From NCBI GenBank assembly GCA_031401035.1, contig JANNRA010000112.1:2628-66627 (forward strand): a stretch of 64,000 nt of DNA. The letters are read 5' to 3'. Below, piece after piece: positions 1 through 64,000 of the stretch. The notes under the pieces were generated by a model. That model had not been told where the DNA came from, made no database searches, and worked only from the letters and a program-made list of their open reading frames with translations. The position numbers and the translations under genes are program-made. The stretch's first letter is position 1; every line of letters starts with the position of its first letter. The stretch is from a bacterium. GTDB taxonomy: Bacteria > Desulfobacterota > Binatia > HRBIN30 > CADEER01.

Positions 1-487
1 AGACGCGCGGGTCGGGCTTCTCGATGCCGACCACGTGCGAGTCGATGATGGCGTCGAAGTGGCCGTCGAGGCCGTCGCGTGCCAGCGACGCGGCGACGCG
101 GCCGTCGGCATTCGAGACTACCGCCAGGCGCAGGCCGCGGCCGCGCAGCGCCGCCAGTACCGCCGCGGTGTCCTCGCGCAGGACCCGCCACAGCGAGGCG
201 CGCGCGTTCTCGGCGTCGAGGGCGGCCGTGACGGGCGCCTGCGCGGCGGTGGGGACGGCGAGCGCGTCGAGGATGACGGCAATGTACGACCGCGCCCGGC
301 TGGCGTCGTCCTCGGCTGCGGCGGCGCGGAAGCGGGCGTCGACCATGGCCTTACCCTGATACTCTGCGACGGCTACGTCGTGCGCGGTGACCAGGTGGCC
401 GTGCGTGCTGACGCAGCCGGCGATCCAGGCGTGGTCGAGGTGGTGCAGGGTGTTGCCGACGTCGAAGAGGATGGCGCGCAGGGGCAT
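1..487 (-). CDS. HAD-family hydrolase, partial; the C-terminus lies beyond the window start
   Basis: Manual reverse-complement translation from the ATG at 485-487 reads MPLRAILFDVGNTLHH...VVSNADG...GIEKPDPRV. This carries HAD motif I (FDVGNTL), motif II (SNADG) and the motif III Lys. It has no stop before position 1, which is why it is absent from the ORF track. Confidence 0.55.
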   Translation of the reverse strand, partial: MPLRAILFDVGNTLHHLDHAWIAGCVSTHGHLVTAHDVAVAEYQGKAMVDARFRAAAAEDDASRARSYIAVILDALAVPTAAQAPVTAALDAENARASLWRVLREDTAAVLAALRGRGLRLAVVSNADGRVAASLARDGLDGHFDAIIDSHVVGIEKPDPRV

Positions 488-540
488 GCGGTCATGTACC
501 GCGCCGTCCCGGGCGCGGCCAGCAGCGCGCCCCCCAGGCG

Positions 541-1281
541 TCACGGTGCGGGGTGCGGCGCCGCCTCGTGGCAGGGCGCCGCCGCCGGCGCGCCGCCCAG
601 GACGGCGAGCGCGCCGCTCGCCGCGAAGGTCCAGGCGCCGCAGGCGATCAACAGCGCGCCGGCGAGGCGGCGTGAGGCGACGACGCGGCCGAGGCCGCTG
701 ACGCGTTGGGCCAGCACACCGGTGGCGATCATGGCGGGCAGCGTGCCGAGGCCGAAGCCGGCCATCAGCAGCGCGCCGTGCCGAGCGTCGCCGGCGGTGA
801 CCGCGAAGGCGAGCGCGCTGTACACCAGCCCGCACGGCAGCCAGCCCCACAACATACCGAGCGCCAGGGCGCCGGCGAACGAGCGTCCGGGCTGCAGCCG
901 GCGCGCCAGCGGCGCGATGCGCCGCCACAGGCGCGCTCCCTGGCGCTCGAGCGCCGCCAGCCCCGACCACCAGCCGGCGAGATACAGGCCGAGGGCAATG
1001 AGCAGCAGCGCCGCCGCGACGCGCAACAGCAGGGCGCCGGCGGCACCGAGTGCGGCGCTCAGCGCCAAGCCGAGGGCGCCGGCGAGGGCGCCGGCGGCGG
1101 CGTAGCTGACCACACGGCCGAGGTTGAAGGTGAGGGCGCGCGCGGCGGGGGCGCCGCAGCCGCGCGTCGCCAACGCCATGGCGCCGGCGATGCCGCCGCA
1201 CATGGCGACGCAGTGCGGGCTGCCGAGCAGACCGAGACCGATGCCGCCGAGCAGCGTCAGTCCCTCCACCCCGGCGGTCAT
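541..1281 (-). CDS. DsbD_2 / TauE-SafE-like membrane protein (HCxxMCGG motif), associated with the cbb3 locus
   Basis: Internal Met at residue 178 of ORF 541..1812. The protein reads MTAGVEGLTLLGG..SPHCVAMCGGIAGAMALA and is polytopic and hydrophobic. Its ATG overlaps the ccoS stop (ATGA). Confidence 0.6.
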   Translation of the reverse strand: MTAGVEGLTLLGGIGLGLLGSPHCVAMCGGIAGAMALATRGCGAPAARALTFNLGRVVSYAAAGALAGALGLALSAALGAAGALLLRVAAALLLIALGLYLAGWWSGLAALERQGARLWRRIAPLARRLQPGRSFAGALALGMLWGWLPCGLVYSALAFAVTAGDARHGALLMAGFGLGTLPAMIATGVLAQRVSGLGRVVASRRLAGALLIACGAWTFAASGALAVLGGAPAAAPCHEAAPHPAP

Positions 1282-1463
1282 TTCCCTTCCTTCGCAGGCG
1301 CGCTGGGTGGCGCCGGCGCGGGTTCGTCGTCGTCCAAGAGGATGCGCGTCGCCGGCGAATCGAGGTCGTCGAACTGCGCGTTGCGTACCGCCCACAGGAA
1401 TGCCGCGACGGCGGCGACGAGCAGCAGCAGGGCGAGGGGGATGAGGACGTAGATGATGTTCAT
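1278..1463 (-). CDS. ccoS: cbb3 oxidase maturation protein CcoS (61 aa)
   Basis: The C-terminal 61 aa of ORF 1278..2105 read MNIIYVLIPLALLLLVAAVAAFLWAVRNAQFDDLDSPATRILLDDDEP, the classic CcoS signature. Its stop overlaps the downstream start, and its start overlaps the ccoI stop. Confidence 0.85.
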   Translation of the reverse strand: MNIIYVLIPLALLLLVAAVAAFLWAVRNAQFDDLDSPATRILLDDDEPAPAPPSAPAKEGK

Positions 1464-3961
1464 GCGCGTTGCGGCAGCGGCGGCATGGGGCGGGGCACGC
1501 AGCTGTCGGCGGCCGCGACCGGGCCGCGGTGGGCGCCGAGGCGGACGGCGTTGAGCACCACCACCAGCGAGCTGAGCGACATGCCGAGCGCCGCCCAGTA
1601 GGGCGCCACCCAGCCGAGCGCTGCCAGCGGCAGCGCCACGGCGTTGTAGGCGAGCGACCAGCCGAGGTTCTGGTACAGCACGCGCCGCGTCCGATGCGCC
1701 AGATCGATCGCATCGGCGAGCACCCCGAGATCTTCTCGCAGCAGCACGCAGTCGGCGCCGCCGACCGCCAGGTCGGTGCCGCCACCCATCGCCACCGAGA
1801 CCTGGGCGGCACCGAGCACCGGGGCGTCGTTCACCCCGTCGCCGACCATGACCACCACCGCGCCGGCCGCCTGCAGGGCCTGCACGTGGCGCAACTTCTC
1901 CGCCGGCGAGGCGCCGCGCACCGCGACCTCGATGCCCAGTCGTCGCGCCAACTGCGCCACCGCGGCGGAGGGGTCGCCGCTGAGCAGCTGCACCGCCAGG
2001 CCGCGTTGCCGCAGCGCCCGCACGGCGGCCGCCGCCTCGGGACGCGGCGCGTCCTCGAGGGCGAACCAGGCGACCGCCCCGTCCGTGTCGCCGAGCAGAA
2101 CCCACATGTCATCGTCGCGCGACGGTGGGTTAGGGGCGCCGCCGCCGGTGAGTTCCGTCACCCAGTCGGGGTTGCCGATGCGGTAGCGCCGCCCGCCGAC
2201 GACGCCCTCGACGCCGAAGCCGGCGACGGCGGCGGCGTCGACCACCGCCGGGGTGGCAGCGTCGGCGGCGAAGGCGCGCGCGATCGGGTGTTCGGAGCGG
2301 CTCTCCAGCGCGCGCGCCAGTGCCAGGGCGCCGGCGAGGTCGTGCGGCGGCAGCGGCACGCTGCGCCGCAGGCGGAAGCTACCCTGCGTGAGCGTGCCGG
2401 TCTTGTCGAAGACGACATGCGTGGCGCCGTGCAGACCCTCGAGCACGTGCGCGCGCGTCACCAGCAGGCCGCGCCGCAGCAGTCCACCGGTGGCGGCGGT
2501 GAGCGCCGCCGGGGTGGCGAGCGAGAGCGCGCACGGGCAGCTGACAACCAGGACCGACAGCGTCACCCAGAAGGCCTGCGACGGGTCGATGCGCCACCAG
2601 ACGGCGGCGACGGCCGCGGCGAGCAGCAACACGGCGGGGACGAAGGCCTGCGCGACGCGGTCGGCGAGGCGGGCGACGGGCGGCTTCTCGCTGCCGGCGC
2701 GGTCGACCAGGCGCTGCACGCCGGCGAGGACGCCATCGGCGCCGCTGCGCTCGACGGCGACGACCAGCGGGCTCTCGCCGTTCTGCGTGCCGCCGAGCAC
2801 GAGGTCGCCGCGGCGGCGGGCGCGCGGCCACTGTTCGCCGGTCAGCATCGCCTCGTTGACCCAGCCGCTGCCCTCGACGACGCGCCCGTCGGCCGGCACG
2901 GTCTCGCCGGGTTTCACCAGCACCCGATCGCCCGGCACCAACTCCGCGGCGGCGACGATGGCGCTTGCGCCGTCGTCGTCGAGGCGCGTCGCGTGCGCCG
3001 GCGGGCGGCGCAGGGCCCCCTCGATCGCGGCGGCGGCGCGATGGCGGGCGCGCATCTCTACGAAGCGGCCGAGCGAGAGGAGAAAGACGAACATGCAGAC
3101 CGAATCGAAATACACCTCGCCGCTGCGCAGGGCGGTGGCGACGAGGCTGGCGACGAAGGCGATGGCGATCGCCAGCGCCACTGGGACGTCCATGCCGAGG
3201 CGGCGGTTGCGCAGGTCGCGCGCCGCGGCGGCGAAGAACGGCCGCGCCGCCCAGGCGACGATCGGCATGGTCACCAGGGCGCTGACCATGCGCAGGTAGT
3301 CGCGGTGCGCCGGTGCCATGTCCTGCAGCGCCCCGGCGTAGAGGCCGACGGCGAACATCATCACCTGCATCGCGCCGAGTCCGGCCAGGGCAAGGCGACC
3401 GAGCGCGGCGCGGTACTCGTCGCGACGCGCCTGCTCCTGCTGATCGGGCTGATACGGCTGCGCCGCGTAGCCGAGCCGGGCGATCTCCGTCAGCAGGGTG
3501 CTGAGGCGCGTCTCGCCCTCGCGCCAGGCGAGTTCGGCCCGCTCGTGCGCGAGGTTGACGTGCACCGACACAACGCCCGGCTGGCGCGTCAGGTGGCGCT
3601 CGATGAGCCAGGCGCAGGCCGCGCAGCGCAGGCCGCGCAGCGCCAGGGTGACCCGCCGCCCGCGTTCGCCGTCGTCGCGGACGACGCCGCGCTGCAGCGC
3701 CGGCTGGTCGTAGCGCAGCAACTCCGCCACTGCCGCCACCGTGGTGCGCTCGGCGGCGCCGGCCGGCGCCTCCCGGTAGCGGTAGTAGTCGCCGAGGCCG
3801 GTGGCGACGATCAGCTCGGCGACGGCGGCGCAGCCCGGGCAGCACATGGCCCGCGCCAGGCCGTCGATCTGGGCCTGGCAGTCGACACCGTCGGGAATCG
3901 GCAGACCGCAATGGAAACAGGTCAGCGCGGCGGCCGTCGGCTGCGCCAGCGGTGCGTTCAT
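1460..3961 (-). CDS. ccoI: copper-translocating P-type ATPase CcoI/FixI
   Basis: The 833-aa protein has an N-terminal CxxC metal-binding motif, the CPC transmembrane motif (SCPCALSLATP), the DKTGTLT phosphorylation site and a GDGVND-like hinge. It sits in the ccoGHIS block. Confidence 0.9.
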   Translation of the reverse strand: MNAPLAQPTAAALTCFHCGLPIPDGVDCQAQIDGLARAMCCPGCAAVAELIVATGLGDYYRYREAPAGAAERTTVAAVAELLRYDQPALQRGVVRDDGERGRRVTLALRGLRCAACAWLIERHLTRQPGVVSVHVNLAHERAELAWREGETRLSTLLTEIARLGYAAQPYQPDQQEQARRDEYRAALGRLALAGLGAMQVMMFAVGLYAGALQDMAPAHRDYLRMVSALVTMPIVAWAARPFFAAAARDLRNRRLGMDVPVALAIAIAFVASLVATALRSGEVYFDSVCMFVFLLSLGRFVEMRARHRAAAAIEGALRRPPAHATRLDDDGASAIVAAAELVPGDRVLVKPGETVPADGRVVEGSGWVNEAMLTGEQWPRARRRGDLVLGGTQNGESPLVVAVERSGADGVLAGVQRLVDRAGSEKPPVARLADRVAQAFVPAVLLLAAAVAAVWWRIDPSQAFWVTLSVLVVSCPCALSLATPAALTAATGGLLRRGLLVTRAHVLEGLHGATHVVFDKTGTLTQGSFRLRRSVPLPPHDLAGALALARALESRSEHPIARAFAADAATPAVVDAAAVAGFGVEGVVGGRRYRIGNPDWVTELTGGGAPNPPSRDDDMWVLLGDTDGAVAWFALEDAPRPEAAAAVRALRQRGLAVQLLSGDPSAAVAQLARRLGIEVAVRGASPAEKLRHVQALQAAGAVVVMVGDGVNDAPVLGAAQVSVAMGGGTDLAVGGADCVLLREDLGVLADAIDLAHRTRRVLYQNLGWSLAYNAVALPLAALGWVAPYWAALGMSLSSLVVVLNAVRLGAHRGPVAAADSCVPRPMPPLPQRA

Positions 3962-3989
3962 GACGGCAGCCGCCGCGGCTGCGCGTCCA

Positions 3990-4451
3990 TCACCCCGGCG
4001 CCCCCAGCTGTGGCGGCGTCGCGGCGTCGAAGTCGATGCGCGCGACGAGACGCCAGCCGCCGCCGGCGGGCGTCAGCGTCGCGTTCCACGGACCGCGCAG
4101 CGGTGCCGCCAGCGCGCTGCGGAAGATGCCGTCGGCGCCGGCGCGCAGCGGCAGGACCTGATCGCGCGCCGCGTCGGTGGGGTGGGCGAGGGCGAGCAGC
4201 AGCTCGCTGTGGGGATCGATGCCGCTGCCGCGCACTTCGACGGCCAGTCCGCCGTGCGCCGCGACGCGCTCGAGGGCGAAGTCGCGGTTAATGCCCAGGC
4301 CGGCCTTGTAGTAATCGTCGCGCACCAGCGAGTCGGCGTTGCGCACCGCGACCGCCAACGTCGCGAAGCTGAACACGACGCTGGCGGCGGGCAGCGCGAT
4401 GATGAACCAGGGCCAGAACTGCCGGTACCACGGGGTGGGCGGGTCAGTCAT
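3990..4451 (-). CDS. ccoH: CcoH/FixH family assembly protein
   Basis: The start is taken at the MTDPPTPWYRQFWPWFIIALP signal-anchor sequence, an internal Met of ORF 3990..4493. It overlaps the ccoG stop by about 8 nt. Confidence 0.8.
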   Translation of the reverse strand: MTDPPTPWYRQFWPWFIIALPAASVVFSFATLAVAVRNADSLVRDDYYKAGLGINRDFALERVAAHGGLAVEVRGSGIDPHSELLLALAHPTDAARDQVLPLRAGADGIFRSALAAPLRGPWNATLTPAGGGWRLVARIDFDAATPPQLGAPG

Positions 4452-5910
4452 GGTCTTGCTCACCCCGCTCGCGACGCTCGCGACGCTCGTCATGCTCGCC
4501 GTGCGGCCGTGCGGGCGACAGGAAGCGGCTCTCCTCGTGCACCACGGTCTGCGGGTGGTCGAGCGGGCCGATCGTGAAGCGCAGCGGCAGCGACCGCCGC
4601 GCCAGCGCCTCGGGCGGGACCTGGACGCGCACCGCGACGTCGCCGATCTCGCCCGGCGCCAGGCGCACCTCGGGCGGTGCCACCAGCGTCAGGCCGGGCA
4701 GACCGTCGGCGGCGATGCGGTAGACGTGCGGGTGCTGATCGAGGTTCATGATCTTGAGCGTATAGGTGTTCTCGATGCGGCCGTCGCTGGCGACGCGGTA
4801 CAGGCGGGCGCGGTCGCGCAGCACGTCGACGCGCAACGGCACGCGCGCCGACAGCGCGTAGGCGAAGGTGGTCATGATCAGCGACAGGACGACGCCGTAG
4901 GCGATCAGGCGCGGGCGCAGGACGCGCAGGCGGCCGCTCGCCAGGCTGGCCTCGCTGGCATAGCGCACCAGGCCCTTGGCGTAGCCCATCTCGTCCATCA
5001 CGCCGTCGCAGGCGTCGATGCAGGCGGCACAGCCGATGCACTCGTACTGGGTGCCCTTGCGGATATCGATGCCGGTCGGGCAGACGTGCACGCACAGGTT
5101 GCAGTCGATGCAGTCGCCGAGCCCGACGCCGCGCGCCGCGCTGTCGCGACCGCGGTGGCCGCGCGGCTCGCCGCGGCGACGGTCATAGAAGATGGTCAGC
5201 GTGTCGTCGTCGAACATGGCGCCCTGGAAGCGGGCGTAGGGGCAGGCGTACTTGCAGATCTGCTCGCGCATCCAGCCGGCGTCGAGGTAGAGCGCGCCGC
5301 TGAAGACGCAGGCGAAGAAGGTCTCCCAGCCGCTCAACTGACCGGCGGCGAGGCGTGGCAGCAGCGAACGGATGGGCGCGAAGTAGCCGAGGAAGGTGAG
5401 GCCGACGACCACCGCCAGCAGGCCCCAGGCGCCGTGCTTGGCCAGCTTGCGGCCGATCTTCCTGGCCGTCCAGGGACCGCGATCGAGACGCATGCGGGCG
5501 TTGCGGTCGCCCTCGGTCAGCCACTCGATCCACATGAAGAACTTGGTCCAGACCGTCTGCGGACAGGCGTATCCGCACCACAGGCGACCGGCGAGGGCGG
5601 TGAAGAAGAAGAGGCTGAAGGCGGCGATGATCAGCATCCAGGACAGGAAGATGAAGTCCTGCGGCCAGAGGGTGAGGCCGAAGAGGTAGAACTTGCGACC
5701 GGGCAGATCGAACCAGATCGCCTGGCGGCCGTTCCAGCTCAGCCACGGTCCGGCCAGGAAGATACCGGCGAGGACGAACAACGCCACCGCCCGGCGTTGC
5801 TGCCAGGCGCCCTGCACCTCTTTCTGGTAGATGTGCTCGCGCTTGGCGTAGAGCGGAACCTCGGCGAGGGCGGCGCCGTGTTCGTGGTCGTGTGGGGCGG
5901 CCGCGGGCAT
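4444..5910 (-). CDS. ccoG: cbb3 oxidase accessory 4Fe-4S protein CcoG/FixG
   Basis: The 488-aa protein has two ferredoxin-type cysteine clusters (CIDCNLCVHVCPTG...CIGCAACIDACD) and N-terminal transmembrane helices. Confidence 0.9.
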   Translation of the reverse strand: MPAAAPHDHEHGAALAEVPLYAKREHIYQKEVQGAWQQRRAVALFVLAGIFLAGPWLSWNGRQAIWFDLPGRKFYLFGLTLWPQDFIFLSWMLIIAAFSLFFFTALAGRLWCGYACPQTVWTKFFMWIEWLTEGDRNARMRLDRGPWTARKIGRKLAKHGAWGLLAVVVGLTFLGYFAPIRSLLPRLAAGQLSGWETFFACVFSGALYLDAGWMREQICKYACPYARFQGAMFDDDTLTIFYDRRRGEPRGHRGRDSAARGVGLGDCIDCNLCVHVCPTGIDIRKGTQYECIGCAACIDACDGVMDEMGYAKGLVRYASEASLASGRLRVLRPRLIAYGVVLSLIMTTFAYALSARVPLRVDVLRDRARLYRVASDGRIENTYTLKIMNLDQHPHVYRIAADGLPGLTLVAPPEVRLAPGEIGDVAVRVQVPPEALARRSLPLRFTIGPLDHPQTVVHEESRFLSPARPHGEHDERRERRERGEQDHD

Positions 5911-5917
5911 GCGTGTC

Positions 5918-6829
5918 CTACTGGCCGCTCCCCGCCGCGGGCGCGTCGAGGGACAGGCTGTACACGTACGCGGCGACGACCTGCGCCTTCTGCTCGCCGA
6001 GGATGTCGGCGTGCGCCGGCATCTTACCGTAGCGCCCCTTGTTCAGTCCCTCGGCGATGCTCGCCGGATCATTGCCGTACAACCAGACGTCGTCGGTGAG
6101 GTTGGGGGCGCCGAGGGCCTGGTTGCCCTTGCCGTCGGCGCCATGGCAGGCGATGCAGATCGTCTCGTACTTCGCCTTGCCCGCCGCCGCCTGCGCGGCG
6201 TCGACGCTGTGGCCGCTGAGGCTGAGCACGTAGGCGGTCACCAGCGCGACACCCTCGTCGCCGCCGATCGCCGGCGCGAACGGCGGCATGACGCCGTTGC
6301 GGCCGTGCAGGATGCTGGTCTTGATGGTGTCGGGATCGCCGCCGTAGAGCCAATCGTCATCGGTCAGATCCGGGAAGCCGACACCGCCGCGCGCGTCGGC
6401 GCCATGGCACTGGCTGCAGTTGTTGGCGAACAGGTGCTGCCCCATCGTCAGCGCGCGCGGATCGCGCACCAGGTCGGGGATGGGCTGCGCGGCCAGGGCG
6501 GCGTACAGCGGACCGTACTGCGCGTCGGCGCGGGCGACCTCCTGCGCGTGCTGGCCGCTCGAGGTCCAGCCGAGGGTCCCCGGGAAGCGGCCGAGGCCCG
6601 GGTAGAGCACCAGGTAGACGAGCGCGAAGGCGATCGAGCCGACGAACAGCAGCAGCCACCAGCGCGGCAGCGGCATGTCGAGCTCCTGGATGCCGTCGTA
6701 GTCGTGACCGAGCGTCTGCTGGGCGGCGCTGGCGACACGCCGGCTGCGCGCCCAGAGCAGCAGGGCGCCGCAGCCGAAGATGTTGGACAGCGTCAGGGCG
6801 ATGATGAACCAGCTCCACCCGTCAGTCAT
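5918..6829 (-). CDS. ccoP: cbb3-type cytochrome c oxidase subunit III, diheme cytochrome c (CcoP)
   Basis: It has two CxxCH motifs (CSQCHGADARGG and CIACHGADGKGN) and an N-terminal membrane anchor. It lies downstream of ccoQ. Confidence 0.9.
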   Translation of the reverse strand: MTDGWSWFIIALTLSNIFGCGALLLWARSRRVASAAQQTLGHDYDGIQELDMPLPRWWLLLFVGSIAFALVYLVLYPGLGRFPGTLGWTSSGQHAQEVARADAQYGPLYAALAAQPIPDLVRDPRALTMGQHLFANNCSQCHGADARGGVGFPDLTDDDWLYGGDPDTIKTSILHGRNGVMPPFAPAIGGDEGVALVTAYVLSLSGHSVDAAQAAAGKAKYETICIACHGADGKGNQALGAPNLTDDVWLYGNDPASIAEGLNKGRYGKMPAHADILGEQKAQVVAAYVYSLSLDAPAAGSGQ

Positions 6830-7004
6830 GATGCCTCTCTCCGTCGCGACCGCCGCCGCGAGGCTTGTCGTCGTCGAGAAAGGGCAGGGCCGCCGACTCG
6901 TCCCAGCGGCGCTTCTGGCGCGGGCTGAAGGCCCACACGCACAGGCCGATGAAGGCCAGCAGCAATACCGCGGTGCCGAGGCCGCTCAGCGTCGCGAGAC
7001 TCAT
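6822..7004 (-). CDS. ccoQ: cbb3 oxidase subunit CcoQ (60 aa, single transmembrane helix)
   Basis: The C-terminal 60 aa of ORF 6822..7262 read MSLATLSGLGTAVLLLAFIGLCVWAFSPRQKRRWDESAALPFLDDDKP. It lies between ccoO and ccoP, and its stop overlaps the ccoP start. Confidence 0.7.
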   Translation of the reverse strand: MSLATLSGLGTAVLLLAFIGLCVWAFSPRQKRRWDESAALPFLDDDKPRGGGRDGERHHD

Positions 7005-7006
7005 CG

Positions 7007-7624
7007 TCACTGCCTCCCTTTCAACGCCAGGCCGAGCTGCTGCAGGTAGGCGATCAACGCCTCCAGTTCGCTGCGTCCCTCGACCGCCGCCCTGGCGCCG
7101 TCGATCTGTTCGTCGCTGTAGGGCACGCCGACGATGCGCAGCACGCGCATCTTGTCTCCCGTGTCGGCACCGCTCAGGACGTTCTCGGCCAGCCACGGGA
7201 AGGCGGGCATGTTCGACTCGGGCACCAGATCGCGCGGGTTCATGAGGTGGATGCGGTGCCACTCGTCGGAGTAGCGGCCGCCGACACGCGCCAGGTCCGG
7301 TCCGGTGCGCTTCGAGCCGAACAGGAAGGGGTGGTCGTACACCGATTCGCCGGCCACGGAGTAGTGACCGTAGCGTTCGGTCTCGGCGCGCAGCGGCCGA
7401 ATCATCTGCGTGTGGCAGACGTGACAGCCGTCGCGGATGTAGAGGTCGCGCCCCTCGAGCGCCAGGGCGTCGAGCGGCTGCACGCCCTCGACCGGCTCGC
7501 TGACCTCCGTGCCGGCGATCAGCGGCAGGATCTGCGCCAGTCCGGCGAAGCTGACGACGATGAAGATCAGGATCCCCATGATGCCGATGTTGCGTTCGAC
7601 GAGTGGCTGCTGCGTAACCGCCAT
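7007..7624 (-). CDS. ccoO: cbb3 oxidase subunit II, monoheme cytochrome c (CcoO)
   Basis: Internal start at [21 protein letters not shown]. It carries a CHVCH heme motif and conserved ccoO blocks ([21 protein letters not shown]). A GGAGGAGG Shine-Dalgarno sits upstream. Confidence 0.9.
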
Positions 7625-7646
7625 GCCCGGTTCCTCCTCCCTCGCC

Positions 7647-9101
7647 TCAGGCGACCGTGTGCACGGCGCCGGCCGGGCTCGGCACGCCGGCGGACTCGAC
7701 GACACGGCTGCCGGCACGGATCGTCCGCGTCATGTTGTAGACCATCACCAGCATGCCGAGCAGGAAGACGACGCCGCCGCCGAGGCGGCCGACGTAGTAG
7801 GGGAAGGTCGCCTTAATGGACTCGACGAAGGTGTAGGTCAGCGTGCCGTCATCATTGACCGCGCGCCACATCAGGCCCTGCATCAGGCCGGCGATCCACA
7901 TCGACGAGATGTAGAGCACGATGCCGATGGTCGAGAGCCAGAAGTGCAGGTTGATCAGCGGCACGCTGTACATCTCCTTGCGGCCGTAAAGGCGCGGCAC
8001 CAGCGAATAGAGGCAGCCCATGGAGATCAGGGCGACCCAGCCGAGGCTGCCGGAGTGCACGTGGCCGATGCCCCAGTCGGTGTTGTGGGTCAGCGCGTTG
8101 ACGGTCTTCACCGACATCATCGGGCCCTCGAAGGTCGACATGCCGTAGAACGACAGCGCGACGATCATGAAGCGCAGGATCGGATCGGTGCGCAGCTTCT
8201 CCCAGGCGCCCGAGAGCGTCATGATGCCGTTGATCATGCCGCCCCACGACGGCGCCCAGAGGATGATCGAGAAGACCATGCCCAGCGTCTGCGCCCAGTC
8301 GGGCAGCGTGCTGTACAGGAGGTGATGCGGCCCGGCCCACATGTAGATGCCGATCAGGGCCCAGAAATGCACCACCGACAGGCGGTACGAGTATACGGGG
8401 CGCCCGGCCTGTTTGGGCACGAAGTAGTACATCATGCCGAGAAAGCCGGCGGTGAGGAAGAAGCCGACGGCGTTGTGGGCATACCACCACTGCACCATCG
8501 CGTCGGTGGTGCCGGCGAAGATGGAGTACGACTTCAGCGGCGAGACCGGGATCGCCAGGCTGTTGACGATGTGCAGCAGCGCCACGGTGATGATGAAGGC
8601 GCCGTAGAACCAGTTGGCGACGTAGATGTGCTGGACGCGGCGTTTGGCGATGGTGCCGAAGAAGACCACCGCGAAGCACACCCAGACGACGGCGATCATG
8701 ATGTCGATCGGCCACTCGAGCTCGGCGTACTCCTTCGACGTGGTGTAGCCGAGCGGCAGCGTGATCGCCGCCGCGACGATGATCAGTTGCCAGCCCCAGA
8801 AGGTGAAGCCGGCGAGGCGCGGCAGGAACAGCGGCGTCGCGCAGGTGCGCTGCACGACGTAGTAGGCGGTGGCGAAGAGGGTCGAGCCGCCGAAGGCGAA
8901 GATGACCGCGTTGGTGTGCAGCGGCCGCAGCCGCGGGTAGGTCAGCCAGGCGATGTCGGGATTCAGCTCCGGCCAGGTGAGCTGCGCCGCCAGGATGACC
9001 CCGACCAGCATGCCGACCACCCCCCACACCAGGGTCATGATCGCGAACTGCCGGACGACCCGATAATCGTAGGGCTCCGTCCGCACCTGCCCATCACCCA
9101 T
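7647..9101 (-). CDS. ccoN: cbb3 oxidase catalytic subunit I (CcoN)
   Basis: Internal start at [19 protein letters not shown], residue 34 of the ORF. The protein is a 485-aa heme-copper oxidase with about 12 transmembrane helices. A GGAGGA Shine-Dalgarno sits upstream. Confidence 0.9.
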
Positions 9102-9303
9102 AGCTGTCCTCCCGTTCCGAGCCCGCCGCGCTCGATCGGCGAGCGCATTCCCGCAAACCGTTTGCAGACGGCGTGCCGAGGGACGGGCGAACGGGATCAA
9201 CGCGCCCAGCCACCATCCCGTCGCGGCGCCGGGAAAATCGGGCGGGCGATTCCCGAAAGTTGGAGACGCGGCCGGGGGACGAGTCCTGGCGGTCTGCCGG
9301 GGC

Positions 9304-10644
9304 TCAGGACTGGGCCGCCAGGACCTCGGCTGCGGCGCGCTGGCCCGACTGGACGGCGCCTTCCATGTACCCGATCCACTCTGTCGCCGTTTCCGTGCCG
9401 GCGAAGTGCAGGCACCCGACGGGTTGGCGCAGCGTCGTCGCGGCGCTGCTGAGGACGCCCGCCGCCGGGCTCGACACCGGGCAGCCGCCGGACCACGGCT
9501 CGGCGCTCCAGTCGAGCTCGTGATAACCGACCGGCGTCGCCGCCTCGGCGCCGAACCAGCGCGTCAGCGCTGCCACCACCGCTGCCTGGCGACTCGCGGC
9601 GTCGCGCCCCGACCAGCGCCGCGCCGCCGCACCGACGACGAAGCAGACCAACGCCGAGATGCGCCCGTCATGGCTGCAGTTGTCATAGGTGACCGAGATC
9701 GGGTCGCCGTCGCTGACCACTTCACCCGACCAACCGGCGGCGCGCCAGAACGGCCGCGCGTAGCGCACCAGGCACTTGATCGTCGCGCCCATCGGCCACC
9801 GTTGCAGCAACTGGTCGCGCGCCGGCGGCAGCGCCGGGTCGAAACGGATGGCGCGCAGCAGCGCCGGCGGCACGGCGAGGACGACGCGGCGTGCGGTCAG
9901 CAACTCGCCGTCGGTGTGCACGGTCGCGCCGGCGCCGCCCCATTCGACCCTGCGCACCGGCGCGGCCAGGCGCAGCGCGTCGCCGAGGCGCGCCGCCAGC
10001 CCGTCCGAGAGGCCCTGGGCGCCGCCGACCAGGCGTTGCTCCTGCGCCGCCCCCGCCACTTCGACCAGCTGCTCGAAGCCGCCGCCGGCCTGGCAGTAGG
10101 CGAGAAACCACAACGCCGAGACCTCGGCTGGCTCGGCGCCGAAGACGACACGAAAGGCGGCGTCGAAGACGCCGCGGGCCGCGCTGCTGTGCATCAGGCG
10201 CCGCTTCCAGGCCTCCACCGAGAGCGCGTCGAGGCGCTGCGCGGCGCGCGCCAGGTGCGGCGAGGCCGGATCGATGCGGGCGCGCTGCCAGTCGAGGCGT
10301 CGGCGGGCCAACTCCAGATCGAACAGGCCGCGCAGCGGTAGCGAGGGGATGGTGGCGGTGTAGGTCGACGCGCGGCCGCCGACCTCGAGTAGCTTGCGGC
10401 CGTGGTGGTGGGTCGGAAAGGTCGTCAGTCCGAGCTCGCGCGCCAGCGCGACCACGCGGTGTTGCGTCGGCCCGATCCATTGTCCGCCGAGGTCGATGCG
10501 GCCGCCGTCGATGGCGGTCGAGTAGGTGCGGCCGCCGACGCGCGGGCGGGCCTCGACGACGGCGATGCGCTGGGCGGCGCGATGCAGGGCCGTCGCCGCC
10601 GCGAGGCCGGCGAGGCCTGCGCCGACGATGACAGCGTCGAGCAC
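9304..10644 (-). CDS. flavin-containing amine oxidase (NAD(P)/FAD-binding oxidoreductase)
   Basis: The N-terminal sequence [20 protein letters not shown]...[11 protein letters not shown] is a Rossmann dinucleotide-binding motif. The 446-aa protein has the architecture of the monoamine oxidase family. Confidence 0.8.
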
Positions 10645-10664
10645 GGCTGGGGGGCGTGAACTTC

Positions 10665-13304
10665 TTACGGTTCCGTCACCCAGAAGTTGCCGAACAGGAT
10701 GAACATCTCATCCTCGGTGCGGAAGCCGCCGGTGACCGGGCAGGCGTCGCAATCACCGTCGCCGGCGCCGGGGCTCGATTCGCAGGCGGCGTCGTTACCG
10801 TTGCACAACTGGCCCTGCTTGGCGCCGCCGATGCACTGCGTCTTGTTCACCGCGCACGGCCCGCCGACGGCGAAGGCGTTGAAGATGACGCCGGCCGGCG
10901 GCGAGGTCGAGCGGCGCTTCACCGTCTGCGGCTCGGTGGAGCCGTTGTCGTAGTGGCCGCAGTAGGTGAAGGTGCGGTCGTAGTTCGCCGCGTCGCCGTC
11001 GAGCTCGATCGGCGGGTCGAAGCGCAGGACAACCGGGTCGTTGTACACGTAGTTGGCGTAGAGCAGGGCGTCCTGCGGGTCGCGTCCGCCGCCGTCGAGG
11101 CAGGCCGAGGCCGGGCAGGTCGCCGGCTCCTGCGGATTGCACGCCTTGCCGCCGTTGCTGCCGCCGGCGCAGGTGAAGCGACCGCGGTACACCTGGAAGC
11201 GCTTGCCGTGCCGATGCATATGGCCGCTGAGCTCGAAGACGTGCGCGGTCTGGCCCGGCAGAAGCAGGGAGTCGTCGCCGAACATCGTACTCGGCGGGCC
11301 GAACTCGTGCAGGTTGCAGGTCTCCATGTCCGTGAACGGGGCCAACTCGACCTGCGGGAAGGGCGGGAAGTTCTCGTTCCAGAAGATGCGGCTGGTGTCG
11401 AAGATCTGCTCCTGGACGAAGTCCTGCTCGTCGGGCTCGGGGAACAGGATGTTGACCCAGGCCTCCAGCGTGCCCGCCTGGCGGGTCAGGTTGAAGGCAT
11501 GCGAGTTCCACAGAATGACGCCCTTGACCGGCATCTCGTCGTAGACCGTCGAGGGGAAGCGGAAGTGCGCCGTCGTCTCCTGGGCGAAGGCGAAGCCACC
11601 GCTGCCGAGCGAGCCGAAGCCCTCGACCGGGCCGAAGCCGATGCAGGCGATGGTCGTCGAATCCGGATCGGTGGCGCACTGCCCGGCGCCGCAGAAGGGA
11701 ATGTCGAGCGGGTTGCACGCCTGACCAGCGCGGGCGCCGCCCTTGCAGCTGTATGGGCCCCAGCGCGGATCGTCGGCGGCGGCGGTGCCGCGGAAGATGT
11801 CGACGATCAGGTGGTGGCTGAGCGGGTCCTGGCGCACCTCGACGCTCTTGTAGCGGAATGTCTTGCCGTCCGGACTGAGCAGCGAGGCCGGAATCTGGCC
11901 GGTGAAATCGTAGTAGCTGGAGTAGCAGACCTCGGTCTCGCTCTTGCTGGCCAGGGTGTACGCCGGCATGTGCATCTGCACGCCCTTGCCGGCCGGCGGC
12001 GGTTCGAGCGGGTCGATCTTCACCGGCAGCGGTTCGGGCACGCAGGCGTCGAGGAGGGCCGCGGCCTGCGGCAGGTTGGCGTCGCGCGCCGCGCCGCCGG
12101 TTTCGATCCAGATGCCGAGGGCCTCGAGCTCGTCTTCGGTGAGCGTGTCGGCGCGGAGCGGCATCGGGCTGCCGACCGGCGCATCGTAGTCGTCGGGCCG
12201 CGTCTTGGCGGCCAGCTTGAGCCACAGCAGGCTGAAGTCCTTGCTGCCCGGTTCGACGCGGCGCAACGGCGAGTTGGCGCCGACGACGTCGTTGATGTTG
12301 GCGTAGGAGGCGCCGGCGCGCAGGTCGAGGTCGCCGAGCTTGGCGGCGCCGTGGCAGGCGTCGATGCTGCAGCCGCGGTTGTCGAAGATGGCCTTCTGGA
12401 TCAGATCGTAGGTGGTCGGGAAGACGTCGCACTCGGTCTTGACGCAATCGGCCCGGCAGCCGTCGCCGTCGTAGTCGTTGCCGTCGTCGCACTCCTCGAC
12501 CGGCAGCACCTGCATGCCGTCGCCGCACTCGGCGGGCGGGCAGACGACGGCGTTCTGTACGTAGGTCTCCTGCGCCAGGCAGTCGGCGCGGCCGGCGATG
12601 CGGCCGAGGACCTCGTCAAGGTCGCGTCCGTAGGTTTCCGCGAACAAGTCGCCCGGGCAGGCAGCGGCGATGCGTGCCTGTAACAGCTCCTCGGCGCGCG
12701 CGATGGCGCGGCCGCTGCGCTCGACGAGGCTGGTCTTCTGCGCCGGCGTCAGCACGGTCGAGGCAATGGCGTCGAGGGCGCGCTGGCGAGCGCGTACAGC
12801 GTAGCGCAGCAGCGAGCCGGCGGCGCGGCCGGTGACGTCGATGCAGGTCTGCGCGTCGCCGGTCATCGCGGCGATGGTGCCGCCGAGCATCGCCGGCCCG
12901 TAGGCGGCGGTGACCGCCGCGGTGTCGAGCTGGCGGCAGACGTCGATGACGTCGGTCTGCGCGTCGCCGAGGTCGACGTAGCGCAGGGTCTGCAACTGGC
13001 CGGCGGCGCAGTTGTCCGCGACCATGTCGCGGGCGCGCTCGCGCGCCGACTGAATCTTGGCGTCGCGCGTCGCCTCGTCGCACGGCGCGCCGCGCAGTTG
13101 CGCGGCGCTGCAGGTCGTCCGCGCCGCCAGGGCGCGGCTGGCGCACAGCGAGGCGGCGCGCGAGATCGCCCGCTGGCAGCGCGCCGTGTCGGGATTGAAC
13201 CCGCCCCACACCGCCAGGTCCGCCGGTGCCCCGTGCGCGTATGCGCTCGCGGCCGTCAACAGCACGGCGATGAGGATCCCCCAAGTCGTCTTCGTTCGAT
13301 GCAC
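10665..13304 (-). CDS. large secreted cysteine-rich protein with a Myxococcus cysteine-rich repeat and a C-terminal His-rich domain
   Basis: Probable GTG start at VHRTKTTWGILIAVLLTAASAYA (signal peptide). It contains a CGDG..EECDDGNDYDGDGCRADC repeat and many Cys residues. Its C-terminal half carries HH...HMHRHG...M motifs. Confidence 0.6.
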   Translation of the reverse strand: MHRTKTTWGILIAVLLTAASAYAHGAPADLAVWGGFNPDTARCQRAISRAASLCASRALAARTTCSAAQLRGAPCDEATRDAKIQSARERARDMVADNCAAGQLQTLRYVDLGDAQTDVIDVCRQLDTAAVTAAYGPAMLGGTIAAMTGDAQTCIDVTGRAAGSLLRYAVRARQRALDAIASTVLTPAQKTSLVERSGRAIARAEELLQARIAAACPGDLFAETYGRDLDEVLGRIAGRADCLAQETYVQNAVVCPPAECGDGMQVLPVEECDDGNDYDGDGCRADCVKTECDVFPTTYDLIQKAIFDNRGCSIDACHGAAKLGDLDLRAGASYANINDVVGANSPLRRVEPGSKDFSLLWLKLAAKTRPDDYDAPVGSPMPLRADTLTEDELEALGIWIETGGAARDANLPQAAALLDACVPEPLPVKIDPLEPPPAGKGVQMHMPAYTLASKSETEVCYSSYYDFTGQIPASLLSPDGKTFRYKSVEVRQDPLSHHLIVDIFRGTAAADDPRWGPYSCKGGARAGQACNPLDIPFCGAGQCATDPDSTTIACIGFGPVEGFGSLGSGGFAFAQETTAHFRFPSTVYDEMPVKGVILWNSHAFNLTRQAGTLEAWVNILFPEPDEQDFVQEQIFDTSRIFWNENFPPFPQVELAPFTDMETCNLHEFGPPSTMFGDDSLLLPGQTAHVFELSGHMHRHGKRFQVYRGRFTCAGGSNGGKACNPQEPATCPASACLDGGGRDPQDALLYANYVYNDPVVLRFDPPIELDGDAANYDRTFTYCGHYDNGSTEPQTVKRRSTSPPAGVIFNAFAVGGPCAVNKTQCIGGAKQGQLCNGNDAACESSPGAGDGDCDACPVTGGFRTEDEMFILFGNFWVTEP

Positions 13305-13453
13305 CACGCCTACCCCCGTGAAACGTTGTATCGGGGCGCAACCGCTAAGGAAAGGCGGCAGGCGCTCAGCGGCCGAAATCGCCGCCCTCCAGTCGCCGGC
13401 GGCTGCAAATCGGCGCTGGAGCAGGGCGTCATGCTGTGCCACCCTGGCGCGCC

Positions 13454-15013
13454 ATGGCCGACGCGTCCGTGGATGTCCTGATCGCCGGGGCCGGGCCCGT
13501 GGGGCTGACCCTGGGCGGACTGCTGGCCCGCCGCGGCCTGCGCTGCGCCGTCGTCGACCGCGCCGCGGCGCGCACCGATAAGTCGAAGGCCCTGGTCGTC
13601 TGGCCGCGCACGCTGGAACTGCTGGCGGCCGCCGGCATTGAGGCGGCGTTCCTCGGCGCCGGCAGCAAGGCGGGCGGCGGGCGCCTGTTCGGGCGCCGCC
13701 GCCAACTGGCCTGGCTCGACTTCTCGCGCAGCGGCGCGGCGTACCCGTTCAGCCTGATGATCCCGCAGAGCGAGACCGAGCGCCTGCTCGAAGTCGAGGC
13801 GCAGGCGGCGGGGGTGGAACTGCAGCGCCAGACGGAGCTGCTGCGCTTTGCCGCCGCCGCCGACGGCGTCGAGGTGACGCTGCGCGGCGGCGCCGGCGGC
13901 GAGCGGGTGGTGCGCTGCGGGTGGCTGGTCGGCTGCGACGGCGCGCACAGCGCGGTGCGGCACGGGTTGGGCCTCGCCTTTGCGGGCAGCGCGGAGAACA
14001 ACGACTGGTTCCTGGCCGACGTGCACGTCGACGGCGTCCTGCCGCGCGACGAGGTGAGCCTCTTCCTGCATCCCGACGGCGTGCTCGCCTGCTTTCCCAT
14101 TCCGCCCGATCGCTTCCGCGTCCTCGGCGACCTCGGCGCGGCGCAAGGCGAGCATCCGCGCGATCCGACCCTCGCCGACGTGCAGGCGTTGCTCGAGCGC
14201 CGCGGCCCGGGCCGTCTGACGGCACACGACCCGGTCTGGCTGGCTGGCTTCCGCATCAATGACCGGCAGGTCCCGTCGTATCGCCGCGGCCGCGTCCTGC
14301 TGGCCGGCGATGCCGCGCACATTCACAGTCCGGCCGGCGGACAGGGGATGAACACCGGCATGCACGACGCCTTCAATCTCGCCTGGAAGCTGGCACTGGT
14401 GCAGCAGGGGCGGGCCCGCGTCGAACTGATCGACAGCTACGACGCCGAGCGCCACCCGGTCGGCGCCCTCGTCGTGCGCGGCGCCGGCGCGCTGACGCGC
14501 CTGGCGACCATTCACAGCGCCGCCGGGCAGCGCCTGCGCGACGCCTTGGTGTCGCGGGCGTACTCGGTGCGGGCGCTGAGCGATCTGGTGGTCGGGGTGC
14601 TCACCGAAGTGGCGATCCACTATCGCGGCTCGCGCCTGTCGCGCGACGAGCGGCCGGTGCTGACCCGCTTGCGGGCGCGGCATGGCGGGGTGCGCGCCGG
14701 CGAGCGGGCGCCGGATGCGGCGGTGGACGATGCGGCGGGCGGCGCCACATCGCTCTTCGCGCTGCTGCGCGGCGGTCGGCACGTGCTGCTGCTGTCGGCG
14801 GACGCGCAGGCGGGACTGGCCGAGGCGGTGCAGCGCGCCTACCCGGACCTGGTCGACTGCGCGCGGCTGCGCGACCGACCGGCGCCCTACGCCACGCGCT
14901 CCGCGACGGCGATCCTGGTGCGGCCCGACGGCTACATCGGCTACCTCGGCGCGCCGGCAGTGGCGGCACGTGTCGTCGCCCACCTGGGCGCCTATCTGAT
15001 CCCCTCACCCTGA
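13454..15013 (+). CDS. FAD-dependent aromatic-ring monooxygenase (PheA/TfdB class)
   Basis: It has the N-terminal VDVLIAGAGPVGL motif, the DR motif and GDAAHIHSPAGGQGMNTGMHDAFNLAWKL. Confidence 0.85.
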   Translation: MADASVDVLIAGAGPVGLTLGGLLARRGLRCAVVDRAAARTDKSKALVVWPRTLELLAAAGIEAAFLGAGSKAGGGRLFGRRRQLAWLDFSRSGAAYPFSLMIPQSETERLLEVEAQAAGVELQRQTELLRFAAAADGVEVTLRGGAGGERVVRCGWLVGCDGAHSAVRHGLGLAFAGSAENNDWFLADVHVDGVLPRDEVSLFLHPDGVLACFPIPPDRFRVLGDLGAAQGEHPRDPTLADVQALLERRGPGRLTAHDPVWLAGFRINDRQVPSYRRGRVLLAGDAAHIHSPAGGQGMNTGMHDAFNLAWKLALVQQGRARVELIDSYDAERHPVGALVVRGAGALTRLATIHSAAGQRLRDALVSRAYSVRALSDLVVGVLTEVAIHYRGSRLSRDERPVLTRLRARHGGVRAGERAPDAAVDDAAGGATSLFALLRGGRHVLLLSADAQAGLAEAVQRAYPDLVDCARLRDRPAPYATRSATAILVRPDGYIGYLGAPAVAARVVAHLGAYLIPSP

Positions 15014-15047
15014 CCCTCTCCGCAGGGAGAGGGTCAGGGTGAGGGGG
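15001..15047. terminator. perfect 21-bp-stem hairpin of the GGGAGAGGGTCAGGGTGAGGG repeat family, between convergent genes
   Basis: CCCCTCACCCTGACCCTCTCC-gcag-GGAGAGGGTCAGGGTGAGGGG. It overlaps the monooxygenase stop codon. Confidence 0.6.
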
Positions 15048-15109
15048 TGCACACGCCGATCCCCCGGGGGCGTGTCAGGTCCTCGCCTCCCGAGCCCGTC
15101 CGCGCCCCC

Positions 15110-15784
15110 TCACGGGGCCGGCGGCGCCAGCGCCGCCATGTCGCGGCGGAAGGCCTGCATCGCCGCTGCGAAGGACCGCGCCGCCATCTCGCGCCGCGTC
15201 TCCTCGCTGTCGGCGCGCAGCTTGTCGAGCGTCTCCCGCACCTCGCCGGCGTAGGTGCGCGTCTCGCGGCTGCCGTGGCGCGCATCGACGATGGTGGCCT
15301 GGAGCTCGGTGCGCCCGTAGACCTCGGTGTCGGTGAGGCCGTACGCGATGCCGCCGATGGCGCCGGCGACGACGGCGATGGCGACCGCGGTGGCGACGAC
15401 CTGTTCGTGGTCCGGTTGGACCCAGTGCAACTCATCGAGTGACGGCTGCACCAGCACGTCGATGCCCTGCGTCCGCAGCGCCTCCAGTGGCGGCGACGCG
15501 ACACAGGCGGGCAGTGCCTCGACGCGCGCGAAGGCGCCGCTGGCGAGCATCTCGTGCCGCATGGCGGCGCTGACCGCGACGTTGACGTCGCCCTCGTATA
15601 CGTCGCCGATGCTGCGGTCGGCGCGGCGATCGCACACCGCGTGCAGGGCGCCGACCAGCGATCCCGCGCCGCTATCGCTCGGCACGGCCGCCTGCGGATA
15701 GGAAAACGGCAGGCGGCTTACGCAGCCGACCAGACAGAGGCTCGCCGCCATCGCCGCGAGCCCGTTTCCGACCATTCGTCGCAT
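15110..15784 (-). CDS. hypothetical lipoprotein
   Basis: Internal start at MRRMVGNGLAAMAASLCLVGC gives a lipobox LVGC. No recognisable domain. Confidence 0.55.
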   Translation of the reverse strand: MRRMVGNGLAAMAASLCLVGCVSRLPFSYPQAAVPSDSGAGSLVGALHAVCDRRADRSIGDVYEGDVNVAVSAAMRHEMLASGAFARVEALPACVASPPLEALRTQGIDVLVQPSLDELHWVQPDHEQVVATAVAIAVVAGAIGGIAYGLTDTEVYGRTELQATIVDARHGSRETRTYAGEVRETLDKLRADSEETRREMAARSFAAAMQAFRRDMAALAPPAP

Positions 15785-15987
15785 CGCTCGTCCCTCCCGC
15801 CGGCCCGCTAGCGCGCGCGACCTTGACGGCGCAATGACTGCCGCGCACCGATTCGACGCCCAGGACTGGACGCCGACGACGCGGTCGTGTTCGCGACTCG
15901 TCCCCGGACGGCGCCCCGTCCCGGCCGCTCTTCGCACGGCCGTGCAGGTGCGTTGAAGGGGTCGTGGGGGGCGGCTAGGCTCCGCCG

Positions 15988-16878
15988 ATGTTGGCGCCGA
16001 CGTATGCCGGGGCGGTCGAGCCCGAGCGCGAGGTCTTCCTCGAGGTGCGCGGCGTGCGTCTGCATGTGGCCGAGTGGGGCGATCCGGCGCGGACGCCGGT
16101 GCTGCTCTGCCATGGCTTCTGGGATCATGTGCGCAGTTTCGCCACGCTGGCGCCGTTGCTGGCGGCGCGGCATCGGGTGGTGGCGCTCGACGCGCGCGGG
16201 CACGGCGACTCGGGGTGGGCCGACGCCTACGCCTGGTCGGTGCGCTGTGGCGACATCGCCGCCGTGCTCGAGTGGTTGGCGGCGCCGGCGCACCTGGTCG
16301 GCCACAGCATGGGCGGCGGTCTGGTGATCGAGGCGGCGCGCTCGGTTGCCGATCGCGTCCGCCAGGTGGTCAGCCTGGACGGCTTCGGACCGCCGCCATT
16401 CCCGGCCGAGCAGCAGGCGCAGAGCGTCGCCCGGCTGACCGCCTTCCTCGACCAGCGCCGCGCCGTGGCGCGACGGCCGGACTGGCGCCCCTACGCGAGC
16501 CTCGATCAGTTGGTCGAACGGCGCCGGGCGCAGAATCCGCGCCTGACATCCGACTGGCTGCGCTACTTCGCCTTTCACGGCGCCCGCGAGGCGGCCGACG
16601 GCTGGCGCTGGAAGGCCGACCCGCTACTCGCCCAGGACGCCGGCCCGTGGCGGCCGGAGTGGATCGCGCCCGGCTACGCGCGGCTGACGCAGCCGCTGTT
16701 GGCGGTGATCGGCTCGGAAGAGGACACCTGGGGGCCGCTGCCGGAGGCGATCCTGGCACCGCGCCTCGCCGGTGTACGCCAGTTGACCCGGGCGACGATC
16801 GCCGGGGCGGGCCACTTCATGCACATGGAACGGCCGGCGGAGACGGCGGCGCTGCTGCTCGACTGGTTGGCGGCGTGA
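15988..16878 (+). CDS. alpha/beta-fold hydrolase
   Basis: It has an HGFWDH oxyanion-region motif and a GHSMGG nucleophile elbow. The protein is 296 aa. Confidence 0.85.
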   Translation: MLAPTYAGAVEPEREVFLEVRGVRLHVAEWGDPARTPVLLCHGFWDHVRSFATLAPLLAARHRVVALDARGHGDSGWADAYAWSVRCGDIAAVLEWLAAPAHLVGHSMGGGLVIEAARSVADRVRQVVSLDGFGPPPFPAEQQAQSVARLTAFLDQRRAVARRPDWRPYASLDQLVERRRAQNPRLTSDWLRYFAFHGAREAADGWRWKADPLLAQDAGPWRPEWIAPGYARLTQPLLAVIGSEEDTWGPLPEAILAPRLAGVRQLTRATIAGAGHFMHMERPAETAALLLDWLAA

Positions 16879-17525
16879 TGCGTCCGCGCCACGCCCGCGT
16901 CGAGCTCGCCCTGCACGAGCTCTCGCCGCGCGACGGAGCGCCGTTGCTGCTGCTGCACGGGCTCGGCGCGTCGTCGACGGACTGGGGCGAGCTGCCCGGC
17001 GCCTGGCCCGGGCCGGTGCTCGGCCTCGACTTCAGCGGCCACGGCGCCTCGCAGTGGCTGCGCGGCGGCGTCTATCTACCCGAGTTGCTGGCCGGCGACG
17101 TCGACGCGGCGCTGGCGGAGATCGGGCCGGCGCATCTGCTCGGCACCGGCCTCGGTGCCTACGTCGCGCTGCTTGTCGCGGGGGCACGCCCGGCGCTCGT
17201 GCCGGGCGCGCTGCTGCTACCCGGGCGCGGCCTTGACGGCGGTGGCGTCGAACCGGATTTTGATCGCCCGGCCCTGGTCTCGGCGACGCCGGCGCTGCAG
17301 CCGCGGTGGCCCGACGGCTGCGATCCCTGCTGCGCCATGCTGGAGTGCGATCCGCGTCCGCCGGACTACGCGGCGCGCTTCGCCGCCGCGGCGCGGCGAC
17401 TGGTGTTGTGCGAGGATGGCGAGGCGCGGCCGCCGTGGTGGGCGGCCGTACGCGACGCCGGTGCCGAGGTCGTGACCGGCGATGCGCGAGCCGCCCTGGC
17501 GCGGTTGCTGACTCCCTCTCCCTGA
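16878..17525 (+). CDS. alpha/beta-fold hydrolase, second short paralog
   Basis: Its ATG overlaps the upstream stop (TGATG). It carries LLLLHGLGASSTDW and a GTGLGAYVA nucleophile-elbow-like motif. Confidence 0.65.
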   Translation: MRPRHARVELALHELSPRDGAPLLLLHGLGASSTDWGELPGAWPGPVLGLDFSGHGASQWLRGGVYLPELLAGDVDAALAEIGPAHLLGTGLGAYVALLVAGARPALVPGALLLPGRGLDGGGVEPDFDRPALVSATPALQPRWPDGCDPCCAMLECDPRPPDYAARFAAAARRLVLCEDGEARPPWWAAVRDAGAEVVTGDARAALARLLTPSP

Positions 17526-17547
17526 TCGGCCGCAGGCCTGCTGTGCA

Positions 17548-17622
17548 GGGCGCCGCTGCGTCGGCGCCTGTGGCATCGGGCCGCGCTGGCCGCATCCAAC
17601 AGGCGCCGACGGAGCGGCGCCC
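17548..17622. repeat. palindromic MITE-like repeat, family B, intergenic copy
   Basis: GGGCGCCGCTGCGTCGGCGCCTGTGG....CAACAGGCGCCGACGGAGCGGCGCCC. A near-identical copy lies inside the alpha-2-macroglobulin gene at 26840-26920. Confidence 0.7.
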
Positions 17623-17646
17623 GCCAAGTGCATTGACCTGCGATCG

Positions 17647-18942
17647 CTACAGCGCGTCGCGGTTTACCAGGTTTTCCAGCGCCTCCTGGCGGCCCGAGCG
17701 CGGTTGCGGTTCGGGCGCCGTGAGTGCCTGGCGCTCGCAGTCTTCCAAGGTGCGCTCGCCGGCGAGAATGGCGCGTCCCGGCACGGTGTCCCAGCCGGCG
17801 TAACGCGCCTCGATGGCCCGCGCCAGATCGCCGCGTTCGAGCATGCGCGCGGCGCGCAGCAGCCCGCGCGCGACGGCGTCCATGCCGCCGATATGCGCGT
17901 GCACGAGGTCCTCCCTGTCGATGCTCTGGCGGCGCAGCTTGGCGTCGAAGTTGAATCCGCCGCTGCCGAGGCCGCCGGCCTGCAGGATGGTGTACAGCGC
18001 CAGGGCCGTCTCGTCCGGGCTGTTGGGAAACTGATCGGTGTCCCAGCCGTTCTGGGCGTCGCCGCGGTTGGCGTCGACGCTGCCCAGCAGCCCGTTTGCC
18101 GCCGCGTAGGCGAGCTCGTGCTGGAAGCTGTGGCCGGCCAGGGTGGCATGGTTGGCTTCGATGTTGAGCTTGATCTCCTTGTCGAGCCCGAACTCGAGCA
18201 GCAAGCCGTGCACGCTGGCGGCATCGCGGTCGTACTGATGCTTGGTCGGTTCCATCGGCTTCGGTTCGATCAGCAGCGTCCCGCCGAAGCCGCTGCGATG
18301 CTTGTGCTCGACCACCATCGACAGGAAGCGGCCGAGTTGGCGGCGTTCGCGGCCCAGGTCGGTGTTGAGCAACGTGTCGTAGCCCTCGCGCCCGCCCCAG
18401 AGGACGTAGTTCTCGCCGCCGAGGCGCTGCGTCACCTGCATCGCCTTGCGCACCTGCGCGGCGGCGTAGGCGAACACCGCCGGATCGGGATTGGTGGCGG
18501 CGCCGGCGGCGTAGCGGCGATGGCCGAAGAGATTGGCCGTCCCCCACAGCAGGCGCACGCCGCTGCGCGCCATGTGCGCCGCGAGGACGTCGACGATGCG
18601 GTCGAGGCGGTCGTTGGACTCCGCCAGCGTCGCGCCCTCGGGCGCCACATCGCGATCGTGGAAGGTGAAGAACGGCACCCCGAGGGTGGTGAACAGCTCG
18701 AATGCCGCCGCCGCCTTGCGCTCGGCCAGCGCCAGCGGCTCGCCGGCGCCGAACCACGGCCGATCGAGCGTCTCGGCGCCGAACATGTCGACGCCCGGCC
18801 AGCAGAACGAGTGCCAGTAGCAGACCGCGAAGCGCAGGTGCTGGCGCATCGTCTGGCCGAGCACGACGCGCTCGGCGTCGTACCACCGGAAGGCGAGCGG
18901 CGTGTCGCTGTCGGGACCTTCGTAACGGATCGGGTCGGGCAT
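17647..18942 (-). CDS. xylA: xylose isomerase
   Basis: Internal start [22 protein letters not shown], preceded by GGAGG. Conserved XylA blocks are present throughout. Confidence 0.9.
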
Positions 18943-18999
18943 GGGAGCCTCCATCAGCGCTGATCTGACACGAACACTTTCACACGCAGGCACGGATCT

Positions 19000-20463
19000 T
19001 TAAGGTGTGCTCCGGCGCGACGTCGCGGCGCCCTCCGCATACAGGCGGCGGAACCACTCGCGCCTCTCGCTCAGGCCGGGCATCGCCTCCGGCTCCACCA
19101 GCGCCGCGCCGGGCGGCGGCGTGCACACCGCCAGCGCATCCTCGCCGTCGACCGCCAGGCGGGCGAGCCGCGCCGCGCCGAACGCCGGGCCGATCTCGCC
19201 GTCGGCGTGATACTGCAGCGGCCGTTCGAGTGCGCTGGCGAGTATGCGTCCCCAGTAGTGGCTGCGCGCGCCGCCGCCGATGACGGAGACGGTGCTGATT
19301 GCGGTGCCGGCGGACAGCAGGGCGTCCTGGCCGTCGGCAAGCGCGAAGGCGACGCCCTCCAGTACGGCACGGGCGAGCGCGGCGCGCGTCGTCGCGTGCG
19401 TCAGGCCGACGAAGGCGCCGGTCGCCTCGGGGTCGTTGTGCGGCGTGCGCTCGCCGGACAGATACGGCAGGAAGACGACGCGCGGATCGGCGGCATCGGC
19501 CTCGACCTCTGCCAGCAGCGCCGCCTCGCTGGCGGCGCCGGTGAGCGCGGTCACCCAGGTCAGGCAGCTGGCGGCGCTGAGGATGACCGCCATCTGGTGC
19601 CAGGTGTCGGGGAGGCAGTGGCAGAAGGCGTGCACGGCCTGTCGCGGCGCCGGCGCGAAGCGGGCCCCGGCGACGAAGTAGACGCCCGAGGTGCCGAGCG
19701 ACAGGAACGCCTCGCCGGGCCGCACGACGCCGACGCCGACCGCCCCGGCGGCATTGTCGCCGCCGCCACCGGCGACGACGATGCCCGGCGCCAGCCCCCA
19801 CGCCGCGGCGACCTCGGCGCGCAGGCGGCCGGAGGGCGCCGAGCCCTCGACCAGGCGCGGCATGGCGCGTTCGTCGAGATCGCAGGCGGCGAGCAGTTCT
19901 GCCGACCAGGCGCGCCGCGCGACGTCGAGCCACAGCGTGCCGGCGGCGTCGGACATCTCGCCGACGTACTCGCCGGTCAGGCGCAGGCGCAGCCAGTCCT
20001 TCGGCAGCAGCACGCGCGCCGTGCGGCGGAAGATCTCCGCCTCGTGCGCCGCCACCCACAGCAGCTTCGGCGCGGTGAAGCCCGGCATGGCGAGGTTGCC
20101 GGCGAGCGCGTGCAGCCGCGGCGCGCGCCGCTCGAGCTCGGCGCACTCGGCACCGGCGCGGCCGTCGTTCCACAAGATGGCGGGGCGCAGGACGCGGTCG
20201 GCGTCGTCGAGCAGCGTCGCGCCGTGCATCTGGCCCGCCAGGCCGATGCCGCGCACGGCAGTCCATTTGGAGCCATGCGCGGCGCGCAACGCGCCGACGG
20301 CATCCTCGCAGGCACCCCACCACGCCTCGGGGTCCTGCTCGGACCACAGCGGCCGCGGCCGCTGCACGGCGAGCGGCGCGCTGGCCTGGCCGATGACGCG
20401 CTGCGTCGCGTCGACCAGCACCGCCTTGACCGCCGAGGTGCCGAGATCGAGACCGAGGAACAT
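19000..20463 (-). CDS. xylB: xylulokinase
   Basis: MFLGLDLGTSAVKAVLVD is an FGGY kinase N-terminus. The 487-aa protein lies immediately upstream of xylA. Confidence 0.9.
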   Translation of the reverse strand: MFLGLDLGTSAVKAVLVDATQRVIGQASAPLAVQRPRPLWSEQDPEAWWGACEDAVGALRAAHGSKWTAVRGIGLAGQMHGATLLDDADRVLRPAILWNDGRAGAECAELERRAPRLHALAGNLAMPGFTAPKLLWVAAHEAEIFRRTARVLLPKDWLRLRLTGEYVGEMSDAAGTLWLDVARRAWSAELLAACDLDERAMPRLVEGSAPSGRLRAEVAAAWGLAPGIVVAGGGGDNAAGAVGVGVVRPGEAFLSLGTSGVYFVAGARFAPAPRQAVHAFCHCLPDTWHQMAVILSAASCLTWVTALTGAASEAALLAEVEADAADPRVVFLPYLSGERTPHNDPEATGAFVGLTHATTRAALARAVLEGVAFALADGQDALLSAGTAISTVSVIGGGARSHYWGRILASALERPLQYHADGEIGPAFGAARLARLAVDGEDALAVCTPPPGAALVEPEAMPGLSERREWFRRLYAEGAATSRRSTP

Positions 20464-20632
20464 GCGCCGTGTGTAGCCGAATTTCCGTGTTGACTAACAG
20501 TGTCGGCGTCCGTAGCGATGAGGTGTCTCTTCCTTCTTCGCGCAACCCCTTCTCCAGCCCAAGCTTCGGAGGGGGCGACTCCAGCAACGGGGGTCCCGGC
20601 GCCTGCCGGGGCCCCCGTGTCGTCTGTGGTCC

Positions 20633-21199
20633 TCAGCGCAGCCGCGCGACGGCGGCATGGCGCGGGCAATCGCGCAGATGGTCGTTGACCATGCCGACCG
20701 CCTGCATGAAGGCGTAGCAGATGGTCGGGCCGACGAAGCGGAAGCCGCGCCCGCGCAACGCCTTACTCATGGCGCGCGACGCGTCGGTCTCGGCCGGTAC
20801 CTGGGTGAGCGCCCGCCAGGCGTTCTGCTGCGGCCGGCCGTCGACGAACGACCACAACAGCGCGTCGAGGCCGCCGGGCTCGGCGCGGGCGACGAGCACG
20901 GCGCGGGCGGTGTCGATGGCGGCGGCGATCTTGAGGCGGTTGCGGACGATGCCGGCGTCGGCGAGCAGCCGCGTCACGTCGGCGGCGCCGAAGGCGGCGA
21001 CGCGCGCCGCGTCGAAGTCGGCAAAGGCGGCGCGGTAGGCGGCGCGCTTGCGCAGGATGGTCAGCCAGCTCAGGCCCGCCTGTGCCCCCTCGAGAACCAG
21101 AAACTCGAAGAGCGTGCGCTCATCGTGCACCGGCACGCCCCACTCCTCGTCGTGGTAGCGCACGTAGTCGGCATCGGTGCCGGCCCAGGGGCAACGCAT
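20633..21199 (-). CDS. tag: DNA-3-methyladenine glycosylase I
   Basis: Internal start MRCPWAG..DADYVRYHDEEWGVPVHDERTLFEFLVLEGAQAGLSWLTIL is the Tag signature. Confidence 0.85.
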   Translation of the reverse strand: MRCPWAGTDADYVRYHDEEWGVPVHDERTLFEFLVLEGAQAGLSWLTILRKRAAYRAAFADFDAARVAAFGAADVTRLLADAGIVRNRLKIAAAIDTARAVLVARAEPGGLDALLWSFVDGRPQQNAWRALTQVPAETDASRAMSKALRGRGFRFVGPTICYAFMQAVGMVNDHLRDCPRHAAVARLR

Positions 21200-21233
21200 G
21201 GCGGTGCCGTAGCACACCGTTCGCGCTCTCACA

Positions 21234-21285
21234 TGGGCAACCCGATTGGGCAACCCGATTGGGCAACCCGAATGGGGAACCCGAT
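21234..21285. repeat. four tandem copies of the 13-bp unit TGGGCAACCCGAT in a divergent promoter region
   Basis: The copies are TGGGCAACCCGAT, TGGGCAACCCGAT, TGGGCAACCCGAA and TGGGGAACCCGAT. They lie between the tag start and the hydrolase start. Confidence 0.8.
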
Positions 21286-21327
21286 GCAGCCCTCCACATT
21301 CATCCGGCCGCGCGCTATGCCCCACCC

Positions 21328-22200
21328 ATGACCGCGCTGCTCGGACCAACCTCGCACTACTTCTACTCCCAGCGGTTGAAGCTCCATTACGTCGACTGGG
21401 GCAATGCCGAGAAGCCGCCGCTGCTGCTGGTGCACGGCGGCCGCGACCACGCGCGCAACTGGGACTGGGTGGCGCAGGAGCTGCGGCGCGACTTCCACGT
21501 CATCGCCCCCGACCTGCGCGGCCACGGCGATTCGCAGTGGGCGATCGGCGGCAGCTACGCCATGGTCGACTACACCCTCGACATCGCTCAACTGCTGCGC
21601 GCCCTGGCGATCGAGGAGATCACCATCATCGGGCACTCGCTCGGCGGCTCGATCGCGCTGCAGTACACCGGCACCTATCCCGACAAGGTCAAGAAGATCG
21701 TCGCCATCGAGGGCCTCGGGCCGCCGCCCGAGCTGCTGCGCGAGCAGCCGCCGGCGCATCAGCGCATGCGCGTCTGGATCGGCGAGATGAAGGCCCTCGC
21801 CAACCGCCACCCGCACCGCTATGCGACGCTCGACGAGGCGGTCGAGCGGATGCAGGACGCCAATCCGCGCCTGACCCCGGCGCAGGCGCGCCACCTCACC
21901 GTCTGCGGCTCGTATCGGGACGAGGACGGCACCTATCTGTGGAAGTTCGACAACTACGTGCGCGCCAGCTCGCCGTATCTGTTCAACATGATCGACGCGC
22001 ACGACCTCTGGAAGCAGATCACCTGCCCGGTGCTGTTGTTGCGCGGCACCGAGTCATGGGCCTCCGACCCGGAGATCGACGGCCGCGCCGGCGCCTTCCG
22101 CGATTACACCTTCTTCAACATCGAGACGGCCGGCCACTGGGTGCATCACGATCAGCTGACCATTTTCCTCGGCCACGTAAGGACGTTCCTCGGTGTCTAG
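21328..22200 (+). CDS. alpha/beta-fold hydrolase
   Basis: Internal start MTALLGPTSHYF. It has HGGRDHARNWDW and a GHSLGG nucleophile elbow. Confidence 0.8.
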   Translation: MTALLGPTSHYFYSQRLKLHYVDWGNAEKPPLLLVHGGRDHARNWDWVAQELRRDFHVIAPDLRGHGDSQWAIGGSYAMVDYTLDIAQLLRALAIEEITIIGHSLGGSIALQYTGTYPDKVKKIVAIEGLGPPPELLREQPPAHQRMRVWIGEMKALANRHPHRYATLDEAVERMQDANPRLTPAQARHLTVCGSYRDEDGTYLWKFDNYVRASSPYLFNMIDAHDLWKQITCPVLLLRGTESWASDPEIDGRAGAFRDYTFFNIETAGHWVHHDQLTIFLGHVRTFLGV

Positions 22201-22232
22201 CACGGTGGCGCCGGTGTGGTAGCGATGACGGC

Positions 22233-22826
22233 ATGTTCACCGGGATCATCGAAGAGGTCGGCGAGGTCGTCGAGGCCGGCGCCGGCACGTTGCGCATCCG
22301 CGCGCCGTTGGTGCTGACCGATGCCAAGCTGGGCGATTCGATCGCCATCAACGGTGTCGATCTGACCGTCGCCGAGATGGACGGCGAGCTGTTTTTCGCC
22401 AACGTCATGCCGGAGACCTACCGGCGCTCGAACCTCGGGCGCCTGCGCGTCGGCGAGCGCGTCAACCTCGAGCGCTCGGTACGGCCGAGCGACCGCCTCA
22501 GCGGCCACATCGTCCGCGGCGTCGTCGAGGGGCAGGCGATCGTGCACTCCTTCACGCCCGAGGCCGAGGCGGTGATCGCCCGCTTCACGACGCCGCCCGA
22601 GCTGTTGCGGTACATGGTGGTCAAGGGGCCGGTGTGCATCGACGGCGCCAGCCTGACGATTGTCGACAAGACCGCCGACAGCTTCGCCGTGTCGCTGGTG
22701 CAGTACACGCAGGGCCACACCAACCTGAGCGACAAGCAGCCGGGTGACGCGGTGAACATCGAGACCGACATCCTGGCGCGCTACGTCGAGGCGATCCTGG
22801 CGAGTCGGGCCGACAACGGAAGCTGA
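22233..22826 (+). CDS. ribE: riboflavin synthase
   Basis: MFTGIIEEVGEV with duplicated lumazine-binding repeats (..GDSIAINGVDLTV.. and ..GASLTIVDKT..). The protein is 197 aa. Confidence 0.9.
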   Translation: MFTGIIEEVGEVVEAGAGTLRIRAPLVLTDAKLGDSIAINGVDLTVAEMDGELFFANVMPETYRRSNLGRLRVGERVNLERSVRPSDRLSGHIVRGVVEGQAIVHSFTPEAEAVIARFTTPPELLRYMVVKGPVCIDGASLTIVDKTADSFAVSLVQYTQGHTNLSDKQPGDAVNIETDILARYVEAILASRADNGS

Positions 22827-22840
22827 TCGAGCCCCCCATC

Positions 22841-22931
22841 TGGGAGCGCGGGCGGCCCGCCCGCATCCGACTGGATGGCGCGGCGCCGCCGCGCCTGCAT
22901 TTGAACTGCGGGCGAGCCGCCCGCGCTCCCA
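22841..22931. repeat. palindromic MITE-like repeat, family A, copy 1, at the pbpC 3' end
   Basis: Arms TGGGAGCGCGGGCGGCCCGCCCGCA and TGCGGGCGAGCCGCCCGCGCTCCCA flank a roughly 40-bp centre. It is inverted relative to copy 2. Confidence 0.75.
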
Positions 22932-22942
22932 GACGGGGACCC

Positions 22943-25072
22943 TCAGCGGCCGCGGACGTCGAGTCCGGCGGTGGCCGCCACGGTGCCGGTGGCGTCGACG
23001 AGAGCGACGCGGTGGCGGCCGCGAGTCGGCGGCCACAGTACCATCCGTTCCGCGTCGCCGAGATCCTGGCCGTCGACCTGCCAGCGCAGGTCGCGCGCGT
23101 CCGCGGCCTCGAGGGCCAGGCGCTGCCGCGCCGCGCCGATCTCCGGATCGAGCGCGATGATGGTGCCGTCGGTCGGCGCCAGGATGCGCGGCGCGGTGGT
23201 CGGTGCGGCCGGCGCGCCCGACCCCGGCGCGGTGCCGGCGACGAACCACTCGTCGCCGACGCGCTCGAGGCCCGGCGGCGGCGCCGGCGGCGGACTCGGC
23301 AGGTCGCGGTGCAGCGCCTCCATGACCTCCTGCCAGATCGGCGCCGCGCCGCTGACGCCGCTGACGTCATGCATCGGCGCGCCGGAGAAGTTGCCGACCC
23401 AGACGCCGACGGTGAAGCGGCGCGAGAAACCGAGACACCAGTTGTCGCGCATGTCGGTGCTGGTGCCGGTCTTCGCCGCCGACCAGAAGCGTGTCGACAG
23501 GGGGCTCTCGAGTCCGAAGGTGACGGCGCGGCCGGCGCGGTCGGCGAGGATGTCGGCAACGATGAACGCCGCGGCTGGTGCCAGCACCGGTCGCGGCGCC
23601 GTCACGGCCTCGTCCGGGCGCAGCCGCAGCGGGCTCCAGGCGCCGCCGCTGGCGAGGACGCGATAGGCGCCGACGAGTTCCCACAGCGTCACGTCGGCTG
23701 AGCCCAACGCCAGCGCCGGACCGTACCAGCCGCCGCGGCGTCGCAGGCCGTCGAAGCCGAGGGCGCGCAGACGGTCGGCGAACGGGTCGGCGCCGAGCAG
23801 CTGCAGGGCACGCACCGCCGGCACGTTGAGCGAGCCGGCCAGGGCCGTGCGGACGCTGACCGGGCCGCGGAAGACGGCGTCGTAGTTGCGCGGTTGGAAG
23901 AGGCCGCCGGCGACGGCGATCTCCAGCGGCGTGTCGTCGAGTCGCGAGGCGGCGGTGAGTAGGCGTTGCTCGATCGCGGCGGCGTAGAGGAACGGCTTCA
24001 GCGTCGAGCCGGCCTGGCGGGCGGCGCGGACGCCGTCGACCTGCGCCGCGGCGGACAGGGCGCCGCTCGAGCCGACGTAGGCCAGCACGTCGCCGCTGCC
24101 GTTGTCGGCCACCAGCACCGCGGCGTCGCGTACGCCGCGCCCGTGCAGCGCCAGCAGATGGCGCTGGACGGCGTCGCGCGCCGCGCTCTGTACAGCGGCG
24201 TCGAGGGTCGTCGTCGTCGCGTCGCACGCGTCGCCCTCCGGCAGCAGGCGCCGCGCCAGGTGCGGCGCCTCGGCGCGGCGCGCCGGCAGGTGCGGTGTGA
24301 CGTCGATGACGCGGGCGATTGCGGCGTCGAGCGCCGCGGTGCCGGAACCGCCGTCGGCGCGTCGCAGGGCGGCGGCGCGGCGGGCGAGGGCGGGACGCTC
24401 GGCGTTGGGGGCACGCAGCAGTGAGGCGAGGACCGTCGCCTCGGCCGTGCTGAGGCCGTGCGGCGCCTTGCCGAAGAGCACCTCGGCCGCCGCCGCGATG
24501 CCCTGCAACTCACCGCGGAAGGTCACCAGGTTGAGGTAGGCGTCGAGGATCTCGTCCTTGCTCCAGATGGCCTCGAGTCGCCAGGCGGCGCGCATCTGGC
24601 GCCACTTCGCGGCGGCGCCGCGCGGCGCCCCCGGGCGGCGCAGGGACGGGTCGAGGAGCGCCGCCAGCTCCATCGCGTTGGTGCTGGCGCCGCGCGGCGC
24701 GCCGCCGCGCAGGCGCTGCCACGCCGCGGCGGCGACGGCGACGAGATCGACGCCGCCGTGGGTGTGGAAGCGGCGGTCCTCGGAGGTGAGCACGGCGTCG
24801 ATCAGCGCCGGCGAGACGGCGTCGAGGGGCGTCCAGGCGAGTCGCCGGCGGCGTTGGTCGACGCGGCGTTCGTGCAGCACGACGCCGTGCCGGTCGAGCA
24901 GCCGCGCGTCGGAGGGGCAGGCGGCGGCGCGGACGTCGGCGGCGGTGGGCGGATTGGGGACGTCGGGTTGCCACGCTATGGTAGCGAGCAGCGCCAGTAC
25001 GAGAAGTCCCCCAGCCGGGAGCGCGGGCGGCCCGCCCGCAGGCCAGATGACGGCGCGGCGGAGCCGCGCCAT
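22943..25072 (-). CDS. pbpC: penicillin-binding protein 1C (transglycosylase/transpeptidase)
   Basis: It has GT51 motifs (EDRRFHTHGGVD) and transpeptidase SxxK (GSTLKPFLYAAA). ATG start at MARLRRAVIW; the ORF track extends to 25129 through repeat copy 2. It is co-oriented with the upstream alpha-2-macroglobulin gene. Confidence 0.85.
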   Translation of the reverse strand: MARLRRAVIWPAGGPPALPAGGLLVLALLATIAWQPDVPNPPTAADVRAAACPSDARLLDRHGVVLHERRVDQRRRRLAWTPLDAVSPALIDAVLTSEDRRFHTHGGVDLVAVAAAAWQRLRGGAPRGASTNAMELAALLDPSLRRPGAPRGAAAKWRQMRAAWRLEAIWSKDEILDAYLNLVTFRGELQGIAAAAEVLFGKAPHGLSTAEATVLASLLRAPNAERPALARRAAALRRADGGSGTAALDAAIARVIDVTPHLPARRAEAPHLARRLLPEGDACDATTTTLDAAVQSAARDAVQRHLLALHGRGVRDAAVLVADNGSGDVLAYVGSSGALSAAAQVDGVRAARQAGSTLKPFLYAAAIEQRLLTAASRLDDTPLEIAVAGGLFQPRNYDAVFRGPVSVRTALAGSLNVPAVRALQLLGADPFADRLRALGFDGLRRRGGWYGPALALGSADVTLWELVGAYRVLASGGAWSPLRLRPDEAVTAPRPVLAPAAAFIVADILADRAGRAVTFGLESPLSTRFWSAAKTGTSTDMRDNWCLGFSRRFTVGVWVGNFSGAPMHDVSGVSGAAPIWQEVMEALHRDLPSPPPAPPPGLERVGDEWFVAGTAPGSGAPAAPTTAPRILAPTDGTIIALDPEIGAARQRLALEAADARDLRWQVDGQDLGDAERMVLWPPTRGRHRVALVDATGTVAATAGLDVRGR

Positions 25073-25103
25073 CCATTCGGAGCGGGCGGGCCGCCCGCGC
25101 TCC
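25017..25103. repeat. palindromic MITE-like repeat, family A, copy 2; contains the pbpC start codon
   Basis: Arms GGGAGCGCGGGCGGCCCGCCCGCA and GGAGCGGGCGGGCCGCCCGCGCTCC. The centre matches the reverse complement of the copy 1 centre. Confidence 0.75.
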
Positions 25104-25125
25104 AGGATTCGCGGCTCCAAGCTCC

Positions 25126-28100
25126 TCACGGCGCCACCTCAACGGCCTTGTTCGGGCTCTCGCCGAACATCTCCGGCGCGTAGAGGGCCTCGGCGCGCGT
25201 CGGCGGCAGGTCGAAGCGACCGCTCTGGTTCAAGCGCACATCGTACTCGACGCTCGTCCGCCCCTTGGGCAGGAACTGGAAGTAACCGCGGTAGGCGTCG
25301 AAACGGCGCTCGACGAAGTCCGGCGCTGCGACGTCGCTGCTGCCGCCGTTGGCGAGTTGGCTGTCGCGCGCCAGGCCAGTTCCGAGGTGCGAGGCGCCGG
25401 GGGGGATGGGATCGTCGAGCACCACCCAGGTCATGTCGCTCTGCGCCTCGACGTCGACGCGCACGCGCAGCCGGTCGCCGCGGCTCAGCCGGCCGACCTG
25501 GTGCGGATCGAGCGGCGTCACCGTCTTGCTGATGCGATAGCCGCTCGACAGCGGCGCACCGAGGGGAATCGCCGCGCGCGAGGTGACGGTGATCCACGGC
25601 GCGCCGGCGCCGCGCTGCTCGACCGTCAGCGTCGCCGGCGCCGCCGGCCAGGCGAAGCGAGCCGGGCCGCCCGGGGTCGGGGCCCACGCGAGTTCCTCGC
25701 TCGCGGTGCCGAGGCGCAGCGCCGTCACACCGCTGACCGGCGTCGCCTCGAACGCCGCGGCGAAGCGGCGCAGGGCCAGCACGCCCCAGGCATTGGCCAA
25801 CGTCGTGTCCCAGTGGCCGCGCCGTTGGCGCCCGAGGGCGCCGTGCAGCAGGCGTGCGGCGTCGTCCTTCCACAGGCCGAACTCGACGGTATGCAGCAGC
25901 AGGCGCACGGCGTTCTGGTCGGCCGAGGCCATCAACCACCACAGCCCGTCGCCGGCCTCGTCGGAGAAGCCCATCGTCGTGCCCTGCAGGTTCAGGCGGG
26001 CGCGGACGATCTGCTCCACCGCCGCCAGGCGCGCCGCGCGGTCGGGCAGCGTCGGCAGGCGCTGCAGGATGCTCCACCAGTCGAGCACCGCCGAGGTCGG
26101 CCACAGGTTGGGCTCGACGGAGATGCTGCCGAGCATGGCGGGATCGCCGGCGCCGAGTCGCGTCAGGGCGTCCAGGGCGGCGAGCTTACGCAGCGTCAGA
26201 TCGGGCGCGCCCAGGGGCGACTCGCGACGGATGCTGCCCTCGACGAAACCGCGCAGGCCGGCGATGAGCCGGTCGCGCGTCGCGGCGGGGATCTCCCAGC
26301 CGGCCGCCGCGGTGATGGAGACGACGTAGGCGGTGAGGACTTCGCTGCCGTGGCTGAGGGTCGGAAAGAACTTCAGCAGGCCGTCGCCGTCGAGGTACGA
26401 GGGCAGGGCGGCGGCGAGCGTCGTCCAGCCCGCCTGGTCGTCGAGGCCGACGCGGATCGAGGTCTGCTGCTCGAGGCATGTGTATGGGTAGCGGCGCAGG
26501 TAGTCGGCGACACCGCCGGCCGTACCGGCGAGCGAGGCGGCAGCAGCGACGACCAGCCCGCCGCGGCTCGGGAAGGCGTCGGCGGGGCGCGCCACCGGTA
26601 TGCGCAGCGGCTGGTCGGCGCGCAGCAGCGTCGCTTGCAGTGTGCGCACCGGTACCGCCTCGCGCACCTGCTGGGTGACGGCGAGGCGGTCGGCGACGCC
26701 GCCGGCGACGGCCTGCACGGTGTAGCGCAGCTGGTCGCCGTCGGCCGGGACGATGACCGGCCACTCGACGACGCGCGATTCACCCGGCGCGAGCGTCAGC
26801 GCCTGCGGCGCCAAAACCTGTTGCGGCGGCGTCTCCCCTGGAGGGCGGCGCCCCGTCGGCGCCTGTTGGATGGAGGCCGCCCCACCCGATGCAACAGGCG
26901 CCGACGGAGCGGCGCCCTCCAGGGACCCGGGTGCGGCGTCGGTTGCGGGCGATTCCACCGTCAGCGACACCTGCACCTCGAGCGGCCGATCGGTGGTGTT
27001 GCGCAGCGTGAACTGGGCCGGGAAGCGGTCGCCGTGGCGGACCAGCGGCGGCAGGCCGCTGAGCAGCATCAGTTCCTGCGTCGTGCGGATCTCGGTGGCG
27101 CCGCTGCCGAAGCGGCCGAGGCCGGCGGTGGCGACGGCGACGATGCGGAAGGCGGTGAGCGAGTCGTTGAGCGGCACCTCGACCGTGGCATGCCCCTGCG
27201 CATCGAGCGGCACGCGACCGCTCCACAGCAGCAGCGTGTCGAACAACTCGCGCGTCGCCTGCCGGCCGCCGCCGCCGCCTGCCGGCAGCGCCTTGCGGCC
27301 GTAATGGCGTTTGCCGATCACCTCGAGCTGCGCGGTGGCGGTGCGGACATCGTAACCGCGCCGCCCCATCATCGCCTCGAGCAGGTCCCAGCTGGGGTTG
27401 GGCGCCAATTCGAGCAGGCCCTCGTCGACCGCCACCAGCGCCACCTCGCTGCCCGGCGGCGGCGGGGCGCCGTCGCCGTCGCGCACCGCGACGCGCACCA
27501 CGGCGGTGTCGCGGACGCGATAGGTCGGCCGGTCGGCCTGCACGTCGACGCTGAGGGCGTGCGCGCGCCAGCCGACGCGGATCTCGGCGAGGCCGAGCTT
27601 GAAAGCCGGCTTGCCGAGGTCGACCATCGCCGTCGGCTGCGTGTCGGCGACGCGCCCGCGCACCGCCAGCACCGAGATGAATGTATTGGGCGCGTACGGC
27701 CCCAGCACCGGCACCTCGACGCGCGGCTCGCCGCCGCCGATCTGCAGCACGCGCGCCTCGGCGATGCCCTCGCGCTCCACCGTCACCAGCGCCGTGGCGC
27801 GCTGGAAGGGCATGCGCACCTGCAGGCGCGCCGTCTCGCCCGGGGCGTATTCGCGCTTCTCGGGCAGCACATCCATGCGGTCGGCGGCGTCGACGGCGAA
27901 GCCGCCCGGGTCGTCGCCGTCGACGTAGACGCTGCTGTGCGCCGCGGCGCCGCGGCCGGCGTCGTCGCGCACGCGCACCTGCAGGATGATCTCGCCGTCG
28001 GCCGGCGCTGCGGCGCGGCAGGCGAACAGGCCCTGCGCGTCCGTGGCGCCGGCGCAGACGCGCCCCAGCGGCGTCGTCTCTTCGACGTGCTCGTAGCCGT

Positions 28101-30903
28101 AGAAGCCGCCGACGAGGCGCTTGCGGTGCGAGTAGTAGCGGTGCCGGAAGGCGTCGACCTCCACCGCCACATCGGCCACCGGCCGGCCGCGCGTGTCGAG
28201 CACGGCGACCTTGGCGTCGAGGCCGTCGCGCTGCCCGGCCCAGTGTTCGGCGGCGATGCCGGGCAGCAGCGCCGCCGGCCACAACGGCGTCGTCGCCGCG
28301 GCGGTCTGTACCTCGCCGTTGGGGTCGCGGTACTCGATCTCGGCGACCAGTTCGCGCGGCGTCTGCACCGCCGGCAGGCCGCCGATCTCGGCCCGCGCCG
28401 TGCCGGCGGCGTCGAGCGTCAGCGTCTGCGTGCTCAGCACGGCGGTCGACTCGGCGCTGTCCGACGCCTGCTCCTCCGACTGGCGCTGGCGCACGACGCC
28501 TTCGCGCACGGCCCCGTTGGCGAAAGTGAACGACTCGAAGGCCGCGTTGCGCGGCGCCGCGCGCTCGCGCACCTGGGCGCGCAGCACCACCGGCAGCTCG
28601 CCGGCGGCGCCGCCGGCGAGATAGCGGACGGCGAGGTCGACCGGCGCGGAGGGGGCGGCGACCAGCGGCTCGGCCGGCAGTTGCACCGTCGCCTTCATCA
28701 GCGGCACGCGGAACTGCTCGACGCGGAAGCTGCCGGCGGTGACCTCGCGGCCGGCGGCGTTGGCCATGGCGATCTCGTACTGGCCGAGCTTGGCGCCGGG
28801 CGGGATCGGCCAGTCCTGGGTGGCGAGGCCGTCGCCGTCCCAGCTGAGCGGGAGGTCGTAGGTCTCGCTGCTGCCGAGGTGGCGCACGATCGCCTTCACC
28901 GGCCGCGCCTCGCCCTCGACCGCGGCGAAGCCGGCCAGCGTCTGGGCGCGCAGGACGTGCTTCATGTGCACCGTGTCGCCGGCGCGGAAGAGGGCGCGGT
29001 CGAGGATGGTGTGCGCCAGCACCGGCGCGTCGTCGCGCTCGGCGGGCAGATTGAAGCGCCACGCTTCGAGGCCGCGCCCCCAGGACGAGTGGACGAAGCC
29101 GAGGTCGCCGCTGGTTTCGGCGGTGACCAGCAGGCCGCCGTCGAGGCCGGTCAGCGCCGCGGCGGAGTAGTGGTCGCGGTAGTCGATGCCGGTGAAGTCC
29201 TTGTAGCGGTCGCCGTCGGGACAGTACTTCGCCGCGCCCGGCGCCGGCAGGCCGGTGAAGCGCGCCAGGCCCTGCGCGTCGGTGACGCCGCTGGCGAGCA
29301 CCGCGCCGCTGCAGTCCTGCACCGCGACGCGCGCGCCGGCAACCGGCGCCGCCGCGTCGAGCGTCGTCACCCAGGCCAGCGCGTTCTCGCGCGCCCACTT
29401 GAAGTGAACCGCCAGGTTGGTGACCAGGGCACCGCCCGGCACGAACAGCGGCTTGTCCTCGCCGAGCAGCGCGGCACCGAGGCGCGGGCTGCTGAGTTCG
29501 ACGAGATAGAGGCCGGGCCGGTCGAACGGGATGCCGACCACCTGCATCGTCTCCGGCCCGTCGGGCTGCGGCAGCGTGAAGCTGCGCGACGCGGTGCCGG
29601 CGGGCAGGTCGGCGAACATCGAGCGGTCGCGCCGCGCCGCCGCCAGGCGGTGCAGCCAGGGCAGCACGTCCTCGGCACGCTCGACGCGTGCGACGCTGCC
29701 GCCGAGGCGGGCGTACAGGTCCCGCACTGTTGCCGCCCAGCCGTCGGGGCGCTCGCGCGTCGCCCGCACCTCCTGGCCGCGCAGGTCGGGCTCGAGGTTG
29801 CGGATGGTCACCGGCAGGGCCGGGTCGGCCTCGGCCTCGAGCAGGCCGAAGCGAGCGGCGAACCTGGCCAGCGGCGGGTAGGGGGCGGTCTGCACCGTCG
29901 TCGGCGTGTCGGCGAGGGCGCGACCGGCGTCGTCGCGCAGATCGCTGGGCAGGGCGAGGCGCAGGGTGGTCGAGGCGGGGAAGGGCGGCGCGAACTCGAC
30001 GGCCGAGACGAAGTCGCTCGGCGTGTCCGCGGCGATCGGATCGCGGCTGGTGCCCTCGTCGCCGACCAGGCGCACCTGCCGCGCGGTCTCCCACGCCACC
30101 GGGGCGCTGAAGCGCAGCGCGATCGGCGTCAGCGGCGTGCAGTCGGCCTTGGCGTTCTCGCGCTCGCAGGTCACCTCGGCGGTGAAGCGCGGGCGGGTCT
30201 GGTAGGACAGCACCTGGTCGGCGGCGGTGGCGATGCCGGACGGGCTGGCGATGCCGGCGCCCCACACCAGGCGCACCGCGGCGGCGTCGGGGAAGGTCTG
30301 CCGCGCCGCCAGCAGCACGAACGGCGGCGTCGGCTTCATCCAATAGGGCAGGCCGGCGACGACCGCCTCGCGCTCGGGGCCGTCGAGGAGGCGGACGCCG
30401 ACGCGTTCGCTCAGTCCCGCCACCTCGAAACCGGCGCGGGCGAGGATCGAGTCCGGCGTCGCCTCGCCGTCGAGTTGCAGGACGAAGACCTGCTGCGCGT
30501 CGATGCGGTCGCTACCGTCGCCCGGCACCGCCGCGGTGATCGCCGGTCCGCCGGTGGAGAAAGCGAAGCGCGCCGGCGTCACCGCCGCGCCGGCGCGGCT
30601 CTTCAGGTCGGCGCGCAGCGCGAAGGTGCAGCGGGTGCCGGCGGGCAGGTCGCGCTCGAAGTCGTAGGCCCAGGTGCGTACGTCGACCCAGCGCGCCGTG
30701 CCCGGCACCGCGCACTCGACGGCGAACGGCGCCGCGACGTCGCGCAGGTCGCCGAAGGGCACCATCGGCGCCGAGAACACCGCCGTCGCCTGGCGCACCT
30801 GCTTCACCTCGCCCTGCGGCGCGAAGCGCTCCACCGTCACCGCCGCCGGCGCCGCCGTCGCGGCCCCCACCATCATCAGGATCACCGCCGCCAGTTGCCG
30901 CAT
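25126..30903 (-). CDS. bacterial alpha-2-macroglobulin (YfhM-like), secreted, about 1926 aa
   Basis: Start at MRQLAAVILMMVGAATAAPA (signal peptide; no lipobox Cys). It carries the thioester motif CLEQ (RYPYTCLEQQTS) and has MG-domain architecture. Confidence 0.9.
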   Translation of the reverse strand: MRQLAAVILMMVGAATAAPAAVTVERFAPQGEVKQVRQATAVFSAPMVPFGDLRDVAAPFAVECAVPGTARWVDVRTWAYDFERDLPAGTRCTFALRADLKSRAGAAVTPARFAFSTGGPAITAAVPGDGSDRIDAQQVFVLQLDGEATPDSILARAGFEVAGLSERVGVRLLDGPEREAVVAGLPYWMKPTPPFVLLAARQTFPDAAAVRLVWGAGIASPSGIATAADQVLSYQTRPRFTAEVTCERENAKADCTPLTPIALRFSAPVAWETARQVRLVGDEGTSRDPIAADTPSDFVSAVEFAPPFPASTTLRLALPSDLRDDAGRALADTPTTVQTAPYPPLARFAARFGLLEAEADPALPVTIRNLEPDLRGQEVRATRERPDGWAATVRDLYARLGGSVARVERAEDVLPWLHRLAAARRDRSMFADLPAGTASRSFTLPQPDGPETMQVVGIPFDRPGLYLVELSSPRLGAALLGEDKPLFVPGGALVTNLAVHFKWARENALAWVTTLDAAAPVAGARVAVQDCSGAVLASGVTDAQGLARFTGLPAPGAAKYCPDGDRYKDFTGIDYRDHYSAAALTGLDGGLLVTAETSGDLGFVHSSWGRGLEAWRFNLPAERDDAPVLAHTILDRALFRAGDTVHMKHVLRAQTLAGFAAVEGEARPVKAIVRHLGSSETYDLPLSWDGDGLATQDWPIPPGAKLGQYEIAMANAAGREVTAGSFRVEQFRVPLMKATVQLPAEPLVAAPSAPVDLAVRYLAGGAAGELPVVLRAQVRERAAPRNAAFESFTFANGAVREGVVRQRQSEEQASDSAESTAVLSTQTLTLDAAGTARAEIGGLPAVQTPRELVAEIEYRDPNGEVQTAAATTPLWPAALLPGIAAEHWAGQRDGLDAKVAVLDTRGRPVADVAVEVDAFRHRYYSHRKRLVGGFYGYEHVEETTPLGRVCAGATDAQGLFACRAAAPADGEIILQVRVRDDAGRGAAAHSSVYVDGDDPGGFAVDAADRMDVLPEKREYAPGETARLQVRMPFQRATALVTVEREGIAEARVLQIGGGEPRVEVPVLGPYAPNTFISVLAVRGRVADTQPTAMVDLGKPAFKLGLAEIRVGWRAHALSVDVQADRPTYRVRDTAVVRVAVRDGDGAPPPPGSEVALVAVDEGLLELAPNPSWDLLEAMMGRRGYDVRTATAQLEVIGKRHYGRKALPAGGGGGRQATRELFDTLLLWSGRVPLDAQGHATVEVPLNDSLTAFRIVAVATAGLGRFGSGATEIRTTQELMLLSGLPPLVRHGDRFPAQFTLRNTTDRPLEVQVSLTVESPATDAAPGSLEGAAPSAPVASGGAASIQQAPTGRRPPGETPPQQVLAPQALTLAPGESRVVEWPVIVPADGDQLRYTVQAVAGGVADRLAVTQQVREAVPVRTLQATLLRADQPLRIPVARPADAFPSRGGLVVAAAASLAGTAGGVADYLRRYPYTCLEQQTSIRVGLDDQAGWTTLAAALPSYLDGDGLLKFFPTLSHGSEVLTAYVVSITAAAGWEIPAATRDRLIAGLRGFVEGSIRRESPLGAPDLTLRKLAALDALTRLGAGDPAMLGSISVEPNLWPTSAVLDWWSILQRLPTLPDRAARLAAVEQIVRARLNLQGTTMGFSDEAGDGLWWLMASADQNAVRLLLHTVEFGLWKDDAARLLHGALGRQRRGHWDTTLANAWGVLALRRFAAAFEATPVSGVTALRLGTASEELAWAPTPGGPARFAWPAAPATLTVEQRGAGAPWITVTSRAAIPLGAPLSSGYRISKTVTPLDPHQVGRLSRGDRLRVRVDVEAQSDMTWVVLDDPIPPGASHLGTGLARDSQLANGGSSDVAAPDFVERRFDAYRGYFQFLPKGRTSVEYDVRLNQSGRFDLPPTRAEALYAPEMFGESPNKAVEVAP
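26840..26920. repeat. family B palindromic repeat inserted in-frame inside the alpha-2-macroglobulin coding sequence
   Basis: GGAGGGCGGCGCCCCGTCGGCGCCTGTTG...CAACAGGCGCCGACGGAGCGGCGCCCTCC. It is translated as ..LEGAAPSAPVASGGAASIQQAPTGRRPPGE.. with no frame break. Confidence 0.7.
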
Positions 30904-31072
30904 GGGGACGTTTGTCCACTGCCGCCGGTGAATCCGCAAGCTCCTCGCGGGTGGAATCCGCAAGCGGCTCGCCCGCGAAGGCAGGGACCTGGAGACGGAG
31001 GCTAACGCTGGGCCGATTGGGATCCGCGCACGGCCGCGCAATCCGAATTACAGCGGGAATTCATACTGCCGC

Positions 31073-34000
31073 TTGCCATTCATTACGAGTTGCAGGCTAA
31101 AAGGATCCGTGCGCGTTTCGTGGCCGCTCGTCGCGGGCCTTGCGCTGGTTGCGGCGGTGCCGGCCGTAGCGCAGTCGCCCGCCTACTTGGTCAAGGACAT
31201 CAACCGTGCGTCGGTCGATCCCTTCACGTCGGGGGCCTACCCCCTGGGCTTCGTCCTTCTCGGCGGGCGTGCCTACTTCACTGCCGGCGATGCCGCGCAC
31301 GGTCGCGAGTTGTGGCGCTCTGACGGTACGCCTGGCGGCACCACCTTGGTAGCTGACCTAAATCCGGGCCAGGATGACAGCTCGCCGCGCGACCTCACCG
31401 TCATCGATGGGGCGCTGTGGTTCCGCGCCTGGGATGGCCGTCGGGGTTGCGGCGTGTGGCGTAGCGACGGCAGTCCCGCCGGGACGCGGCTGGTGGCGAT
31501 CGTGCACGGTCGCTTCTTCGAGTGCGCCGAGGACGCACGCGAGGGCGGGCAGCCGACCGGATTCGCCGGAATCGCCGGCGCGGTGTTGTTTGCAGCCCGC
31601 ATCGGCGATGGCGGCAGCGAATTGTGGCGCACTGACGGCACGGAGGCCGGCACTGAGCCGTTGCTCGACATCAACCCGGGCGACGCTCCCAGTATGCCTC
31701 GCGGCTTGGTGACCCATGGCGGGGCGGTGTACTTTGCCGCCGACGACGGCGTCCGGGGCACGGAGCTGTGGCGCAGCGACGGCACGGCAGCGGGGACGCG
31801 CCTGGTGCGCGATATCGATCCCGGTGCGCCATCGGGCCTCCAGCCGGCGTCCCTCGCCGACCCGTACTTCTTTCCTGTGCGGCTGTATGTCGTGAGCGGC
31901 GGCCTCGTGTTCGCGGCCTTCGACAGCACACATGGCGTGGAGCTGTGGCGCAGCGATGGCAGCGAAGCAGGGACGTCGATGCTGCTCGACAGCGAACCAG
32001 ACTCGCTTCTCAACGGGCTGCGATTCATGGGTCGAATCGTCCCACCCTTCGTGGCGCTCGATGCGGGTTCCGTCGCCTTCTTCAGCGTCACCGCCACCGA
32101 GGCGCCGGCCCGCCTTCTCGTCTGGCGCAGCGATGGCACCGCGCTGGGCACCACGGCGATGGCCGCGGTAGACTATATGAGTCCGGGGTACATCGGCTCC
32201 CCGCCAGGGGATGCCGCGCGCCTCGGAACAGGACTGGTTTTCAGGGTCGCCGAGCAGGGCGCTACTTCCCTCTGGCGCGTCGATGGTGCGGGCGGCGAGC
32301 CGCAGCGCGTCACCGTGCCCACGCTTCGCGTCGGTGCCATGACGGTGCTGGGCCAGCAGGTGCTGTTCTTCGCCAGCACCGGAACCTCCCGGTGTGGTCT
32401 GTGGCGCAGCGACGGCACACAGGCCGGAACGATTCTGCTGCGCGACGTCGCACCCACTCGCGGCGAGTGTCCGGAGGACTTCGACATCGAGCTGCCCGGA
32501 CACCGCACCGCGGTGGTTGATGGGCGGGTGCTGCTGGCGGCGGACGAGGACGAGCAGGGGGTGGAACTGTTCGCCAGCGATGGCAGCGTCTCGGGAACGG
32601 GTCTGCTGGGGGACCTCAACGACACTCGTCTGCGCACGGGTGGCGTTGGTCTGGAGCTACATGGGTCCTTGGACGATCGTCTCTTCTTCTCGACCTTCGG
32701 CGGCGCGGCATCGGACCTGGATACCGTAGGCGCGCCTACCGGACTCTGGGCTACCGATGGCACGCAAGCGGGAACGGTGCTCCTCGGCGAGATGACTCCG
32801 TGGTGGGGCGGCGCGGTCGGCGATTACTTCGTCCTCGCCGGCCCAGATGGCGTTGGATCTGCGATCTGGGCGAGTGATGGTACTCCAGCCGGAACGCGGG
32901 TGATCGCCTCTGGCGTCGGAGTGAGTCGCGCCCCGATCACCACGTCCAAGGGGCTCTTCCTCCAGGTCAACAGCCCCAGCGAGTCCGAGCGCCAACTCTG
33001 GCGCAGCGACGGAACGGCCTCGGGGACGAAGCGCGTCATCGGGTTCCCCTTGGAGGGCTACTCGACGTCCTTTGGCGCCTGGGCCGCCTTTGGCCGTGGC
33101 CTGGTCTTCATCATCAATAATCGGGACGGAGGCGAGTTGTGGCATACCGACGGAACGATCGGCGGCACCGATCGCATCGAGGTGTTTCCCAACGCCGTCG
33201 CTGACGCGATGATGGAAGTCGACGGGACACTCTTCCTCCACGTTCTTCCCTTTGGCGCTGCCAGGGGCAGCCAACTGTGGCGAACTGATGCAACGGTGGC
33301 CGGCGCAGTGCTCATCCAAGATTTCGCGACCTCGCCGACGCCGGCTCGCGTGTTCTGGCTCGCCGCAGGACCTGGCGCTCTCTTCTTCTCCGCTGGAGAC
33401 GTGCTGTCCGGACTCGAACTCTGGCGTTCCGACGGAACCGCCCCTGGCACGCGGCGCGTGCGCGATGTCGCGCCGGGTCCGACTGGTGCGCTGGTGGATC
33501 CGGCTGGAAGGATTCTCCAGCAGACCGGCGTGGCCCGCGGCGCGCTGGTGTTCATCGCCGACGACGGGGCGCACGGTCCAGAGCCGTGGCGAAGCGACGG
33601 CACGGAGGCGGGGACGACGCTGCTGCGCGATTTCGACCCGCGCCTGCCCGTGGCGCTGGCTAACGGCTTGGCGCTGTCGCTGGCGGACGTCGGCGACCGA
33701 GTCCTGTTGGCACCCCTTGACCGCGACGCCGGCGTCGAGCCGTGGATCACCGACGGCACGGCCCCGGGTACGCGCCGCCTGGCTGACATCGCACCAGGGG
33801 TCCGCTCGGGGTTGAAGAGCGGGGCGCCCTTCGCCTCCACGCGCACCCATGTATTCTTCGGCGCCGATGACGGGAGCAGTGGCTACGAGCTGTGGGCCAT
33901 GCCGCGCGGCGCCTTCGAGGGCGGCGGCTGCGCCGGCGATTGCAACGGCGACGGACGCGTCGCCATCGACGAACTGGTACGTGGGGTTGGGATCGCACTC

Positions 34001-34108
34001 GGCACTACCGCCCTCGACACCTGCCTCGGGTTAGACGCCGACGTGGATGAGACCGTGTCGATCGCCGAGCTGGTCGGCTCCGTTGCCGACGCGCTCGGCG
34101 GGTGCTGA
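31073..34108 (+). CDS. secreted ELWxxDGT-repeat protein with a dockerin-like C-terminal domain
   Basis: There are at least 12 repeats of the (E/G)LWRSDGT(x)AGT pattern. The signal peptide is VRVSWPLVAGLALVAAVPAVAQ; an alternative GTG start lies at 31109. The C-terminus reads CAGDCNGDGRVAIDELVRGVGIALG...DADVDETVSIAELVGSVADALGGC. Confidence 0.8.
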   Translation: MPFITSCRLKGSVRVSWPLVAGLALVAAVPAVAQSPAYLVKDINRASVDPFTSGAYPLGFVLLGGRAYFTAGDAAHGRELWRSDGTPGGTTLVADLNPGQDDSSPRDLTVIDGALWFRAWDGRRGCGVWRSDGSPAGTRLVAIVHGRFFECAEDAREGGQPTGFAGIAGAVLFAARIGDGGSELWRTDGTEAGTEPLLDINPGDAPSMPRGLVTHGGAVYFAADDGVRGTELWRSDGTAAGTRLVRDIDPGAPSGLQPASLADPYFFPVRLYVVSGGLVFAAFDSTHGVELWRSDGSEAGTSMLLDSEPDSLLNGLRFMGRIVPPFVALDAGSVAFFSVTATEAPARLLVWRSDGTALGTTAMAAVDYMSPGYIGSPPGDAARLGTGLVFRVAEQGATSLWRVDGAGGEPQRVTVPTLRVGAMTVLGQQVLFFASTGTSRCGLWRSDGTQAGTILLRDVAPTRGECPEDFDIELPGHRTAVVDGRVLLAADEDEQGVELFASDGSVSGTGLLGDLNDTRLRTGGVGLELHGSLDDRLFFSTFGGAASDLDTVGAPTGLWATDGTQAGTVLLGEMTPWWGGAVGDYFVLAGPDGVGSAIWASDGTPAGTRVIASGVGVSRAPITTSKGLFLQVNSPSESERQLWRSDGTASGTKRVIGFPLEGYSTSFGAWAAFGRGLVFIINNRDGGELWHTDGTIGGTDRIEVFPNAVADAMMEVDGTLFLHVLPFGAARGSQLWRTDATVAGAVLIQDFATSPTPARVFWLAAGPGALFFSAGDVLSGLELWRSDGTAPGTRRVRDVAPGPTGALVDPAGRILQQTGVARGALVFIADDGAHGPEPWRSDGTEAGTTLLRDFDPRLPVALANGLALSLADVGDRVLLAPLDRDAGVEPWITDGTAPGTRRLADIAPGVRSGLKSGAPFASTRTHVFFGADDGSSGYELWAMPRGAFEGGGCAGDCNGDGRVAIDELVRGVGIALGTTALDTCLGLDADVDETVSIAELVGSVADALGGC

Positions 34109-34239
34109 GCGGAGGGCTCGCCGTCAGCGCGCCGGATCGAACGCCGAAGCGGCGGTAGCCGGCCGCTCGCGCCGCGAAATCGCCGCTTCGCCCGGCCGGG
34201 CTTCCGTCTCCGGGTGGGCTCGGATAGGCCTCACCGTTC

Positions 34240-35592
34240 ATGGCGCAGCGCGAGGTGCCGGTCGGCACCAAGGTCCGCTACGGGCTCGGCGAGCTCGGGC
34301 TGAATCTGAAGAACGAGGTCGTCAATCGCTACCTGCTGTTCTTCTACGCCGACACGCTGCTGGTGAATCCGGCCCTGGTCGGTCTGATGATGCTGCTCGG
34401 CAAGGTCTGGGACGCCGTCACCGACCCGGCCATGGGCTACCTGTCGGACACGACGCGCTCGCGCTGGGGCCGGCGCCGTCCCTACGTGCTCATCGGCGCG
34501 CTGCCGATGGGCTTCTTCTTCTACCTGCTCTTCGCGCCGCCGCTCGGGCTGAGTTCGTCCGGGCTGCTCTGGTACCTGCTCGCCGTCACCGTCGCGCTCT
34601 ACACCTTCTTCACCATCTTCACGATTCCATATCTCGCCTGTGGCGCCGAGCTGGCGCGCGGCTACCACGAGCGCACGGCGGTGGTGCAGATCCGCTCGCT
34701 GTGCGGCCTGGTCGGCGGCATCGTCGGCGCGGCGCTGCCGTTGGCGCTGGTCAGCGGCAGCGCCGACGTGCGCGGCGGCTATGCGCAGATGGCGCTGGTG
34801 CTCGGCATCGTCATCGCGGCGGTGACCCTGGTGCCGGCGCTGACGGTGCGCGACGAGGGCCGCGAGCGGCTGCCCGACGCCAGCCTGGCGCACTTCGTCG
34901 CCGGCCTGCGCCACACCTTCGCCAACCGCGACTTCCGCATCATCTTCGCGGTCTTCTGCCTGATGACCACCTCCGGCGCGATGGGCACGGCGATCCAGAT
35001 CATCGTCGTCAAGTACCGCCTCGGCCTGGAGGCGCAGTTTCCGTACATCGCGCTCACCTTCGGCCTCAGCTACGCGCTGTCGTTTCCGTTCTGGCTGGCG
35101 GTGTCGCAGCGCCTCGGCAAGAGCCGGGCGCTGCGCCTCGGCCTGATGCTCGGCTGCGTGGCGCCGTTCGGCTGGTTGCTGGTGCAGCCGGGGCAACTCG
35201 GCGCCATGCTGGCATTCATGGTCGTCGCCGGCGCGGCGACCGGCTGCCTGACGCTGGCGGGGTCGCAGGCGATCGACGTCGTCGACGTCGACGAGTTGCA
35301 CACCGGCGAGTCGCGCGCCGGCGCCTACTTCGGCATCTGGGCCTTCGGGCTCCAGTTGGCGGTGGCGGTCGGGCAGTTCTGCGCCGGCATCCTGCTCGAC
35401 CTGGTCGGCTATGTGCCCGGGCCGAGGCAGTCGCCCGACACGCGGTGGTGGCTGGTCATGCTCGTCGGCCCGCTGCAGGCGCTGGTCACCTTCACCGGCC
35501 TGCTCGTCTTCCGCCGCGTCCGTTTCGAGGAGGGCGACGTCGCCCAGGTGCAGGCTGCCCTGGCCGCCCGCCGCGCCGCGACGGACCCCTGA
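34240..35592 (+). CDS. MFS transporter, glycoside-pentoside-hexuronide (GPH) cation symporter family
   Basis: The 450-aa protein has 12 predicted transmembrane helices. Its N-terminal GLGELGLNLKNEVVNRYLLFFY..D(x)xxG(x)LSD..RWGRRRPY is the GPH signature. Confidence 0.8.
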   Translation: MAQREVPVGTKVRYGLGELGLNLKNEVVNRYLLFFYADTLLVNPALVGLMMLLGKVWDAVTDPAMGYLSDTTRSRWGRRRPYVLIGALPMGFFFYLLFAPPLGLSSSGLLWYLLAVTVALYTFFTIFTIPYLACGAELARGYHERTAVVQIRSLCGLVGGIVGAALPLALVSGSADVRGGYAQMALVLGIVIAAVTLVPALTVRDEGRERLPDASLAHFVAGLRHTFANRDFRIIFAVFCLMTTSGAMGTAIQIIVVKYRLGLEAQFPYIALTFGLSYALSFPFWLAVSQRLGKSRALRLGLMLGCVAPFGWLLVQPGQLGAMLAFMVVAGAATGCLTLAGSQAIDVVDVDELHTGESRAGAYFGIWAFGLQLAVAVGQFCAGILLDLVGYVPGPRQSPDTRWWLVMLVGPLQALVTFTGLLVFRRVRFEEGDVAQVQAALAARRAATDP

Positions 35593-35634
35593 CCGCTGCT
35601 TCCCCACTCCCGCATTGCTCCCGGGGTTCCGCTT

Positions 35635-35749
35635 CCCTCTCCCGCATGACTTGCGAGAGGGCCAGGGTGAGGGCTCCTTCTCGGGTCCCCGCCGGTCCGG
35701 AGAAGGTCCCCTCTCCCCAACCCTCTCCCGCACGTCATGCGGGAGAGGG
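35635..35749. repeat. cluster of GAGAGGG / GGGTGAGGG hairpin repeats upstream of imuA
   Basis: CCCTCTCCCGCatgacTTGCGAGAGGGCCAGGGTGAGGG spans 35635-35673. A perfect hairpin CCCTCTCCCGCA-cgtca-TGCGGGAGAGGG spans 35721-35749. Confidence 0.65.
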
Positions 35750-35825
35750 GGTCGGAAAACTGCATGAGAGCAGGGGCCGGAAACTGCCATTGCCCAGGGG
35801 CGAAAATTAGGCGAAAACCTCCCCC

Positions 35826-36566
35826 GTGGCTGCCACTGCACGGGAACGACTCGCCGCCCTGGACCTGCCGGGGACGGTGCGCTTCGGCGCGCCGACCGCC
35901 GACGCGGTGCGCCGCCTGCCGGTGGGCATCGCGGCGCTCGACGCGCTGCTCGGCGGCGGCCTGCCGCGCGGCTACCTGAGCGAGCTGGTCGGCGGCCGCG
36001 CCAGCGGCCGCACGGCGGTGCTGTACGCGCTGCTGGCGGCGACGACGCGCGCCGGCGAGGTGGCGGCGGTGGTCGACCTGCCCGACGCGCTCGATCCCGC
36101 CAGCCTGGCGCGCGCCGGGGTGCAGCTCGAGCGCGTGCTGTGGGTACGCCCGCCGGCGCCGCGCGCCGCCCTGCAATGCGCCGAGTTGATCCTCGCCGCC
36201 GGCGGCTTCGCGCTCGTCGCGCTCGACCTCGACGGGCCGCCGGCGCGCCTGTCGCGCGCCGCCTGGCCGCGCCTCGCCCAGGCGGCGCGGCGCGCCGGCG
36301 CGGTCTGTGTCGTCAGCGGCGCGCAGCGCCGCGCCGAGGGCGCCGCGGCGCTGGCGCTGCAGCTCGACGCGCGCCGCGTGCACTGGAGCGCGCACCTGCT
36401 CGACGGCCTCGCCGCCACCGCGACGCTGACGCGCAGCCGCTTCGGCGCGGCGGGGCAGGTGGCGACGATCGTCGTCGGCGAGGAACTATCGACGTTCAAC
36501 GCGCACCTCTCCGTCGCCCGCAAGCAGATGCAGCTCCCCTCTCCCGCCGGGAGAGGGTCAGGGTGA
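35826..36566 (+). CDS. imuA: SOS mutagenesis protein ImuA (inactive RecA-fold)
   Basis: GTG start. A RecA-like Walker-A region (LSELVGGRASGRTAV) is present. It is the first gene of the imuA-imuB-dnaE2 cassette. Its last codons and stop are encoded by a GGGAGAGGGTCAGGGTGAGGGG hairpin repeat. Confidence 0.75.
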   Translation: MAATARERLAALDLPGTVRFGAPTADAVRRLPVGIAALDALLGGGLPRGYLSELVGGRASGRTAVLYALLAATTRAGEVAAVVDLPDALDPASLARAGVQLERVLWVRPPAPRAALQCAELILAAGGFALVALDLDGPPARLSRAAWPRLAQAARRAGAVCVVSGAQRRAEGAAALALQLDARRVHWSAHLLDGLAATATLTRSRFGAAGQVATIVVGEELSTFNAHLSVARKQMQLPSPAGRGSG

Positions 36567-36635
36567 GGGGAGCAGACCTCCATGCCGCCGATCGTTTCCC
36601 GTGTCTCCGTGCCTCCGTGGTGAAAGGCATTTTCT

Positions 36636-38111
36636 GTGCGCCTCGCCTGTCTGTACGTGCCGGTGTTCCCGCTCGCCGCCTGGCTGCGCGCCGAGCCGGA
36701 GTTGCGCGGTACGCCGCTGGCCGTCGCCGACGGCGCCTCGCCGCGGGCGCGGCTGGTCGCCTGCTCGCCGGAGGCGGGGCGGCGCGGCGTCGCGCCGGGG
36801 CTGACGGCGGCGCAGGCGGCGGCGATCGCCGGCGACCTGGTGTTGCGGCCGGCCTCGCCCGACGCCGAGCGCGCCGCGCACGCGGCGCTGGCCGACGTGG
36901 CGTACTCGTTCTCACCGCGCGTCGAGGACGGCGCTCCGGGCACGGTGTACTTCGACGCCGACGGCCTGCACGAGCTCTACCCGAGCGAGCCGGCGCTGGC
37001 GCAGGCGGCGCTGCGCCGCGCCGCCGCGCTCGGGCTCGATGCCGCGATCGGCATCGCCGGCAGCAAGATCGCCGCCGAGCTGGCGGCGCGCGATGGCGGC
37101 GGCTGCGCGGTGGTGCCGCCGCACGAGGAGTGGCGGCTGCTGGCACCGCTGTCGCTCGATCGGCTGCAGCCCGCTCCGGCGCTGCGCGAGACGCTGAGCC
37201 GCTGGGGTATCCGCACGCTCGGCGATCTCGCCGCGCTGCCGGCGAGCGGGTTGGCGGCGCGGCTCGGTCCGGAGGCGGCGGCGCTGGCGCGACGGGCGCG
37301 CGGCGAGGACGCGCACCCGTTGGCGCCGCGGCCGCTGCCGCTGCAGTTCGAGGAGGCGGCGGCGCTCGACTGGGGTGTCGACGCGCTGGAGCCGTTCCTG
37401 TTCGTTGTGCGCGGCCTGCTCGACCGCCTGACGGCGCGTCTCGAGGTGCGCGGCCTGGTGTGCGGCGACCTGCGCCTGTCGCTCGGCCTGGTCGACCGCG
37501 GCCGCGACGAGCGCACGGTGACGGTGGCGGCGCCGAGCACGGCGGTGAAGGCGCTGCTGACGCTGGTGCGCGTCCATCTCGAGACCCACCCGCCGCGCGC
37601 CGCCGTCGAGCACCTGCGCCTCGCCGCCGTACCCGAGCGTCTGCGCGCCGCGCAACTCGACCTTTTCCGCCCCGCCGGCCCGGCGCCGGCGCAGCTCGCC
37701 GCGACGCTGGCGCGCCTCGGCGCCCTGTGCGGCGCGGTGCCGGTCGGCATGCCGGTGGTGGCCGACTCGCACCGCCCCGACGCCTACGGCGTGGCACCGT
37801 TCGCGGCGCCGCCGGCGGCGGCGGCAGGAGCGGAGTCGCGGCCCGTGCCGCTCGCCATCCGCGCCGTGCGTCCGCCGCGTCGACTGGAGGTCTTCTGCCA
37901 GCGCGATCGTCCCGACTTCCTGCGCGCCGCCGGCTGCCAGGGCCGCGTCGTCTCTCTCGCCGGCCCCTGGCGCCTCGCCGGCGAGTGGTGGCGCCCCGAG
38001 GCGGTGCTGCAGCGCGACTACTACGACGCCCAGCTCAGCGACGGCGGCGTCTACCGGTTCTACTTCGACCGCGCCGCGCAGCAGTGGTTCCTCGATGGTG
38101 AGTACGACTGA
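36636..38111 (+). CDS. imuB: Y-family-polymerase-like ImuB
   Basis: GTG start with MRLACLYVPVFPLAAW (the typical ImuB N-terminus). The protein is 491 aa and the gene precedes dnaE2. Confidence 0.8.
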   Translation: MRLACLYVPVFPLAAWLRAEPELRGTPLAVADGASPRARLVACSPEAGRRGVAPGLTAAQAAAIAGDLVLRPASPDAERAAHAALADVAYSFSPRVEDGAPGTVYFDADGLHELYPSEPALAQAALRRAAALGLDAAIGIAGSKIAAELAARDGGGCAVVPPHEEWRLLAPLSLDRLQPAPALRETLSRWGIRTLGDLAALPASGLAARLGPEAAALARRARGEDAHPLAPRPLPLQFEEAAALDWGVDALEPFLFVVRGLLDRLTARLEVRGLVCGDLRLSLGLVDRGRDERTVTVAAPSTAVKALLTLVRVHLETHPPRAAVEHLRLAAVPERLRAAQLDLFRPAGPAPAQLAATLARLGALCGAVPVGMPVVADSHRPDAYGVAPFAAPPAAAAGAESRPVPLAIRAVRPPRRLEVFCQRDRPDFLRAAGCQGRVVSLAGPWRLAGEWWRPEAVLQRDYYDAQLSDGGVYRFYFDRAAQQWFLDGEYD

Positions 38112-38140
38112 CTTTCACACGGAGAAACGGAGGAACGGAG
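38112..38140. repeat. left inverted repeat flanking the GxxExxY gene
   Basis: CTTTCACACGGAGAAACGGAGGAACGGAG. Its reverse complement matches 38519-38548 with one mismatch and one indel. Confidence 0.75.
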
Positions 38141-38554
38141 ATGATGGACAGATTGGCGACGGAGGGAATCATTGCGGCGGCGATCGAGGTCCATCGGGCA
38201 CTGGGACCAGGATTGCTGGAGAGCATCTACGAAGAGTGTCTGGCGGAAGAGCTGTCGTTGCGAGGCATGGCGTACGAGCGACAGCGCGGGGTTCCCCTGG
38301 AGTACAAGGGGCGTCGCCTCGGAATCGATCTGCGTATCGATCTGCTCGTCGGTGACCGGGTGGTCGTCGAGTTGAAGGCGGTCGAGAAAATCCTGCCCAT
38401 CCACGCCGCCCAGGTCGTGACGTATCTCCGGCTGACCAACAAACCGTATGGATTGCTGATCAACTTCCACGTCCCGATGCTGAAAGAAGGCATTCGCCGC
38501 TATCTCAATCCCGTCCTTCTCCGTTCCTCCGTTGCTCCGTGTGAAAAGTCCTGA
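38141..38554 (+). CDS. GxxExxY family protein (PD-(D/E)XK_3), inserted between imuB and dnaE2
   Basis: MMDRLATEGI..GPGLLESIYEECL contains the GxxExxY motif. The 137-aa gene is lower in GC than its surroundings and is flanked by 30-bp inverted repeats. Confidence 0.8.
   Translation: MMDRLATEGIIAAAIEVHRALGPGLLESIYEECLAEELSLRGMAYERQRGVPLEYKGRRLGIDLRIDLLVGDRVVVELKAVEKILPIHAAQVVTYLRLTNKPYGLLINFHVPMLKEGIRRYLNPVLLRSSVAPCEKS
38519..38548. repeat. right inverted repeat flanking the GxxExxY gene; overlaps the dnaE2 start
   Basis: CTCCGTTCCTCCGTTGCTCCGTGTGAAAAG. A related motif also occurs at 36593-36627 immediately upstream of imuB. Confidence 0.75.
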
Positions 38555-41500
38555 CGACTACGTCGAGCTGCGCACGCGCAGTGCCTTCTCCTTCCTCGCC
38601 GGGGCGTCGTTGCCGGAGGATCTGGTGGCGCGGGCGGCGGCGCTCGATCACGGCGTCCTCGCCATGGGCGATCGCGACGGGGTGTACGGCGCGCCGCGCT
38701 TTCATCAGGCGGCGGTGAAGGCCGGCGTGCGCGGCATCGTCGGTTGCGAGCTGACGACGGTGGACGGGGCGCTGTACGTGCTGGTCGCCGAGCGGGTGGG
38801 ATATCGCAACCTCTGCCGGCTGCTCAGCGACGCCAAGCTGCGCGCGGCGAAGGGCGCGGCGGTGGTCGAGTGGAGCGATCTCGACGGGCGCAGCGACGGA
38901 CTGATCTGCCTGGCGCGGCAGCCGGCGGGGCTGGCGCGCCTGCAGCGCCTGTTCCCGGGGCGGCTCTACCTCGAGCTGCAGCGCCACCTCGACGCGGACG
39001 AGGAGCGGCACAATCGCGTCCTCGCCGCCGCCGCCGAACACCACCGCCTGCCGCTGGTGGCCACCAACGACGTGCGCCACGCGGCGCCGGACGGGCGGCC
39101 GCTGCTCGACGTGCTGACCTGCCTGCGCGAACACACGACGCTCGACGCCGCCGGCCGCCGCCTGCTCGCCAACGCCGAGCGCCATCTCAAGCCGGCGCGC
39201 GAGATGGCGGCGCTGTTCCGCGACCAGCCGGCGGCGCTGGCCAACACGCGCCGCATCGCCGAGCAGTGCGCCTTCGGGCTCGCCGACCTCGGCTACCGCT
39301 TCCCCGACTATCCGCTGTCGCCCGGCGAGACGGCCGACGGCCACCTGCGGGCGCTCACCGAGGCCGGCGCGCGCGGGCGCTACGGTGCGCTGACGCTGCG
39401 CGTGCGGCGCCAGCTCGAGCACGAGCTGGCGGTGATCGCGCAGCTCGGGCTGGCCGGCTACTTCCTCATCGTCTGGGACATCGTGCGCTACTGCCGCGAG
39501 GCCGGGATCCTGGCGCAGGGGCGCGGCTCGGCGGCCAACTCGGCGGTCTGCTACGCGCTCGGCATCACCGCCGTCGACCCGATCGGCATGGAACTGCTCT
39601 TCGAGCGCTTCCTGTCGCCGGAGCGCGGCGAGTGGCCGGACATCGACATCGACCTGCCGAGCGGCGAGCGGCGCGAGCGGGTCATCCAGTACGTCTACCA
39701 GCGCTACGGCCCGCGCGGCGCGGCGATGACCGCCAACGTCATCACCTACCGCACGCGCAGCGCCGTGCGCGAGGTCGGCAAGGCGCTGGGGTTCGCCGAG
39801 GCGCAGGTGGCGCGGTTGTCGAAGCTGCTGCACCGCTTCGAGTTCCGCGACGACCTCGACCAGCTGGCGGAGCAGTTGCGGGCCGGCGGCGTCGACCCCG
39901 CCGCGCCGCGCGTGCGCCTGTTGGTCGATCTCGTCGCGCGCATCCAGAACCTGCCGCGCCATCTCGGCCAGCACTCCGGCGGCATGGTCATCGCGGCCGG
40001 GCGGCTCGACGAGGTGGTGCCGCTCGAGCCGGCGGCGATGCCGGGGCGGGTGGTGGTGCAGTGGGACAAGGACGACTGCGCCGATCTCGGCATCATCAAG
40101 GTCGACCTGCTCGGCCTCGGCATGATGGCGGTGCTGGAGGACACCCTACCGCTGATCCGCGTGCACGAGGGGGTCGAGGTGGACCTCGCCCGCCTGCCGG
40201 CCGACGACCCGGCGACCTACGCCATGCTGCGGCGCGCCGATACGATCGGCGTCTTCCAGGTCGAGAGCCGGGCGCAGATGGCGACGCTGCCGCGCCTGCG
40301 GCCGGAGCGCTTCTACGACCTGGTCGTCGAGGTGGCGCTGATCCGCCCCGGCCCGATCGTCGGGCAGATGGTGCACCCGTACCTGAACCGCCGCCGCGGC
40401 CGCGAGGCGGTGACGTACGCGCATCCCGACCTCGAGCCGATCCTGGCGCGCACGCTGGGCGTGCCGCTCTTCCAGGAGCAGCTGCTGCGCATGGCGATGG
40501 CGGTCGCCGACTTCAGCGGCGGCGAGGCCGAAGAGCTGCGCCGCGCCATGGGCTTCAAGCGCTCCACCGAGCGCATGCGCGAGATCGAGGCGCGCCTGGT
40601 CCGCGGCATGGCGGCACGCGGCATCGCCGCGGCGGCGCAGGACGGCATCATCACCAGCATCACCTCGTTCGCCCTCTACGGCTTCCCCGAGTCGCACGCC
40701 GCCAGCTTCGCGCTGCTCGCCTACGCCTCGGCGTACCTGCGCCGCCACCACCTCGCCGCCTTCACCTGCGCCATGCTCAACAACTGGCCGCTCGGCTTCT
40801 ACCACCCCGCCACCCTGGTGAAGGACGCCCAACGCCACGGCCTGCACATCCTGCCCGTCGACGTGACGATCTCACCCTGGAACTGCACCCTCGAACCGGC
40901 AGCCATGCAGGCGGCCGCCCAGAGTCCCCCAGCCGAAGGAAGGTGTGCAGATGCCCAGAGTCCCCCAGCCGGGACCGCGGGCGTCTCGCCCGCAGCCGAC
41001 GCCGGTTGGAGCAACCACCTCTCCCTCCGCCTCGGCCTGCGCTACGTCTCCGCCCTGCGCGCCGACACCGCCGCGCGCATCGAGTCCGCCCGCGCCGCCG
41101 CCCCCTTCGCCGACCTCACCGATCTCACCCACCGTGCCGCGCTGCGCGACGACGAACTACAGACCCTCGCCCACGCCGGCGCCTTCGCCCCCTTCGGCCT
41201 CACCCGCCGCGACGCCATGTGGCAGGCCGCCGCCGTCAGCCGCGATCCGCTCTTCGCCGGCGCCCGCGTCCGCGCGACCGCCGCGCCGCTCCCCGCCGCG
41301 CCGTTGCCCGAGATGACCACCGTCGACCGCACCCTCGCCGACTACACAACCCTCGGCCTCACCGCCGGCCCGCATCTGATGAAGTACCTGCGCCCGAGTC
41401 TCGACGCCCAGGGCGTGCTGCGCAGCCGCGATCTGGTGCGGGAGAAAAACGGCGCCTGGGTGAAGCTCGCCGGGCTGGTCATCGTCCGCCAGCGCCCCGG

Positions 41501-41807
41501 CACCGCCAAGGGCTTCTGCTTCCTCACCCTCGAGGACGAGACCGGCATCGGCAACGCCGTCGTCACGCCAGATCTGTTCCAGCGCCACCGCGCCGTCATC
41601 CACACCGCCGCGCTGCTGCTCGTCGAGGGCCCGCTGCAGGTCGTCGAGGGCGTCATCCATCTGCGCGCCCGCCGCTTCACGCCGCTGGCGCTGCCCGAAC
41701 AGGTCGTCACCCAGGCCGGACACGGCTACCGCATGCGCGTCACGCCGCAGGAGGAACCGCCGCCGGGGCTGCCGCCGAGGCTGCCGAAGTCGCACGATTT
41801 CCGCTGA
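38532..41807 (+). CDS. dnaE2: error-prone DNA polymerase DnaE2 (ImuC)
   Basis: The 1091-aa protein has an N-terminal PHP domain ([10 protein letters not shown]), the Pol III alpha core and an OB fold. The start is TTG at 38532 or GTG at 38541, with no obvious Shine-Dalgarno. Confidence 0.9.
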
Positions 41808-41824
41808 CCACACACGGAGGGTTC

Positions 41825-42992
<1,168 letters not shown>

Positions 42993-42997
<5 letters not shown>

Positions 42998-43018
42998 TCC
43001 GGATAAATGTAGTTAGCC
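42993..43018 (+). other. attI core with direct repeats GTTAGTCCGGATA and GTTAGCCGGATA; the recombination point is G(43012)|TT
   Basis: The first cassette begins TTAGCC at 43013. The attC1 inverse core GGCTAAC is the reverse complement of GTTAGCC. Confidence 0.7.
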
Positions 43019-43022
43019 GGAT

Positions 43023-43415
43023 ATGAAACGAGACGAGAAGACCTTGGCAGGATCCGATCTGTCTCCCATCGCAAAGGTCGTGCTTGGGCTGGCGCTCGGC
43101 GTGCCACTAACCTTCTCGTACGCAGCCCTATCGCTGGGCGGCGACACGGCCACGTGGTTGTCCAAGCTCCAGCGTCTGGTCCCCATTGCAGGCGTCGTCG
43201 CGTCGGCGGCCGTCGCTGCACTCTTCTGGAAGCGCGTTCCTGCGCTGCGGTTCGCGCCCGTCGCGTACGCTGTCCCTTTGGCCCTTTCCGTCACCGTCGA
43301 CACTGTGCAAGTAGACCTGCGAACGGTTGTGGAGGGTATTGCTGCCGGGTTGATCATCGGGTTCGGGATCATGTTCGCCATCTGGATCGAGACCAAGGAT
43401 GCGGCGACCGGCTAA
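43023..43415 (+). CDS. cassette 1: hypothetical membrane protein (130 aa, about 4 transmembrane helices)
   Basis: MKRDEKTLAGSDLSPIAKVVLGLALGVPL... Its stop TAA lies inside the attC1 inverse core. Confidence 0.7.
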   Translation: MKRDEKTLAGSDLSPIAKVVLGLALGVPLTFSYAALSLGGDTATWLSKLQRLVPIAGVVASAAVAALFWKRVPALRFAPVAYAVPLALSVTVDTVQVDLRTVVEGIAAGLIIGFGIMFAIWIETKDAATG

Positions 43416-43508
43416 CATGGCGCTGCAGCCGACGCGGGCCACGAGGCCGAACGAGCAACGGGAGCCCGCGCGTGTCGGCCCGCGCGGCTGAGCGCCAAGC
43501 CGTTATCC
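43410..43508 (+). other. attC1 (99 bp): R'' GGCTAAC, R' GTTATCC
   Basis: Inner repeats GCAGCCGACGCGGGCC and GGCCCGCGCGGCTG. R'' is complementary to the cassette 1 opening TTAGCC. Confidence 0.8.
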
Positions 43509-43514
43509 AGACAG

Positions 43515-43856
43515 ATGAAGCTACCCGGGGCAGGTGCGGCGACGATCGATCCAGCGAAGGTCCGGGACTATCTGCTCTCCGAGACACATCCAGTGGGGCG
43601 TTTCAAAGCCTCGTTCTTCGCCAGCCTTGGCTATACGCCGGCCCGGTGGGACCTTCTCCGAAGCGATCTTCACGCGCTGGCCCTGCAGGAAGAGGCCGCG
43701 ACGGGCCTACGAAGTCCGTATGGCCAGAAATTCGAGGTCCGTGGTACCCTCTCCGGGCCGAATGGGCGAAGCGCATCGGTGGCGACGGTCTGGATCATTT
43801 TACAGGGCGAGAGTTCGCCACGTTTTGTAACGGCATTTCCGGGAGTAAAGACATGA
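43515..43856 (+). CDS. cassette 2, gene A: uncharacterized 113-aa protein, putative partner of the DUF4926 gene
   Basis: MKLPGAGAATIDPAKVRDYLLSETHPVGRFKASFF... Its stop overlaps the next ATG (ATGA). Confidence 0.6.
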   Translation: MKLPGAGAATIDPAKVRDYLLSETHPVGRFKASFFASLGYTPARWDLLRSDLHALALQEEAATGLRSPYGQKFEVRGTLSGPNGRSASVATVWIILQGESSPRFVTAFPGVKT

Positions 43857-44077
43857 CCTTCAAGATGCTCGACACCGTCGTGCTGGCAAGGGACCTTGCC
43901 GACAATGGTCTTCGTGCGGGTGACCTTGGCGCGGTGGTTGAAATCTACGAACCGGACGGCTTGGAGGTTGAATTCGTCACTGCATCTGGCAAGACCCAAG
44001 CACTGGTCACGTTGAGCGTCTCAGATGTTCGCCAAGTGCAGGACAGCGATCTCGTTTCAGTTCGTTCCGTCGCTTAG
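43853..44077 (+). CDS. cassette 2, gene B: DUF4926-like small protein (74 aa)
   Basis: MTFKMLDTVVLARDLADNGLRAGDLGAVVEIYEPDGLEVEFVTASGKTQALVTLSVSDVRQV matches the DUF4926 pattern. Confidence 0.65.
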   Translation: MTFKMLDTVVLARDLADNGLRAGDLGAVVEIYEPDGLEVEFVTASGKTQALVTLSVSDVRQVQDSDLVSVRSVA

Positions 44078-44097
44078 GTCGTGTTCGCCAGACCACT

Positions 44098-44154
44098 GGA
44101 TAACAAGCGCGTGCAGCCGACGGCCTCCGGCCGCGGCTGACGCGCACGTTCGGC
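44098..44154 (+). other. attC2 (57 bp): R'' GGATAAC, R' GTTCGGC
   Basis: R'' is the reverse complement of GTTATCC; the cassette opens TTATCC at 43503. Inner repeats GCAGCCGACGGCC and GGCCGCGGCTG. Confidence 0.8.
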
Positions 44155-44169
44155 TGCGTCGAGCGATCG

Positions 44170-44472
44170 TTGATTCCGATCCCAATGCGAGATTCAACAC
44201 GCGCCCAATGGCGTCAGATCGGACGGTTCTACTTCTGGGCGGCACTGGCGACGGGAGTTCTGTCGGTCGCGCTGTCGCTGGGACTGTGGAGATCCTGGAT
44301 CGCGGCCGCGTGGCTCGAGGCAGTTATCGCGCTGCCGCTGATCACTGCCGGTGTTATTCTCATCTGGAGCGTGACGGCCTATCCACTCATGCTTCTTCTC
44401 GCGCTGCTTTTCGGCCGCCCGGGCAAGCCCACGGGACCCGGTGATCCGGATGGGCCGGGTGTGGTCGTGTGA
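44170..44472 (+). CDS. cassette 3: small hypothetical membrane protein (about 100 aa)
   Basis: ..FYFWAALATGVLSVALSLGLW..IALPLITAGVILIWSV.. The ORF is bounded by attC2 and attC3. Confidence 0.6.
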   Translation: MIPIPMRDSTRAQWRQIGRFYFWAALATGVLSVALSLGLWRSWIAAAWLEAVIALPLITAGVILIWSVTAYPLMLLLALLFGRPGKPTGPGDPDGPGVVV

Positions 44473-44505
44473 CGAAGTTTCCGTCGGAAATTCGCTCGCA
44501 ATCCA

Positions 44506-44569
44506 GCCGAACAAAGCGGTGCAGCCGACGCGGGCCTGCGGCCCGCGCGGCTGACCGCTGGCGTTCGGC
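44506..44569 (+). other. attC3 (64 bp): R'' GCCGAAC, R' GTTCGGC, a perfect inverse pair
   Basis: GCCGAACaaagcggtGCAGCCGACGCGGGCCtgcGGCCCGCGCGGCTGaccgctggcGTTCGGC. Confidence 0.85.
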
Positions 44570-44593
44570 TTTCCGCAGGTCTTCGGGTAGACG

Positions 44594-44863
44594 TTGACCG
44601 TGGCCAAGCGCGACACTCTTCTCGTCCAAGTCCTGAGCGGCACGGCGGATGCGAACGTCCCCTTCGACGGGCTGCGCCGACTGCTCGGCCGCCTCGGATT
44701 CGACGAGCGGATCCGCGGCAGTCATCACATTTTCACCAAGACCGGAATCGTGGAAATCCTGAATCTGCAGCCCAAGGGCCGTGACGCGAAGGCATATCAA
44801 GTCAAGCAGGTGCGGGTTGTGATCGTGAAGTATCGGTTGGCGGGAGGAGCCAATGGCCAGTAA
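44594..44863 (+). CDS. hicA: cassette 4: HicA-family mRNA interferase toxin
   Basis: ..RGSHHIFTKTGIVEILNLQPKGRDAKAYQVKQVR.. is the HicA signature. The start is TTG at 44594 or GTG at 44600. Confidence 0.75.
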   Translation: MTVAKRDTLLVQVLSGTADANVPFDGLRRLLGRLGFDERIRGSHHIFTKTGIVEILNLQPKGRDAKAYQVKQVRVVIVKYRLAGGANGQ

Positions 44864-45071
44864 GTGGAAGTACGAGATCATCATCTATTGGAGCGACGAG
44901 GATGAGGCCTACGTCGCCGAGGTGCCTGAGTTGCCGGGCTGCGCCGCCGACGGCACGACCTACAAGCAGGCCCTCGCCAACGCGGAGATCGTGATTCGCG
45001 AGTGGATCGAGACCGCGCGTGAACTAGGCCGACCGATCCCCGAGCCCAAAGGGCGCCTCCTGTATGCGTAA
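44853..45071 (+). CDS. hicB: cassette 4: HicB-family antitoxin
   Basis: MASKWKYEIIIYWSDEDEAYVAEVPELPGCAADGTTYKQALANAEIVIREWIE has the UPF0150/HicB fold pattern. It overlaps the hicA 3' end. Confidence 0.75.
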   Translation: MASKWKYEIIIYWSDEDEAYVAEVPELPGCAADGTTYKQALANAEIVIREWIETARELGRPIPEPKGRLLYA

Positions 45072-45074
45072 GGG

Positions 45075-45164
45075 GCCGAACAAGGCGATCGACCCGCCCG
45101 GCCTGAGCGGCATCGCTCGCCGCGCAGCAGCCTGCGCCGGCGGGTCATCGCCAGCGCGTTAGGC
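45075..45164 (+). other. attC4 (90 bp): R'' GCCGAAC, R' GTTAGGC (canonical)
   Basis: R'' is complementary to the cassette 4 opening TTCGGC at 44564. R' is GTTAGGC at 45158-45164. Confidence 0.8.
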
Positions 45165-45200
45165 CGCTATCCCGCACCATCACCTCGCGGTGACCAGACG

Positions 45201-46949
45201 ATGAAGATGACAATGAGAGCACTGGCTTGCGCGCTGCTGACCGGAGCTATGGCGACCGCCGTCACGGCGCAGGAGGAGCGCGGTGCGATCACCGTCTTCA
45301 TTGCGAAGAAGATCGTCACCATGGATCCGACTCGGCCCACAGCCACAGCGGTCGCCGTCCGCAATGGCACCATTCTTGGCGTAGGTTCGCTCAAGGACCT
45401 TGCGCCCTGGCTCACGACGGCCAAGTACACCGTCAACGAAGAATTCAAGGAGCGGGTGCTGATGCCGGGCTTCATCGACCCGCATATGCACCCGATGCTC
45501 GCAGCCATCCAGTTCGGCACGACATGGATCACGCCCGAGCCGTGGGATGTGATGGGTGCAAAGATCCCCGCCACCATTGGACACGAAGCGTACCTGAGCG
45601 CCTTGAAGGCAGCGTTTGCCGCTGCCCCAAAGGCCGAGCCGATGTTCATCACATGGGGCTACAACCAGATGTTCCACGGTGACATGTCGCGTGCGCAACT
45701 GGATACCATCTCCAGCACCTATCCCATTTTCGTCTGGCACCGCTCGGCGCATGAGGCGTACTTCAATACGCCGATGCTCAAGTACCTGGAAGGTAAGGGA
45801 GTCACCGAAGCAGTGGTCAAAGGCAATCCTCAGATCAACTGGCAGAAGGGATACTTCTTCGAAGACGGCTTGTTCAAGGTTGCCGTACCTGCATTAGCCA
45901 ACTACCTGCTGGCACCCGCGCGCGTGGACATCGGCTATGCCAAAGCGCGCGATTACCTGAACTTCAACGGCATCACCACCGTAGCCGACATGAATACCGG
46001 CGGCGTCAGTTGGGACTTGGAGGTTGGAGCCCTGAAGCGCACATTTGATCGCAAGGACTCGCCGGTGCGCGTACGCCTGACCCCAGACGCCGTGGCGCTG
46101 GCCGCCGCCATGAAGAGCGCGGATGCGGCGTTTGCCTTCATTGGTAGAGCCGGTGAGAAGAACACTCGACACATCTTCACAAACGGGGCGATGAAGCTGT
46201 TTGCTGACGGGGCGATGTTCTCTCAACTGATGCAGCTATCGCCCCCTGGCTACATCGATGGGCATCAGGGTGCCTGGATCACGCAGCCCGCGCCGTTCGA
46301 GGAAGCCGCGCGCCGCTATTGGAATGCGGGCTATCAGATACATGTTCACACGAACGGTGACCACGGCGCGACGATGGTGCTCGACGTTCTCGAGAAACTC
46401 AAGGACGAAAAACCCCGAGCTGATCACCGCTTCACGATCGAACACTATGGCTATGCCACCGATGGCGTCAGTCGCAGGGTTGCGTTGCTCGGGGCGCTGG
46501 TCTCGGCTAATCCCTTCTACTTGTACGACCTCGGCGACAAATACGCCGAAGTGGGTTTGGGCGATGATCGAGCTGCGCGGATCACGCCGCTCGGCGGGCT
46601 CGCCCGTCGTGGAGTTCCTGTCGCGCTGCATTCGGACTTTGCGATGGCGCCTGCCGCGCCGCTCTTGCTTGCGTGGACGGCAATCACCCGCGAGACCCAG
46701 TCCGGCAAGGTGTTCGGACCCGAAGAGCGTTTGACGATGGATCAGGCCATGAAGGCGATCACCATCGACGCGGCCTACATCCTCCACCTGGAGGATCGCC
46801 TCGGCAGCATCGAGGCCGGAAAGCTGGCGGATTTCACCGTCCTCGATCAGGACCCCTACGCGGTCGGCGCGGCTGGGCTGCGCAACATCAAGGTCTGGGG
46901 CACGGTGTTTGAGGCCGCATCGCATCCCGCCAAAGCAAGCGCACCCTAA
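45201..46949 (+). CDS. cassette 5: secreted amidohydrolase-family (Amidohydro_3-like) metal-dependent hydrolase, 582 aa
   Basis: Signal peptide MKMTMRALACALLTGAMATAVTAQE. Motifs include PGFIDPHMHP, an HxH metal site, and later H..D motifs (HVHTNGDHG, HSDF). Confidence 0.75.
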   Translation: MKMTMRALACALLTGAMATAVTAQEERGAITVFIAKKIVTMDPTRPTATAVAVRNGTILGVGSLKDLAPWLTTAKYTVNEEFKERVLMPGFIDPHMHPMLAAIQFGTTWITPEPWDVMGAKIPATIGHEAYLSALKAAFAAAPKAEPMFITWGYNQMFHGDMSRAQLDTISSTYPIFVWHRSAHEAYFNTPMLKYLEGKGVTEAVVKGNPQINWQKGYFFEDGLFKVAVPALANYLLAPARVDIGYAKARDYLNFNGITTVADMNTGGVSWDLEVGALKRTFDRKDSPVRVRLTPDAVALAAAMKSADAAFAFIGRAGEKNTRHIFTNGAMKLFADGAMFSQLMQLSPPGYIDGHQGAWITQPAPFEEAARRYWNAGYQIHVHTNGDHGATMVLDVLEKLKDEKPRADHRFTIEHYGYATDGVSRRVALLGALVSANPFYLYDLGDKYAEVGLGDDRAARITPLGGLARRGVPVALHSDFAMAPAAPLLLAWTAITRETQSGKVFGPEERLTMDQAMKAITIDAAYILHLEDRLGSIEAGKLADFTVLDQDPYAVGAAGLRNIKVWGTVFEAASHPAKASAP

Positions 46950-46976
46950 ACAGATGCTGTTCGATCCCTTGAAGCG

Positions 46977-47036
46977 GCCTAACAACGGCATGCAGCGGAC
47001 GACGCTTCGCGTCGCCGCTGATGCCGGGCGTTGGCC
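46977..47036 (+). other. attC5 (60 bp): R'' GCCTAAC, R' GTTGGCC; last recognisable attC
   Basis: R'' is complementary to the cassette 5 opening TTAGGC at 45159. Inner repeats GCAGCGGACGACG and CGTCGCCGCTG. Confidence 0.75.
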
Positions 47037-47050
47037 GAAGGAGCGTTGCG

Positions 47051-47346
47051 ATGATCAGGGACCGTGCCCCAGTGCCGATGCACGGAGTGCGGCGCCAGCT
47101 CGCAGCACAGGGCATCGGGTGGCACTGGCGGGAGGCGATCCATGCCATCGGCCAGAAGGACATCGGCGCGATCGCCGATGTCCTGGGACACAACCCGTTC
47201 CTGATGGGCGAGACGGCAACCGGGATCGACGCGGTTACGTGCGGCGTCCTGGCGAACATCGTGAACGTGCCCGTCGCGCGCCCCGTCAAGGATGCGGCGG
47301 TGCAGCGCAGGAATCTCGTCGATTTCATCGAGGGGGTGCGCGGTCG

Positions 47347-47359
<13 letters not shown>
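47051..47359 (+). CDS. hypothetical protein after the last attC (orphan or degenerate cassette)
   Basis: AAGGAG Shine-Dalgarno. MIRDRAPVPMHGVRRQLAAQGIGWH... (102 aa). No attC follows, and it overlaps the convergent BVMO gene by about 13 bp. Confidence 0.45.
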
Positions 47360-49221
<1,862 letters not shown>

Positions 49222-49455
49222 GCGCTCCCCCTGGTCGGCGTCGCCGTCGCGCAGCGAACGACAGCACAGTAGCGTTGGCGCGAGAAAGTGCCACGGTGCC
49301 AACCGCCGTTCGGGAGGTCCAAACCGCTGCGCGGGCGCGTCGGGCGGCGCCGCCGGTCCCGCGCATCGCCATCGTTGCGCAAGTCCGACGATTGTCTGCG
49401 TTCACCCTGACACCCCGGTTGCCCGCCCGGGCCCCAGGCCGCTACACACCCGGAC

Positions 49456-50088
49456 ATGCCGTTTCGCAAGCAACTGTTCGAGAACAACCGGCGCTGGGCG
49501 GCGCGCATGACCGAGCTGGACCCGGACTTCTTCGCCACCCTGGCCCGACAGCAGTCGCCGAAGTTCCTGTGGATCGGCTGCTCGGACAGCCGCGTCCCGG
49601 CGAACGAGATCGTCGGCCTACTGCCCGGCGAGCTGTTCGTGCACCGCAACGTCGCCAACGTCGTCATCCACACCGACCTCAACTGCCTGTCGGTGCTGCA
49701 GTACGCCATCGACATCCTGCACGTGGAGCACATCATGGTCTGCGGCCACTACGGCTGCGGCGGGGTGCGTGCGGCGATGAGCAATGCCGAGCTCGGTCTG
49801 ATCGACAACTGGCTGCGGTCGATCAAGGATGTGTACCAGGGCAATCGCGCCACGCTCGACTTCATGAGCGACGAGGACGCGCGTCTCGACCGGTTGTGCG
49901 AGCTCAACGTCGCCCAGCAGGTGGCCAACGTCTGCCACACCACCATCGTCCAGGGCGCCTGGCGGCACGGCCGTCCGGTCACCGTGCACGGCTTCATCTA
50001 CGACGTCCGCGACGGCCTGCTACGCGATCTCGGCTTCTGCGTCGACGGCGTCGATCAGATCCCTCCCATCTACCGCGTCTCGGAGTGA
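49456..50088 (+). CDS. beta-class carbonic anhydrase
   Basis: Has the beta-CA zinc motifs CSDSR and HYGCGG and the N-terminal FENNRRWA. Confidence 0.9.
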
Positions 50089-50276
50089 CCGCCCGGCGCC
50101 GCGGCCGCTCCGCCTAGTGTCGTGAATCCGCAATCCCCGCTACAGCTCGGGGAGCCCTCGGCGCCCCTGGCTAGGCGCGCCGCCGCAGGAATATCGGGCC
50201 ATATTCCAAGGCGGCGCAACGCCGCCAGGGGTGTCGAGAGCCAGCGAGATGTGGCGGGGATCTCGGATTCACGACA

Positions 50277-51491
50277 CTAGCGCGGGTAGTGATACCCCCG
50301 GTCGAGGGGCGCGCGGTCGCGGCTGCCGTCGGGATTGGTCGAGCGCGCCAGGAGTTCCTCCTCCAGCGCCGTGTCGATGCGGCCGCTGCCGCTGTCGACC
50401 GCCGGACTGTCGGGCTCGAGGTGCAGATCGCCGGCAGCGATGTTGACAATCAACGGATCGACGTTGAGGTCGTTGGCACCGCGCACCTCGGCCGGGTTGT
50501 ACACCGCGGTCGGGTCTTCTGCCTCGGGCTGGAACACCACGTTGTAGTCGCCGAGGTAGCCCTCGGTGCCGCCGCTGGCGTCGATGCCGACGTTGGGTCC
50601 GGCCTCCTGCAGGATGTTGTTGATCACCTGCGTGTCGCTCGGTTCGGCGCCGCCATTGGCGCGCAACGAGATGCCGGCACGGTCGGTGAGGGCGACGCTG
50701 TTGTTGATGATCTGCGTGCGGGTGGCGCTGCCGGTGACGACGATGCCGCGGTCGGCGGCGAAGACGAGGTTGTTGAACAGCAGCACGTCGCGCGAGCTGT
50801 CGACGCGGATGCCGTCCGCCGTCGCGGCGTTGGCGATGACGCAGTGGCGGACGACGGCACCATCGGAGCCGCCGCGCACACGCACGGCGACGGCGGCGGC
50901 GGGCGGGTCCAGCGCCGGTGCGGCGCCGCGCAAGATGAAGCCGTCGACCGTGACGAATGGCGAATTGGTGATGATCAGTCCGAACGGCGCGCCGTCGGCG
51001 TCGAGGATGACGTCGCCGTCGGGATCGCCGGTGAACTCGCCGCTGCGGTCCGCGATGATGCGAATCGGTAGCGTCTCGGTGGCCGCGACGTTGGTCACCG
51101 CGACGCGGCCGCGGTAGACGCCGCGGCCGACGTACATGGTGCTCCCGGGTGTCAGCAGTTTGGCCGCGAACTCGACGGTCCGCAGGGGCTGCTCGGCGGT
51201 GAAGCCGGGGTTGGAGTCGTTGCCGTTCTGGCTCACAAAGAGGGTTACTGGCGGTCCCGGCGTGCGCGTCGGGCGCGGGGTGTTGGTCGGTCCGCCGGTG
51301 CGCGTCGCGGTGTAGGTCGGGCCGCCGGTGCGCGTCGGCGTGCGGCTCGGGCCACGTGTCCGGGTTGCCGTGCGCGTCGAGTTCGGATCCGGCGTCAGGG
51401 TTGGCACCGGGCTGGAGCCGCTGGAGCTGCCGCAGCCCGGCAGCACCAGGCACGCCGTCAGGAACAGAGTCGGCAATCGTCGCATGCGCAC
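50277..51491 (-). CDS. lipoprotein with a right-handed parallel beta-helix domain and a (T/P)RT low-complexity linker
   Basis: Lipobox LVLPGC. Linker TRTATRTRGPSRTPTRTGGPTYTATRTGGPTNTPRPTRTPG. Repeated ..NN(S/L)V.. beta-helix rungs. Confidence 0.7.
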   Translation of the reverse strand: MRMRRLPTLFLTACLVLPGCGSSSGSSPVPTLTPDPNSTRTATRTRGPSRTPTRTGGPTYTATRTGGPTNTPRPTRTPGPPVTLFVSQNGNDSNPGFTAEQPLRTVEFAAKLLTPGSTMYVGRGVYRGRVAVTNVAATETLPIRIIADRSGEFTGDPDGDVILDADGAPFGLIITNSPFVTVDGFILRGAAPALDPPAAAVAVRVRGGSDGAVVRHCVIANAATADGIRVDSSRDVLLFNNLVFAADRGIVVTGSATRTQIINNSVALTDRAGISLRANGGAEPSDTQVINNILQEAGPNVGIDASGGTEGYLGDYNVVFQPEAEDPTAVYNPAEVRGANDLNVDPLIVNIAAGDLHLEPDSPAVDSGSGRIDTALEEELLARSTNPDGSRDRAPLDRGYHYPR

Positions 51492-51608
51492 CTCAGTGAA
51501 ATCCCCTCGACGCTAGCCAGCCCGAGCGCGGCTTGCCAGCGAAACCTGCGTCGTCTGCGACGATCGTGGCCGGCCGTAGGCAGCGGCGGCGACGGCGTGC
51601 CATAGATC

Positions 51609-52094
51609 GTGGCGGAGGGCGGCATGCGATTCGAAGCGGAAGCTATCGGGGTGGTCGAGGGCGCGCGCAGCGAGGCCGAGGACGACAATTGGGGCGGCGC
51701 CGAGTCCTGCATCCTCCTGGCGGAGCGCTTCGATGCGGCGGCGCTGCAGGGCCTGGAGGAGTTCTCGCACGTCGAGGTGCTGTTCTTCTTCCACCGCGTC
51801 GATCCGGCCAAGGTGGTGTCCGGAGCCCGGCATCCGCGCAACAATCCCGACTGGCCGGCCGTCGGCATCTTCGCTCAGCGCGGTAAGAACCGGCCGAACC
51901 GCATCGGCAGCACCATCTGCCGGGTCGTGCGGCGCGACGGCCGGCGACTGTACGTCGCCGAACTCGACGCCATCGCGGGCACGCCGGTGCTCGACGTCAA
52001 ACCGGTGATGACCGAGTTCCTGCCGCGCACCGCCGTGCGCCAACCCGACTGGTCGCGCGCCCTGATGCGCGACTACTGGACCACGGTGGCGTGA
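51609..52094 (+). CDS. tsaA: tRNA (t6A37-N6)-methyltransferase TsaA/TrmO (YaeB family)
   Basis: Has ..FSHVEVLFFFH.. and ..RPNRIGSTICRVV....LDAIAGTPVLDVKP. An alternative ATG lies at 51624. Confidence 0.8.
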   Translation: MAEGGMRFEAEAIGVVEGARSEAEDDNWGGAESCILLAERFDAAALQGLEEFSHVEVLFFFHRVDPAKVVSGARHPRNNPDWPAVGIFAQRGKNRPNRIGSTICRVVRRDGRRLYVAELDAIAGTPVLDVKPVMTEFLPRTAVRQPDWSRALMRDYWTTVA

Positions 52095-52592
52095 GTGCGC
52101 CTGCCGCGTCTCGACCTGGTGTCCGCCGCCGCGGTGCTGGGCGTCTGCGCCGCCGGTGCCCTCGGCCTGTCGGCCGGCGCGCTGCTGACCGAAGGCGCGG
52201 TGCTGGTCCCGTGGTGGCGGTCGCTGCCTCCCGAGGCCTTCCTCGACTGGTACGCCACCAACGCGGCACGCCTGTTCAACTTCTTCGGCGTCGTCGAGAT
52301 CGCCGCCGGCGTGCTCGCGGTGGCCGCGGCGGCGCTGTACCGGTTCCATCACGGCGGCGGCGGCCTGTTCGTCGCCGCCGCCGGGCTGGCGGTGGCGGTG
52401 CTGTCCTTCTTCCCGCTCTACTTCGAGCAGGTGAACGCCGACTTCGCCGCCGGCACGGTGGAGCTCGCGGCCGTCGCCGGCGAGCTGGCGCTCTGGGCGG
52501 CCTGGCACTGGGCGCGCACGCTGATCGGTGTCGGCGCCTTCGTCGCTGCGCTGCTGGCGGTGCGTGCCGCCGGCGCTCCGGCGCGCGACTGA
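52095..52592 (+). CDS. hypothetical membrane protein (DUF1772-like)
   Basis: GTG start immediately after the tsaA stop. The protein has four hydrophobic helices. Confidence 0.45.
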   Translation: MRLPRLDLVSAAAVLGVCAAGALGLSAGALLTEGAVLVPWWRSLPPEAFLDWYATNAARLFNFFGVVEIAAGVLAVAAAALYRFHHGGGGLFVAAAGLAVAVLSFFPLYFEQVNADFAAGTVELAAVAGELALWAAWHWARTLIGVGAFVAALLAVRAAGAPARD

Positions 52593-54212
52593 TCAACGCA
52601 GGCCGGGCGCCTCGTGGCCGCTGGCGGCGACGTACTCGAGGTAGCCGCCACCGTAGGCGACCGGGCCGTCGGCGCTGAGTTCGAGGACGCGGTTCGAGAG
52701 GTGCGCCAGGAAGCGCCGATCGTGCGAGACGAAGAGCATGGTGCCCTCGTAGTCGGCCAGTGCCCGCACCAACATCTCCTTGGTCGCCATGTCGAGATGG
52801 TTGGTCGGCTCGTCGAGCACGAGGAAGTTCGGCCGCTCGTAGAGGATGCGGGCGATGACCAGGCGCGCCTTCTCACCGCCGGACAGGACGCGGCAACTCT
52901 TGTCGATGTCGTCGCCTGAGAAGCCGAAGCAGCCGGCGAGGGCGCGCAGGGCGCCACCGTTGGCGAGCGGGAAGGCATCCTCGAGGGTGCGCAGCACCGT
53001 CTTCAGCGGATCGAGCAGTTCCATGGCGTGCTGCGCGAAGTAGCCGAGCGCGACGTTGGCGCCGAGCTTGACGGTGCCGGCGTCGGCGCGGCTCTCGCCG
53101 GCGATGAGTTTGAGCAACGTCGATTTGCCGGCGCCGTTGACGCCCATAACCGCCCACCGCTCGCCGCGTCGCACCACCAGGTCGAGTCCGTCGTAGATGA
53201 TGCGGTCGCCGTAGCGCTTGACCAGGCCCTCGACCTTCGCCACCTCGTCACCGGCGCGGGCGCAGGGCGGGAAGTTGAAGACCAGCGTGCTGCGCCGCTT
53301 CGGCGGCTCGAGCTTCTCGATCTTGTCGAGCTGCTTGACGCGCGACTGCACCTGCGCCGCTTTCGCGGCCTGCGCCTTGAAACGCTCGATGAAGCGCATC
53401 TCCTTGGCCAGCTTGGCCTGCTGGCGCTGATAGGCGGCTTCGGCGTGGACCTCGCTCTGCGCCCGCTGCGCCTCGTAGAAGTCGTAGTCGCCGGAGTAAC
53501 TGGTGAGGTCGCCGCCGTCGATCTCGATGACCCGGCCGACGATGCGGTTGAGGAACTCGCGGTCGTGCGAGGTCATCAACAGGGCGCCCTCGTAGGTGGT
53601 GAGGAAGTGCTCGAGCCAGATCAGCGATTCGATGTCGAGGTGGTTGGAGGGCTCGTCGAGCAGCAGGGCGCTCGGCCGCATGAGCAGGATGCGGGCCAGG
53701 GCGGCGCGCATCTTCCATCCCCCCGACAGGCGGGCGGCGTCGCCGTCCATCATCCCCTGGCTGAAGCCGAGTCCGGCGAGGATCTCGCGCGCCCGGGCCT
53801 CGAGCGCGTAGCCGTCGAGGTCCTCGAAGCGCGCCTGGGCGACGCCGAAGCGCTCGATCAGCTTCTCGATCTCGTCGGCGCGGTCGGGGTCGGCCATGGC
53901 GTGTTCGAGGGCGCGCAACTCGGCGGCGACCTCGGACACCGGACCGGCGCCGTCCATCACTTCGGCGACGACCGAGCGGCCGCCCATTTCGCCGACGTCC
54001 TGGCTGAAGTAGCCGATGGTGACGCCGCGATCGATCGAGACCTGCCCGTCGTCGGGGTGCTCCTCGCCGGTGATGAGGCGGAAGACGGTGGACTTGCCGG
54101 CGCCGTTGGGGCCGACCAGGCCGACCTTCTCGCCGCGATGCACCGCCGCACCCGCCTCGACGAAGAGGATCTGCCGCCCGTGCTGCTTGCTGATCTGGTC
54201 GAGTCGAATCAT
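52593..54212 (-). CDS. ABC-F family ATPase (two tandem ABC domains, no transmembrane domain)
   Basis: It has two Walker A sites (GPNGAGKST and GVNGAGKST) and two LSGG signature motifs. The protein is 539 aa. Confidence 0.9.
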   Translation of the reverse strand: MIRLDQISKQHGRQILFVEAGAAVHRGEKVGLVGPNGAGKSTVFRLITGEEHPDDGQVSIDRGVTIGYFSQDVGEMGGRSVVAEVMDGAGPVSEVAAELRALEHAMADPDRADEIEKLIERFGVAQARFEDLDGYALEARAREILAGLGFSQGMMDGDAARLSGGWKMRAALARILLMRPSALLLDEPSNHLDIESLIWLEHFLTTYEGALLMTSHDREFLNRIVGRVIEIDGGDLTSYSGDYDFYEAQRAQSEVHAEAAYQRQQAKLAKEMRFIERFKAQAAKAAQVQSRVKQLDKIEKLEPPKRRSTLVFNFPPCARAGDEVAKVEGLVKRYGDRIIYDGLDLVVRRGERWAVMGVNGAGKSTLLKLIAGESRADAGTVKLGANVALGYFAQHAMELLDPLKTVLRTLEDAFPLANGGALRALAGCFGFSGDDIDKSCRVLSGGEKARLVIARILYERPNFLVLDEPTNHLDMATKEMLVRALADYEGTMLFVSHDRRFLAHLSNRVLELSADGPVAYGGGYLEYVAASGHEAPGLR

Positions 54213-54274
54213 GCAACCAATCAGCCTAGCCGGCCGGGCGAGGCATTTCGAGATCAGGGCGGATCGGCACGATC

Positions 54275-54718
54275 GTGGCGCGGCCTTGCGCGGCGGCGCC
54301 GGCGCCGGCAGCAGTGGGTGGAGGGGGAGGGACCATCGTGCCAGGACTGACCGCTGCGATGCTGATCGTCGTCGGCATCATCCATCTGATGCCGCTGAGT
54401 GGCGTGCTCGGCGCGGAGCGGCTGACCGCGCTCTACGGCATCGCCGTCGAGGAGCCGAACCTGCTCGTCTTGATGCGTCATCGGGCGGTGCTGTTCGGGC
54501 TGCTCGGGGTGATGCTGCTGCTGGCGGCGGCGCGGCCGGCGCTGCAGTCGTTGGCGCTGGCGACCGGATTCGTCAGTGTCGCGTCGTTCATCTGGCTGGC
54601 CTGGTCGGCGGGCGGCGTCAACGCCGCACTCGGCCGCGTCGCGGCGGTCGACCTGGTCGCCATCGCCTGCCTCGTCGTCGGGGCGGTGAGCTGGGCGCTG
54701 ACGCCCGGGCGTGCCTGA
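54275..54718 (+). CDS. hypothetical membrane protein
   Basis: Has four hydrophobic helices. A possible internal start MLIVVGII lies at 54359. Its stop overlaps the MOSC start. Confidence 0.45.
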   Translation: MARPCAAAPAPAAVGGGGGTIVPGLTAAMLIVVGIIHLMPLSGVLGAERLTALYGIAVEEPNLLVLMRHRAVLFGLLGVMLLLAAARPALQSLALATGFVSVASFIWLAWSAGGVNAALGRVAAVDLVAIACLVVGAVSWALTPGRA

Positions 54719-55272
54719 TGGCGGCGGCGATGCGTGCGATGGTGACGGCGGTGAGTCGCAGCCCGACGCACGCCATGAGCAAGCCGCCGGTGGACGCCAT
54801 CCGCCTGCTGTCGGGCCTCGGCGTGGAGGGGGACACGCACCAGGGCGTGACGGTGCAGCACCGCTCGCGCGTGGCGCAAGACCCGAGCCAGCCGAACCTA
54901 CGCCAGGTGCATCTGATCCACGCCGAGTTGCATGACGCCCTGCGCACGGCGGGGTTCGACATCGCCGCCGGGGCGATGGGCGAGAACGTCACGACCCGGG
55001 GGGTCGCGTTGCTGGCGCTGCCCCGTGGGGCGCGCCTGCGCCTCGGCGACGAGGCGCTGATCGAGCTCACCGGGCTGCGCAATCCCTGTGTCCAACTCGA
55101 CGGCCTGGTGCCGGGGTTGATGGCGGCGACGCTCGAGCGCGACGCCGCCGGTCGGTTGGTGCGCAAGGCCGGCGTCATGGCGGTGGTGCTGAGCGATGGC
55201 ACGGTGCGCCCGGGCGATGCGATTCAGGTCATCCTGCCGCCGCCGCCGCATCGCCCGCTGGTGCCGGTGTGA
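54718..55272 (+). CDS. MOSC domain protein (YiiM-like)
   Basis: GDTH....GENVT..G.....G..L..G.A..E.TG.R.PC is the MOSC beta-barrel signature. The protein is 184 aa. Confidence 0.8.
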   Translation: MAAAMRAMVTAVSRSPTHAMSKPPVDAIRLLSGLGVEGDTHQGVTVQHRSRVAQDPSQPNLRQVHLIHAELHDALRTAGFDIAAGAMGENVTTRGVALLALPRGARLRLGDEALIELTGLRNPCVQLDGLVPGLMAATLERDAAGRLVRKAGVMAVVLSDGTVRPGDAIQVILPPPPHRPLVPV

Positions 55273-55313
55273 GACGCCCCGTCTCCTTCATGTTCCGCGA
55301 CTGATCCCGGAGG

Positions 55314-55784
55314 ATGTCCATGCTGACCCTTGCAGCCGCCGGCGGCGGCTTTCTGCTCGCCGTCTTGTGGTTCGACCTGATGTTCGACGTCCAGGTTCTG
55401 CCCCATCGTGGCGCCGCCGATCTGCCCGAGGCGGTGCTGGCTTCGATCGCCGGCTATTATCGGCGCGTCACCACCGAGGCGGCGCCGATGGGCTACGCGG
55501 TCGGGGTGGTGATGGCCGTCACCGTCGCCGCCGTCGTTGGCCAGCTCACGGCTCGGATCGTGCCGTGCTGGCTCGGCCTCGCGTCCCTGGTGGCGTGCGC
55601 CGTGCCCATCGCGCTCGGGCTGGTGCGCGTGCTGGCCGGCGCCGCCCGTCTCGGCGGGCGCCACGATCCACTCGCGCAGCAGAGCCGGCTGGCGCGGGCG
55701 ATCTGCCGCGACCACCTGTTCTGCTTTGCCGCCCTGGTGGTGTTCCTGGCGCTCCAACTCGCGGTGCTGCCGCGCCTGGTGTAG
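55314..55784 (+). CDS. hypothetical membrane protein
   Basis: The 156-aa protein has four predicted transmembrane helices. Confidence 0.45.
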   Translation: MSMLTLAAAGGGFLLAVLWFDLMFDVQVLPHRGAADLPEAVLASIAGYYRRVTTEAAPMGYAVGVVMAVTVAAVVGQLTARIVPCWLGLASLVACAVPIALGLVRVLAGAARLGGRHDPLAQQSRLARAICRDHLFCFAALVVFLALQLAVLPRLV

Positions 55785-55794
55785 AGGCCGCGGC

Positions 55795-56178
55795 ATGCCG
55801 CGCATCGTCTGTGCCCTCCTGCTCATGCTCGGCGGCTGTGCCGCGCGCCCACCGGTCGTCGTCACGACGGCGGAGGCGGGACGGGCGGTGACCCTGGCGC
55901 CCGGCGACGAACTGCACGTGCGCCTGGCGGCCAACCGCACCACCGGCTACCGGTGGCAGCTCGCCGACGACCCGGCGCCGATCCTGGCGAGCGAGGCGGA
56001 GGTGACCTACGAGCCGCTCGACAGCGCCGGCGGGCGCGTCGGCGCCGGCGGTACGGACGTGTGGCGCTTCCGCGCCGCGGCGGCGGGCCGTACCGAACTG
56101 GTGTTCGAGTACTGGCGGCCCTGGGAGCGTTCCGCCACGCCGGCCGACAGCGTCCGCTTCGCGATCACCGTGCGTTGA
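55795..56178 (+). CDS. chagasin-family (I42) protease inhibitor lipoprotein
   Basis: Lipobox MLGGC. It carries the NRTTGYRW motif and a conserved chagasin beta-sandwich pattern. The protein is 127 aa. Confidence 0.75.
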   Translation: MPRIVCALLLMLGGCAARPPVVVTTAEAGRAVTLAPGDELHVRLAANRTTGYRWQLADDPAPILASEAEVTYEPLDSAGGRVGAGGTDVWRFRAAAAGRTELVFEYWRPWERSATPADSVRFAITVR

Positions 56179-56843
56179 CGCCCGTGCTCGCCTTCCTGCA
56201 CACCGCCGCCGCGCACGTGGCGACCTTCGACGCCCTGCTCGACGAGCTCGATGCGACCGTGCCGCGCCGGCATGCGGTCGCCGCCGCGCTGCTCGACCAG
56301 GCGCGCGCTGCCGGCGCGGTGACACCGGAGATCGCCGCGTGCGTAGCCGACGCGGTGTGGAACCTGATCGCGCAGGAGGCCGACCTGGTGCTCTGCACCT
56401 GTTCGACCATCGGTGCGGCGGCGGAGGGGGCGGCCACCTCGGCGGTGCCGGTATTGCGTCTCGATCGCCCGATGGCCGCGGCGGCGGTCGCCTGCGGCCC
56501 GCGCATCGCTGTTGTCGCCGCGCTGGCGAGCACCGTCGCGCCGACGTTGGCATTGCTGCTCGAGGTCGCCGGGGCCGCCGGCCGTTCGATCGCGCCGCGG
56601 GTGACGCTGTGCGAGGAGGCGTGGCCGCATTTCGAGCGCGGCGACTCGGAGCGCTACTTCGCGGCCGTCGCGAGGGCCGCGCGCGCGGCGGCCGCGACCG
56701 CGGACGTGGTGGTCCTCGCGCAGGGATCGATGGGGCCGGCTGCCGAACGCCTCGCGGCGATCGGCGTCCCCGTACTGGCGAGTCCGCGCCTCGGCGTCGC
56801 GGCCGCCGTCACCCTGTGGCAGGCCGCTCGTCAGCGCCCCTGA
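56175..56843 (+). CDS. Asp/Glu/hydantoin racemase-family protein (arylmalonate decarboxylase-like)
   Basis: TTG or GTG start. It has ..ADLVLCTCSTIG.. and a duplicated racemase-fold pattern. Confidence 0.45.
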   Translation: MTPVLAFLHTAAAHVATFDALLDELDATVPRRHAVAAALLDQARAAGAVTPEIAACVADAVWNLIAQEADLVLCTCSTIGAAAEGAATSAVPVLRLDRPMAAAAVACGPRIAVVAALASTVAPTLALLLEVAGAAGRSIAPRVTLCEEAWPHFERGDSERYFAAVARAARAAAATADVVVLAQGSMGPAAERLAAIGVPVLASPRLGVAAAVTLWQAARQRP

Positions 56844-58236
56844 GGGGCGGCGCCGCCAGGGCGAAGCGGCGCGGGCGGCCGCCAGTCACCTCGGCACGGG
56901 CGCGGGCGAGTTCGTCGCCGAGCGCGCGCGGCAGGCGCACGACGCTTTCGACGATGCGGATCTCGGGGATGAGCGCCGCCAGGTCGTCGGGTGCGACGGC
57001 GGTGCCGCGCACCTCGCGCAGTTCCTGGAATGCGGCCAGAACGCGCGGCGCCATCGGTGCGACGGTGGTGCCGTGGATGGCGAGCACGCGGTGGCTGGGA
57101 GCGGCGATGGCGAGGTAGGCGGCGCCATAGGCCCCGCCGCCCAGCACGCACAGCAGCGGATGCCCGGCGAGGCGCGCTGCGGTGAGGCCGCGCAGGCACT
57201 CGGCGAGGGCGCGCGGCAGGCCAGCGCGTTCCTGACGCAGGTCGCTGGCGTGGCCACGGCAGAACAGGAAGGTGACGATCGGCACGCCGGGCGCGGTGGC
57301 CACCGCCTCGGCCACCGCGGCGAGGACCGCGTGTGCGTCCGCTACGTCGATGCCGTGCGGCGACCGTTCCGGCCCGACAATGATCGCCAGGGTCCGCGAG
57401 CCGCGCAGTTCGCCCCAGGCGGCGTGCACCAGCCCGAGTCGCAGGCTCGGGGCCGTGGCGCGCCACTGGCCGCGAAAGGAATAGGCGAAGAAGTCGCGCT
57501 GGCGCGCCGCCAGGGCCGCGGCCGGGGCTTCGGGCGGATGGAGCTGCGCGAGCAGGGTGTTGGTGACGGCGACGCCGTGCGCCACGGTTGCCGCGATGCC
57601 GCGGCGGACGAGGGGGGCGGTCAACGCTGCGCGCAGGGCCGCGCGCACGGCTGGCGCTGCGTCGTCGACCACGGCGGTGGCATGCCTGGCGCGCAGGCGG
57701 GCGGTGGCGCTCATGACGGTGCGCGCCGCCTCGGCGTGCGCGGCGCCGTCCTCGAGCAGGCGCGGGCCGGTCAGGCCCCACGACGCGCCTCGCACCAGCA
57801 GCAACGCATGCCCGGCGGCGGCGATCACCGCCGGGGCGCCGAAGCATCCGCGCGTGCCGCTGACGACGCTCGCGACACGCACCCCGGCGAGGGCCAGGCG
57901 CGTCAGGCGCACGCCGAGAGCCGAGGCGGCGCCGAGCGCGGCGGGCCCCTCCTGGACGCGCACGCCGCCGCTGTCCCAGACGACGACCAGCGTCTCGCGG
58001 CGCCGTTCGGCCAGCGCCACGAGTTCGCTCAGATGGCGCGCCTCGCCGAGACCGATCGTGCCGCCACGGACGCGGCCGTCGGTGAGCGCCAACAGCAACG
58101 GGCGGCCAGCCAGGCGGGCGCGGGCGGTGAGGACGCTCGTCTGTGGATCGGCGGCGATGAGGTGCAGGCTGCCGGGATCGGCAAGCGCGGCAGCTCGTTC
58201 GACAGCCGACAGGTCGGAGAAGCGCGGCACGGCCAT
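56809..58236 (-). CDS. carboxyltransferase-fold protein resembling fused malonate decarboxylase beta/gamma subunits (MdcD/MdcE)
   Basis: The 475-aa protein has two crotonase/ACC-carboxyltransferase-like halves (..LVVVWDSGGVRVQEG.. and ..FLFCRGHASDL.......GGAYGAAYLA). An alternate-frame ORF 56831..58249 is rejected. Confidence 0.45.
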   Translation of the reverse strand: MAVPRFSDLSAVERAAALADPGSLHLIAADPQTSVLTARARLAGRPLLLALTDGRVRGGTIGLGEARHLSELVALAERRRETLVVVWDSGGVRVQEGPAALGAASALGVRLTRLALAGVRVASVVSGTRGCFGAPAVIAAAGHALLLVRGASWGLTGPRLLEDGAAHAEAARTVMSATARLRARHATAVVDDAAPAVRAALRAALTAPLVRRGIAATVAHGVAVTNTLLAQLHPPEAPAAALAARQRDFFAYSFRGQWRATAPSLRLGLVHAAWGELRGSRTLAIIVGPERSPHGIDVADAHAVLAAVAEAVATAPGVPIVTFLFCRGHASDLRQERAGLPRALAECLRGLTAARLAGHPLLCVLGGGAYGAAYLAIAAPSHRVLAIHGTTVAPMAPRVLAAFQELREVRGTAVAPDDLAALIPEIRIVESVVRLPRALGDELARARAEVTGGRPRRFALAAPPLRGADERPATG

Positions 58237-58394
58237 GACGACCTTTCACCTAGCGCCGCCGCCTGGCCGTGTCAGCCCGCCGTGCCGTGGCGGCGCCGTG
58301 GCGGTTGCTGCGCGCCGCGGCGGTGGATGACGCGGGGTCGCCGGCGAGGGAGTAGGTTCTCAGGCCACGATGCTCTAGGAATCGGTCTCGCCTC

Positions 58395-58892
58395 ATGCGT
58401 GCGTCGCCTGACAGCTCTTGGACATTCCGTTCCGCCACGGCGGCGGATCTCGCTGCGATCGTGCACTTGGCCGTGGCGTTTCGCGACCACCTGGCGCAGG
58501 CGGCGCCCAGCCCGGACGAGTTTCGTGACGGCTTCACCCGCCTGCTCGACGATCAGGCGGCGGCGATCACCGTAGCGGCGCGAGCGAGCGCGGACGCCGC
58601 GGGCTACGTCCTGTGCCGTTACCGCTGGTCGGTCTGGAGCGGCGGCGAGGACGTCGAGATCGAGGACGTGTTCGTCGCCGCGGCGGCGCGCCGGCAGGGG
58701 CTCGGGCGACGCTTGGTGGAATCGGCCCTGGCGCGCGCGCAGGCGCGCGGCTGCCGCGTCGCGGCGCTGACGACGAACGAACGCAACACTGCGGCGCTTG
58801 CGCTCTATGCGCAACTCGGTTTCAGCGCGACACGGCCGCGTTGGCAGGGCGGCCGCCAGCTCTGGCTCGAACGGCGTCTGGGTCCCGCATGA
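58395..58892 (+). CDS. GNAT family N-acetyltransferase
   Basis: Has ..RRQGLGRRLVESALARAQARGCRVAALTTNERNTAALALYAQLGF (GNAT motif A). Confidence 0.8.
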   Translation: MRASPDSSWTFRSATAADLAAIVHLAVAFRDHLAQAAPSPDEFRDGFTRLLDDQAAAITVAARASADAAGYVLCRYRWSVWSGGEDVEIEDVFVAAAARRQGLGRRLVESALARAQARGCRVAALTTNERNTAALALYAQLGFSATRPRWQGGRQLWLERRLGPA

Positions 58893-59356
58893 GCGCGGCG
58901 GATATTGCGCTCATGCGTGCGTGCCTGCGCGAAGCCGAGGCGGCAGAACGGGCAGGGGAGGTGCCGGTCGGCGCGGTGGTGGTACGCGAGGGGCGCATCG
59001 TCGGGCGGGGCCACAACCGGCCGATCGCGGCGCACGACCCGAGCGCGCACGCCGAGGTGGTCGCGTTGCGCGATGCCGGGGCGGCCCTGGCGAGCTACCG
59101 CCTGCCCGACTGCGAGCTGCTGGTCACCGTCGAGCCGTGCGTGATGTGCGTCGGCGCTCTGTTGCAGGCGCGCGTGCGGCGCGTCGTGTTCGGCTGCGGC
59201 GACCCGAAAGCCGGGGCGCTCGGCGGCCTGCTCGATCTCGGCGCCCAGCCGGGGTTCAACCACCGCTTCGAGGTCGTCGGCGGCGTTCTCGCCGAGGAGG
59301 CCGCGGCGCTTCTGCAGGCATTCTTCCGTCGCCGCCGGCGCGCCGACGGCGGCTGA
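58889..59356 (+). CDS. tadA: tRNA-specific adenosine deaminase
   Basis: Has the HAEVVAL and PCVMCVGAL zinc-binding motifs. Its start overlaps the GNAT stop (ATGA). Confidence 0.9.
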   Translation: MSAADIALMRACLREAEAAERAGEVPVGAVVVREGRIVGRGHNRPIAAHDPSAHAEVVALRDAGAALASYRLPDCELLVTVEPCVMCVGALLQARVRRVVFGCGDPKAGALGGLLDLGAQPGFNHRFEVVGGVLAEEAAALLQAFFRRRRRADGG

Positions 59357-59403
59357 CTTGAGCCACCCGACGCACCCGGGTATAGACAGGCGTCTGGCCG
59401 TAC

Positions 59404-59490
59404 GGAGAGGTGCGTGAGCCCGGTTGAAACGGCACGACTCGAAATCGTGTGACCCGCAAGGGTCCGTGGGTTCAAATCCCACCCTCTCCG
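59404..59490 (+). tRNA. tRNA-Ser (anticodon CGA), class II with a long variable arm
   Basis: Acceptor GGAGAGG/CCTCTCC, anticodon loop CTCGAAA, T-loop GGTTCAAATCC. The gene is 87 nt. Confidence 0.85.
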
Positions 59491-59867
59491 CTCCCAACTT
59501 TCCAGCCTCTGTCTGACGTAGACAGCCTCCTCTCCCGGATGCGCCTCGGTGATGACGCCCATCCCCATTTATCATGGTTGGCGAGGGGTTAGGGAAAACG
59601 CGTAGAGCGGGGCGGAAAAGCCCCACCTATACAGCGGGGCCCTGATTGGCTACAGTTCACTCAGCTGGAGTTCCTCCAAGTTCCCCCGTCCAGCCGGCGG
59701 GTCGCCCACTGTCCGGGGCGGCCCGCCCCCCCTTCTTCGTCACCGTATTCAACTGAAATGGGGCGTGCAGCAGACCGACGCATTGCGGCGTCTCTGCTGA
59801 GAAGATGACCGGCCGGCGCATCGCGGATCGAATTGCCGACGGGCCGCGGTCGTCTACAGGCTGCCTC

Positions 59868-60215
59868 ATGCGCTTACGTCCTGCGTCATTCCTGCCCTGT
59901 CTCATGGCCGCCCTCGCGCTGGTTGCGGCCGCGCCAATGCATGCAGGCGACGTGGCAGGTGACGGGTCGATGCGCATGTTCCGCGATCCGCAGCGCGGCG
60001 TGCTCGCCGCTCCGACGGATGCAGGGCTTGGCGACGCGGCGCCCGCGGTCGAGGCTGCCGCGGGCGCGGAGCTGCGCGAAGAAGCGGTGCGCGGCCCGGC
60101 TGGGGGCACGAAGGTGAACCTGCGCGGTCGTATGCGGGCGGCGGTGTCGCGCCACGCCGGGGTCGGCGGCGCGACGCACGCGTGTGTCCAGGAGCCCGGG
60201 CAGGCGCATGACTGA
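59868..60215 (+). CDS. small secreted hypothetical protein
   Basis: Signal peptide MRLRPASFLPCLMAALALVAAAPMHA. Its 3' end overlaps the start of the downstream HExxH protein. Confidence 0.4.
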   Translation: MRLRPASFLPCLMAALALVAAAPMHAGDVAGDGSMRMFRDPQRGVLAAPTDAGLGDAAPAVEAAAGAELREEAVRGPAGGTKVNLRGRMRAAVSRHAGVGGATHACVQEPGQAHD

Positions 60216-61356
60216 GGCGCGACGGTGGCAGGTGGTCGCGGCCCTGGCGGTGACGGCGGTGCTGGCGGCAGCGCAGCCGGCGGGCGCGGCGGTAGTGCGG
60301 GTGATGACGCGTGACAGCCCCGGCGAGGGCTTCAACGACGCGACGCCGGTCGCGGCGGTGGGCGGCAACAGCGGCACGACACTCGGGGCGCAGCGGCGCG
60401 TGGCGTTCGAGTACGCGGCGCAGATCTGGGCCAGCCGTCTGGTCAGCCCGGTCGAGATCCGCGTCTCCGCCACGTTCGACGCGCTGGCCTGCAGCGCCGG
60501 GTCGACGACCCTCGGCGTGGCCGGGCCGGTGAGCGTCTTTCGCGATTTCTCCGGCGCACCGCGTGCCAATACCTTCTATCCGTCGGCCCTCGCAGACCGT
60601 CTGGCGGGAATGGATATCGAGCCGTCGGAGGACGACATCGACGCGACCTTCAACAGCGCCTTTGGCAGCACCTGTCCGTTTCCCGCCGGCTGGTACTATG
60701 GGCTCGATGGCGCGGCGGCGGACGGGGACTCGGATTTCGTCACCGTCGCCCTGCACGAACTCGGGCACGGCTTCGGGTTCCTGACGCTGATGGACGTCGA
60801 GTCGGGCGCGCTCTTCGAGGGGCGAGACGACGTGTTCCTGCTCCAGTTGATCGACGCGCGCAATGGACTGACGCTCGATGCGATGACCAACGCGCAGCGT
60901 CGCTCGGCGCTCGAGGCGACCGGGTCGCTGCGCTTCATCGGCCCGCAGGTGACGGCGTCGAGCGGCGGACTGGTCAGCGGCGTCGACACGCTTGGTCGGG
61001 TGGAGATGTACGCGCCGGCGTTCGCGCAGAACGGCTCGACGGCGAGCCATTGGAGCAACGAGGTGGCGCCGCTGGAACTGATGGCGCCGTTCTTCGAGGC
61101 GCCGCTGCACGACGTTGGCATCGCTGCCGCGGCGCTGGGTGACCTCGGCTGGGAGCTGGCGGGTGCGCCGGGGTGCCCCGGCGACTGCGACGGCGGCGGA
61201 TCGGTGACCATCGACGAACTGGTCGTGGCGGTCTGCATCGCGTTGGGGGAGGCCGAGGTCGCCGCCTGCACTGCGGTCGACGCCGAGGGCGACGGCAGGG
61301 TCTCGATCGCCGACCTGGTCGCCGCCGTCAGCGGCGCACTGGCCGGCTGTCGGTAG
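60208..61356 (+). CDS. secreted HExxH zinc-metalloprotease-like protein with a dockerin-like C-terminal domain
   Basis: Signal peptide ..VVAALAVTAVLAAAQPAGA. It has the motif HELGHGFGF. The C-terminus CPGDCDGGGSVTIDELVVAVCIALG...DAEGDGRVSIADLVAAVSGALAGC parallels the C-terminus of the ELWxxDGT protein. Confidence 0.7.
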   Translation: MTEARRWQVVAALAVTAVLAAAQPAGAAVVRVMTRDSPGEGFNDATPVAAVGGNSGTTLGAQRRVAFEYAAQIWASRLVSPVEIRVSATFDALACSAGSTTLGVAGPVSVFRDFSGAPRANTFYPSALADRLAGMDIEPSEDDIDATFNSAFGSTCPFPAGWYYGLDGAAADGDSDFVTVALHELGHGFGFLTLMDVESGALFEGRDDVFLLQLIDARNGLTLDAMTNAQRRSALEATGSLRFIGPQVTASSGGLVSGVDTLGRVEMYAPAFAQNGSTASHWSNEVAPLELMAPFFEAPLHDVGIAAAALGDLGWELAGAPGCPGDCDGGGSVTIDELVVAVCIALGEAEVAACTAVDAEGDGRVSIADLVAAVSGALAGCR

Positions 61357-61395
61357 CCGCGCCCTGCGTCGCTGCTCAGCCTCCGTAGGTCGACA

Positions 61396-61683
61396 TCAGT
61401 CCGGGAGCTTCGGGTTCGGCGGCGTGATCTCGTCCTCGTCGCGCGGTTCGGCGTCTGGGAACGGGATCTCGTCGTGGGCGCGGGGTTGGTCGGCGGGTGG
61501 TGCGACGACGTCGAGGTCCTTGACGCGGCCCGAGGGCACGCCGACGCCGTCGTCCTCATCGAGGTCGGTGTCGGCGACTTCGTCAGCGGCGCCGCCCGGC
61601 AGTTCGGCCGGCGCCGTGGTGGCGACGATGGTAACGAAGAGCACGGTGCTGAGCGGAGCCGCGAATCGAGTCCAGGCGGGCAT
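61396..61683 (-). CDS. small secreted acidic hypothetical protein (95 aa)
   Basis: MPAWTRFAAPLSTVLFVTIVATTAPA followed by a Glu/Asp/Pro-rich tail. GGAGG Shine-Dalgarno upstream. Confidence 0.5.
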   Translation of the reverse strand: MPAWTRFAAPLSTVLFVTIVATTAPAELPGGAADEVADTDLDEDDGVGVPSGRVKDLDVVAPPADQPRAHDEIPFPDAEPRDEDEITPPNPKLPD

Positions 61684-61751
61684 ACGGTAACCTCCAGGCG
61701 GTCTCCTACCAGAGGGCGCCCCCGCCCGCAGCCGCGATCTTGCGCGGCGCG

Positions 61752-62630
61752 TCAGCGCGCCGGCGCCAGGGCCTCCAGGCAGCGCAGATCGGGGCCGGGG
61801 ATGCCGTCGGGACGCAACGGCTGAATGCAGACGTGATCGGCGCCGGCGGCGTAGTGGGCGTCGATGCGGGCGCGCAGCGTCGCCTCGTCGCCCCAGGCGA
61901 CCAGGGAGTCGACGAGATGGTCGCTGCCGCCGTCGGCGATGTCGGCGTCGGTGAAGCCGAGCCACTTCAGGTTGTTCTGGTAGTTTGGCAGGCCCAGGTA
62001 AATCGCCAGGGTACTGCGCGCCATGGCGCGGGCGGTACTGGCGTCGGTCGCGAGCAGCACCATCTGCTCGGGCGCCAGCCAGCGGTCTGGGCCGAGAATC
62101 GCGCGCGCCCGCGTCGTGTGCTCGGGCGTCGTCAGGTACGGGTGGGCGCCGCGCGCCTGATCGCGGGCCACGCGCAGCATTGCCGGCCGTAGCGCCGCCA
62201 GCATCACCGGCGCCTCGGCGGCCGGCGCGACGGCGCGGTACAGGGCGCCGTGCATGGCGGTGAGGTATTCGCGCATCGCCGTCACCGGTTTGCGGTACTC
62301 GTGGCCGCGCACGGCGCTGACCAGGTGGGCGTGTGAGACGCCGAGTCCCAGCACGAAGCGCCCGCCCGACAGCTCGGCCATCGTTTGCTGGATGGCGCGC
62401 ATGGTCATCGGGTCGCGGGCGTAGATGTTGGCAATGCCGGTGGCGAATCCGATGCGCTCGGTGCGGGCGGCGAGAAAACCCAGCAAGGTGAAGGGGTCGC
62501 GTCCGATGGCCTCGGGCAGCCAGAGCAGCGAGTAGCCGAGCGCCTCGACCTTGCGCACGAAGGCTGCCGCCTCCTCCGCCTGCATGAGGTCGAGGAACGT
62601 CCAGACACCGAGTCGGCCAAGCTGCTGCAT
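61752..62630 (-). CDS. LLM-class (luciferase-like) F420-dependent oxidoreductase
   Basis: Start MQQLGRLGVWTFLD. It has TIGR03620-like blocks (..GYSLLWLPE.., ..RFVLGLGVSH..). AAGGAG Shine-Dalgarno upstream. Confidence 0.8.
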   Translation of the reverse strand: MQQLGRLGVWTFLDLMQAEEAAAFVRKVEALGYSLLWLPEAIGRDPFTLLGFLAARTERIGFATGIANIYARDPMTMRAIQQTMAELSGGRFVLGLGVSHAHLVSAVRGHEYRKPVTAMREYLTAMHGALYRAVAPAAEAPVMLAALRPAMLRVARDQARGAHPYLTTPEHTTRARAILGPDRWLAPEQMVLLATDASTARAMARSTLAIYLGLPNYQNNLKWLGFTDADIADGGSDHLVDSLVAWGDEATLRARIDAHYAAGADHVCIQPLRPDGIPGPDLRCLEALAPAR

Positions 62631-62680
62631 GTGCAATCTCCTTCTTCCGCCCGGATCCCTGCCCGGCGCCAGGCCTGGGA

Positions 62681-63256
62681 TCAAGCCGAGGGGCCGCTGG
62701 GTCCGTGATCGGCGGCGGCGAGAATGGCCAGCGCACAGATCGCCGCCGCCAGGGCCAGTCCGACGATCACACCATGCGCGATCGCGGCGGGGGGCAGCCG
62801 CGCTTCGAGGGGGACGTCGTCCGCGTGCAACACCAGGGTGGCGGCGCGCTGGTCGCCGAATCGCTGCTGCTGCGCTGAGCGCTGCATGAAGATGTAGGCG
62901 ACGAGGCCGAAGAAGATGCTGTCGAGCAGGACCCAGACGTTGCGCGTCAGGCCGCGACTGAGGGAGATCGGCAGGCCGTCCTCGCCGACGACGCGGAGCG
63001 AGAACAGGAGCTTGCCGAGCGTCGCGCCGCCGAGCGATTCGGCGACGCCGTGGTAGGTGATCATCATCAGTGTGCGCGCCAGCCACATGTCGAACCCGGC
63101 GTCAGGCACACCGCGCGTCAGCATGCCCTCATCGGCGCCAAGCGCCAGCAGCAGCATTGCCGCGAAGGCGCCGCCGACGAGGCCGGTGAGCAGCATGTCG
63201 ACGGCGCGCGCGCCGGCGCGGCGGGCGAACCCGGCCGAGATGAGGGGATCGAGCAT
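62681..63256 (-). CDS. RDD family membrane protein
   Basis: Has the pattern ..RRAGARAVDMLL.. plus three transmembrane helices, typical of RDD proteins. The protein is 191 aa. Confidence 0.75.
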   Translation of the reverse strand: MLDPLISAGFARRAGARAVDMLLTGLVGGAFAAMLLLALGADEGMLTRGVPDAGFDMWLARTLMMITYHGVAESLGGATLGKLLFSLRVVGEDGLPISLSRGLTRNVWVLLDSIFFGLVAYIFMQRSAQQQRFGDQRAATLVLHADDVPLEARLPPAAIAHGVIVGLALAAAICALAILAAADHGPSGPSA

Positions 63257-63382
63257 GACGTCGCGAGGGTGTAGTGCGCGTTGGCGGGACGGTCAATGTG
63301 GCCCGCCGCGGCGCGTCGTGTTGACCTCGCTGACCCGACAGGGCAGCGTGTCGCGCGCAGGATGAAATGGCGTGCGTACACG

Positions 63383-63467
63383 GAGAGGTGCCCGAGTGGC
63401 CGAAGGGGCGCGCCTGGAAAGTGCGTATACCCAAAAGGTATCGAGGGTTCGAATCCCTCCCTCTCCG
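63383..63467 (+). tRNA. tRNA-Ser (anticodon GGA)
   Basis: Acceptor GGAGAGG/CCTCTCC, anticodon loop CTGGAAA, long variable arm, T-loop GGTTCGAATCC. Confidence 0.85.
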
Positions 63468-63523
63468 CTTGCCGCGCCGCGCTGGCGCGAGTACGGAAGG
63501 AGTCGCCGCGAGGATGAGCACGA

Positions 63524-63629
63524 GTGATAGCTAGGTCCCGCGCAAGGGAGCGTCGCGAACCCCGTCAGGTCCGGAAGGAAGCAGCGGCACCGACTCCCTC
63601 TCTGTGCCGCGGGGAAGCCTAGCTATCAC
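63524..63629 (+). ncRNA. ffs: signal recognition particle RNA (4.5S, small SRP RNA)
   Basis: Conserved domain IV core ..GTCAGGTCCGGAAGGAAGCAGC.. Terminal helix GTGATAGCTAGG/CCTAGCTATCAC. It sits immediately upstream of dnaX, a common synteny. Confidence 0.8.
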
Positions 63630-63665
63630 TGGTGCCCATCGAGGGGCGTTCGGGAGGGGCGGGGG

Positions 63666-64000
63666 ATGTCGTATCTCGTGTCGGCCCGCCGATGGCGGCC
63701 GCAGACGTTCGAGGACCTGGTCGGCCAGGAGCACGCGTCGCGCACCCTCGCCAACGCCATTCGCTCCGGCCGGGTCGCGCACGCCTTCCTGTTCACCGGC
63801 GTGCGCGGCGTCGGCAAGACCACCGCCGCGCGCATCCTGGCGAAGGCGCTCAACTGCGAACACGGACCGACGCCGACACCCTGCAACGTCTGCACGAACT
63901 GCGTCGAGATCACCGCCGGGTCGGCGGTCGACGTGCTCGAGATCGACGGCGCCTCGAACACCGGTGTCGACGACGTGCGCGAGATCATCGAGAACGTCCG
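63666..64000 (+). CDS. dnaX: DNA polymerase III subunit gamma/tau, N-terminal fragment; continues beyond the window
   Basis: [38 protein letters not shown] is the AAA+ Walker A region. The zinc module is NCEHG..CNVCTNC. Confidence 0.9.

Follow-up and report, generated by a model that had tools for sequence, protein, structure and literature searches.

What kind of element occupies positions 43013-47030 of the 64,000-nucleotide stretch of bacterial DNA analyzed here (the window), and what would its genes do for the host? The initial annotation had described the segment as cassette cargo. Crossover and attC positions were read directly from the sequence, and the segment therefore divides without remainder into five integron cassettes (490, 646, 415, 595, and 1872 bp); the span proposed earlier matches their limits to the base, and all seven cassette ORFs are present as described. 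They make up the entire variable region of a chromosomal integron, which is a clean and fairly ordinary example of a known gene-capture element. In the explanation developed below, which we hold at a probability of about 0.8 taken as a whole, two of the cassettes are toxin-antitoxin modules that would penalize loss of the array, and the last is a mobile cassette for an exported enzyme.

Integron platform and attachment sites

The integrase gene intI (41826..42997, plus strand) encodes a 390-residue integron integrase with Phage_integrase and Phage_int_SAM_4 domains, which scored 439.7 bits against TIGR02249 (cut-off 265). It starts 18 nt past the dnaE2 stop codon and lies on the same strand as all five cassettes. 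The gene sits at the tail of an imuA-imuB-dnaE2 operon, a linkage found again in distant relatives. The five promoterless plus-strand cassettes would have been captured at an attI site just beyond the intI stop codon. Two candidate attI cores were read from the sequence, GTTAGCC at 43012..43018 (plus strand; presumed crossover G43012|T43013) and GTTAGTC at 42993-42999, which overlaps the stop codon; we infer that the former is the attI core.

An attC hairpin with a G|TT crossover closes every cassette. The plus-strand sites are attC1 (43410..43508, 99 nt, R'' GGCTAAC, R' GTTATCC, hairpin z −4.2), attC2 (44098..44154, 57 nt, R'' GGATAAC, R' GTTCGGC), attC3 (44506..44569, 64 nt, R'' GCCGAAC, R' GTTCGGC, z −7), attC4 (45075..45164, 90 nt, R'' GCCGAAC, R' GTTAGGC), and attC5 (46977..47036, 60 nt, R'' GCCTAAC, R' GTTGGCC, z −6.8), which ends the array. 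All five folded as imperfect hairpins, with z values of −2.7 to −7 relative to shuffled sequences. Single-base bulges were found on the R''/L'' arm in four of them (in attC1, on the 5' arm of the top strand) and in attC4 in the centroid and top-strand folds only. The plus strand is therefore the top strand.

The G+C content is lower over the array (0.61-0.63) than in the flanks (about 0.70-0.74), and this drop is counted as a mark of foreign origin. At the 3' flank, G+C returns to 0.69 over a plus-strand ORF (47021..47359) that matches GST_C_6 only and the NCBIfam model IsoI at model positions 149-236 of 238. With just this C-terminal domain, it is apparently a glutathione S-transferase gene of the host cut off at the array end.

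Cassettes 1 and 3 encode small membrane proteins

Cassette 1 (43013..43502, plus strand, 490 bp) contains an ORF at 43023-43415 for a basic membrane protein of 130 residues with three to four hydrophobic segments by hydropathy and a GC3 of 0.76; its stop codon falls within the R'' box of attC1. Among 1.84 billion representative sequences only 9 matches were obtained, the best real one being 76% identical. Cassette 3 (44149..44563, plus strand, 415 bp) encodes a basic membrane protein of 95 residues (44185-44472) with two to three such segments. An alternative TTG start at 44170 would extend it to 100 residues, and the 95-residue call was also made on an identical metagenome contig (L007). The search for relatives of this protein found none, and its 90%-identity cluster has one member. 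Neither protein had a credible match in Pfam, NCBIfam, PHROG, or PADLOC. With two to four predicted membrane spans, both are near-orphan small basic membrane proteins, and their earlier description as polytopic and devoid of recognizable domains stands.

Cassettes 2 and 4 are predicted toxin-antitoxin modules

Cassette 2 (43503..44148, plus strand, 646 bp) had been proposed as a toxin-antitoxin-like or defense gene pair of unknown mechanism, with an ATGA overlap and DUF4926 as the second gene. The pair was confirmed. The first gene (43515..43856, plus strand) encodes a DUF6883 protein of 113 residues and pI 9.8 (PF21814, E 9e-31), and the second (43853..44077, plus strand) a DUF4926 protein of 74 residues and pI 4.2 (PF16277, E 7e-19); they overlap by ATGA at 43853-43856. 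All 8 independent free-standing loci, among them loci on plasmids of two phyla, have DUF4926 directly downstream of DUF6883. The toxin-immunity pairing of the two families has already been predicted computationally, without experiments (preprint 10.64898/2026.08.28.747851). In loci L096 and L097, homology to the cassette extends from G|TTATCCAGA to an attC of the form GGATAAC/GGATAGC...GTT; since identical boundaries recur in different flanks, cassette 2 is a mobile cassette.

Structure models of the two proteins, which the initial annotation had suggested as a check, gave a predicted BECR fold of RNase-type toxins for the first and an SH3/KOW-like barrel for the second. The AlphaFold2 model of the DUF6883 protein (pLDDT 94) has three helices followed by four strands. 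Its top fold match in the PDB was 6CP9, the CdiA-CT/CdiI complex of Kp342 (E 8e-5, TM 0.69), followed by RelE/HigB-type toxins; no sequence-level match to any solved toxin was found. In BFVD, the fold matched the C-termini of phage MuF proteins (TM 0.85-0.92). Because the first gene, left unnamed in the initial annotation, encodes a predicted BECR-fold RNase-type toxin domain, part of the mechanism is now indicated. The Kp342 toxin is a tRNase whose active site comprises K, Y, H, R, and T (PMC9086364). In the DUF6883 family, K15, Y19, H25, K31, and T/S106 are kept in homologues down to 27-39% identity, and these residues form a candidate active site, corresponding to Kp342 by order and spacing, not by superposition. 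Position 103, which is R here and Q, H, or K in many homologues, counts against the parallel. From its modeled fold, the DUF6883 protein would arrest growth by cutting tRNA or other RNA, and the acidic DUF4926 protein, a five-strand barrel (pLDDT 84) and the predicted antitoxin or immunity protein, would neutralize it by direct binding. Mean column identity was 83% for DUF4926 and 74% for DUF6883; the partner is better conserved than the toxin, which is unusual for an antitoxin and counts against this reading.

Cassette 4 (44564..45158, plus strand, 595 bp) carries hicA (44600-44863, plus strand; 87 residues from GTG, pI 10.7) and hicB (44853-45071, plus strand; 72 residues, pI 4.6), which overlap by 11 nt. 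HicB matched HicB_lk_antitox (E 1e-10), UPF0150, and the PHROG "HicB-like" (E 3e-13), and its PDB relatives are TTHA0281, TTHA1013, and HicB N-terminal domains. It is a single-domain form that lacks the C-terminal DNA-binding domain of characterized HicB proteins. The assignment as hicA-hicB was upheld, but the label "canonical" was not, as HicA reached 26.4 bits against HicA_toxin (cut-off 27) and HicB is minimal. HicA would act as an RNase toxin, and a one-domain HicB can bind the toxin but probably not DNA. A homologous pair sits downstream of intI in locus L039.

Both modules are toxin-first and translationally coupled, with a basic first and an acidic second protein. Their 5' leaders of 12 nt (cassette 2) and 36 nt (cassette 4) leave no room for an own promoter, and neither antitoxin has a recognizable DNA-binding domain; both features count against the explanation preferred here. 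Toxin-antitoxin modules are known to stabilize chromosomal integrons (10.1101/2024.07.02.601686). Most likely, both would act as addiction modules that penalize array loss, perhaps with a further part in abortive infection.

Cassette 5 encodes a signal peptide-bearing amidohydrolase

Cassette 5 (45159..47030, plus strand, 1872 bp) was correctly described as unusually large and as encoding an Amidohydro_3 enzyme with a signal peptide. The YtcJ/COG1574-type protein (45201-46949, plus strand; 582 residues; Amidohydro_3 E 7e-58) begins with a Sec-type signal sequence, MKMTMRALACALLTGAMATAVTA|QEE. Across 20 homologues, H95, H97, K332, H381/H383, H415, H477, and D479 do not vary; as all metal ligands are conserved, the enzyme is predicted to be binuclear and catalytically intact. 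DNA homology in loci L088 and L089/L090 starts exactly at G|TTAGGCCGCTATC. In L089/L090, where the flanks are different, it stops at the attC GTT, and in L088 the attC is kept to its last bases, without the GTT core. Identical boundaries in different flanks identify cassette 5, too, as a mobile cassette, which would supply an exported binuclear-metal amidohydrolase while circulating among integrons.

Alternative explanations

Strong folding is common to many sequences in a 72% G+C genome, and a crude attC finder gave matches scattered over both strands of the window. The repeats could therefore be chance GC-rich hairpins or REP-like elements in an ordinary genomic island. This is extremely improbable and was effectively refuted: a bona fide IntI adjoins the array, AAC...GTT boxes and L-box sequence are common to the five sites, four of which have one-sided bulges in the minimum-energy fold, the pattern is restricted to the array region save for a few weak matches, and homologous cassettes on other contigs lose homology exactly at the G|TT points. 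A different origin was weighed for cassette 2, which would then be not an addiction module but a polymorphic toxin with its immunity gene, stranded after descent from phage MuF or other delivered toxins; its retention would rest mainly on protection from incoming members of the same toxin family, or on export or packaging of the toxin. MuF "minor capsid" proteins of phages, and of one prophage region, carry the DUF6883 domain as their C-terminal toxin, the solved structure with the closest fold is a toxin of contact-dependent inhibition, and the high DUF4926 conservation would fit an immunity protein matched to a conserved toxin. We nevertheless regard this origin as unlikely. The free-standing 113-residue form lacks delivery, PT-VENN, and secretion domains and represents by far the commonest architecture (>900 matches of 110-113 residues), and on plasmids and in cassettes the genes form a tight overlapping unit, as is classic for toxin-antitoxin systems. 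Downstream of the MuF fusion lies a different small ORF, not DUF4926.

The cargo as a whole might chiefly serve anti-phage defense, with the RNase pairs acting by abortive infection and the proteins of cassettes 1 and 3 as superinfection-exclusion factors or as effectors that disrupt membranes. Defense systems are enriched among chromosomal integron cassettes, with toxin-antitoxin systems as their commonest class (10.1101/2024.07.02.601686); both toxins here are of RNase type, and an exclusion function would be compatible with small membrane cassettes of a single gene. However, PADLOC found no defense system among the seven cassette proteins, PHROGs gave no match for cassettes 1-3, and the membrane proteins, being nearly orphans, offer no comparative support. 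We consider a chiefly defensive cargo doubtful; it is compatible with the addiction role preferred here. The earlier suggestion that the amidohydrolase degrades a xenobiotic or an antibiotic and was selected as an adaptive trait appears improbable. The enzyme is predicted to be exported and intact, it is horizontally mobile, and its C-terminus has weak similarity to phenylurea hydrolase B (E 1.4e-5). Yet the family is 65-92% identical across Chlorobiaceae, Dechloromonas, Roseateles, Thiodictyon, Hyphomicrobium, and Citrobacter, a pattern more in keeping with a shared natural substrate than with a recent xenobiotic. Its closest solved relatives are uncharacterized Pyrococcus hydrolases, no equivalog model matched, and the gene neighbors differ in every locus examined. 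Rather than assigning all cassette ORFs to housekeeping families, the domain searches agreed with the sequence reading, and the initial interpretation was right in kind.

Comparison with known systems

With its IntI platform and attC-bounded, mostly promoterless cassettes, the array resembles sedentary chromosomal integrons such as the Vibrio cholerae superintegron, with which it also shares cassettes below host G+C, many cassettes without known function, and scattered toxin-antitoxin modules. It differs in having only five cassettes and in the position of intI at the end of the imuA-imuB-dnaE2 operon and on the cassette strand, the "inverted integrase" layout (PMC3575428). Unlike the self-expressed toxin-antitoxin cassettes of Vibrio, both modules here are without promoter room and DNA-binding antitoxin domains.

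The DUF6883 protein is like CdiA-CT Kp342 (6CP9) in its N-terminal helices followed by a four-strand sheet (TM 0.69 over ~110 residues), in the conserved K/Y/H close to its N-terminus and T close to its C-terminus, and in a toxin gene followed by a neutralizer gene. In contrast, identity is only 16%, with no sequence-level match, the protein is free-standing, without the CdiA delivery region, and its partner is a 74-residue SH3-like barrel, whereas CdiI Kp342 is given in a review table as one helix plus nine strands (PMC9086364). The BECR-Tox3 and phage MuF PBECR toxin domains have the same Pfam family, DUF6883, and the same conserved downstream DUF4926 (10.64898/2026.08.28.747851); MuF C-terminal DUF6883 fusions were found independently in this analysis. 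That preprint is a computational classification only and does not report DUF6883/DUF4926 as an integron cassette.

Like Burkholderia pseudomallei HicAB and Yersinia pestis HicA3B3, cassette 4 has hicA upstream of and overlapping hicB, and it shares with characterized systems a basic toxin with a GSHH motif and an N-terminal partial RNase-H-like domain in HicB. Its HicB has only 72 residues and no C-terminal RHH or HTH; in lacking a DNA-binding domain it resembles TTHA0281 and TTHA1013. The cassette 5 enzyme has the Amidohydro_3 architecture of the YtcJ/COG1574 proteins (PDB 3ICJ and 3IGH, both uncharacterized) and their common ligand set (HxH, carboxylated-Lys-type KLFxDG, H, H, D). It differs in being ~100 residues longer, in its signal peptide, and in belonging to a tight subfamily (65-92% identity) that moves as an integron cassette.

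Delimitation of the Cassette Array

The seven genes proposed between 43013 and 47030 were all recovered on the + strand from the ORF list and the raw sequence, and the limits of the region agree exactly with the crossover points read from the sequence. The G+C content is 0.61-0.63 between 43000 and 47000, compared with 0.70-0.74 in the flanks. Directly 5' of the array lies intI (41826-42997, +), which encodes a tyrosine recombinase of 390 residues. The protein scored 439.7 bits against the NCBIfam model TIGR02249 "integron integrase" (cut-off 265) with all 315 model positions covered, and the closest integrase gene, 82% identical, was found in a MAG of an uncultured bacterium. Past the end of the model, IntI carries a Pro-rich extension of ~55 residues (42831-42997). 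The attI-side core GTTAGCC is located just past the intI stop codon on the + strand, with the presumed crossover between G43012 and T43013. The stop codon itself falls within another candidate core, GTTAGTC (42993-42999), 19 nt before the GTTAGCC taken as the attI crossover. The later crossovers follow G43502, G44148, G44563, G45158, and G47030, each in front of a T on the + strand, and give cassette lengths of 490, 646, 415, 595, and 1872 bp.

Cassettes 1-5 end in attC1 to attC5 (43410-43508, 44098-44154, 44506-44569, 45075-45164, and 46977-47036, all +), which were assigned from sequence and folding. All five start with an ..AAC box and end with a GTT.... box. As single strands they all fold into hairpins, whose z-scores against dinucleotide shuffles range from -2.7 to -7. 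Four of the five sites have two single-base bulges, both confined to the R''/L'' arm; for attC4 this applies to the centroid and top-strand folds only. Because the bulges are confined to this arm, the + strand is the top strand. An L-box stretch of 28 nt is common to attC1-3 with 75% identity (repeat family D6). The first attC finder applied was unspecific in the GC-rich DNA of the window. The refined finder was strand-specific and insensitive, missing attC4 and the site of locus L089 from an unrelated contig, so that counts obtained with it are lower bounds. Reverse-strand ORFs across attC sites, such as 44194-44643, were rejected as genes; they span cassette boundaries and are without family support. 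No Rfam match was obtained in 41500-47600. The array is a typical small environmental chromosomal integron array, compact and fully delimited, with almost all of its cargo readable, and its toxin-antitoxin (TA), orphan, and hydrolase cassettes are expected integron cargo. An ORF at 47021-47359 abuts and overlaps attC5. It comprises only a C-terminal glutathione S-transferase domain (model positions 149-236 of 238) and has the appearance of a host gene truncated where the array ends.

Membrane Proteins of Cassettes 1 and 3

The description of cassettes 1 and 3 as coding for small membrane proteins without recognizable domains was borne out by their hydropathy segments and, for cassette 1, by the lack of a credible family in Pfam, NCBIfam, PHROG, and PADLOC. 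The cassette 1 ORF (43023-43415, +) encodes 130 residues with a pI of 9.2 and three to four hydrophobic segments, and its GC3 (0.76) exceeds the overall G+C (0.63). When 1.84 billion cluster representatives were searched exhaustively with phmmer, nine matches were obtained. The top match, a 4261-residue protein aligned in 48 stretches, was read as a low-complexity artifact. The real relatives are a protein of 125 residues at 76% identity, one of 129 residues at 31%, and a few proteins of ~80 residues matching the C-terminal half. The ORF is a real gene and a near-orphan. Its stop codon (43413-43415) lies inside the R'' box of attC1 (GGCTAAC), i.e. the ORF extends into the recombination site.

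The cassette 3 ORF (44185-44472, +) encodes 95 residues from ATG with a pI of 10.2 and two to three hydrophobic segments, and it forms a single-member cluster at 90% identity. Neither tBLASTn against plasmids nor the metagenome scan, both of which reach fairly close relatives only, yielded a homologue, and within that limit the protein is an orphan. The PHROGs gave nothing for cassettes 1-3.

Cassette 2 Carries a DUF6883/DUF4926 Pair

The two genes of cassette 2 overlap by ATGA, as the initial annotation had stated and as was read from the sequence, and the identification of the second as DUF4926 was confirmed with a Pfam E value of 7e-19. The first gene (43515-43856, +) encodes a protein of 113 residues with a pI of 9.8 that matches PF21814 (DUF6883) with an E value of 9e-31 over 108 of the 110 model positions. 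The family gave 914 matches at E <= 0.001 from many phyla, nearly all of 110-113 residues and with ~65% identity. An AlphaFold2 model built from 36 sequences (pLDDT 94.3) has three helices and, after them, an antiparallel sheet of four strands, and the modeled structure conforms to the BECR alpha/beta fold. Queried with DUF6883 and DUF4926, the PDB gave nothing meaningful at the level of sequence or profile. Foldseek against the PDB placed 6CP9, the complex of the contact-dependent inhibition toxin CdiA-CT Kp342 with CdiI, first for DUF6883 (E 8e-5, TM 0.69, ~110 columns), followed by toxins of the RelE, HigB2, and RelBE2 types.

The second gene (43853-44077, +) encodes 74 residues with a pI of 4.2. 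In the structure model (pLDDT 84), the protein forms an SH3/KOW-like barrel of five strands plus a short helix at the C-terminus; the fold search of the PDB matched it to generic barrels of the KOW, SH3, and NdhS types at E ~0.01. The protein is a single 74-residue barrel with no match to HTH, RHH, or AbrB domains. DUF4926 directly follows DUF6883 on the 3' side in 8/8 independent free-standing loci examined, with overlaps or gaps of <=10 nt. The eight comprise the window, the loci L001, L002, L003, L096, and L097 from other contigs or genomes, the Nitrosococcus halophilus plasmid pNHAL01, and a plasmid of Rubrobacter radiotolerans. DUF4926 is more conserved than DUF6883, with a mean column identity of 83% versus 74% and, across clusters, ~80% versus ~65%. 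A partner more conserved than the putative toxin is the reverse of the usual TA pattern.

Among viral models, Foldseek matched DUF6883 very strongly to the C-termini of 473-497-residue MuF ("minor capsid") proteins of phages (TM 0.85-0.92, E 3e-10) and also to a metallopeptidase fusion. In a prophage region on an Anoxybacillus plasmid, the domain forms the C-terminus of a MuF gene situated between the portal and scaffold genes. Such a C-terminal placement in MuF is a polymorphic phage toxin architecture. None of 50,697 phage records matched DUF6883 or DUF4926 in tBLASTn, and the phage link comes from the fold search and the plasmid-borne prophage region only. A preprint dated August 2026 independently classed DUF6883 as "BECR-Tox3", noted that DUF4926 is conserved downstream of it, putatively as the immunity gene, and reported MuF fusions (10.64898/2026.08.28.747851). 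A literature search found no experimental work on DUF6883/DUF4926.

Cassette 4 Carries a Minimal hicA-hicB Pair

The hicA gene (44600-44863, +) encodes 87 residues from the GTG start annotated in the source, with a pI of 10.7 and a GSHH motif. The protein scored 26.4 bits against HicA_toxin (PF07927), for which the gathering score is 27, and matched a PHROG "toxin" with an E value of 0.003; a phmmer search of the PDB found no HicA structure. The hicB gene (44853-45071, +) overlaps hicA by 11 nt and encodes 72 residues with a pI of 4.6. HicB matched PF15919 (HicB_lk_antitox, E 1e-10), PF21748 (UPF0150), and a "HicB-like" PHROG (E 3e-13), and in the PDB the N-terminal domains of solved HicBs (6G1C, 4P78) as well as TTHA0281 and TTHA1013. 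The C-terminal DNA-binding domain is absent, as the protein has 72 residues only and the match ends at residue 66. The cassette had been called a canonical hicA-hicB pair. The family and PDB matches of HicB uphold the pair, but without a DNA-binding domain it is a minimal variant rather than a canonical one. A hicA/hicB pair of 59%/71% identity is located downstream of intI in L039, a Terriglobia MAG.

Cassette 5 Encodes a Putatively Exported Amidohydrolase

Cassette 5 proved to be, as proposed, a large cassette (1872 bp) for an Amidohydro_3-like protein with a putative signal peptide. The ORF (45201-46949, +) encodes 582 residues and matches PF07969 with an E value of 7e-58. From its sequence, the N-terminus, MKMTMRALACALLTGAMATAVTA followed by QEE, looks like a Sec signal peptide, and homologues have similar N-termini. 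Residues H95, H97, K332, H381, H383, H415, H477, and D479 are invariant in 20 homologues; with the metal ligands thus conserved, the protein has an intact binuclear-metal site. Members of this tight subfamily share 65-92% identity across Chlorobiaceae, Dechloromonas, Roseateles, Thiodictyon, Hyphomicrobium, and Citrobacter, and none is characterized. The closest solved structures are uncharacterized Pyrococcus hydrolases (E 1.5e-10), and all NCBIfam equivalogs fell far under their cut-offs, the best reaching 46.9 bits versus 391. The neighbors of the amidohydrolase gene differ in every locus examined, and the context therefore gives no clue to the substrate.

Cassettes 2 and 5 as Mobile Units

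Boundaries were compared for cassettes 2 and 5, and by this comparison of sequence both are mobile units. Amidohydrolases 85-92% identical to that of cassette 5 occur in unrelated contigs. In L088 and L089/L090, loci from such contigs, the DNA homology starts exactly at G/TTAGGCCGCTATC (the slash marks the boundary). In L089/L090 it passes through the conserved attC (GGCCTAACAA.GGCAT.CAGC...GCGTT) and ends at GTT; the L088 copy has kept the attC to its last bases, and the GTT core is absent. The flanks of the copies differ at L088 and at L089/L090. An 86% identical copy in locus L005 (5780-7960) has eroded cassette ends (GCTAGGCC, degenerate attC) and is next to a Y1 transposase, within AT-rich DNA. 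For cassette 2, the corresponding unit in L096 and L097 starts at G/TTATCCAGA(C/T)(A/T)GATGAAG and ends in an attC opening with GGATAAC or GGATAGC, homology stopping at G/TT. The L096 unit occupies the first cassette position after an integrase of the same strand. Positions 42755-44560 of the window are matched with 100% identity by a metagenome contig, L007 (SRR20217205).

In two further loci, L099 and L100 (~600-13400), a 66% identical amidohydrolase lies among small genes (ABM, transpeptidase-like, glyoxalase, acetyltransferase, MAPEG, and YCII) that form a long string, mostly in one orientation. With its attC-like spacers, this string resembles a large cassette array.

Linkage of the Integron to imuA-imuB-dnaE2

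The intI start codon is located 18 nt past the stop codon of dnaE2, at the end of a gene string of the SOS-mutagenesis type formed by imuA (RecA-like, 35826-36566), imuB (36636-38111), and dnaE2 (38532-41807), all on the same strand as intI. In several relatives, imuA-imuB(-dnaE2) likewise lies directly 5' of a same-strand intI. They include L009 and L008, where intI is 71-82% identical. The linkage is also found in the distant L023 and L029, where imuB is only 30-31% identical, and probably in L013. A search of the literature pairing integron integrases with imuB retrieved no paper on the linkage. A scan of the whole window for the LexA box, covering the motif CTGT-N8-ACAG only, found none. 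The gap between imuB and dnaE2 is exactly filled by a 29-nt inverted repeat (38113-38141/38518-38546; 97% complementary, 376 nt between the arms), where the G+C content dips to 0.66; this may be a small inserted element. Another inverted repeat, of 36 nt (50114-50149/50245-50280; 89% complementary, 95 nt between the arms), is located just downstream of a carbonic anhydrase gene.

Since intI shares the strand of the cassettes and of imuA-imuB-dnaE2, the integron is of the same-strand ("inverted integrase") kind, a recognized group (PMC3575428). In the loci of 80 intI relatives from GTDB genomes (L008-L087), the strand-aware finder placed at least 21 attC-like sites in the classical divergent position and at least 20 downstream on the same strand, with four in each of the "wrong" classes as background. 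With 21 versus 20, both layouts are therefore common among the relatives.

The 5' leaders of cassettes 1-5 are 10, 12, 36, 36, and 42 nt long. A sigma-70 promoter scan of 41700-47400 found no sites, and terminator-like sites were at chance level. The short leaders and the lack of a sigma-70-like site thus imply that the cassettes are expressed from upstream of the array.

Discussion

The overall interpretation of the initial annotation is supported, with refinements such as a minimal rather than canonical HicAB. In both two-gene cassettes, a basic predicted toxin of the RNase type comes first and a small acidic partner second, with overlapping reading frames, and the best-supported reading of cassettes 2 and 4 is that they are type II-like TA modules. 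HicA toxins cleave mRNA or other RNA, and HicA of cassette 4 would be expected to do the same; the small partners would neutralize the toxins by binding. Three points argue for caution: both antitoxins lack a domain for DNA binding, conservation is higher in DUF4926 than in DUF6883, and PADLOC gave no significant match for any of the seven proteins. TA modules are known to stabilize chromosomal integron arrays, and some may act against phage (10.1101/2024.07.02.601686). The toxin-immunity nature of DUF6883/DUF4926 is already predicted computationally, and the pair is the least known part of the array. New from the window is that it travels as an attC-bounded cassette. A cassette-borne pair would offer a first experimental handle on a TA family with thousands of members. 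The putatively exported amidohydrolase, which is mobile among integrons from several phyla, is likewise a source of testable parts.

The co-orientation of intI and the cassettes behind an operon of the SOS type suggests that damage-induced mutagenesis is coupled directly, through transcription, to the recombination or expression of cassettes. Taken jointly, the data allow a tentative model, to which we assign a probability of roughly 0.3. DUF6883/DUF4926 would be a real and very widespread TA family, composed of a tRNase-like BECR toxin and an unusually conserved SH3-like antitoxin without a DNA-binding domain, that spreads as an integron cassette. In this integron the promoterless cargo, including both toxin-first modules, would form the 3' tail of an imuA-imuB-dnaE2-intI operon transcript, and DNA damage would elicit mutagenesis, cassette shuffling, and cargo expression together.

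The closest solved structural match for the putative cassette 2 toxin is CdiA-CT Kp342, a tRNase with the BECR fold in which several helices precede four strands; it cuts tRNA-Ile(GAU), requires EF-Tu, EF-Ts, and GTP, and uses K157, Y160, H170, R252, and T255 (PMC9086364). In DUF6883, K15, Y19, H25, and K31 are invariant and position 106 is T or S, even when plasmid and prophage homologues of 27-39% identity are included. By analogy to Kp342, DUF6883 may cut tRNA or a similar substrate. Compared by order rather than by superposition, the residues of the two proteins are arranged alike, with K, Y, and H early and T late, from which we infer that they may correspond.

Follow-up and report, generated by a model that had tools for sequence, protein, structure and literature searches.

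Treponema denticola provides an example of the "inverted integrase group" of chromosomal integrons. In this group, named in PMC3575428, as in the locus described here, intI is transcribed in the direction of the cassettes and attI lies at its 3' end. Our locus differs from the group in that the intI stop codon and the start of attI are separated by no more than ~15 nt, repeats containing GTTA occur within a C-terminal coding extension of intI (~55 aa, conserved within the IntI clade), and intI is the last gene of an imuA-imuB-dnaE2 cluster. The attC sites are best compared with the soil/freshwater-type sites (59-base elements) of class 1 and environmental integrons, represented by the HS286/HS287 consensus of Stokes et al. 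2001. The two agree in architecture, with an R box, a spacer, an L box, a pair of bulges and a terminal loop (PMC5027507), and share the G|TT crossover and the hybrid-core footprint. In our locus, however, four of the five sites have a bottom-strand C in place of G at the bulge closer to the R box, the unpaired spacer is shortened by three additional base pairs, the variable positions of the R box depart from RRRY in 5/6 cores, and the cassettes carry no resistance genes.

SOS-controlled integrases such as Vibrio cholerae IntIA and class 1 IntI1 have a LexA box in the intI promoter, which couples them to the damage response (PMC3108266). Coupling of our intI to the SOS response is suggested by its position beside SOS mutagenesis genes. 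Whereas the known SOS-controlled intI genes are divergent from their cassettes and have their own LexA-repressed promoter, the route suggested here would be operon membership. Loss of LexA control is the norm in soil and freshwater chromosomal integrons outside the beta- and gamma-Proteobacteria (PMC3108266).

We analysed a 64-kb stretch of DNA (the window) from an uncultured bacterium whose genome has 71.6% G+C. The region very probably represents a small five-cassette chromosomal integron of the co-oriented ("inverted integrase") type. The integron is a further example of a known element class, and its boundaries lie where the first-pass annotation had set them (Table 1).

Integrase, attI site and cassette array

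The product of intI is a tyrosine recombinase of the IntI subfamily. It matches the TIGR02249 integron integrase model over positions 1-315 of 315 with 439.7 bits (cutoff 265), contains Phage_int_SAM_4 and Phage_integrase domains, and shows the motif of the IntI-specific additional domain in its translation. A 390-aa protein in a public collection (P0001) is 100% identical to it. The reading frame is complete and free of frameshifts and premature stops, and its ATG is preceded at 5 nt by the ribosome-binding site GGAGG. The gene and its five cassettes all read along the + strand, with attI placed after the stop codon of intI. This co-orientation rules out the classical divergent platform of class 1 integrons and the Vibrio superintegron, in which attI is 5' of intI. 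Of 35 related loci in which attC sites could be detected, 13 share the co-oriented layout.

The putative L and R boxes of the simple attI site were assigned by analogy with attI sites described in PMC12614218. The crossover falls between G43012 and T43013. In an alignment, seven homologous loci are collinear through ...CCGTTAGTCYGGATAAWTGTAGTT (TGTAG|TT) and unrelated beyond the bases after G|TT, and one contig (L001) stops exactly at GTAGTTAG. The site lies beside intI, and the first cassette is joined to it at G|TT. We detected no sigma-70-like cassette promoter near attI, in a scan that used the sigma-70 consensus and may not suit this organism. Because intI is co-oriented with the cassettes, read-through from intI or from the dnaE2 operon is possible.

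Pfam matches were obtained for both overlapping reading frames of cassette 2 (DUF6883, E-value 9e-31; DUF4926, 7e-19) and for cassette 5 (Amidohydro_3, 7e-58), the protein of which has an N-terminus that looks like a signal peptide when the translation is read by eye. In cassette 4, HicB_lk_antitox scored 42 bits and HicA_toxin 26.4, just below the gathering score of 27. The array ends against a GST-like C-terminal gene fragment, which the NCBIfam GST model matched at positions 149-236 of 238 alone. Under the standard integration model, the TTGGCC... at this end may be the remnant right half of an ancestral attI. The covariance models revealed no further attC downstream of the array end within the 64-kb window.

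Table 1. Coordinates of the integron and of the mutasome genes upstream of it
Feature	Position	Strand	Length	Description	Crossover core (position)	R'' (position)
Conserved 17-mer GGCGAAAATTAGGCGAA	35799-35815			invariant in window, L081 and L002		
imuA	35826-36566	+		upstream of intI; Pfam RecA-like/IMS domains in imuA-imuB-dnaE2 context		
imuB	36636-38111	+		upstream of intI; Pfam RecA-like/IMS domains in imuA-imuB-dnaE2 context		
dnaE2	38532-41807	+		directly before intI		
intI	41825..42997	+	390 aa	integron integrase (TIGR02249, domains)		
attI simple site	42998..43018	+		conserved GGATAAA (L-box-like), TGTA spacer, GTTAGCC (R box)	GTTAGCC (43012)	
Cassette 1	43013..43502	+	490 bp	hypothetical membrane protein ORF 43023-43415; attC1; start TTAGCC		
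attC1	43410-43508	+	99 bp	broader model R2, 54.2 bits	GTTATCC (43502)	GGCTAAC (43410)
Cassette 2	43503..44148	+	646 bp	DUF6883 ORF 43515-43856 and DUF4926 ORF 43853-44077 (overlapping); attC2; start TTATCC		
attC2	44098-44154	+	57 bp		GTTCGGC (44148)	GGATAAC (44098)
Cassette 3	44149..44563	+	415 bp	hypothetical membrane protein ORF 44170-44472; attC3; start TTCGGC		
attC3	44506-44569	+	64 bp	68.7 bits	GTTCGGC (44563)	GCCGAAC (44506)
Cassette 4	44564..45158	+	595 bp	HicA-like toxin ORF 44594-44863, HicB-like antitoxin ORF 44853-45071; attC4; start TTCGGC		
attC4	45075-45164	+	90 bp	arms differ from other sites	GTTAGGC (45158)	GCCGAAC (45075)
Cassette 5	45159..47030	+	1872 bp	Amidohydro_3 ORF 45201-46949; attC5; start TTAGGC		
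attC5	46977-47036	+	60 bp		GTTGGCC (47030)	GCCTAAC (46977)
Array end, then GST-like C-terminal gene fragment	47031..47359	+		GST_C_6		

Crossover cores and cassette boundaries

Under the canonical integron mechanism, IntI would recombine the double-stranded attI, just past its own stop codon, with folded bottom-strand attC hairpins. The cut would fall between A and C of the bottom-strand AAC, that is, at G|TT on the top strand. Cassettes would be inserted as circles, so that the R' half of a cassette's own attC supplies its first six bases, which pair with R'' at the opposite end. In the array, the 7-mer after each attC hairpin would then be a two-cassette hybrid. The integrase family, the hairpin geometry, the registers, the comparative boundaries and the frequency of variant cores were observed in the data; that the cassettes recombine, and when and in which direction they went in, is presumed by analogy.

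We compared each R'' with the start of its own cassette. As the first-pass annotation had stated, reverse-complementing R'' gives exactly G and the six opening bases of the cassette in 5/5 cases (20/20 variable positions), compared with 13/20 positions matched to its own downstream (linear) core. Only 2 of 720 assignments of R'' to cores are equally good, and these differ solely by a swap of cassettes 3 and 4, which are identical in core. Pairing extends past the 7-mer by 2, 2, 2, 0 and 4 bases in cassettes 1-5, reaching 9 bp in cassette 1 and 11 bp in cassette 5. The total of 10 compares with ~2.1 expected by chance (P ~0.0015), and the linear register yields 0, 0, 1, 1 and 0 bases. A bare 7-mer match is not rare, as a crude window-wide control found a complement within 2 kb upstream at 0.15 per NNNNAAC site, and what carries the significance is therefore that one attC site after another keeps the exact register. 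Set against chance complementarity at other palindromes within the 64 kb, this register-specific signal stands.

The proposal that circular cassettes integrated at G|TT is supported by the register, by the collinearity at attI and by homologous cassettes on other contigs. A homologue of cassette 2 on a metagenome contig (L125) opens exactly at G297|T298 TATCC and has its own R'' GGATAAC, and a homologue of the HicAB cassette (L035) has its own covarying R box (TTAGAC/GTCTAAC). Of 57 adjacent attC pairs in metagenome arrays, 48 show an exact match of R'' to the upstream core; among the informative pairs, R'' fits the upstream core in 41 of 49 and its own core in 3. The genome loci gave 22 of 37 pairs, a count in which some intervening sites were missed. 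This footprint is the textbook integron pattern. Extended by a few bases, the R''/cassette-start rule is a reliable sequence-only boundary marker, here and in unrelated arrays.

Two cores, those opening cassettes 3 and 4, are GTTCGGC with C at position 4, as had been reported; their description as atypical did not hold up, since C is a common minority variant elsewhere. It occurs in 8/122 R' and 14/122 R'' boxes of 35 genome loci and in 17/146 and 20/146, respectively, of metagenome contigs. It is thus present in 7-12% of ~270 environmental attC sites, about as frequently as the consensus-allowed G, although these frequencies carry some ascertainment bias from covariance models seeded with our five sites; in the second model A predominates at position 4, and selection of the metagenome sample used the arms alone. 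GTTCGGC ranks among the commonest cores and acts as a genuine crossover in other arrays. Cores with GTTC were found at 4 genome loci of different phyla and on 16 metagenome contigs; in 3 of the 4 cases open to testing, the downstream cassette has the matching GxxGAAC.

Nor is GTTCGGC the only departure from GTTRRRY in the array, as had been implied: GTTAGCC, GTTATCC and GTTGGCC also depart, and just GTTAGGC fits. In other genomes the strict consensus was found at 66 of 122 sites (54%), and 46% deviate. The AAC/GTT triplet alone is conserved, and GTTRRRY is a tendency rather than a requirement (PMC5027507, PMC2811028). Because nearly half of environmental cores break it, it is unfit as a filter. 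In cassettes 3 and 4, the C at position 4 replaces an A.T pair of the R-box helix by C.G and leaves the pairing intact. Recognition rests mainly on structure and the AAC/GTT triplet, and GTTCGGC therefore asks nothing special of the enzyme.

It is improbable that the array is a fossil, with genuine attC sites in an integron that is no longer active and with GTTCGGC, GTTATCC and GTTGGCC as products of decay from GTTRRRY. In favour of a fossil are the small size of the array, its end at a truncated GST gene, the five of six cores off the strict consensus, and the frequent inactivation of chromosomal intI genes (Cambray et al., PMC3108266). However, intI is intact here and scores far above cutoff, cores of other arrays deviate too, and each core deviation here is mirrored in its partner R'', which random decay would not yield. 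At the same attI, relatives within this IntI clade have altogether different cassettes, which indicates turnover since divergence.

Hairpin structure and arm signature of the attC sites

Described attC sites are imperfect hairpins of 57-141 bp with boxes, a spacer and bulges at 6-bp spacing (PMC5027507), and the five sites, of 57-99 bp, have this architecture. All five fold, on either strand, into an R box, a short unpaired spacer, 6 bp, a bulged base, 6 bp, a second bulged base and a variable terminal stem-loop (attC3 bottom strand, -36.2 kcal/mol, z -7.7). The unpaired spacer is 2 nt against 2-5 nt, shorter than the 5-6 nt described for attC of mobile integrons. Among 130 distinct sites, compensatory changes occur at 14/14 L-box/stem pairs, and 88.9% of cells are paired versus 26-40% with the partners slid; the attC structure appears to be under selection. 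The bottom-strand bulged base is usually G (PMC5027507). At the nearer bulge of 129 environmental sites, the top strand has G in 66 and C in 51, so that bottom-strand C is as frequent as G. When the covariance model was run at every window position, no other attC-like site was found (next best 18 bits versus 25-79 bits for the five), and the broader model R2 returned the five sites alone at E<0.001 over the window.

Strong conservation of the L''/L' arms, claimed for all sites, applies to attC1-3, in which GCAGCCGACG...CGGCTG is exact. The motif is absent from attC4, which has GATCGACCCGCC...GGCGGGTCATC instead, and attC5 has diverged, with a compensatory C>G/G>C pair in its L arms. A search of relatives and metagenomes did not bear out the arm signature as a lineage mark: it occurs in >120 metagenome contigs with 114 different terminal sequences, and in arrays of Acidobacteria, Gammaproteobacteria, Cyanobacteria and others. 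The arms match the HS286/HS287 primer consensus (GCSGCTKANCTCVRRCGTTAGSC / TCSGCTKGARCGAMTTGTTAGVC; primer sequences in PMC2669170) at 17-20 of 23 positions where the register holds. The idea of one lineage-specific attC family survives in part. The arms follow the general, widespread attC consensus, but near-identity over the whole site, including the CGCGGGCC-TGC-GGCCCGCG stem, is confined to arrays beside IntI of the same clade (L081, and nearly so in L206). attC1-3 are near-identical to the three L081 sites, to which attC3 has 95-98% identity. As a sedentary chromosomal integron with a homogeneous attC family, the locus gives a mixed picture: its place is stable within the clade and these sites are alike, but attC4 and attC5 stand apart and the array comprises just five cassettes.

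We dismiss as exceedingly improbable the explanation that the hairpins are generic intergenic palindromes (terminators, REP-like repeats) with coincidental AAC/GTT complementarity: although the G+C-rich genome is rich in GC-rich hairpins, bare 7-mer complements are not rare and each of the five hairpins comes after an ORF, as a terminator would, they directly follow a bona fide intI, share two bulges exactly 6 bp apart on the same arm, have no following T-run and coincide with no terminator-like match, combine 20/20 register-specific complementarity with 10 extra bases, have no similar site elsewhere in the 64 kb (for which this explanation is refuted), and have homologues solely in cassette arrays beside intI, at 35 other loci.

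Mutasome genes beside the integron

The genes imuA, imuB, dnaE2 and intI are co-oriented in this order, and intI begins 17 nt past the dnaE2 stop codon.

Orthologues of imuA, imuB and dnaE2 occur in the same order in two related loci (L081 and L002), with which the window shares the 17-mer listed in Table 1; its 16-nt core is unique in the window. In L202, L203 and L204, dnaE2 is followed by intI after 14-28 nt. The dnaE2-intI synteny was found in 8 contigs, and the location is conserved across the IntI clade. Related arrangements are present in a Candidatus Eisenbacteria MAG (lexA-imuA-imuB-intI; L014), an Acidiferrales MAG (the C-terminal end of imuB, then intI; L006), a Deltaproteobacteria MAG (lexA, then intI; L009) and another delta MAG (imuA-imuB near intI; L019). 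We found neither the GTTA repeats in the C-terminal extension nor intI as the last gene of an imuA-imuB-dnaE2 cluster described in the searchable literature.

We tentatively suggest, at somewhat less than even confidence, that in this clade intI is the last gene of a damage-inducible mutasome operon, imuA-imuB-dnaE2-intI, with attI abutting the 3' end of intI and extending partly into it, and with co-directional cassettes downstream. One stress-induced transcript could then give error-prone replication, cassette shuffling and possibly cassette expression. If true, integrons outside the Proteobacteria could in this way come under SOS control without a LexA box at intI. The ties of intI to lexA, imuA, imuB or dnaE2 in several uncultured lineages would join two "evolvability" systems in one transcription unit. 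The boundary finding is of methodological value, and this genomic context may be more important. The mutasome linkage could explain how integrases of soil lineages outside the Proteobacteria, for which previous surveys detected no LexA control, are coupled to stress.

Cassette boundaries and their register

Downstream of intI lie five ORF-bearing units on the same strand as intI, each ended by an imperfect palindrome (attC1 to attC5), in a window with a G+C content of 71.6% (see the table of features). We compared the inverse core (R'') of each attC with the seven-base cores that hold the G|TT crossover. Every 7-mer listed in the first-pass annotation was at its place, and the reverse complement of R'' is the start core of its own cassette in 5 out of 5 cases (20 out of 20 variable positions). 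Compared with the core next in the linear array, these R'' sites agree at only 13 out of 20 positions. Among the 720 assignments of five R'' to six cores, two reach 20/20 and differ just by the swap of cassettes 3 and 4, whose cores are identical. Pairing continues past the 7-mer, a feature that had gone unnoticed, by 2, 2, 2, 0 and 4 bases in cassettes 1–5, a total of 10 versus ~2.1 expected from base composition (P ~0.0015). The corresponding extensions in the linear register are 0, 0, 1, 1 and 0 bases.

The genome-wide control that the first-pass annotation had called for was carried out across the 64-kb window. The rate at which a bare NNNNAAC meets its complement in the 2 kb upstream of it is 0.15 per site. 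A 7-mer match on its own is therefore weak evidence, whereas the exact register at successive attC sites is not. In register, the complementarity exceeds chance, and attC-like sites are limited to the five. A covariance model applied at each position on both strands of the window found nothing besides these above 18 bits, and a second, broader model returned only the five, with coordinates exactly as first assigned. The observation on R'' and cassette starts is correct and well beyond chance, and as a signature of integron cassettes it is textbook knowledge.

Homologous loci establish the boundaries by comparison. At attI, seven loci whose IntI are 75–80% identical remain collinear past the intI end as far as ...GGATAAWTGTAGTT and are unrelated beyond, and one contig terminates at GTAGTTAG itself. 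A cassette 2 homologue in a metagenome contig (L125) is 72% identical, and its alignment starts at the first T after G297; it opens with TTATCC and closes with the R'' GGATAAC. The attC of this homologue (L125, 892-954) ends with GGTAGGC, not GTTAGGC; this may reflect either a sequencing error or true variation in the normally conserved triplet. The cassette 4 homologue in a Terriglobia array (L035) has TTAGAC at its start and GTCTAAC at its close, showing that its R box has covaried. In metagenome contigs, R'' equals the upstream core exactly in 48 out of 57 adjacent pairs among the matches listed; of the 49 informative ones among these, 41 fit the upstream core and 3 fit their own core.

In two of the five cassettes the genes form overlapping two-gene modules (DUF6883/DUF4926 and HicA/HicB) that resemble toxin-antitoxin pairs; both modules also turn up as cassettes of unrelated arrays, in L125, L192 and L035. 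Beyond the fifth palindrome, the C-terminal third of a GST-like gene is followed by a convergent gene. Only the C-terminal remnant is left after attC5, so the array abuts a truncated gene. A sixth cassette was rejected, because there is no attC downstream and the ORF there is the truncated GST C-terminal domain. No Rfam family matched in the 40-50 kb stretch of the window at E ≤ 1, and a promoter and terminator scan gave no signal exceeding shuffled expectation.

Features of the window and of related loci
Feature	Source	Coordinates	Strand	Description
intI	window	41825-42997	+	ORF, 390-aa tyrosine recombinase
Cassette 1	window		+	hypothetical membrane protein
Cassette 2 ORFs	window	43515-44077	+	DUF6883 ORF and overlapping DUF4926 ORF
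Cassette 3	window		+	second hypothetical membrane protein
Cassette 4 ORFs	window	44594-45071	+	HicA/HicB-like pair
Cassette 5	window		+	Amidohydro_3 enzyme; N-terminus resembles signal peptide
GST-like gene remnant after attC5	window	47021-47359		C-terminal ~90 residues, model positions 149-236 of 238
imuA-imuB-dnaE2-intI	window	35826-42997		co-oriented, intI last
imuA-imuB-dnaE2-intI	L081	3426-11101		co-oriented, intI last
imuA-imuB-dnaE2-intI	L002	3135-11062		co-oriented, intI last
17-mer GGCGAAAATTAGGCGAA	window	35799-35815		A/T-rich, invariant
17-mer GGCGAAAATTAGGCGAA	L081	3400-3416		A/T-rich, invariant
17-mer GGCGAAAATTAGGCGAA	L002	3104-3120		A/T-rich, invariant
Extra DnaE2 segment	L081	8968-9440		between residues 908 and 927
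Extra DnaE2 segment	L002	9019-9497		between residues 908 and 927
Longer DnaE2	L203	895-4557		extra segment between residues 908 and 927
lexA-imuA-imuB-intI	L014	296-4414	same	Candidatus Eisenbacteria MAG
imuB end directly before intI	L006	3-1594	same	Acidiferrales MAG
lexA directly before intI	L009	1145-2923	same	Deltaproteobacteria MAG
lexA near intI	L019	320-10978		imuA-imuB ~1.7 kb before intI; another delta MAG
Weak match to LexA N-terminal domain before intI	L004	9109-10984

Structure, arm motif and core of the attC sites

The sites were aligned with their loops trimmed, since attC1 and attC4 have long terminal structures that disrupt a full-site MAFFT alignment. The five sites have a common fold, consisting of the R box, a short unpaired spacer, 6 bp, a bulge, 6 bp, a bulge and a variable terminal stem-loop. 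They share the known attC architecture, including the 6-bp spacing of the bulges that is required for efficient recombination (Nivina et al., PMC5027507). Covariation establishes the structure: across 130 distinct related sites, compensatory changes occur in 14 out of 14 L-box/stem helix pairs, and 88.9% of the L-box/stem cells are paired versus 26–40% with slid partners. The bottom-strand bulges are C and T in attC1, 2, 3 and 5, and the folding energies of the top and bottom strands are nearly equal and so carry no information on strand choice.

The arms had been described as strongly conserved among sites. This is exact for attC1–3 and holds by compensation for attC5, where GCAGCGGACG is paired with CCGCTG versus GCAGCCGACG with CGGCTG in attC1–3. 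It fails for attC4, whose arms differ and which has G at both bulges. The reading of the arms as a lineage-specific signature did not survive comparison; the arm motif is the general attC consensus. Degenerate primers derived from that consensus in 2001 agree with the arms at as many as 20 of 23 positions (PMC2669170). The pattern TGCAGCCGACG...CGCGGCTGA occurs in at least 120 metagenome contigs, with 114 different intervening sequences among the matches listed, and near-identical arms are found in arrays labelled Acidobacteria, Gammaproteobacteria, Cyanobacteria and others. What stands of the proposed lineage-specific attC family is whole-site identity, which is restricted to L081 and, nearly, L206, both of which have sites adjoining an IntI of the same clade as that of the window. 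Among the sites compared, the terminal stem CGCGGGCC-TGC-GGCCCGCG of attC1 and attC3 is found elsewhere only in L081, with a near match in L206, and the three L081 attC sites are 95–98% identical to attC3.

GTTCGGC, used twice in the window, had been called atypical. It does depart from GTTRRRY, as do GTTAGCC, GTTATCC and GTTGGCC (only one of the six window cores fits strictly), and C at position 4 recurs in other arrays. Our comparison set was taken from beside the IntI genes of 80 representative genomes and one assembly locus obtained by exact-protein look-up; an attC model iterated on 85 diverse hits yielded 122 sites from 35 loci. Position 4 of R' in this set is A in 97 sites, G in 16, C in 8 and T in 1, and the position 4 implied by R'' is A in 94, C in 14 and G in 14; 66 out of 122 cores are strict GTTRRRY. 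A metagenome sample, blind to the R box because it was selected on the arm motif only, gave A in 104, G in 24, C in 17 and T in 1 of 146 sites among the matches listed. There, again among the matches listed, GTTCGGC is the sixth commonest core (16 contigs), and GTTC cores with a detectable cassette after them have the matching G in the downstream R'' in three out of four cases. The matching downstream G is also found in the arrays of L020 (Proteobacteria) and L006 (Acidiferrales). Sequence error or decay was rejected as the source of GTTCGGC, since it has four mutually consistent copies (two R' and two R'') and recurs in other arrays. GTTCGGC is a minority variant, but a common one. With C at position 4, a C.G pair replaces A.T inside the helix, and this requires no special mechanism. 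Of the attC and attI cores, the AAC/GTT triplet alone is conserved, and it tolerates changes (PMC5027507, PMC2811028, PMC10127599).

Integrase, attI and the probable integration mechanism

The integrase family is established by a match to TIGR02249 (integron integrase) over the whole model length, at 439.7 bits with a curated cutoff of 265, and the Phage_int_SAM_4 and Phage_integrase domains are present. An identical protein is present in a public collection, and the closest IntI relatives with a name belong to MAGs whose label is Candidatus Binatia or Deltaproteobacteria. Out of 35 related loci with detectable attC, intI is co-oriented with the cassettes in 13, as in the window, and has the classical divergent layout in 22; the co-oriented layout is already known as the "inverted integrase" type (PMC3575428).

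The IntI proteins of this clade have a C-terminal extension of ~55 aa. The DNA that encodes this tail contains strongly conserved blocks in seven sequences, CGCCCGTTATSCCGCC, GGCGGCTATGCC, CCCGTTATCCCGCC and then CCGTTAGTCYGGATAAWTGTAGTT, the last of which includes the intI stop codon. In the window (42830-43018), conserved CCGTTAT/GCTATGCC repeats lie in the tail-encoding DNA, and the stop codon, 15 nt upstream of the crossover, falls in a CCGTTAG block that is conserved. attI1 has GTTA-containing direct repeats, and by analogy the blocks may be accessory IntI-binding sites of an attI overlapping the intI coding sequence; DNA-level and protein-level constraint are not separable with the seven sequences compared.

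The canonical integron mechanism is the best explanation of the array. IntI would bind the folded bottom strand of attC together with double-stranded attI, cleave between A and C of AAC, and insert circular cassettes at attI, so that each cassette would end with G and start with TTNNNN. We infer catalysis and present-day activity of IntI. Sequence comparison indicates cassette turnover at attI, because same-clade relatives hold different first cassettes at the same attI.

Linkage of intI to SOS mutagenesis genes

The surroundings of intI are less expected than its orientation. In the window, 17 nt separate the stop codon of a dnaE2-type polymerase gene from the start of intI, and a GGAGG stands 5 nt 5' of the intI ATG; upstream of dnaE2 are imuB, imuA and an MFS transporter gene. 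We surveyed such neighborhoods among 81 loci, which are not all phylogenetically independent. The gene order is identical in L081 and L002, intI follows dnaE2 after 14–28 nt in L202, L203 and L204, and dnaE2 is immediately before intI in L001. Further uncultured lineages likewise have SOS genes ahead of intI on one strand (L014, L009, L006, L019 and, by a weak LexA match, L004). In the relatives L081, L002 and L203 the DnaE2 ORF is 1219-1220 aa versus 1091 aa in the window (~130 aa more), and in L081 a PF05635 (23S rRNA IVP/four-helix bundle) gene is called in the extra segment in another reading frame. In L019, attC hits also occur upstream of imuA.

In three loci with otherwise diverged flanks, the conserved 17-mer sits ~10 nt 5' of the start codon of imuA. 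It is a candidate operator or promoter element with a 16-nt core unique in the window, and consists of a direct repeat, GCGAA-N6-GCGAA. A role of this repeat as an operator used repeatedly was rejected, as the window has a single exact copy and its one-mismatch matches are below chance.

A search of the 64-kb window for lexA found none. According to Cambray et al. (PMC3108266), LexA control has mostly been lost in soil and freshwater chromosomal integrons. We found no description in the searchable literature of linkage between intI and imuA, imuB, dnaE2 or lexA. The gene order suggests the hypothesis that damage-inducible expression of the integrase might alternatively be achieved through operon membership, and the linkage of intI to the SOS mutagenesis genes is what deserves follow-up at this locus.
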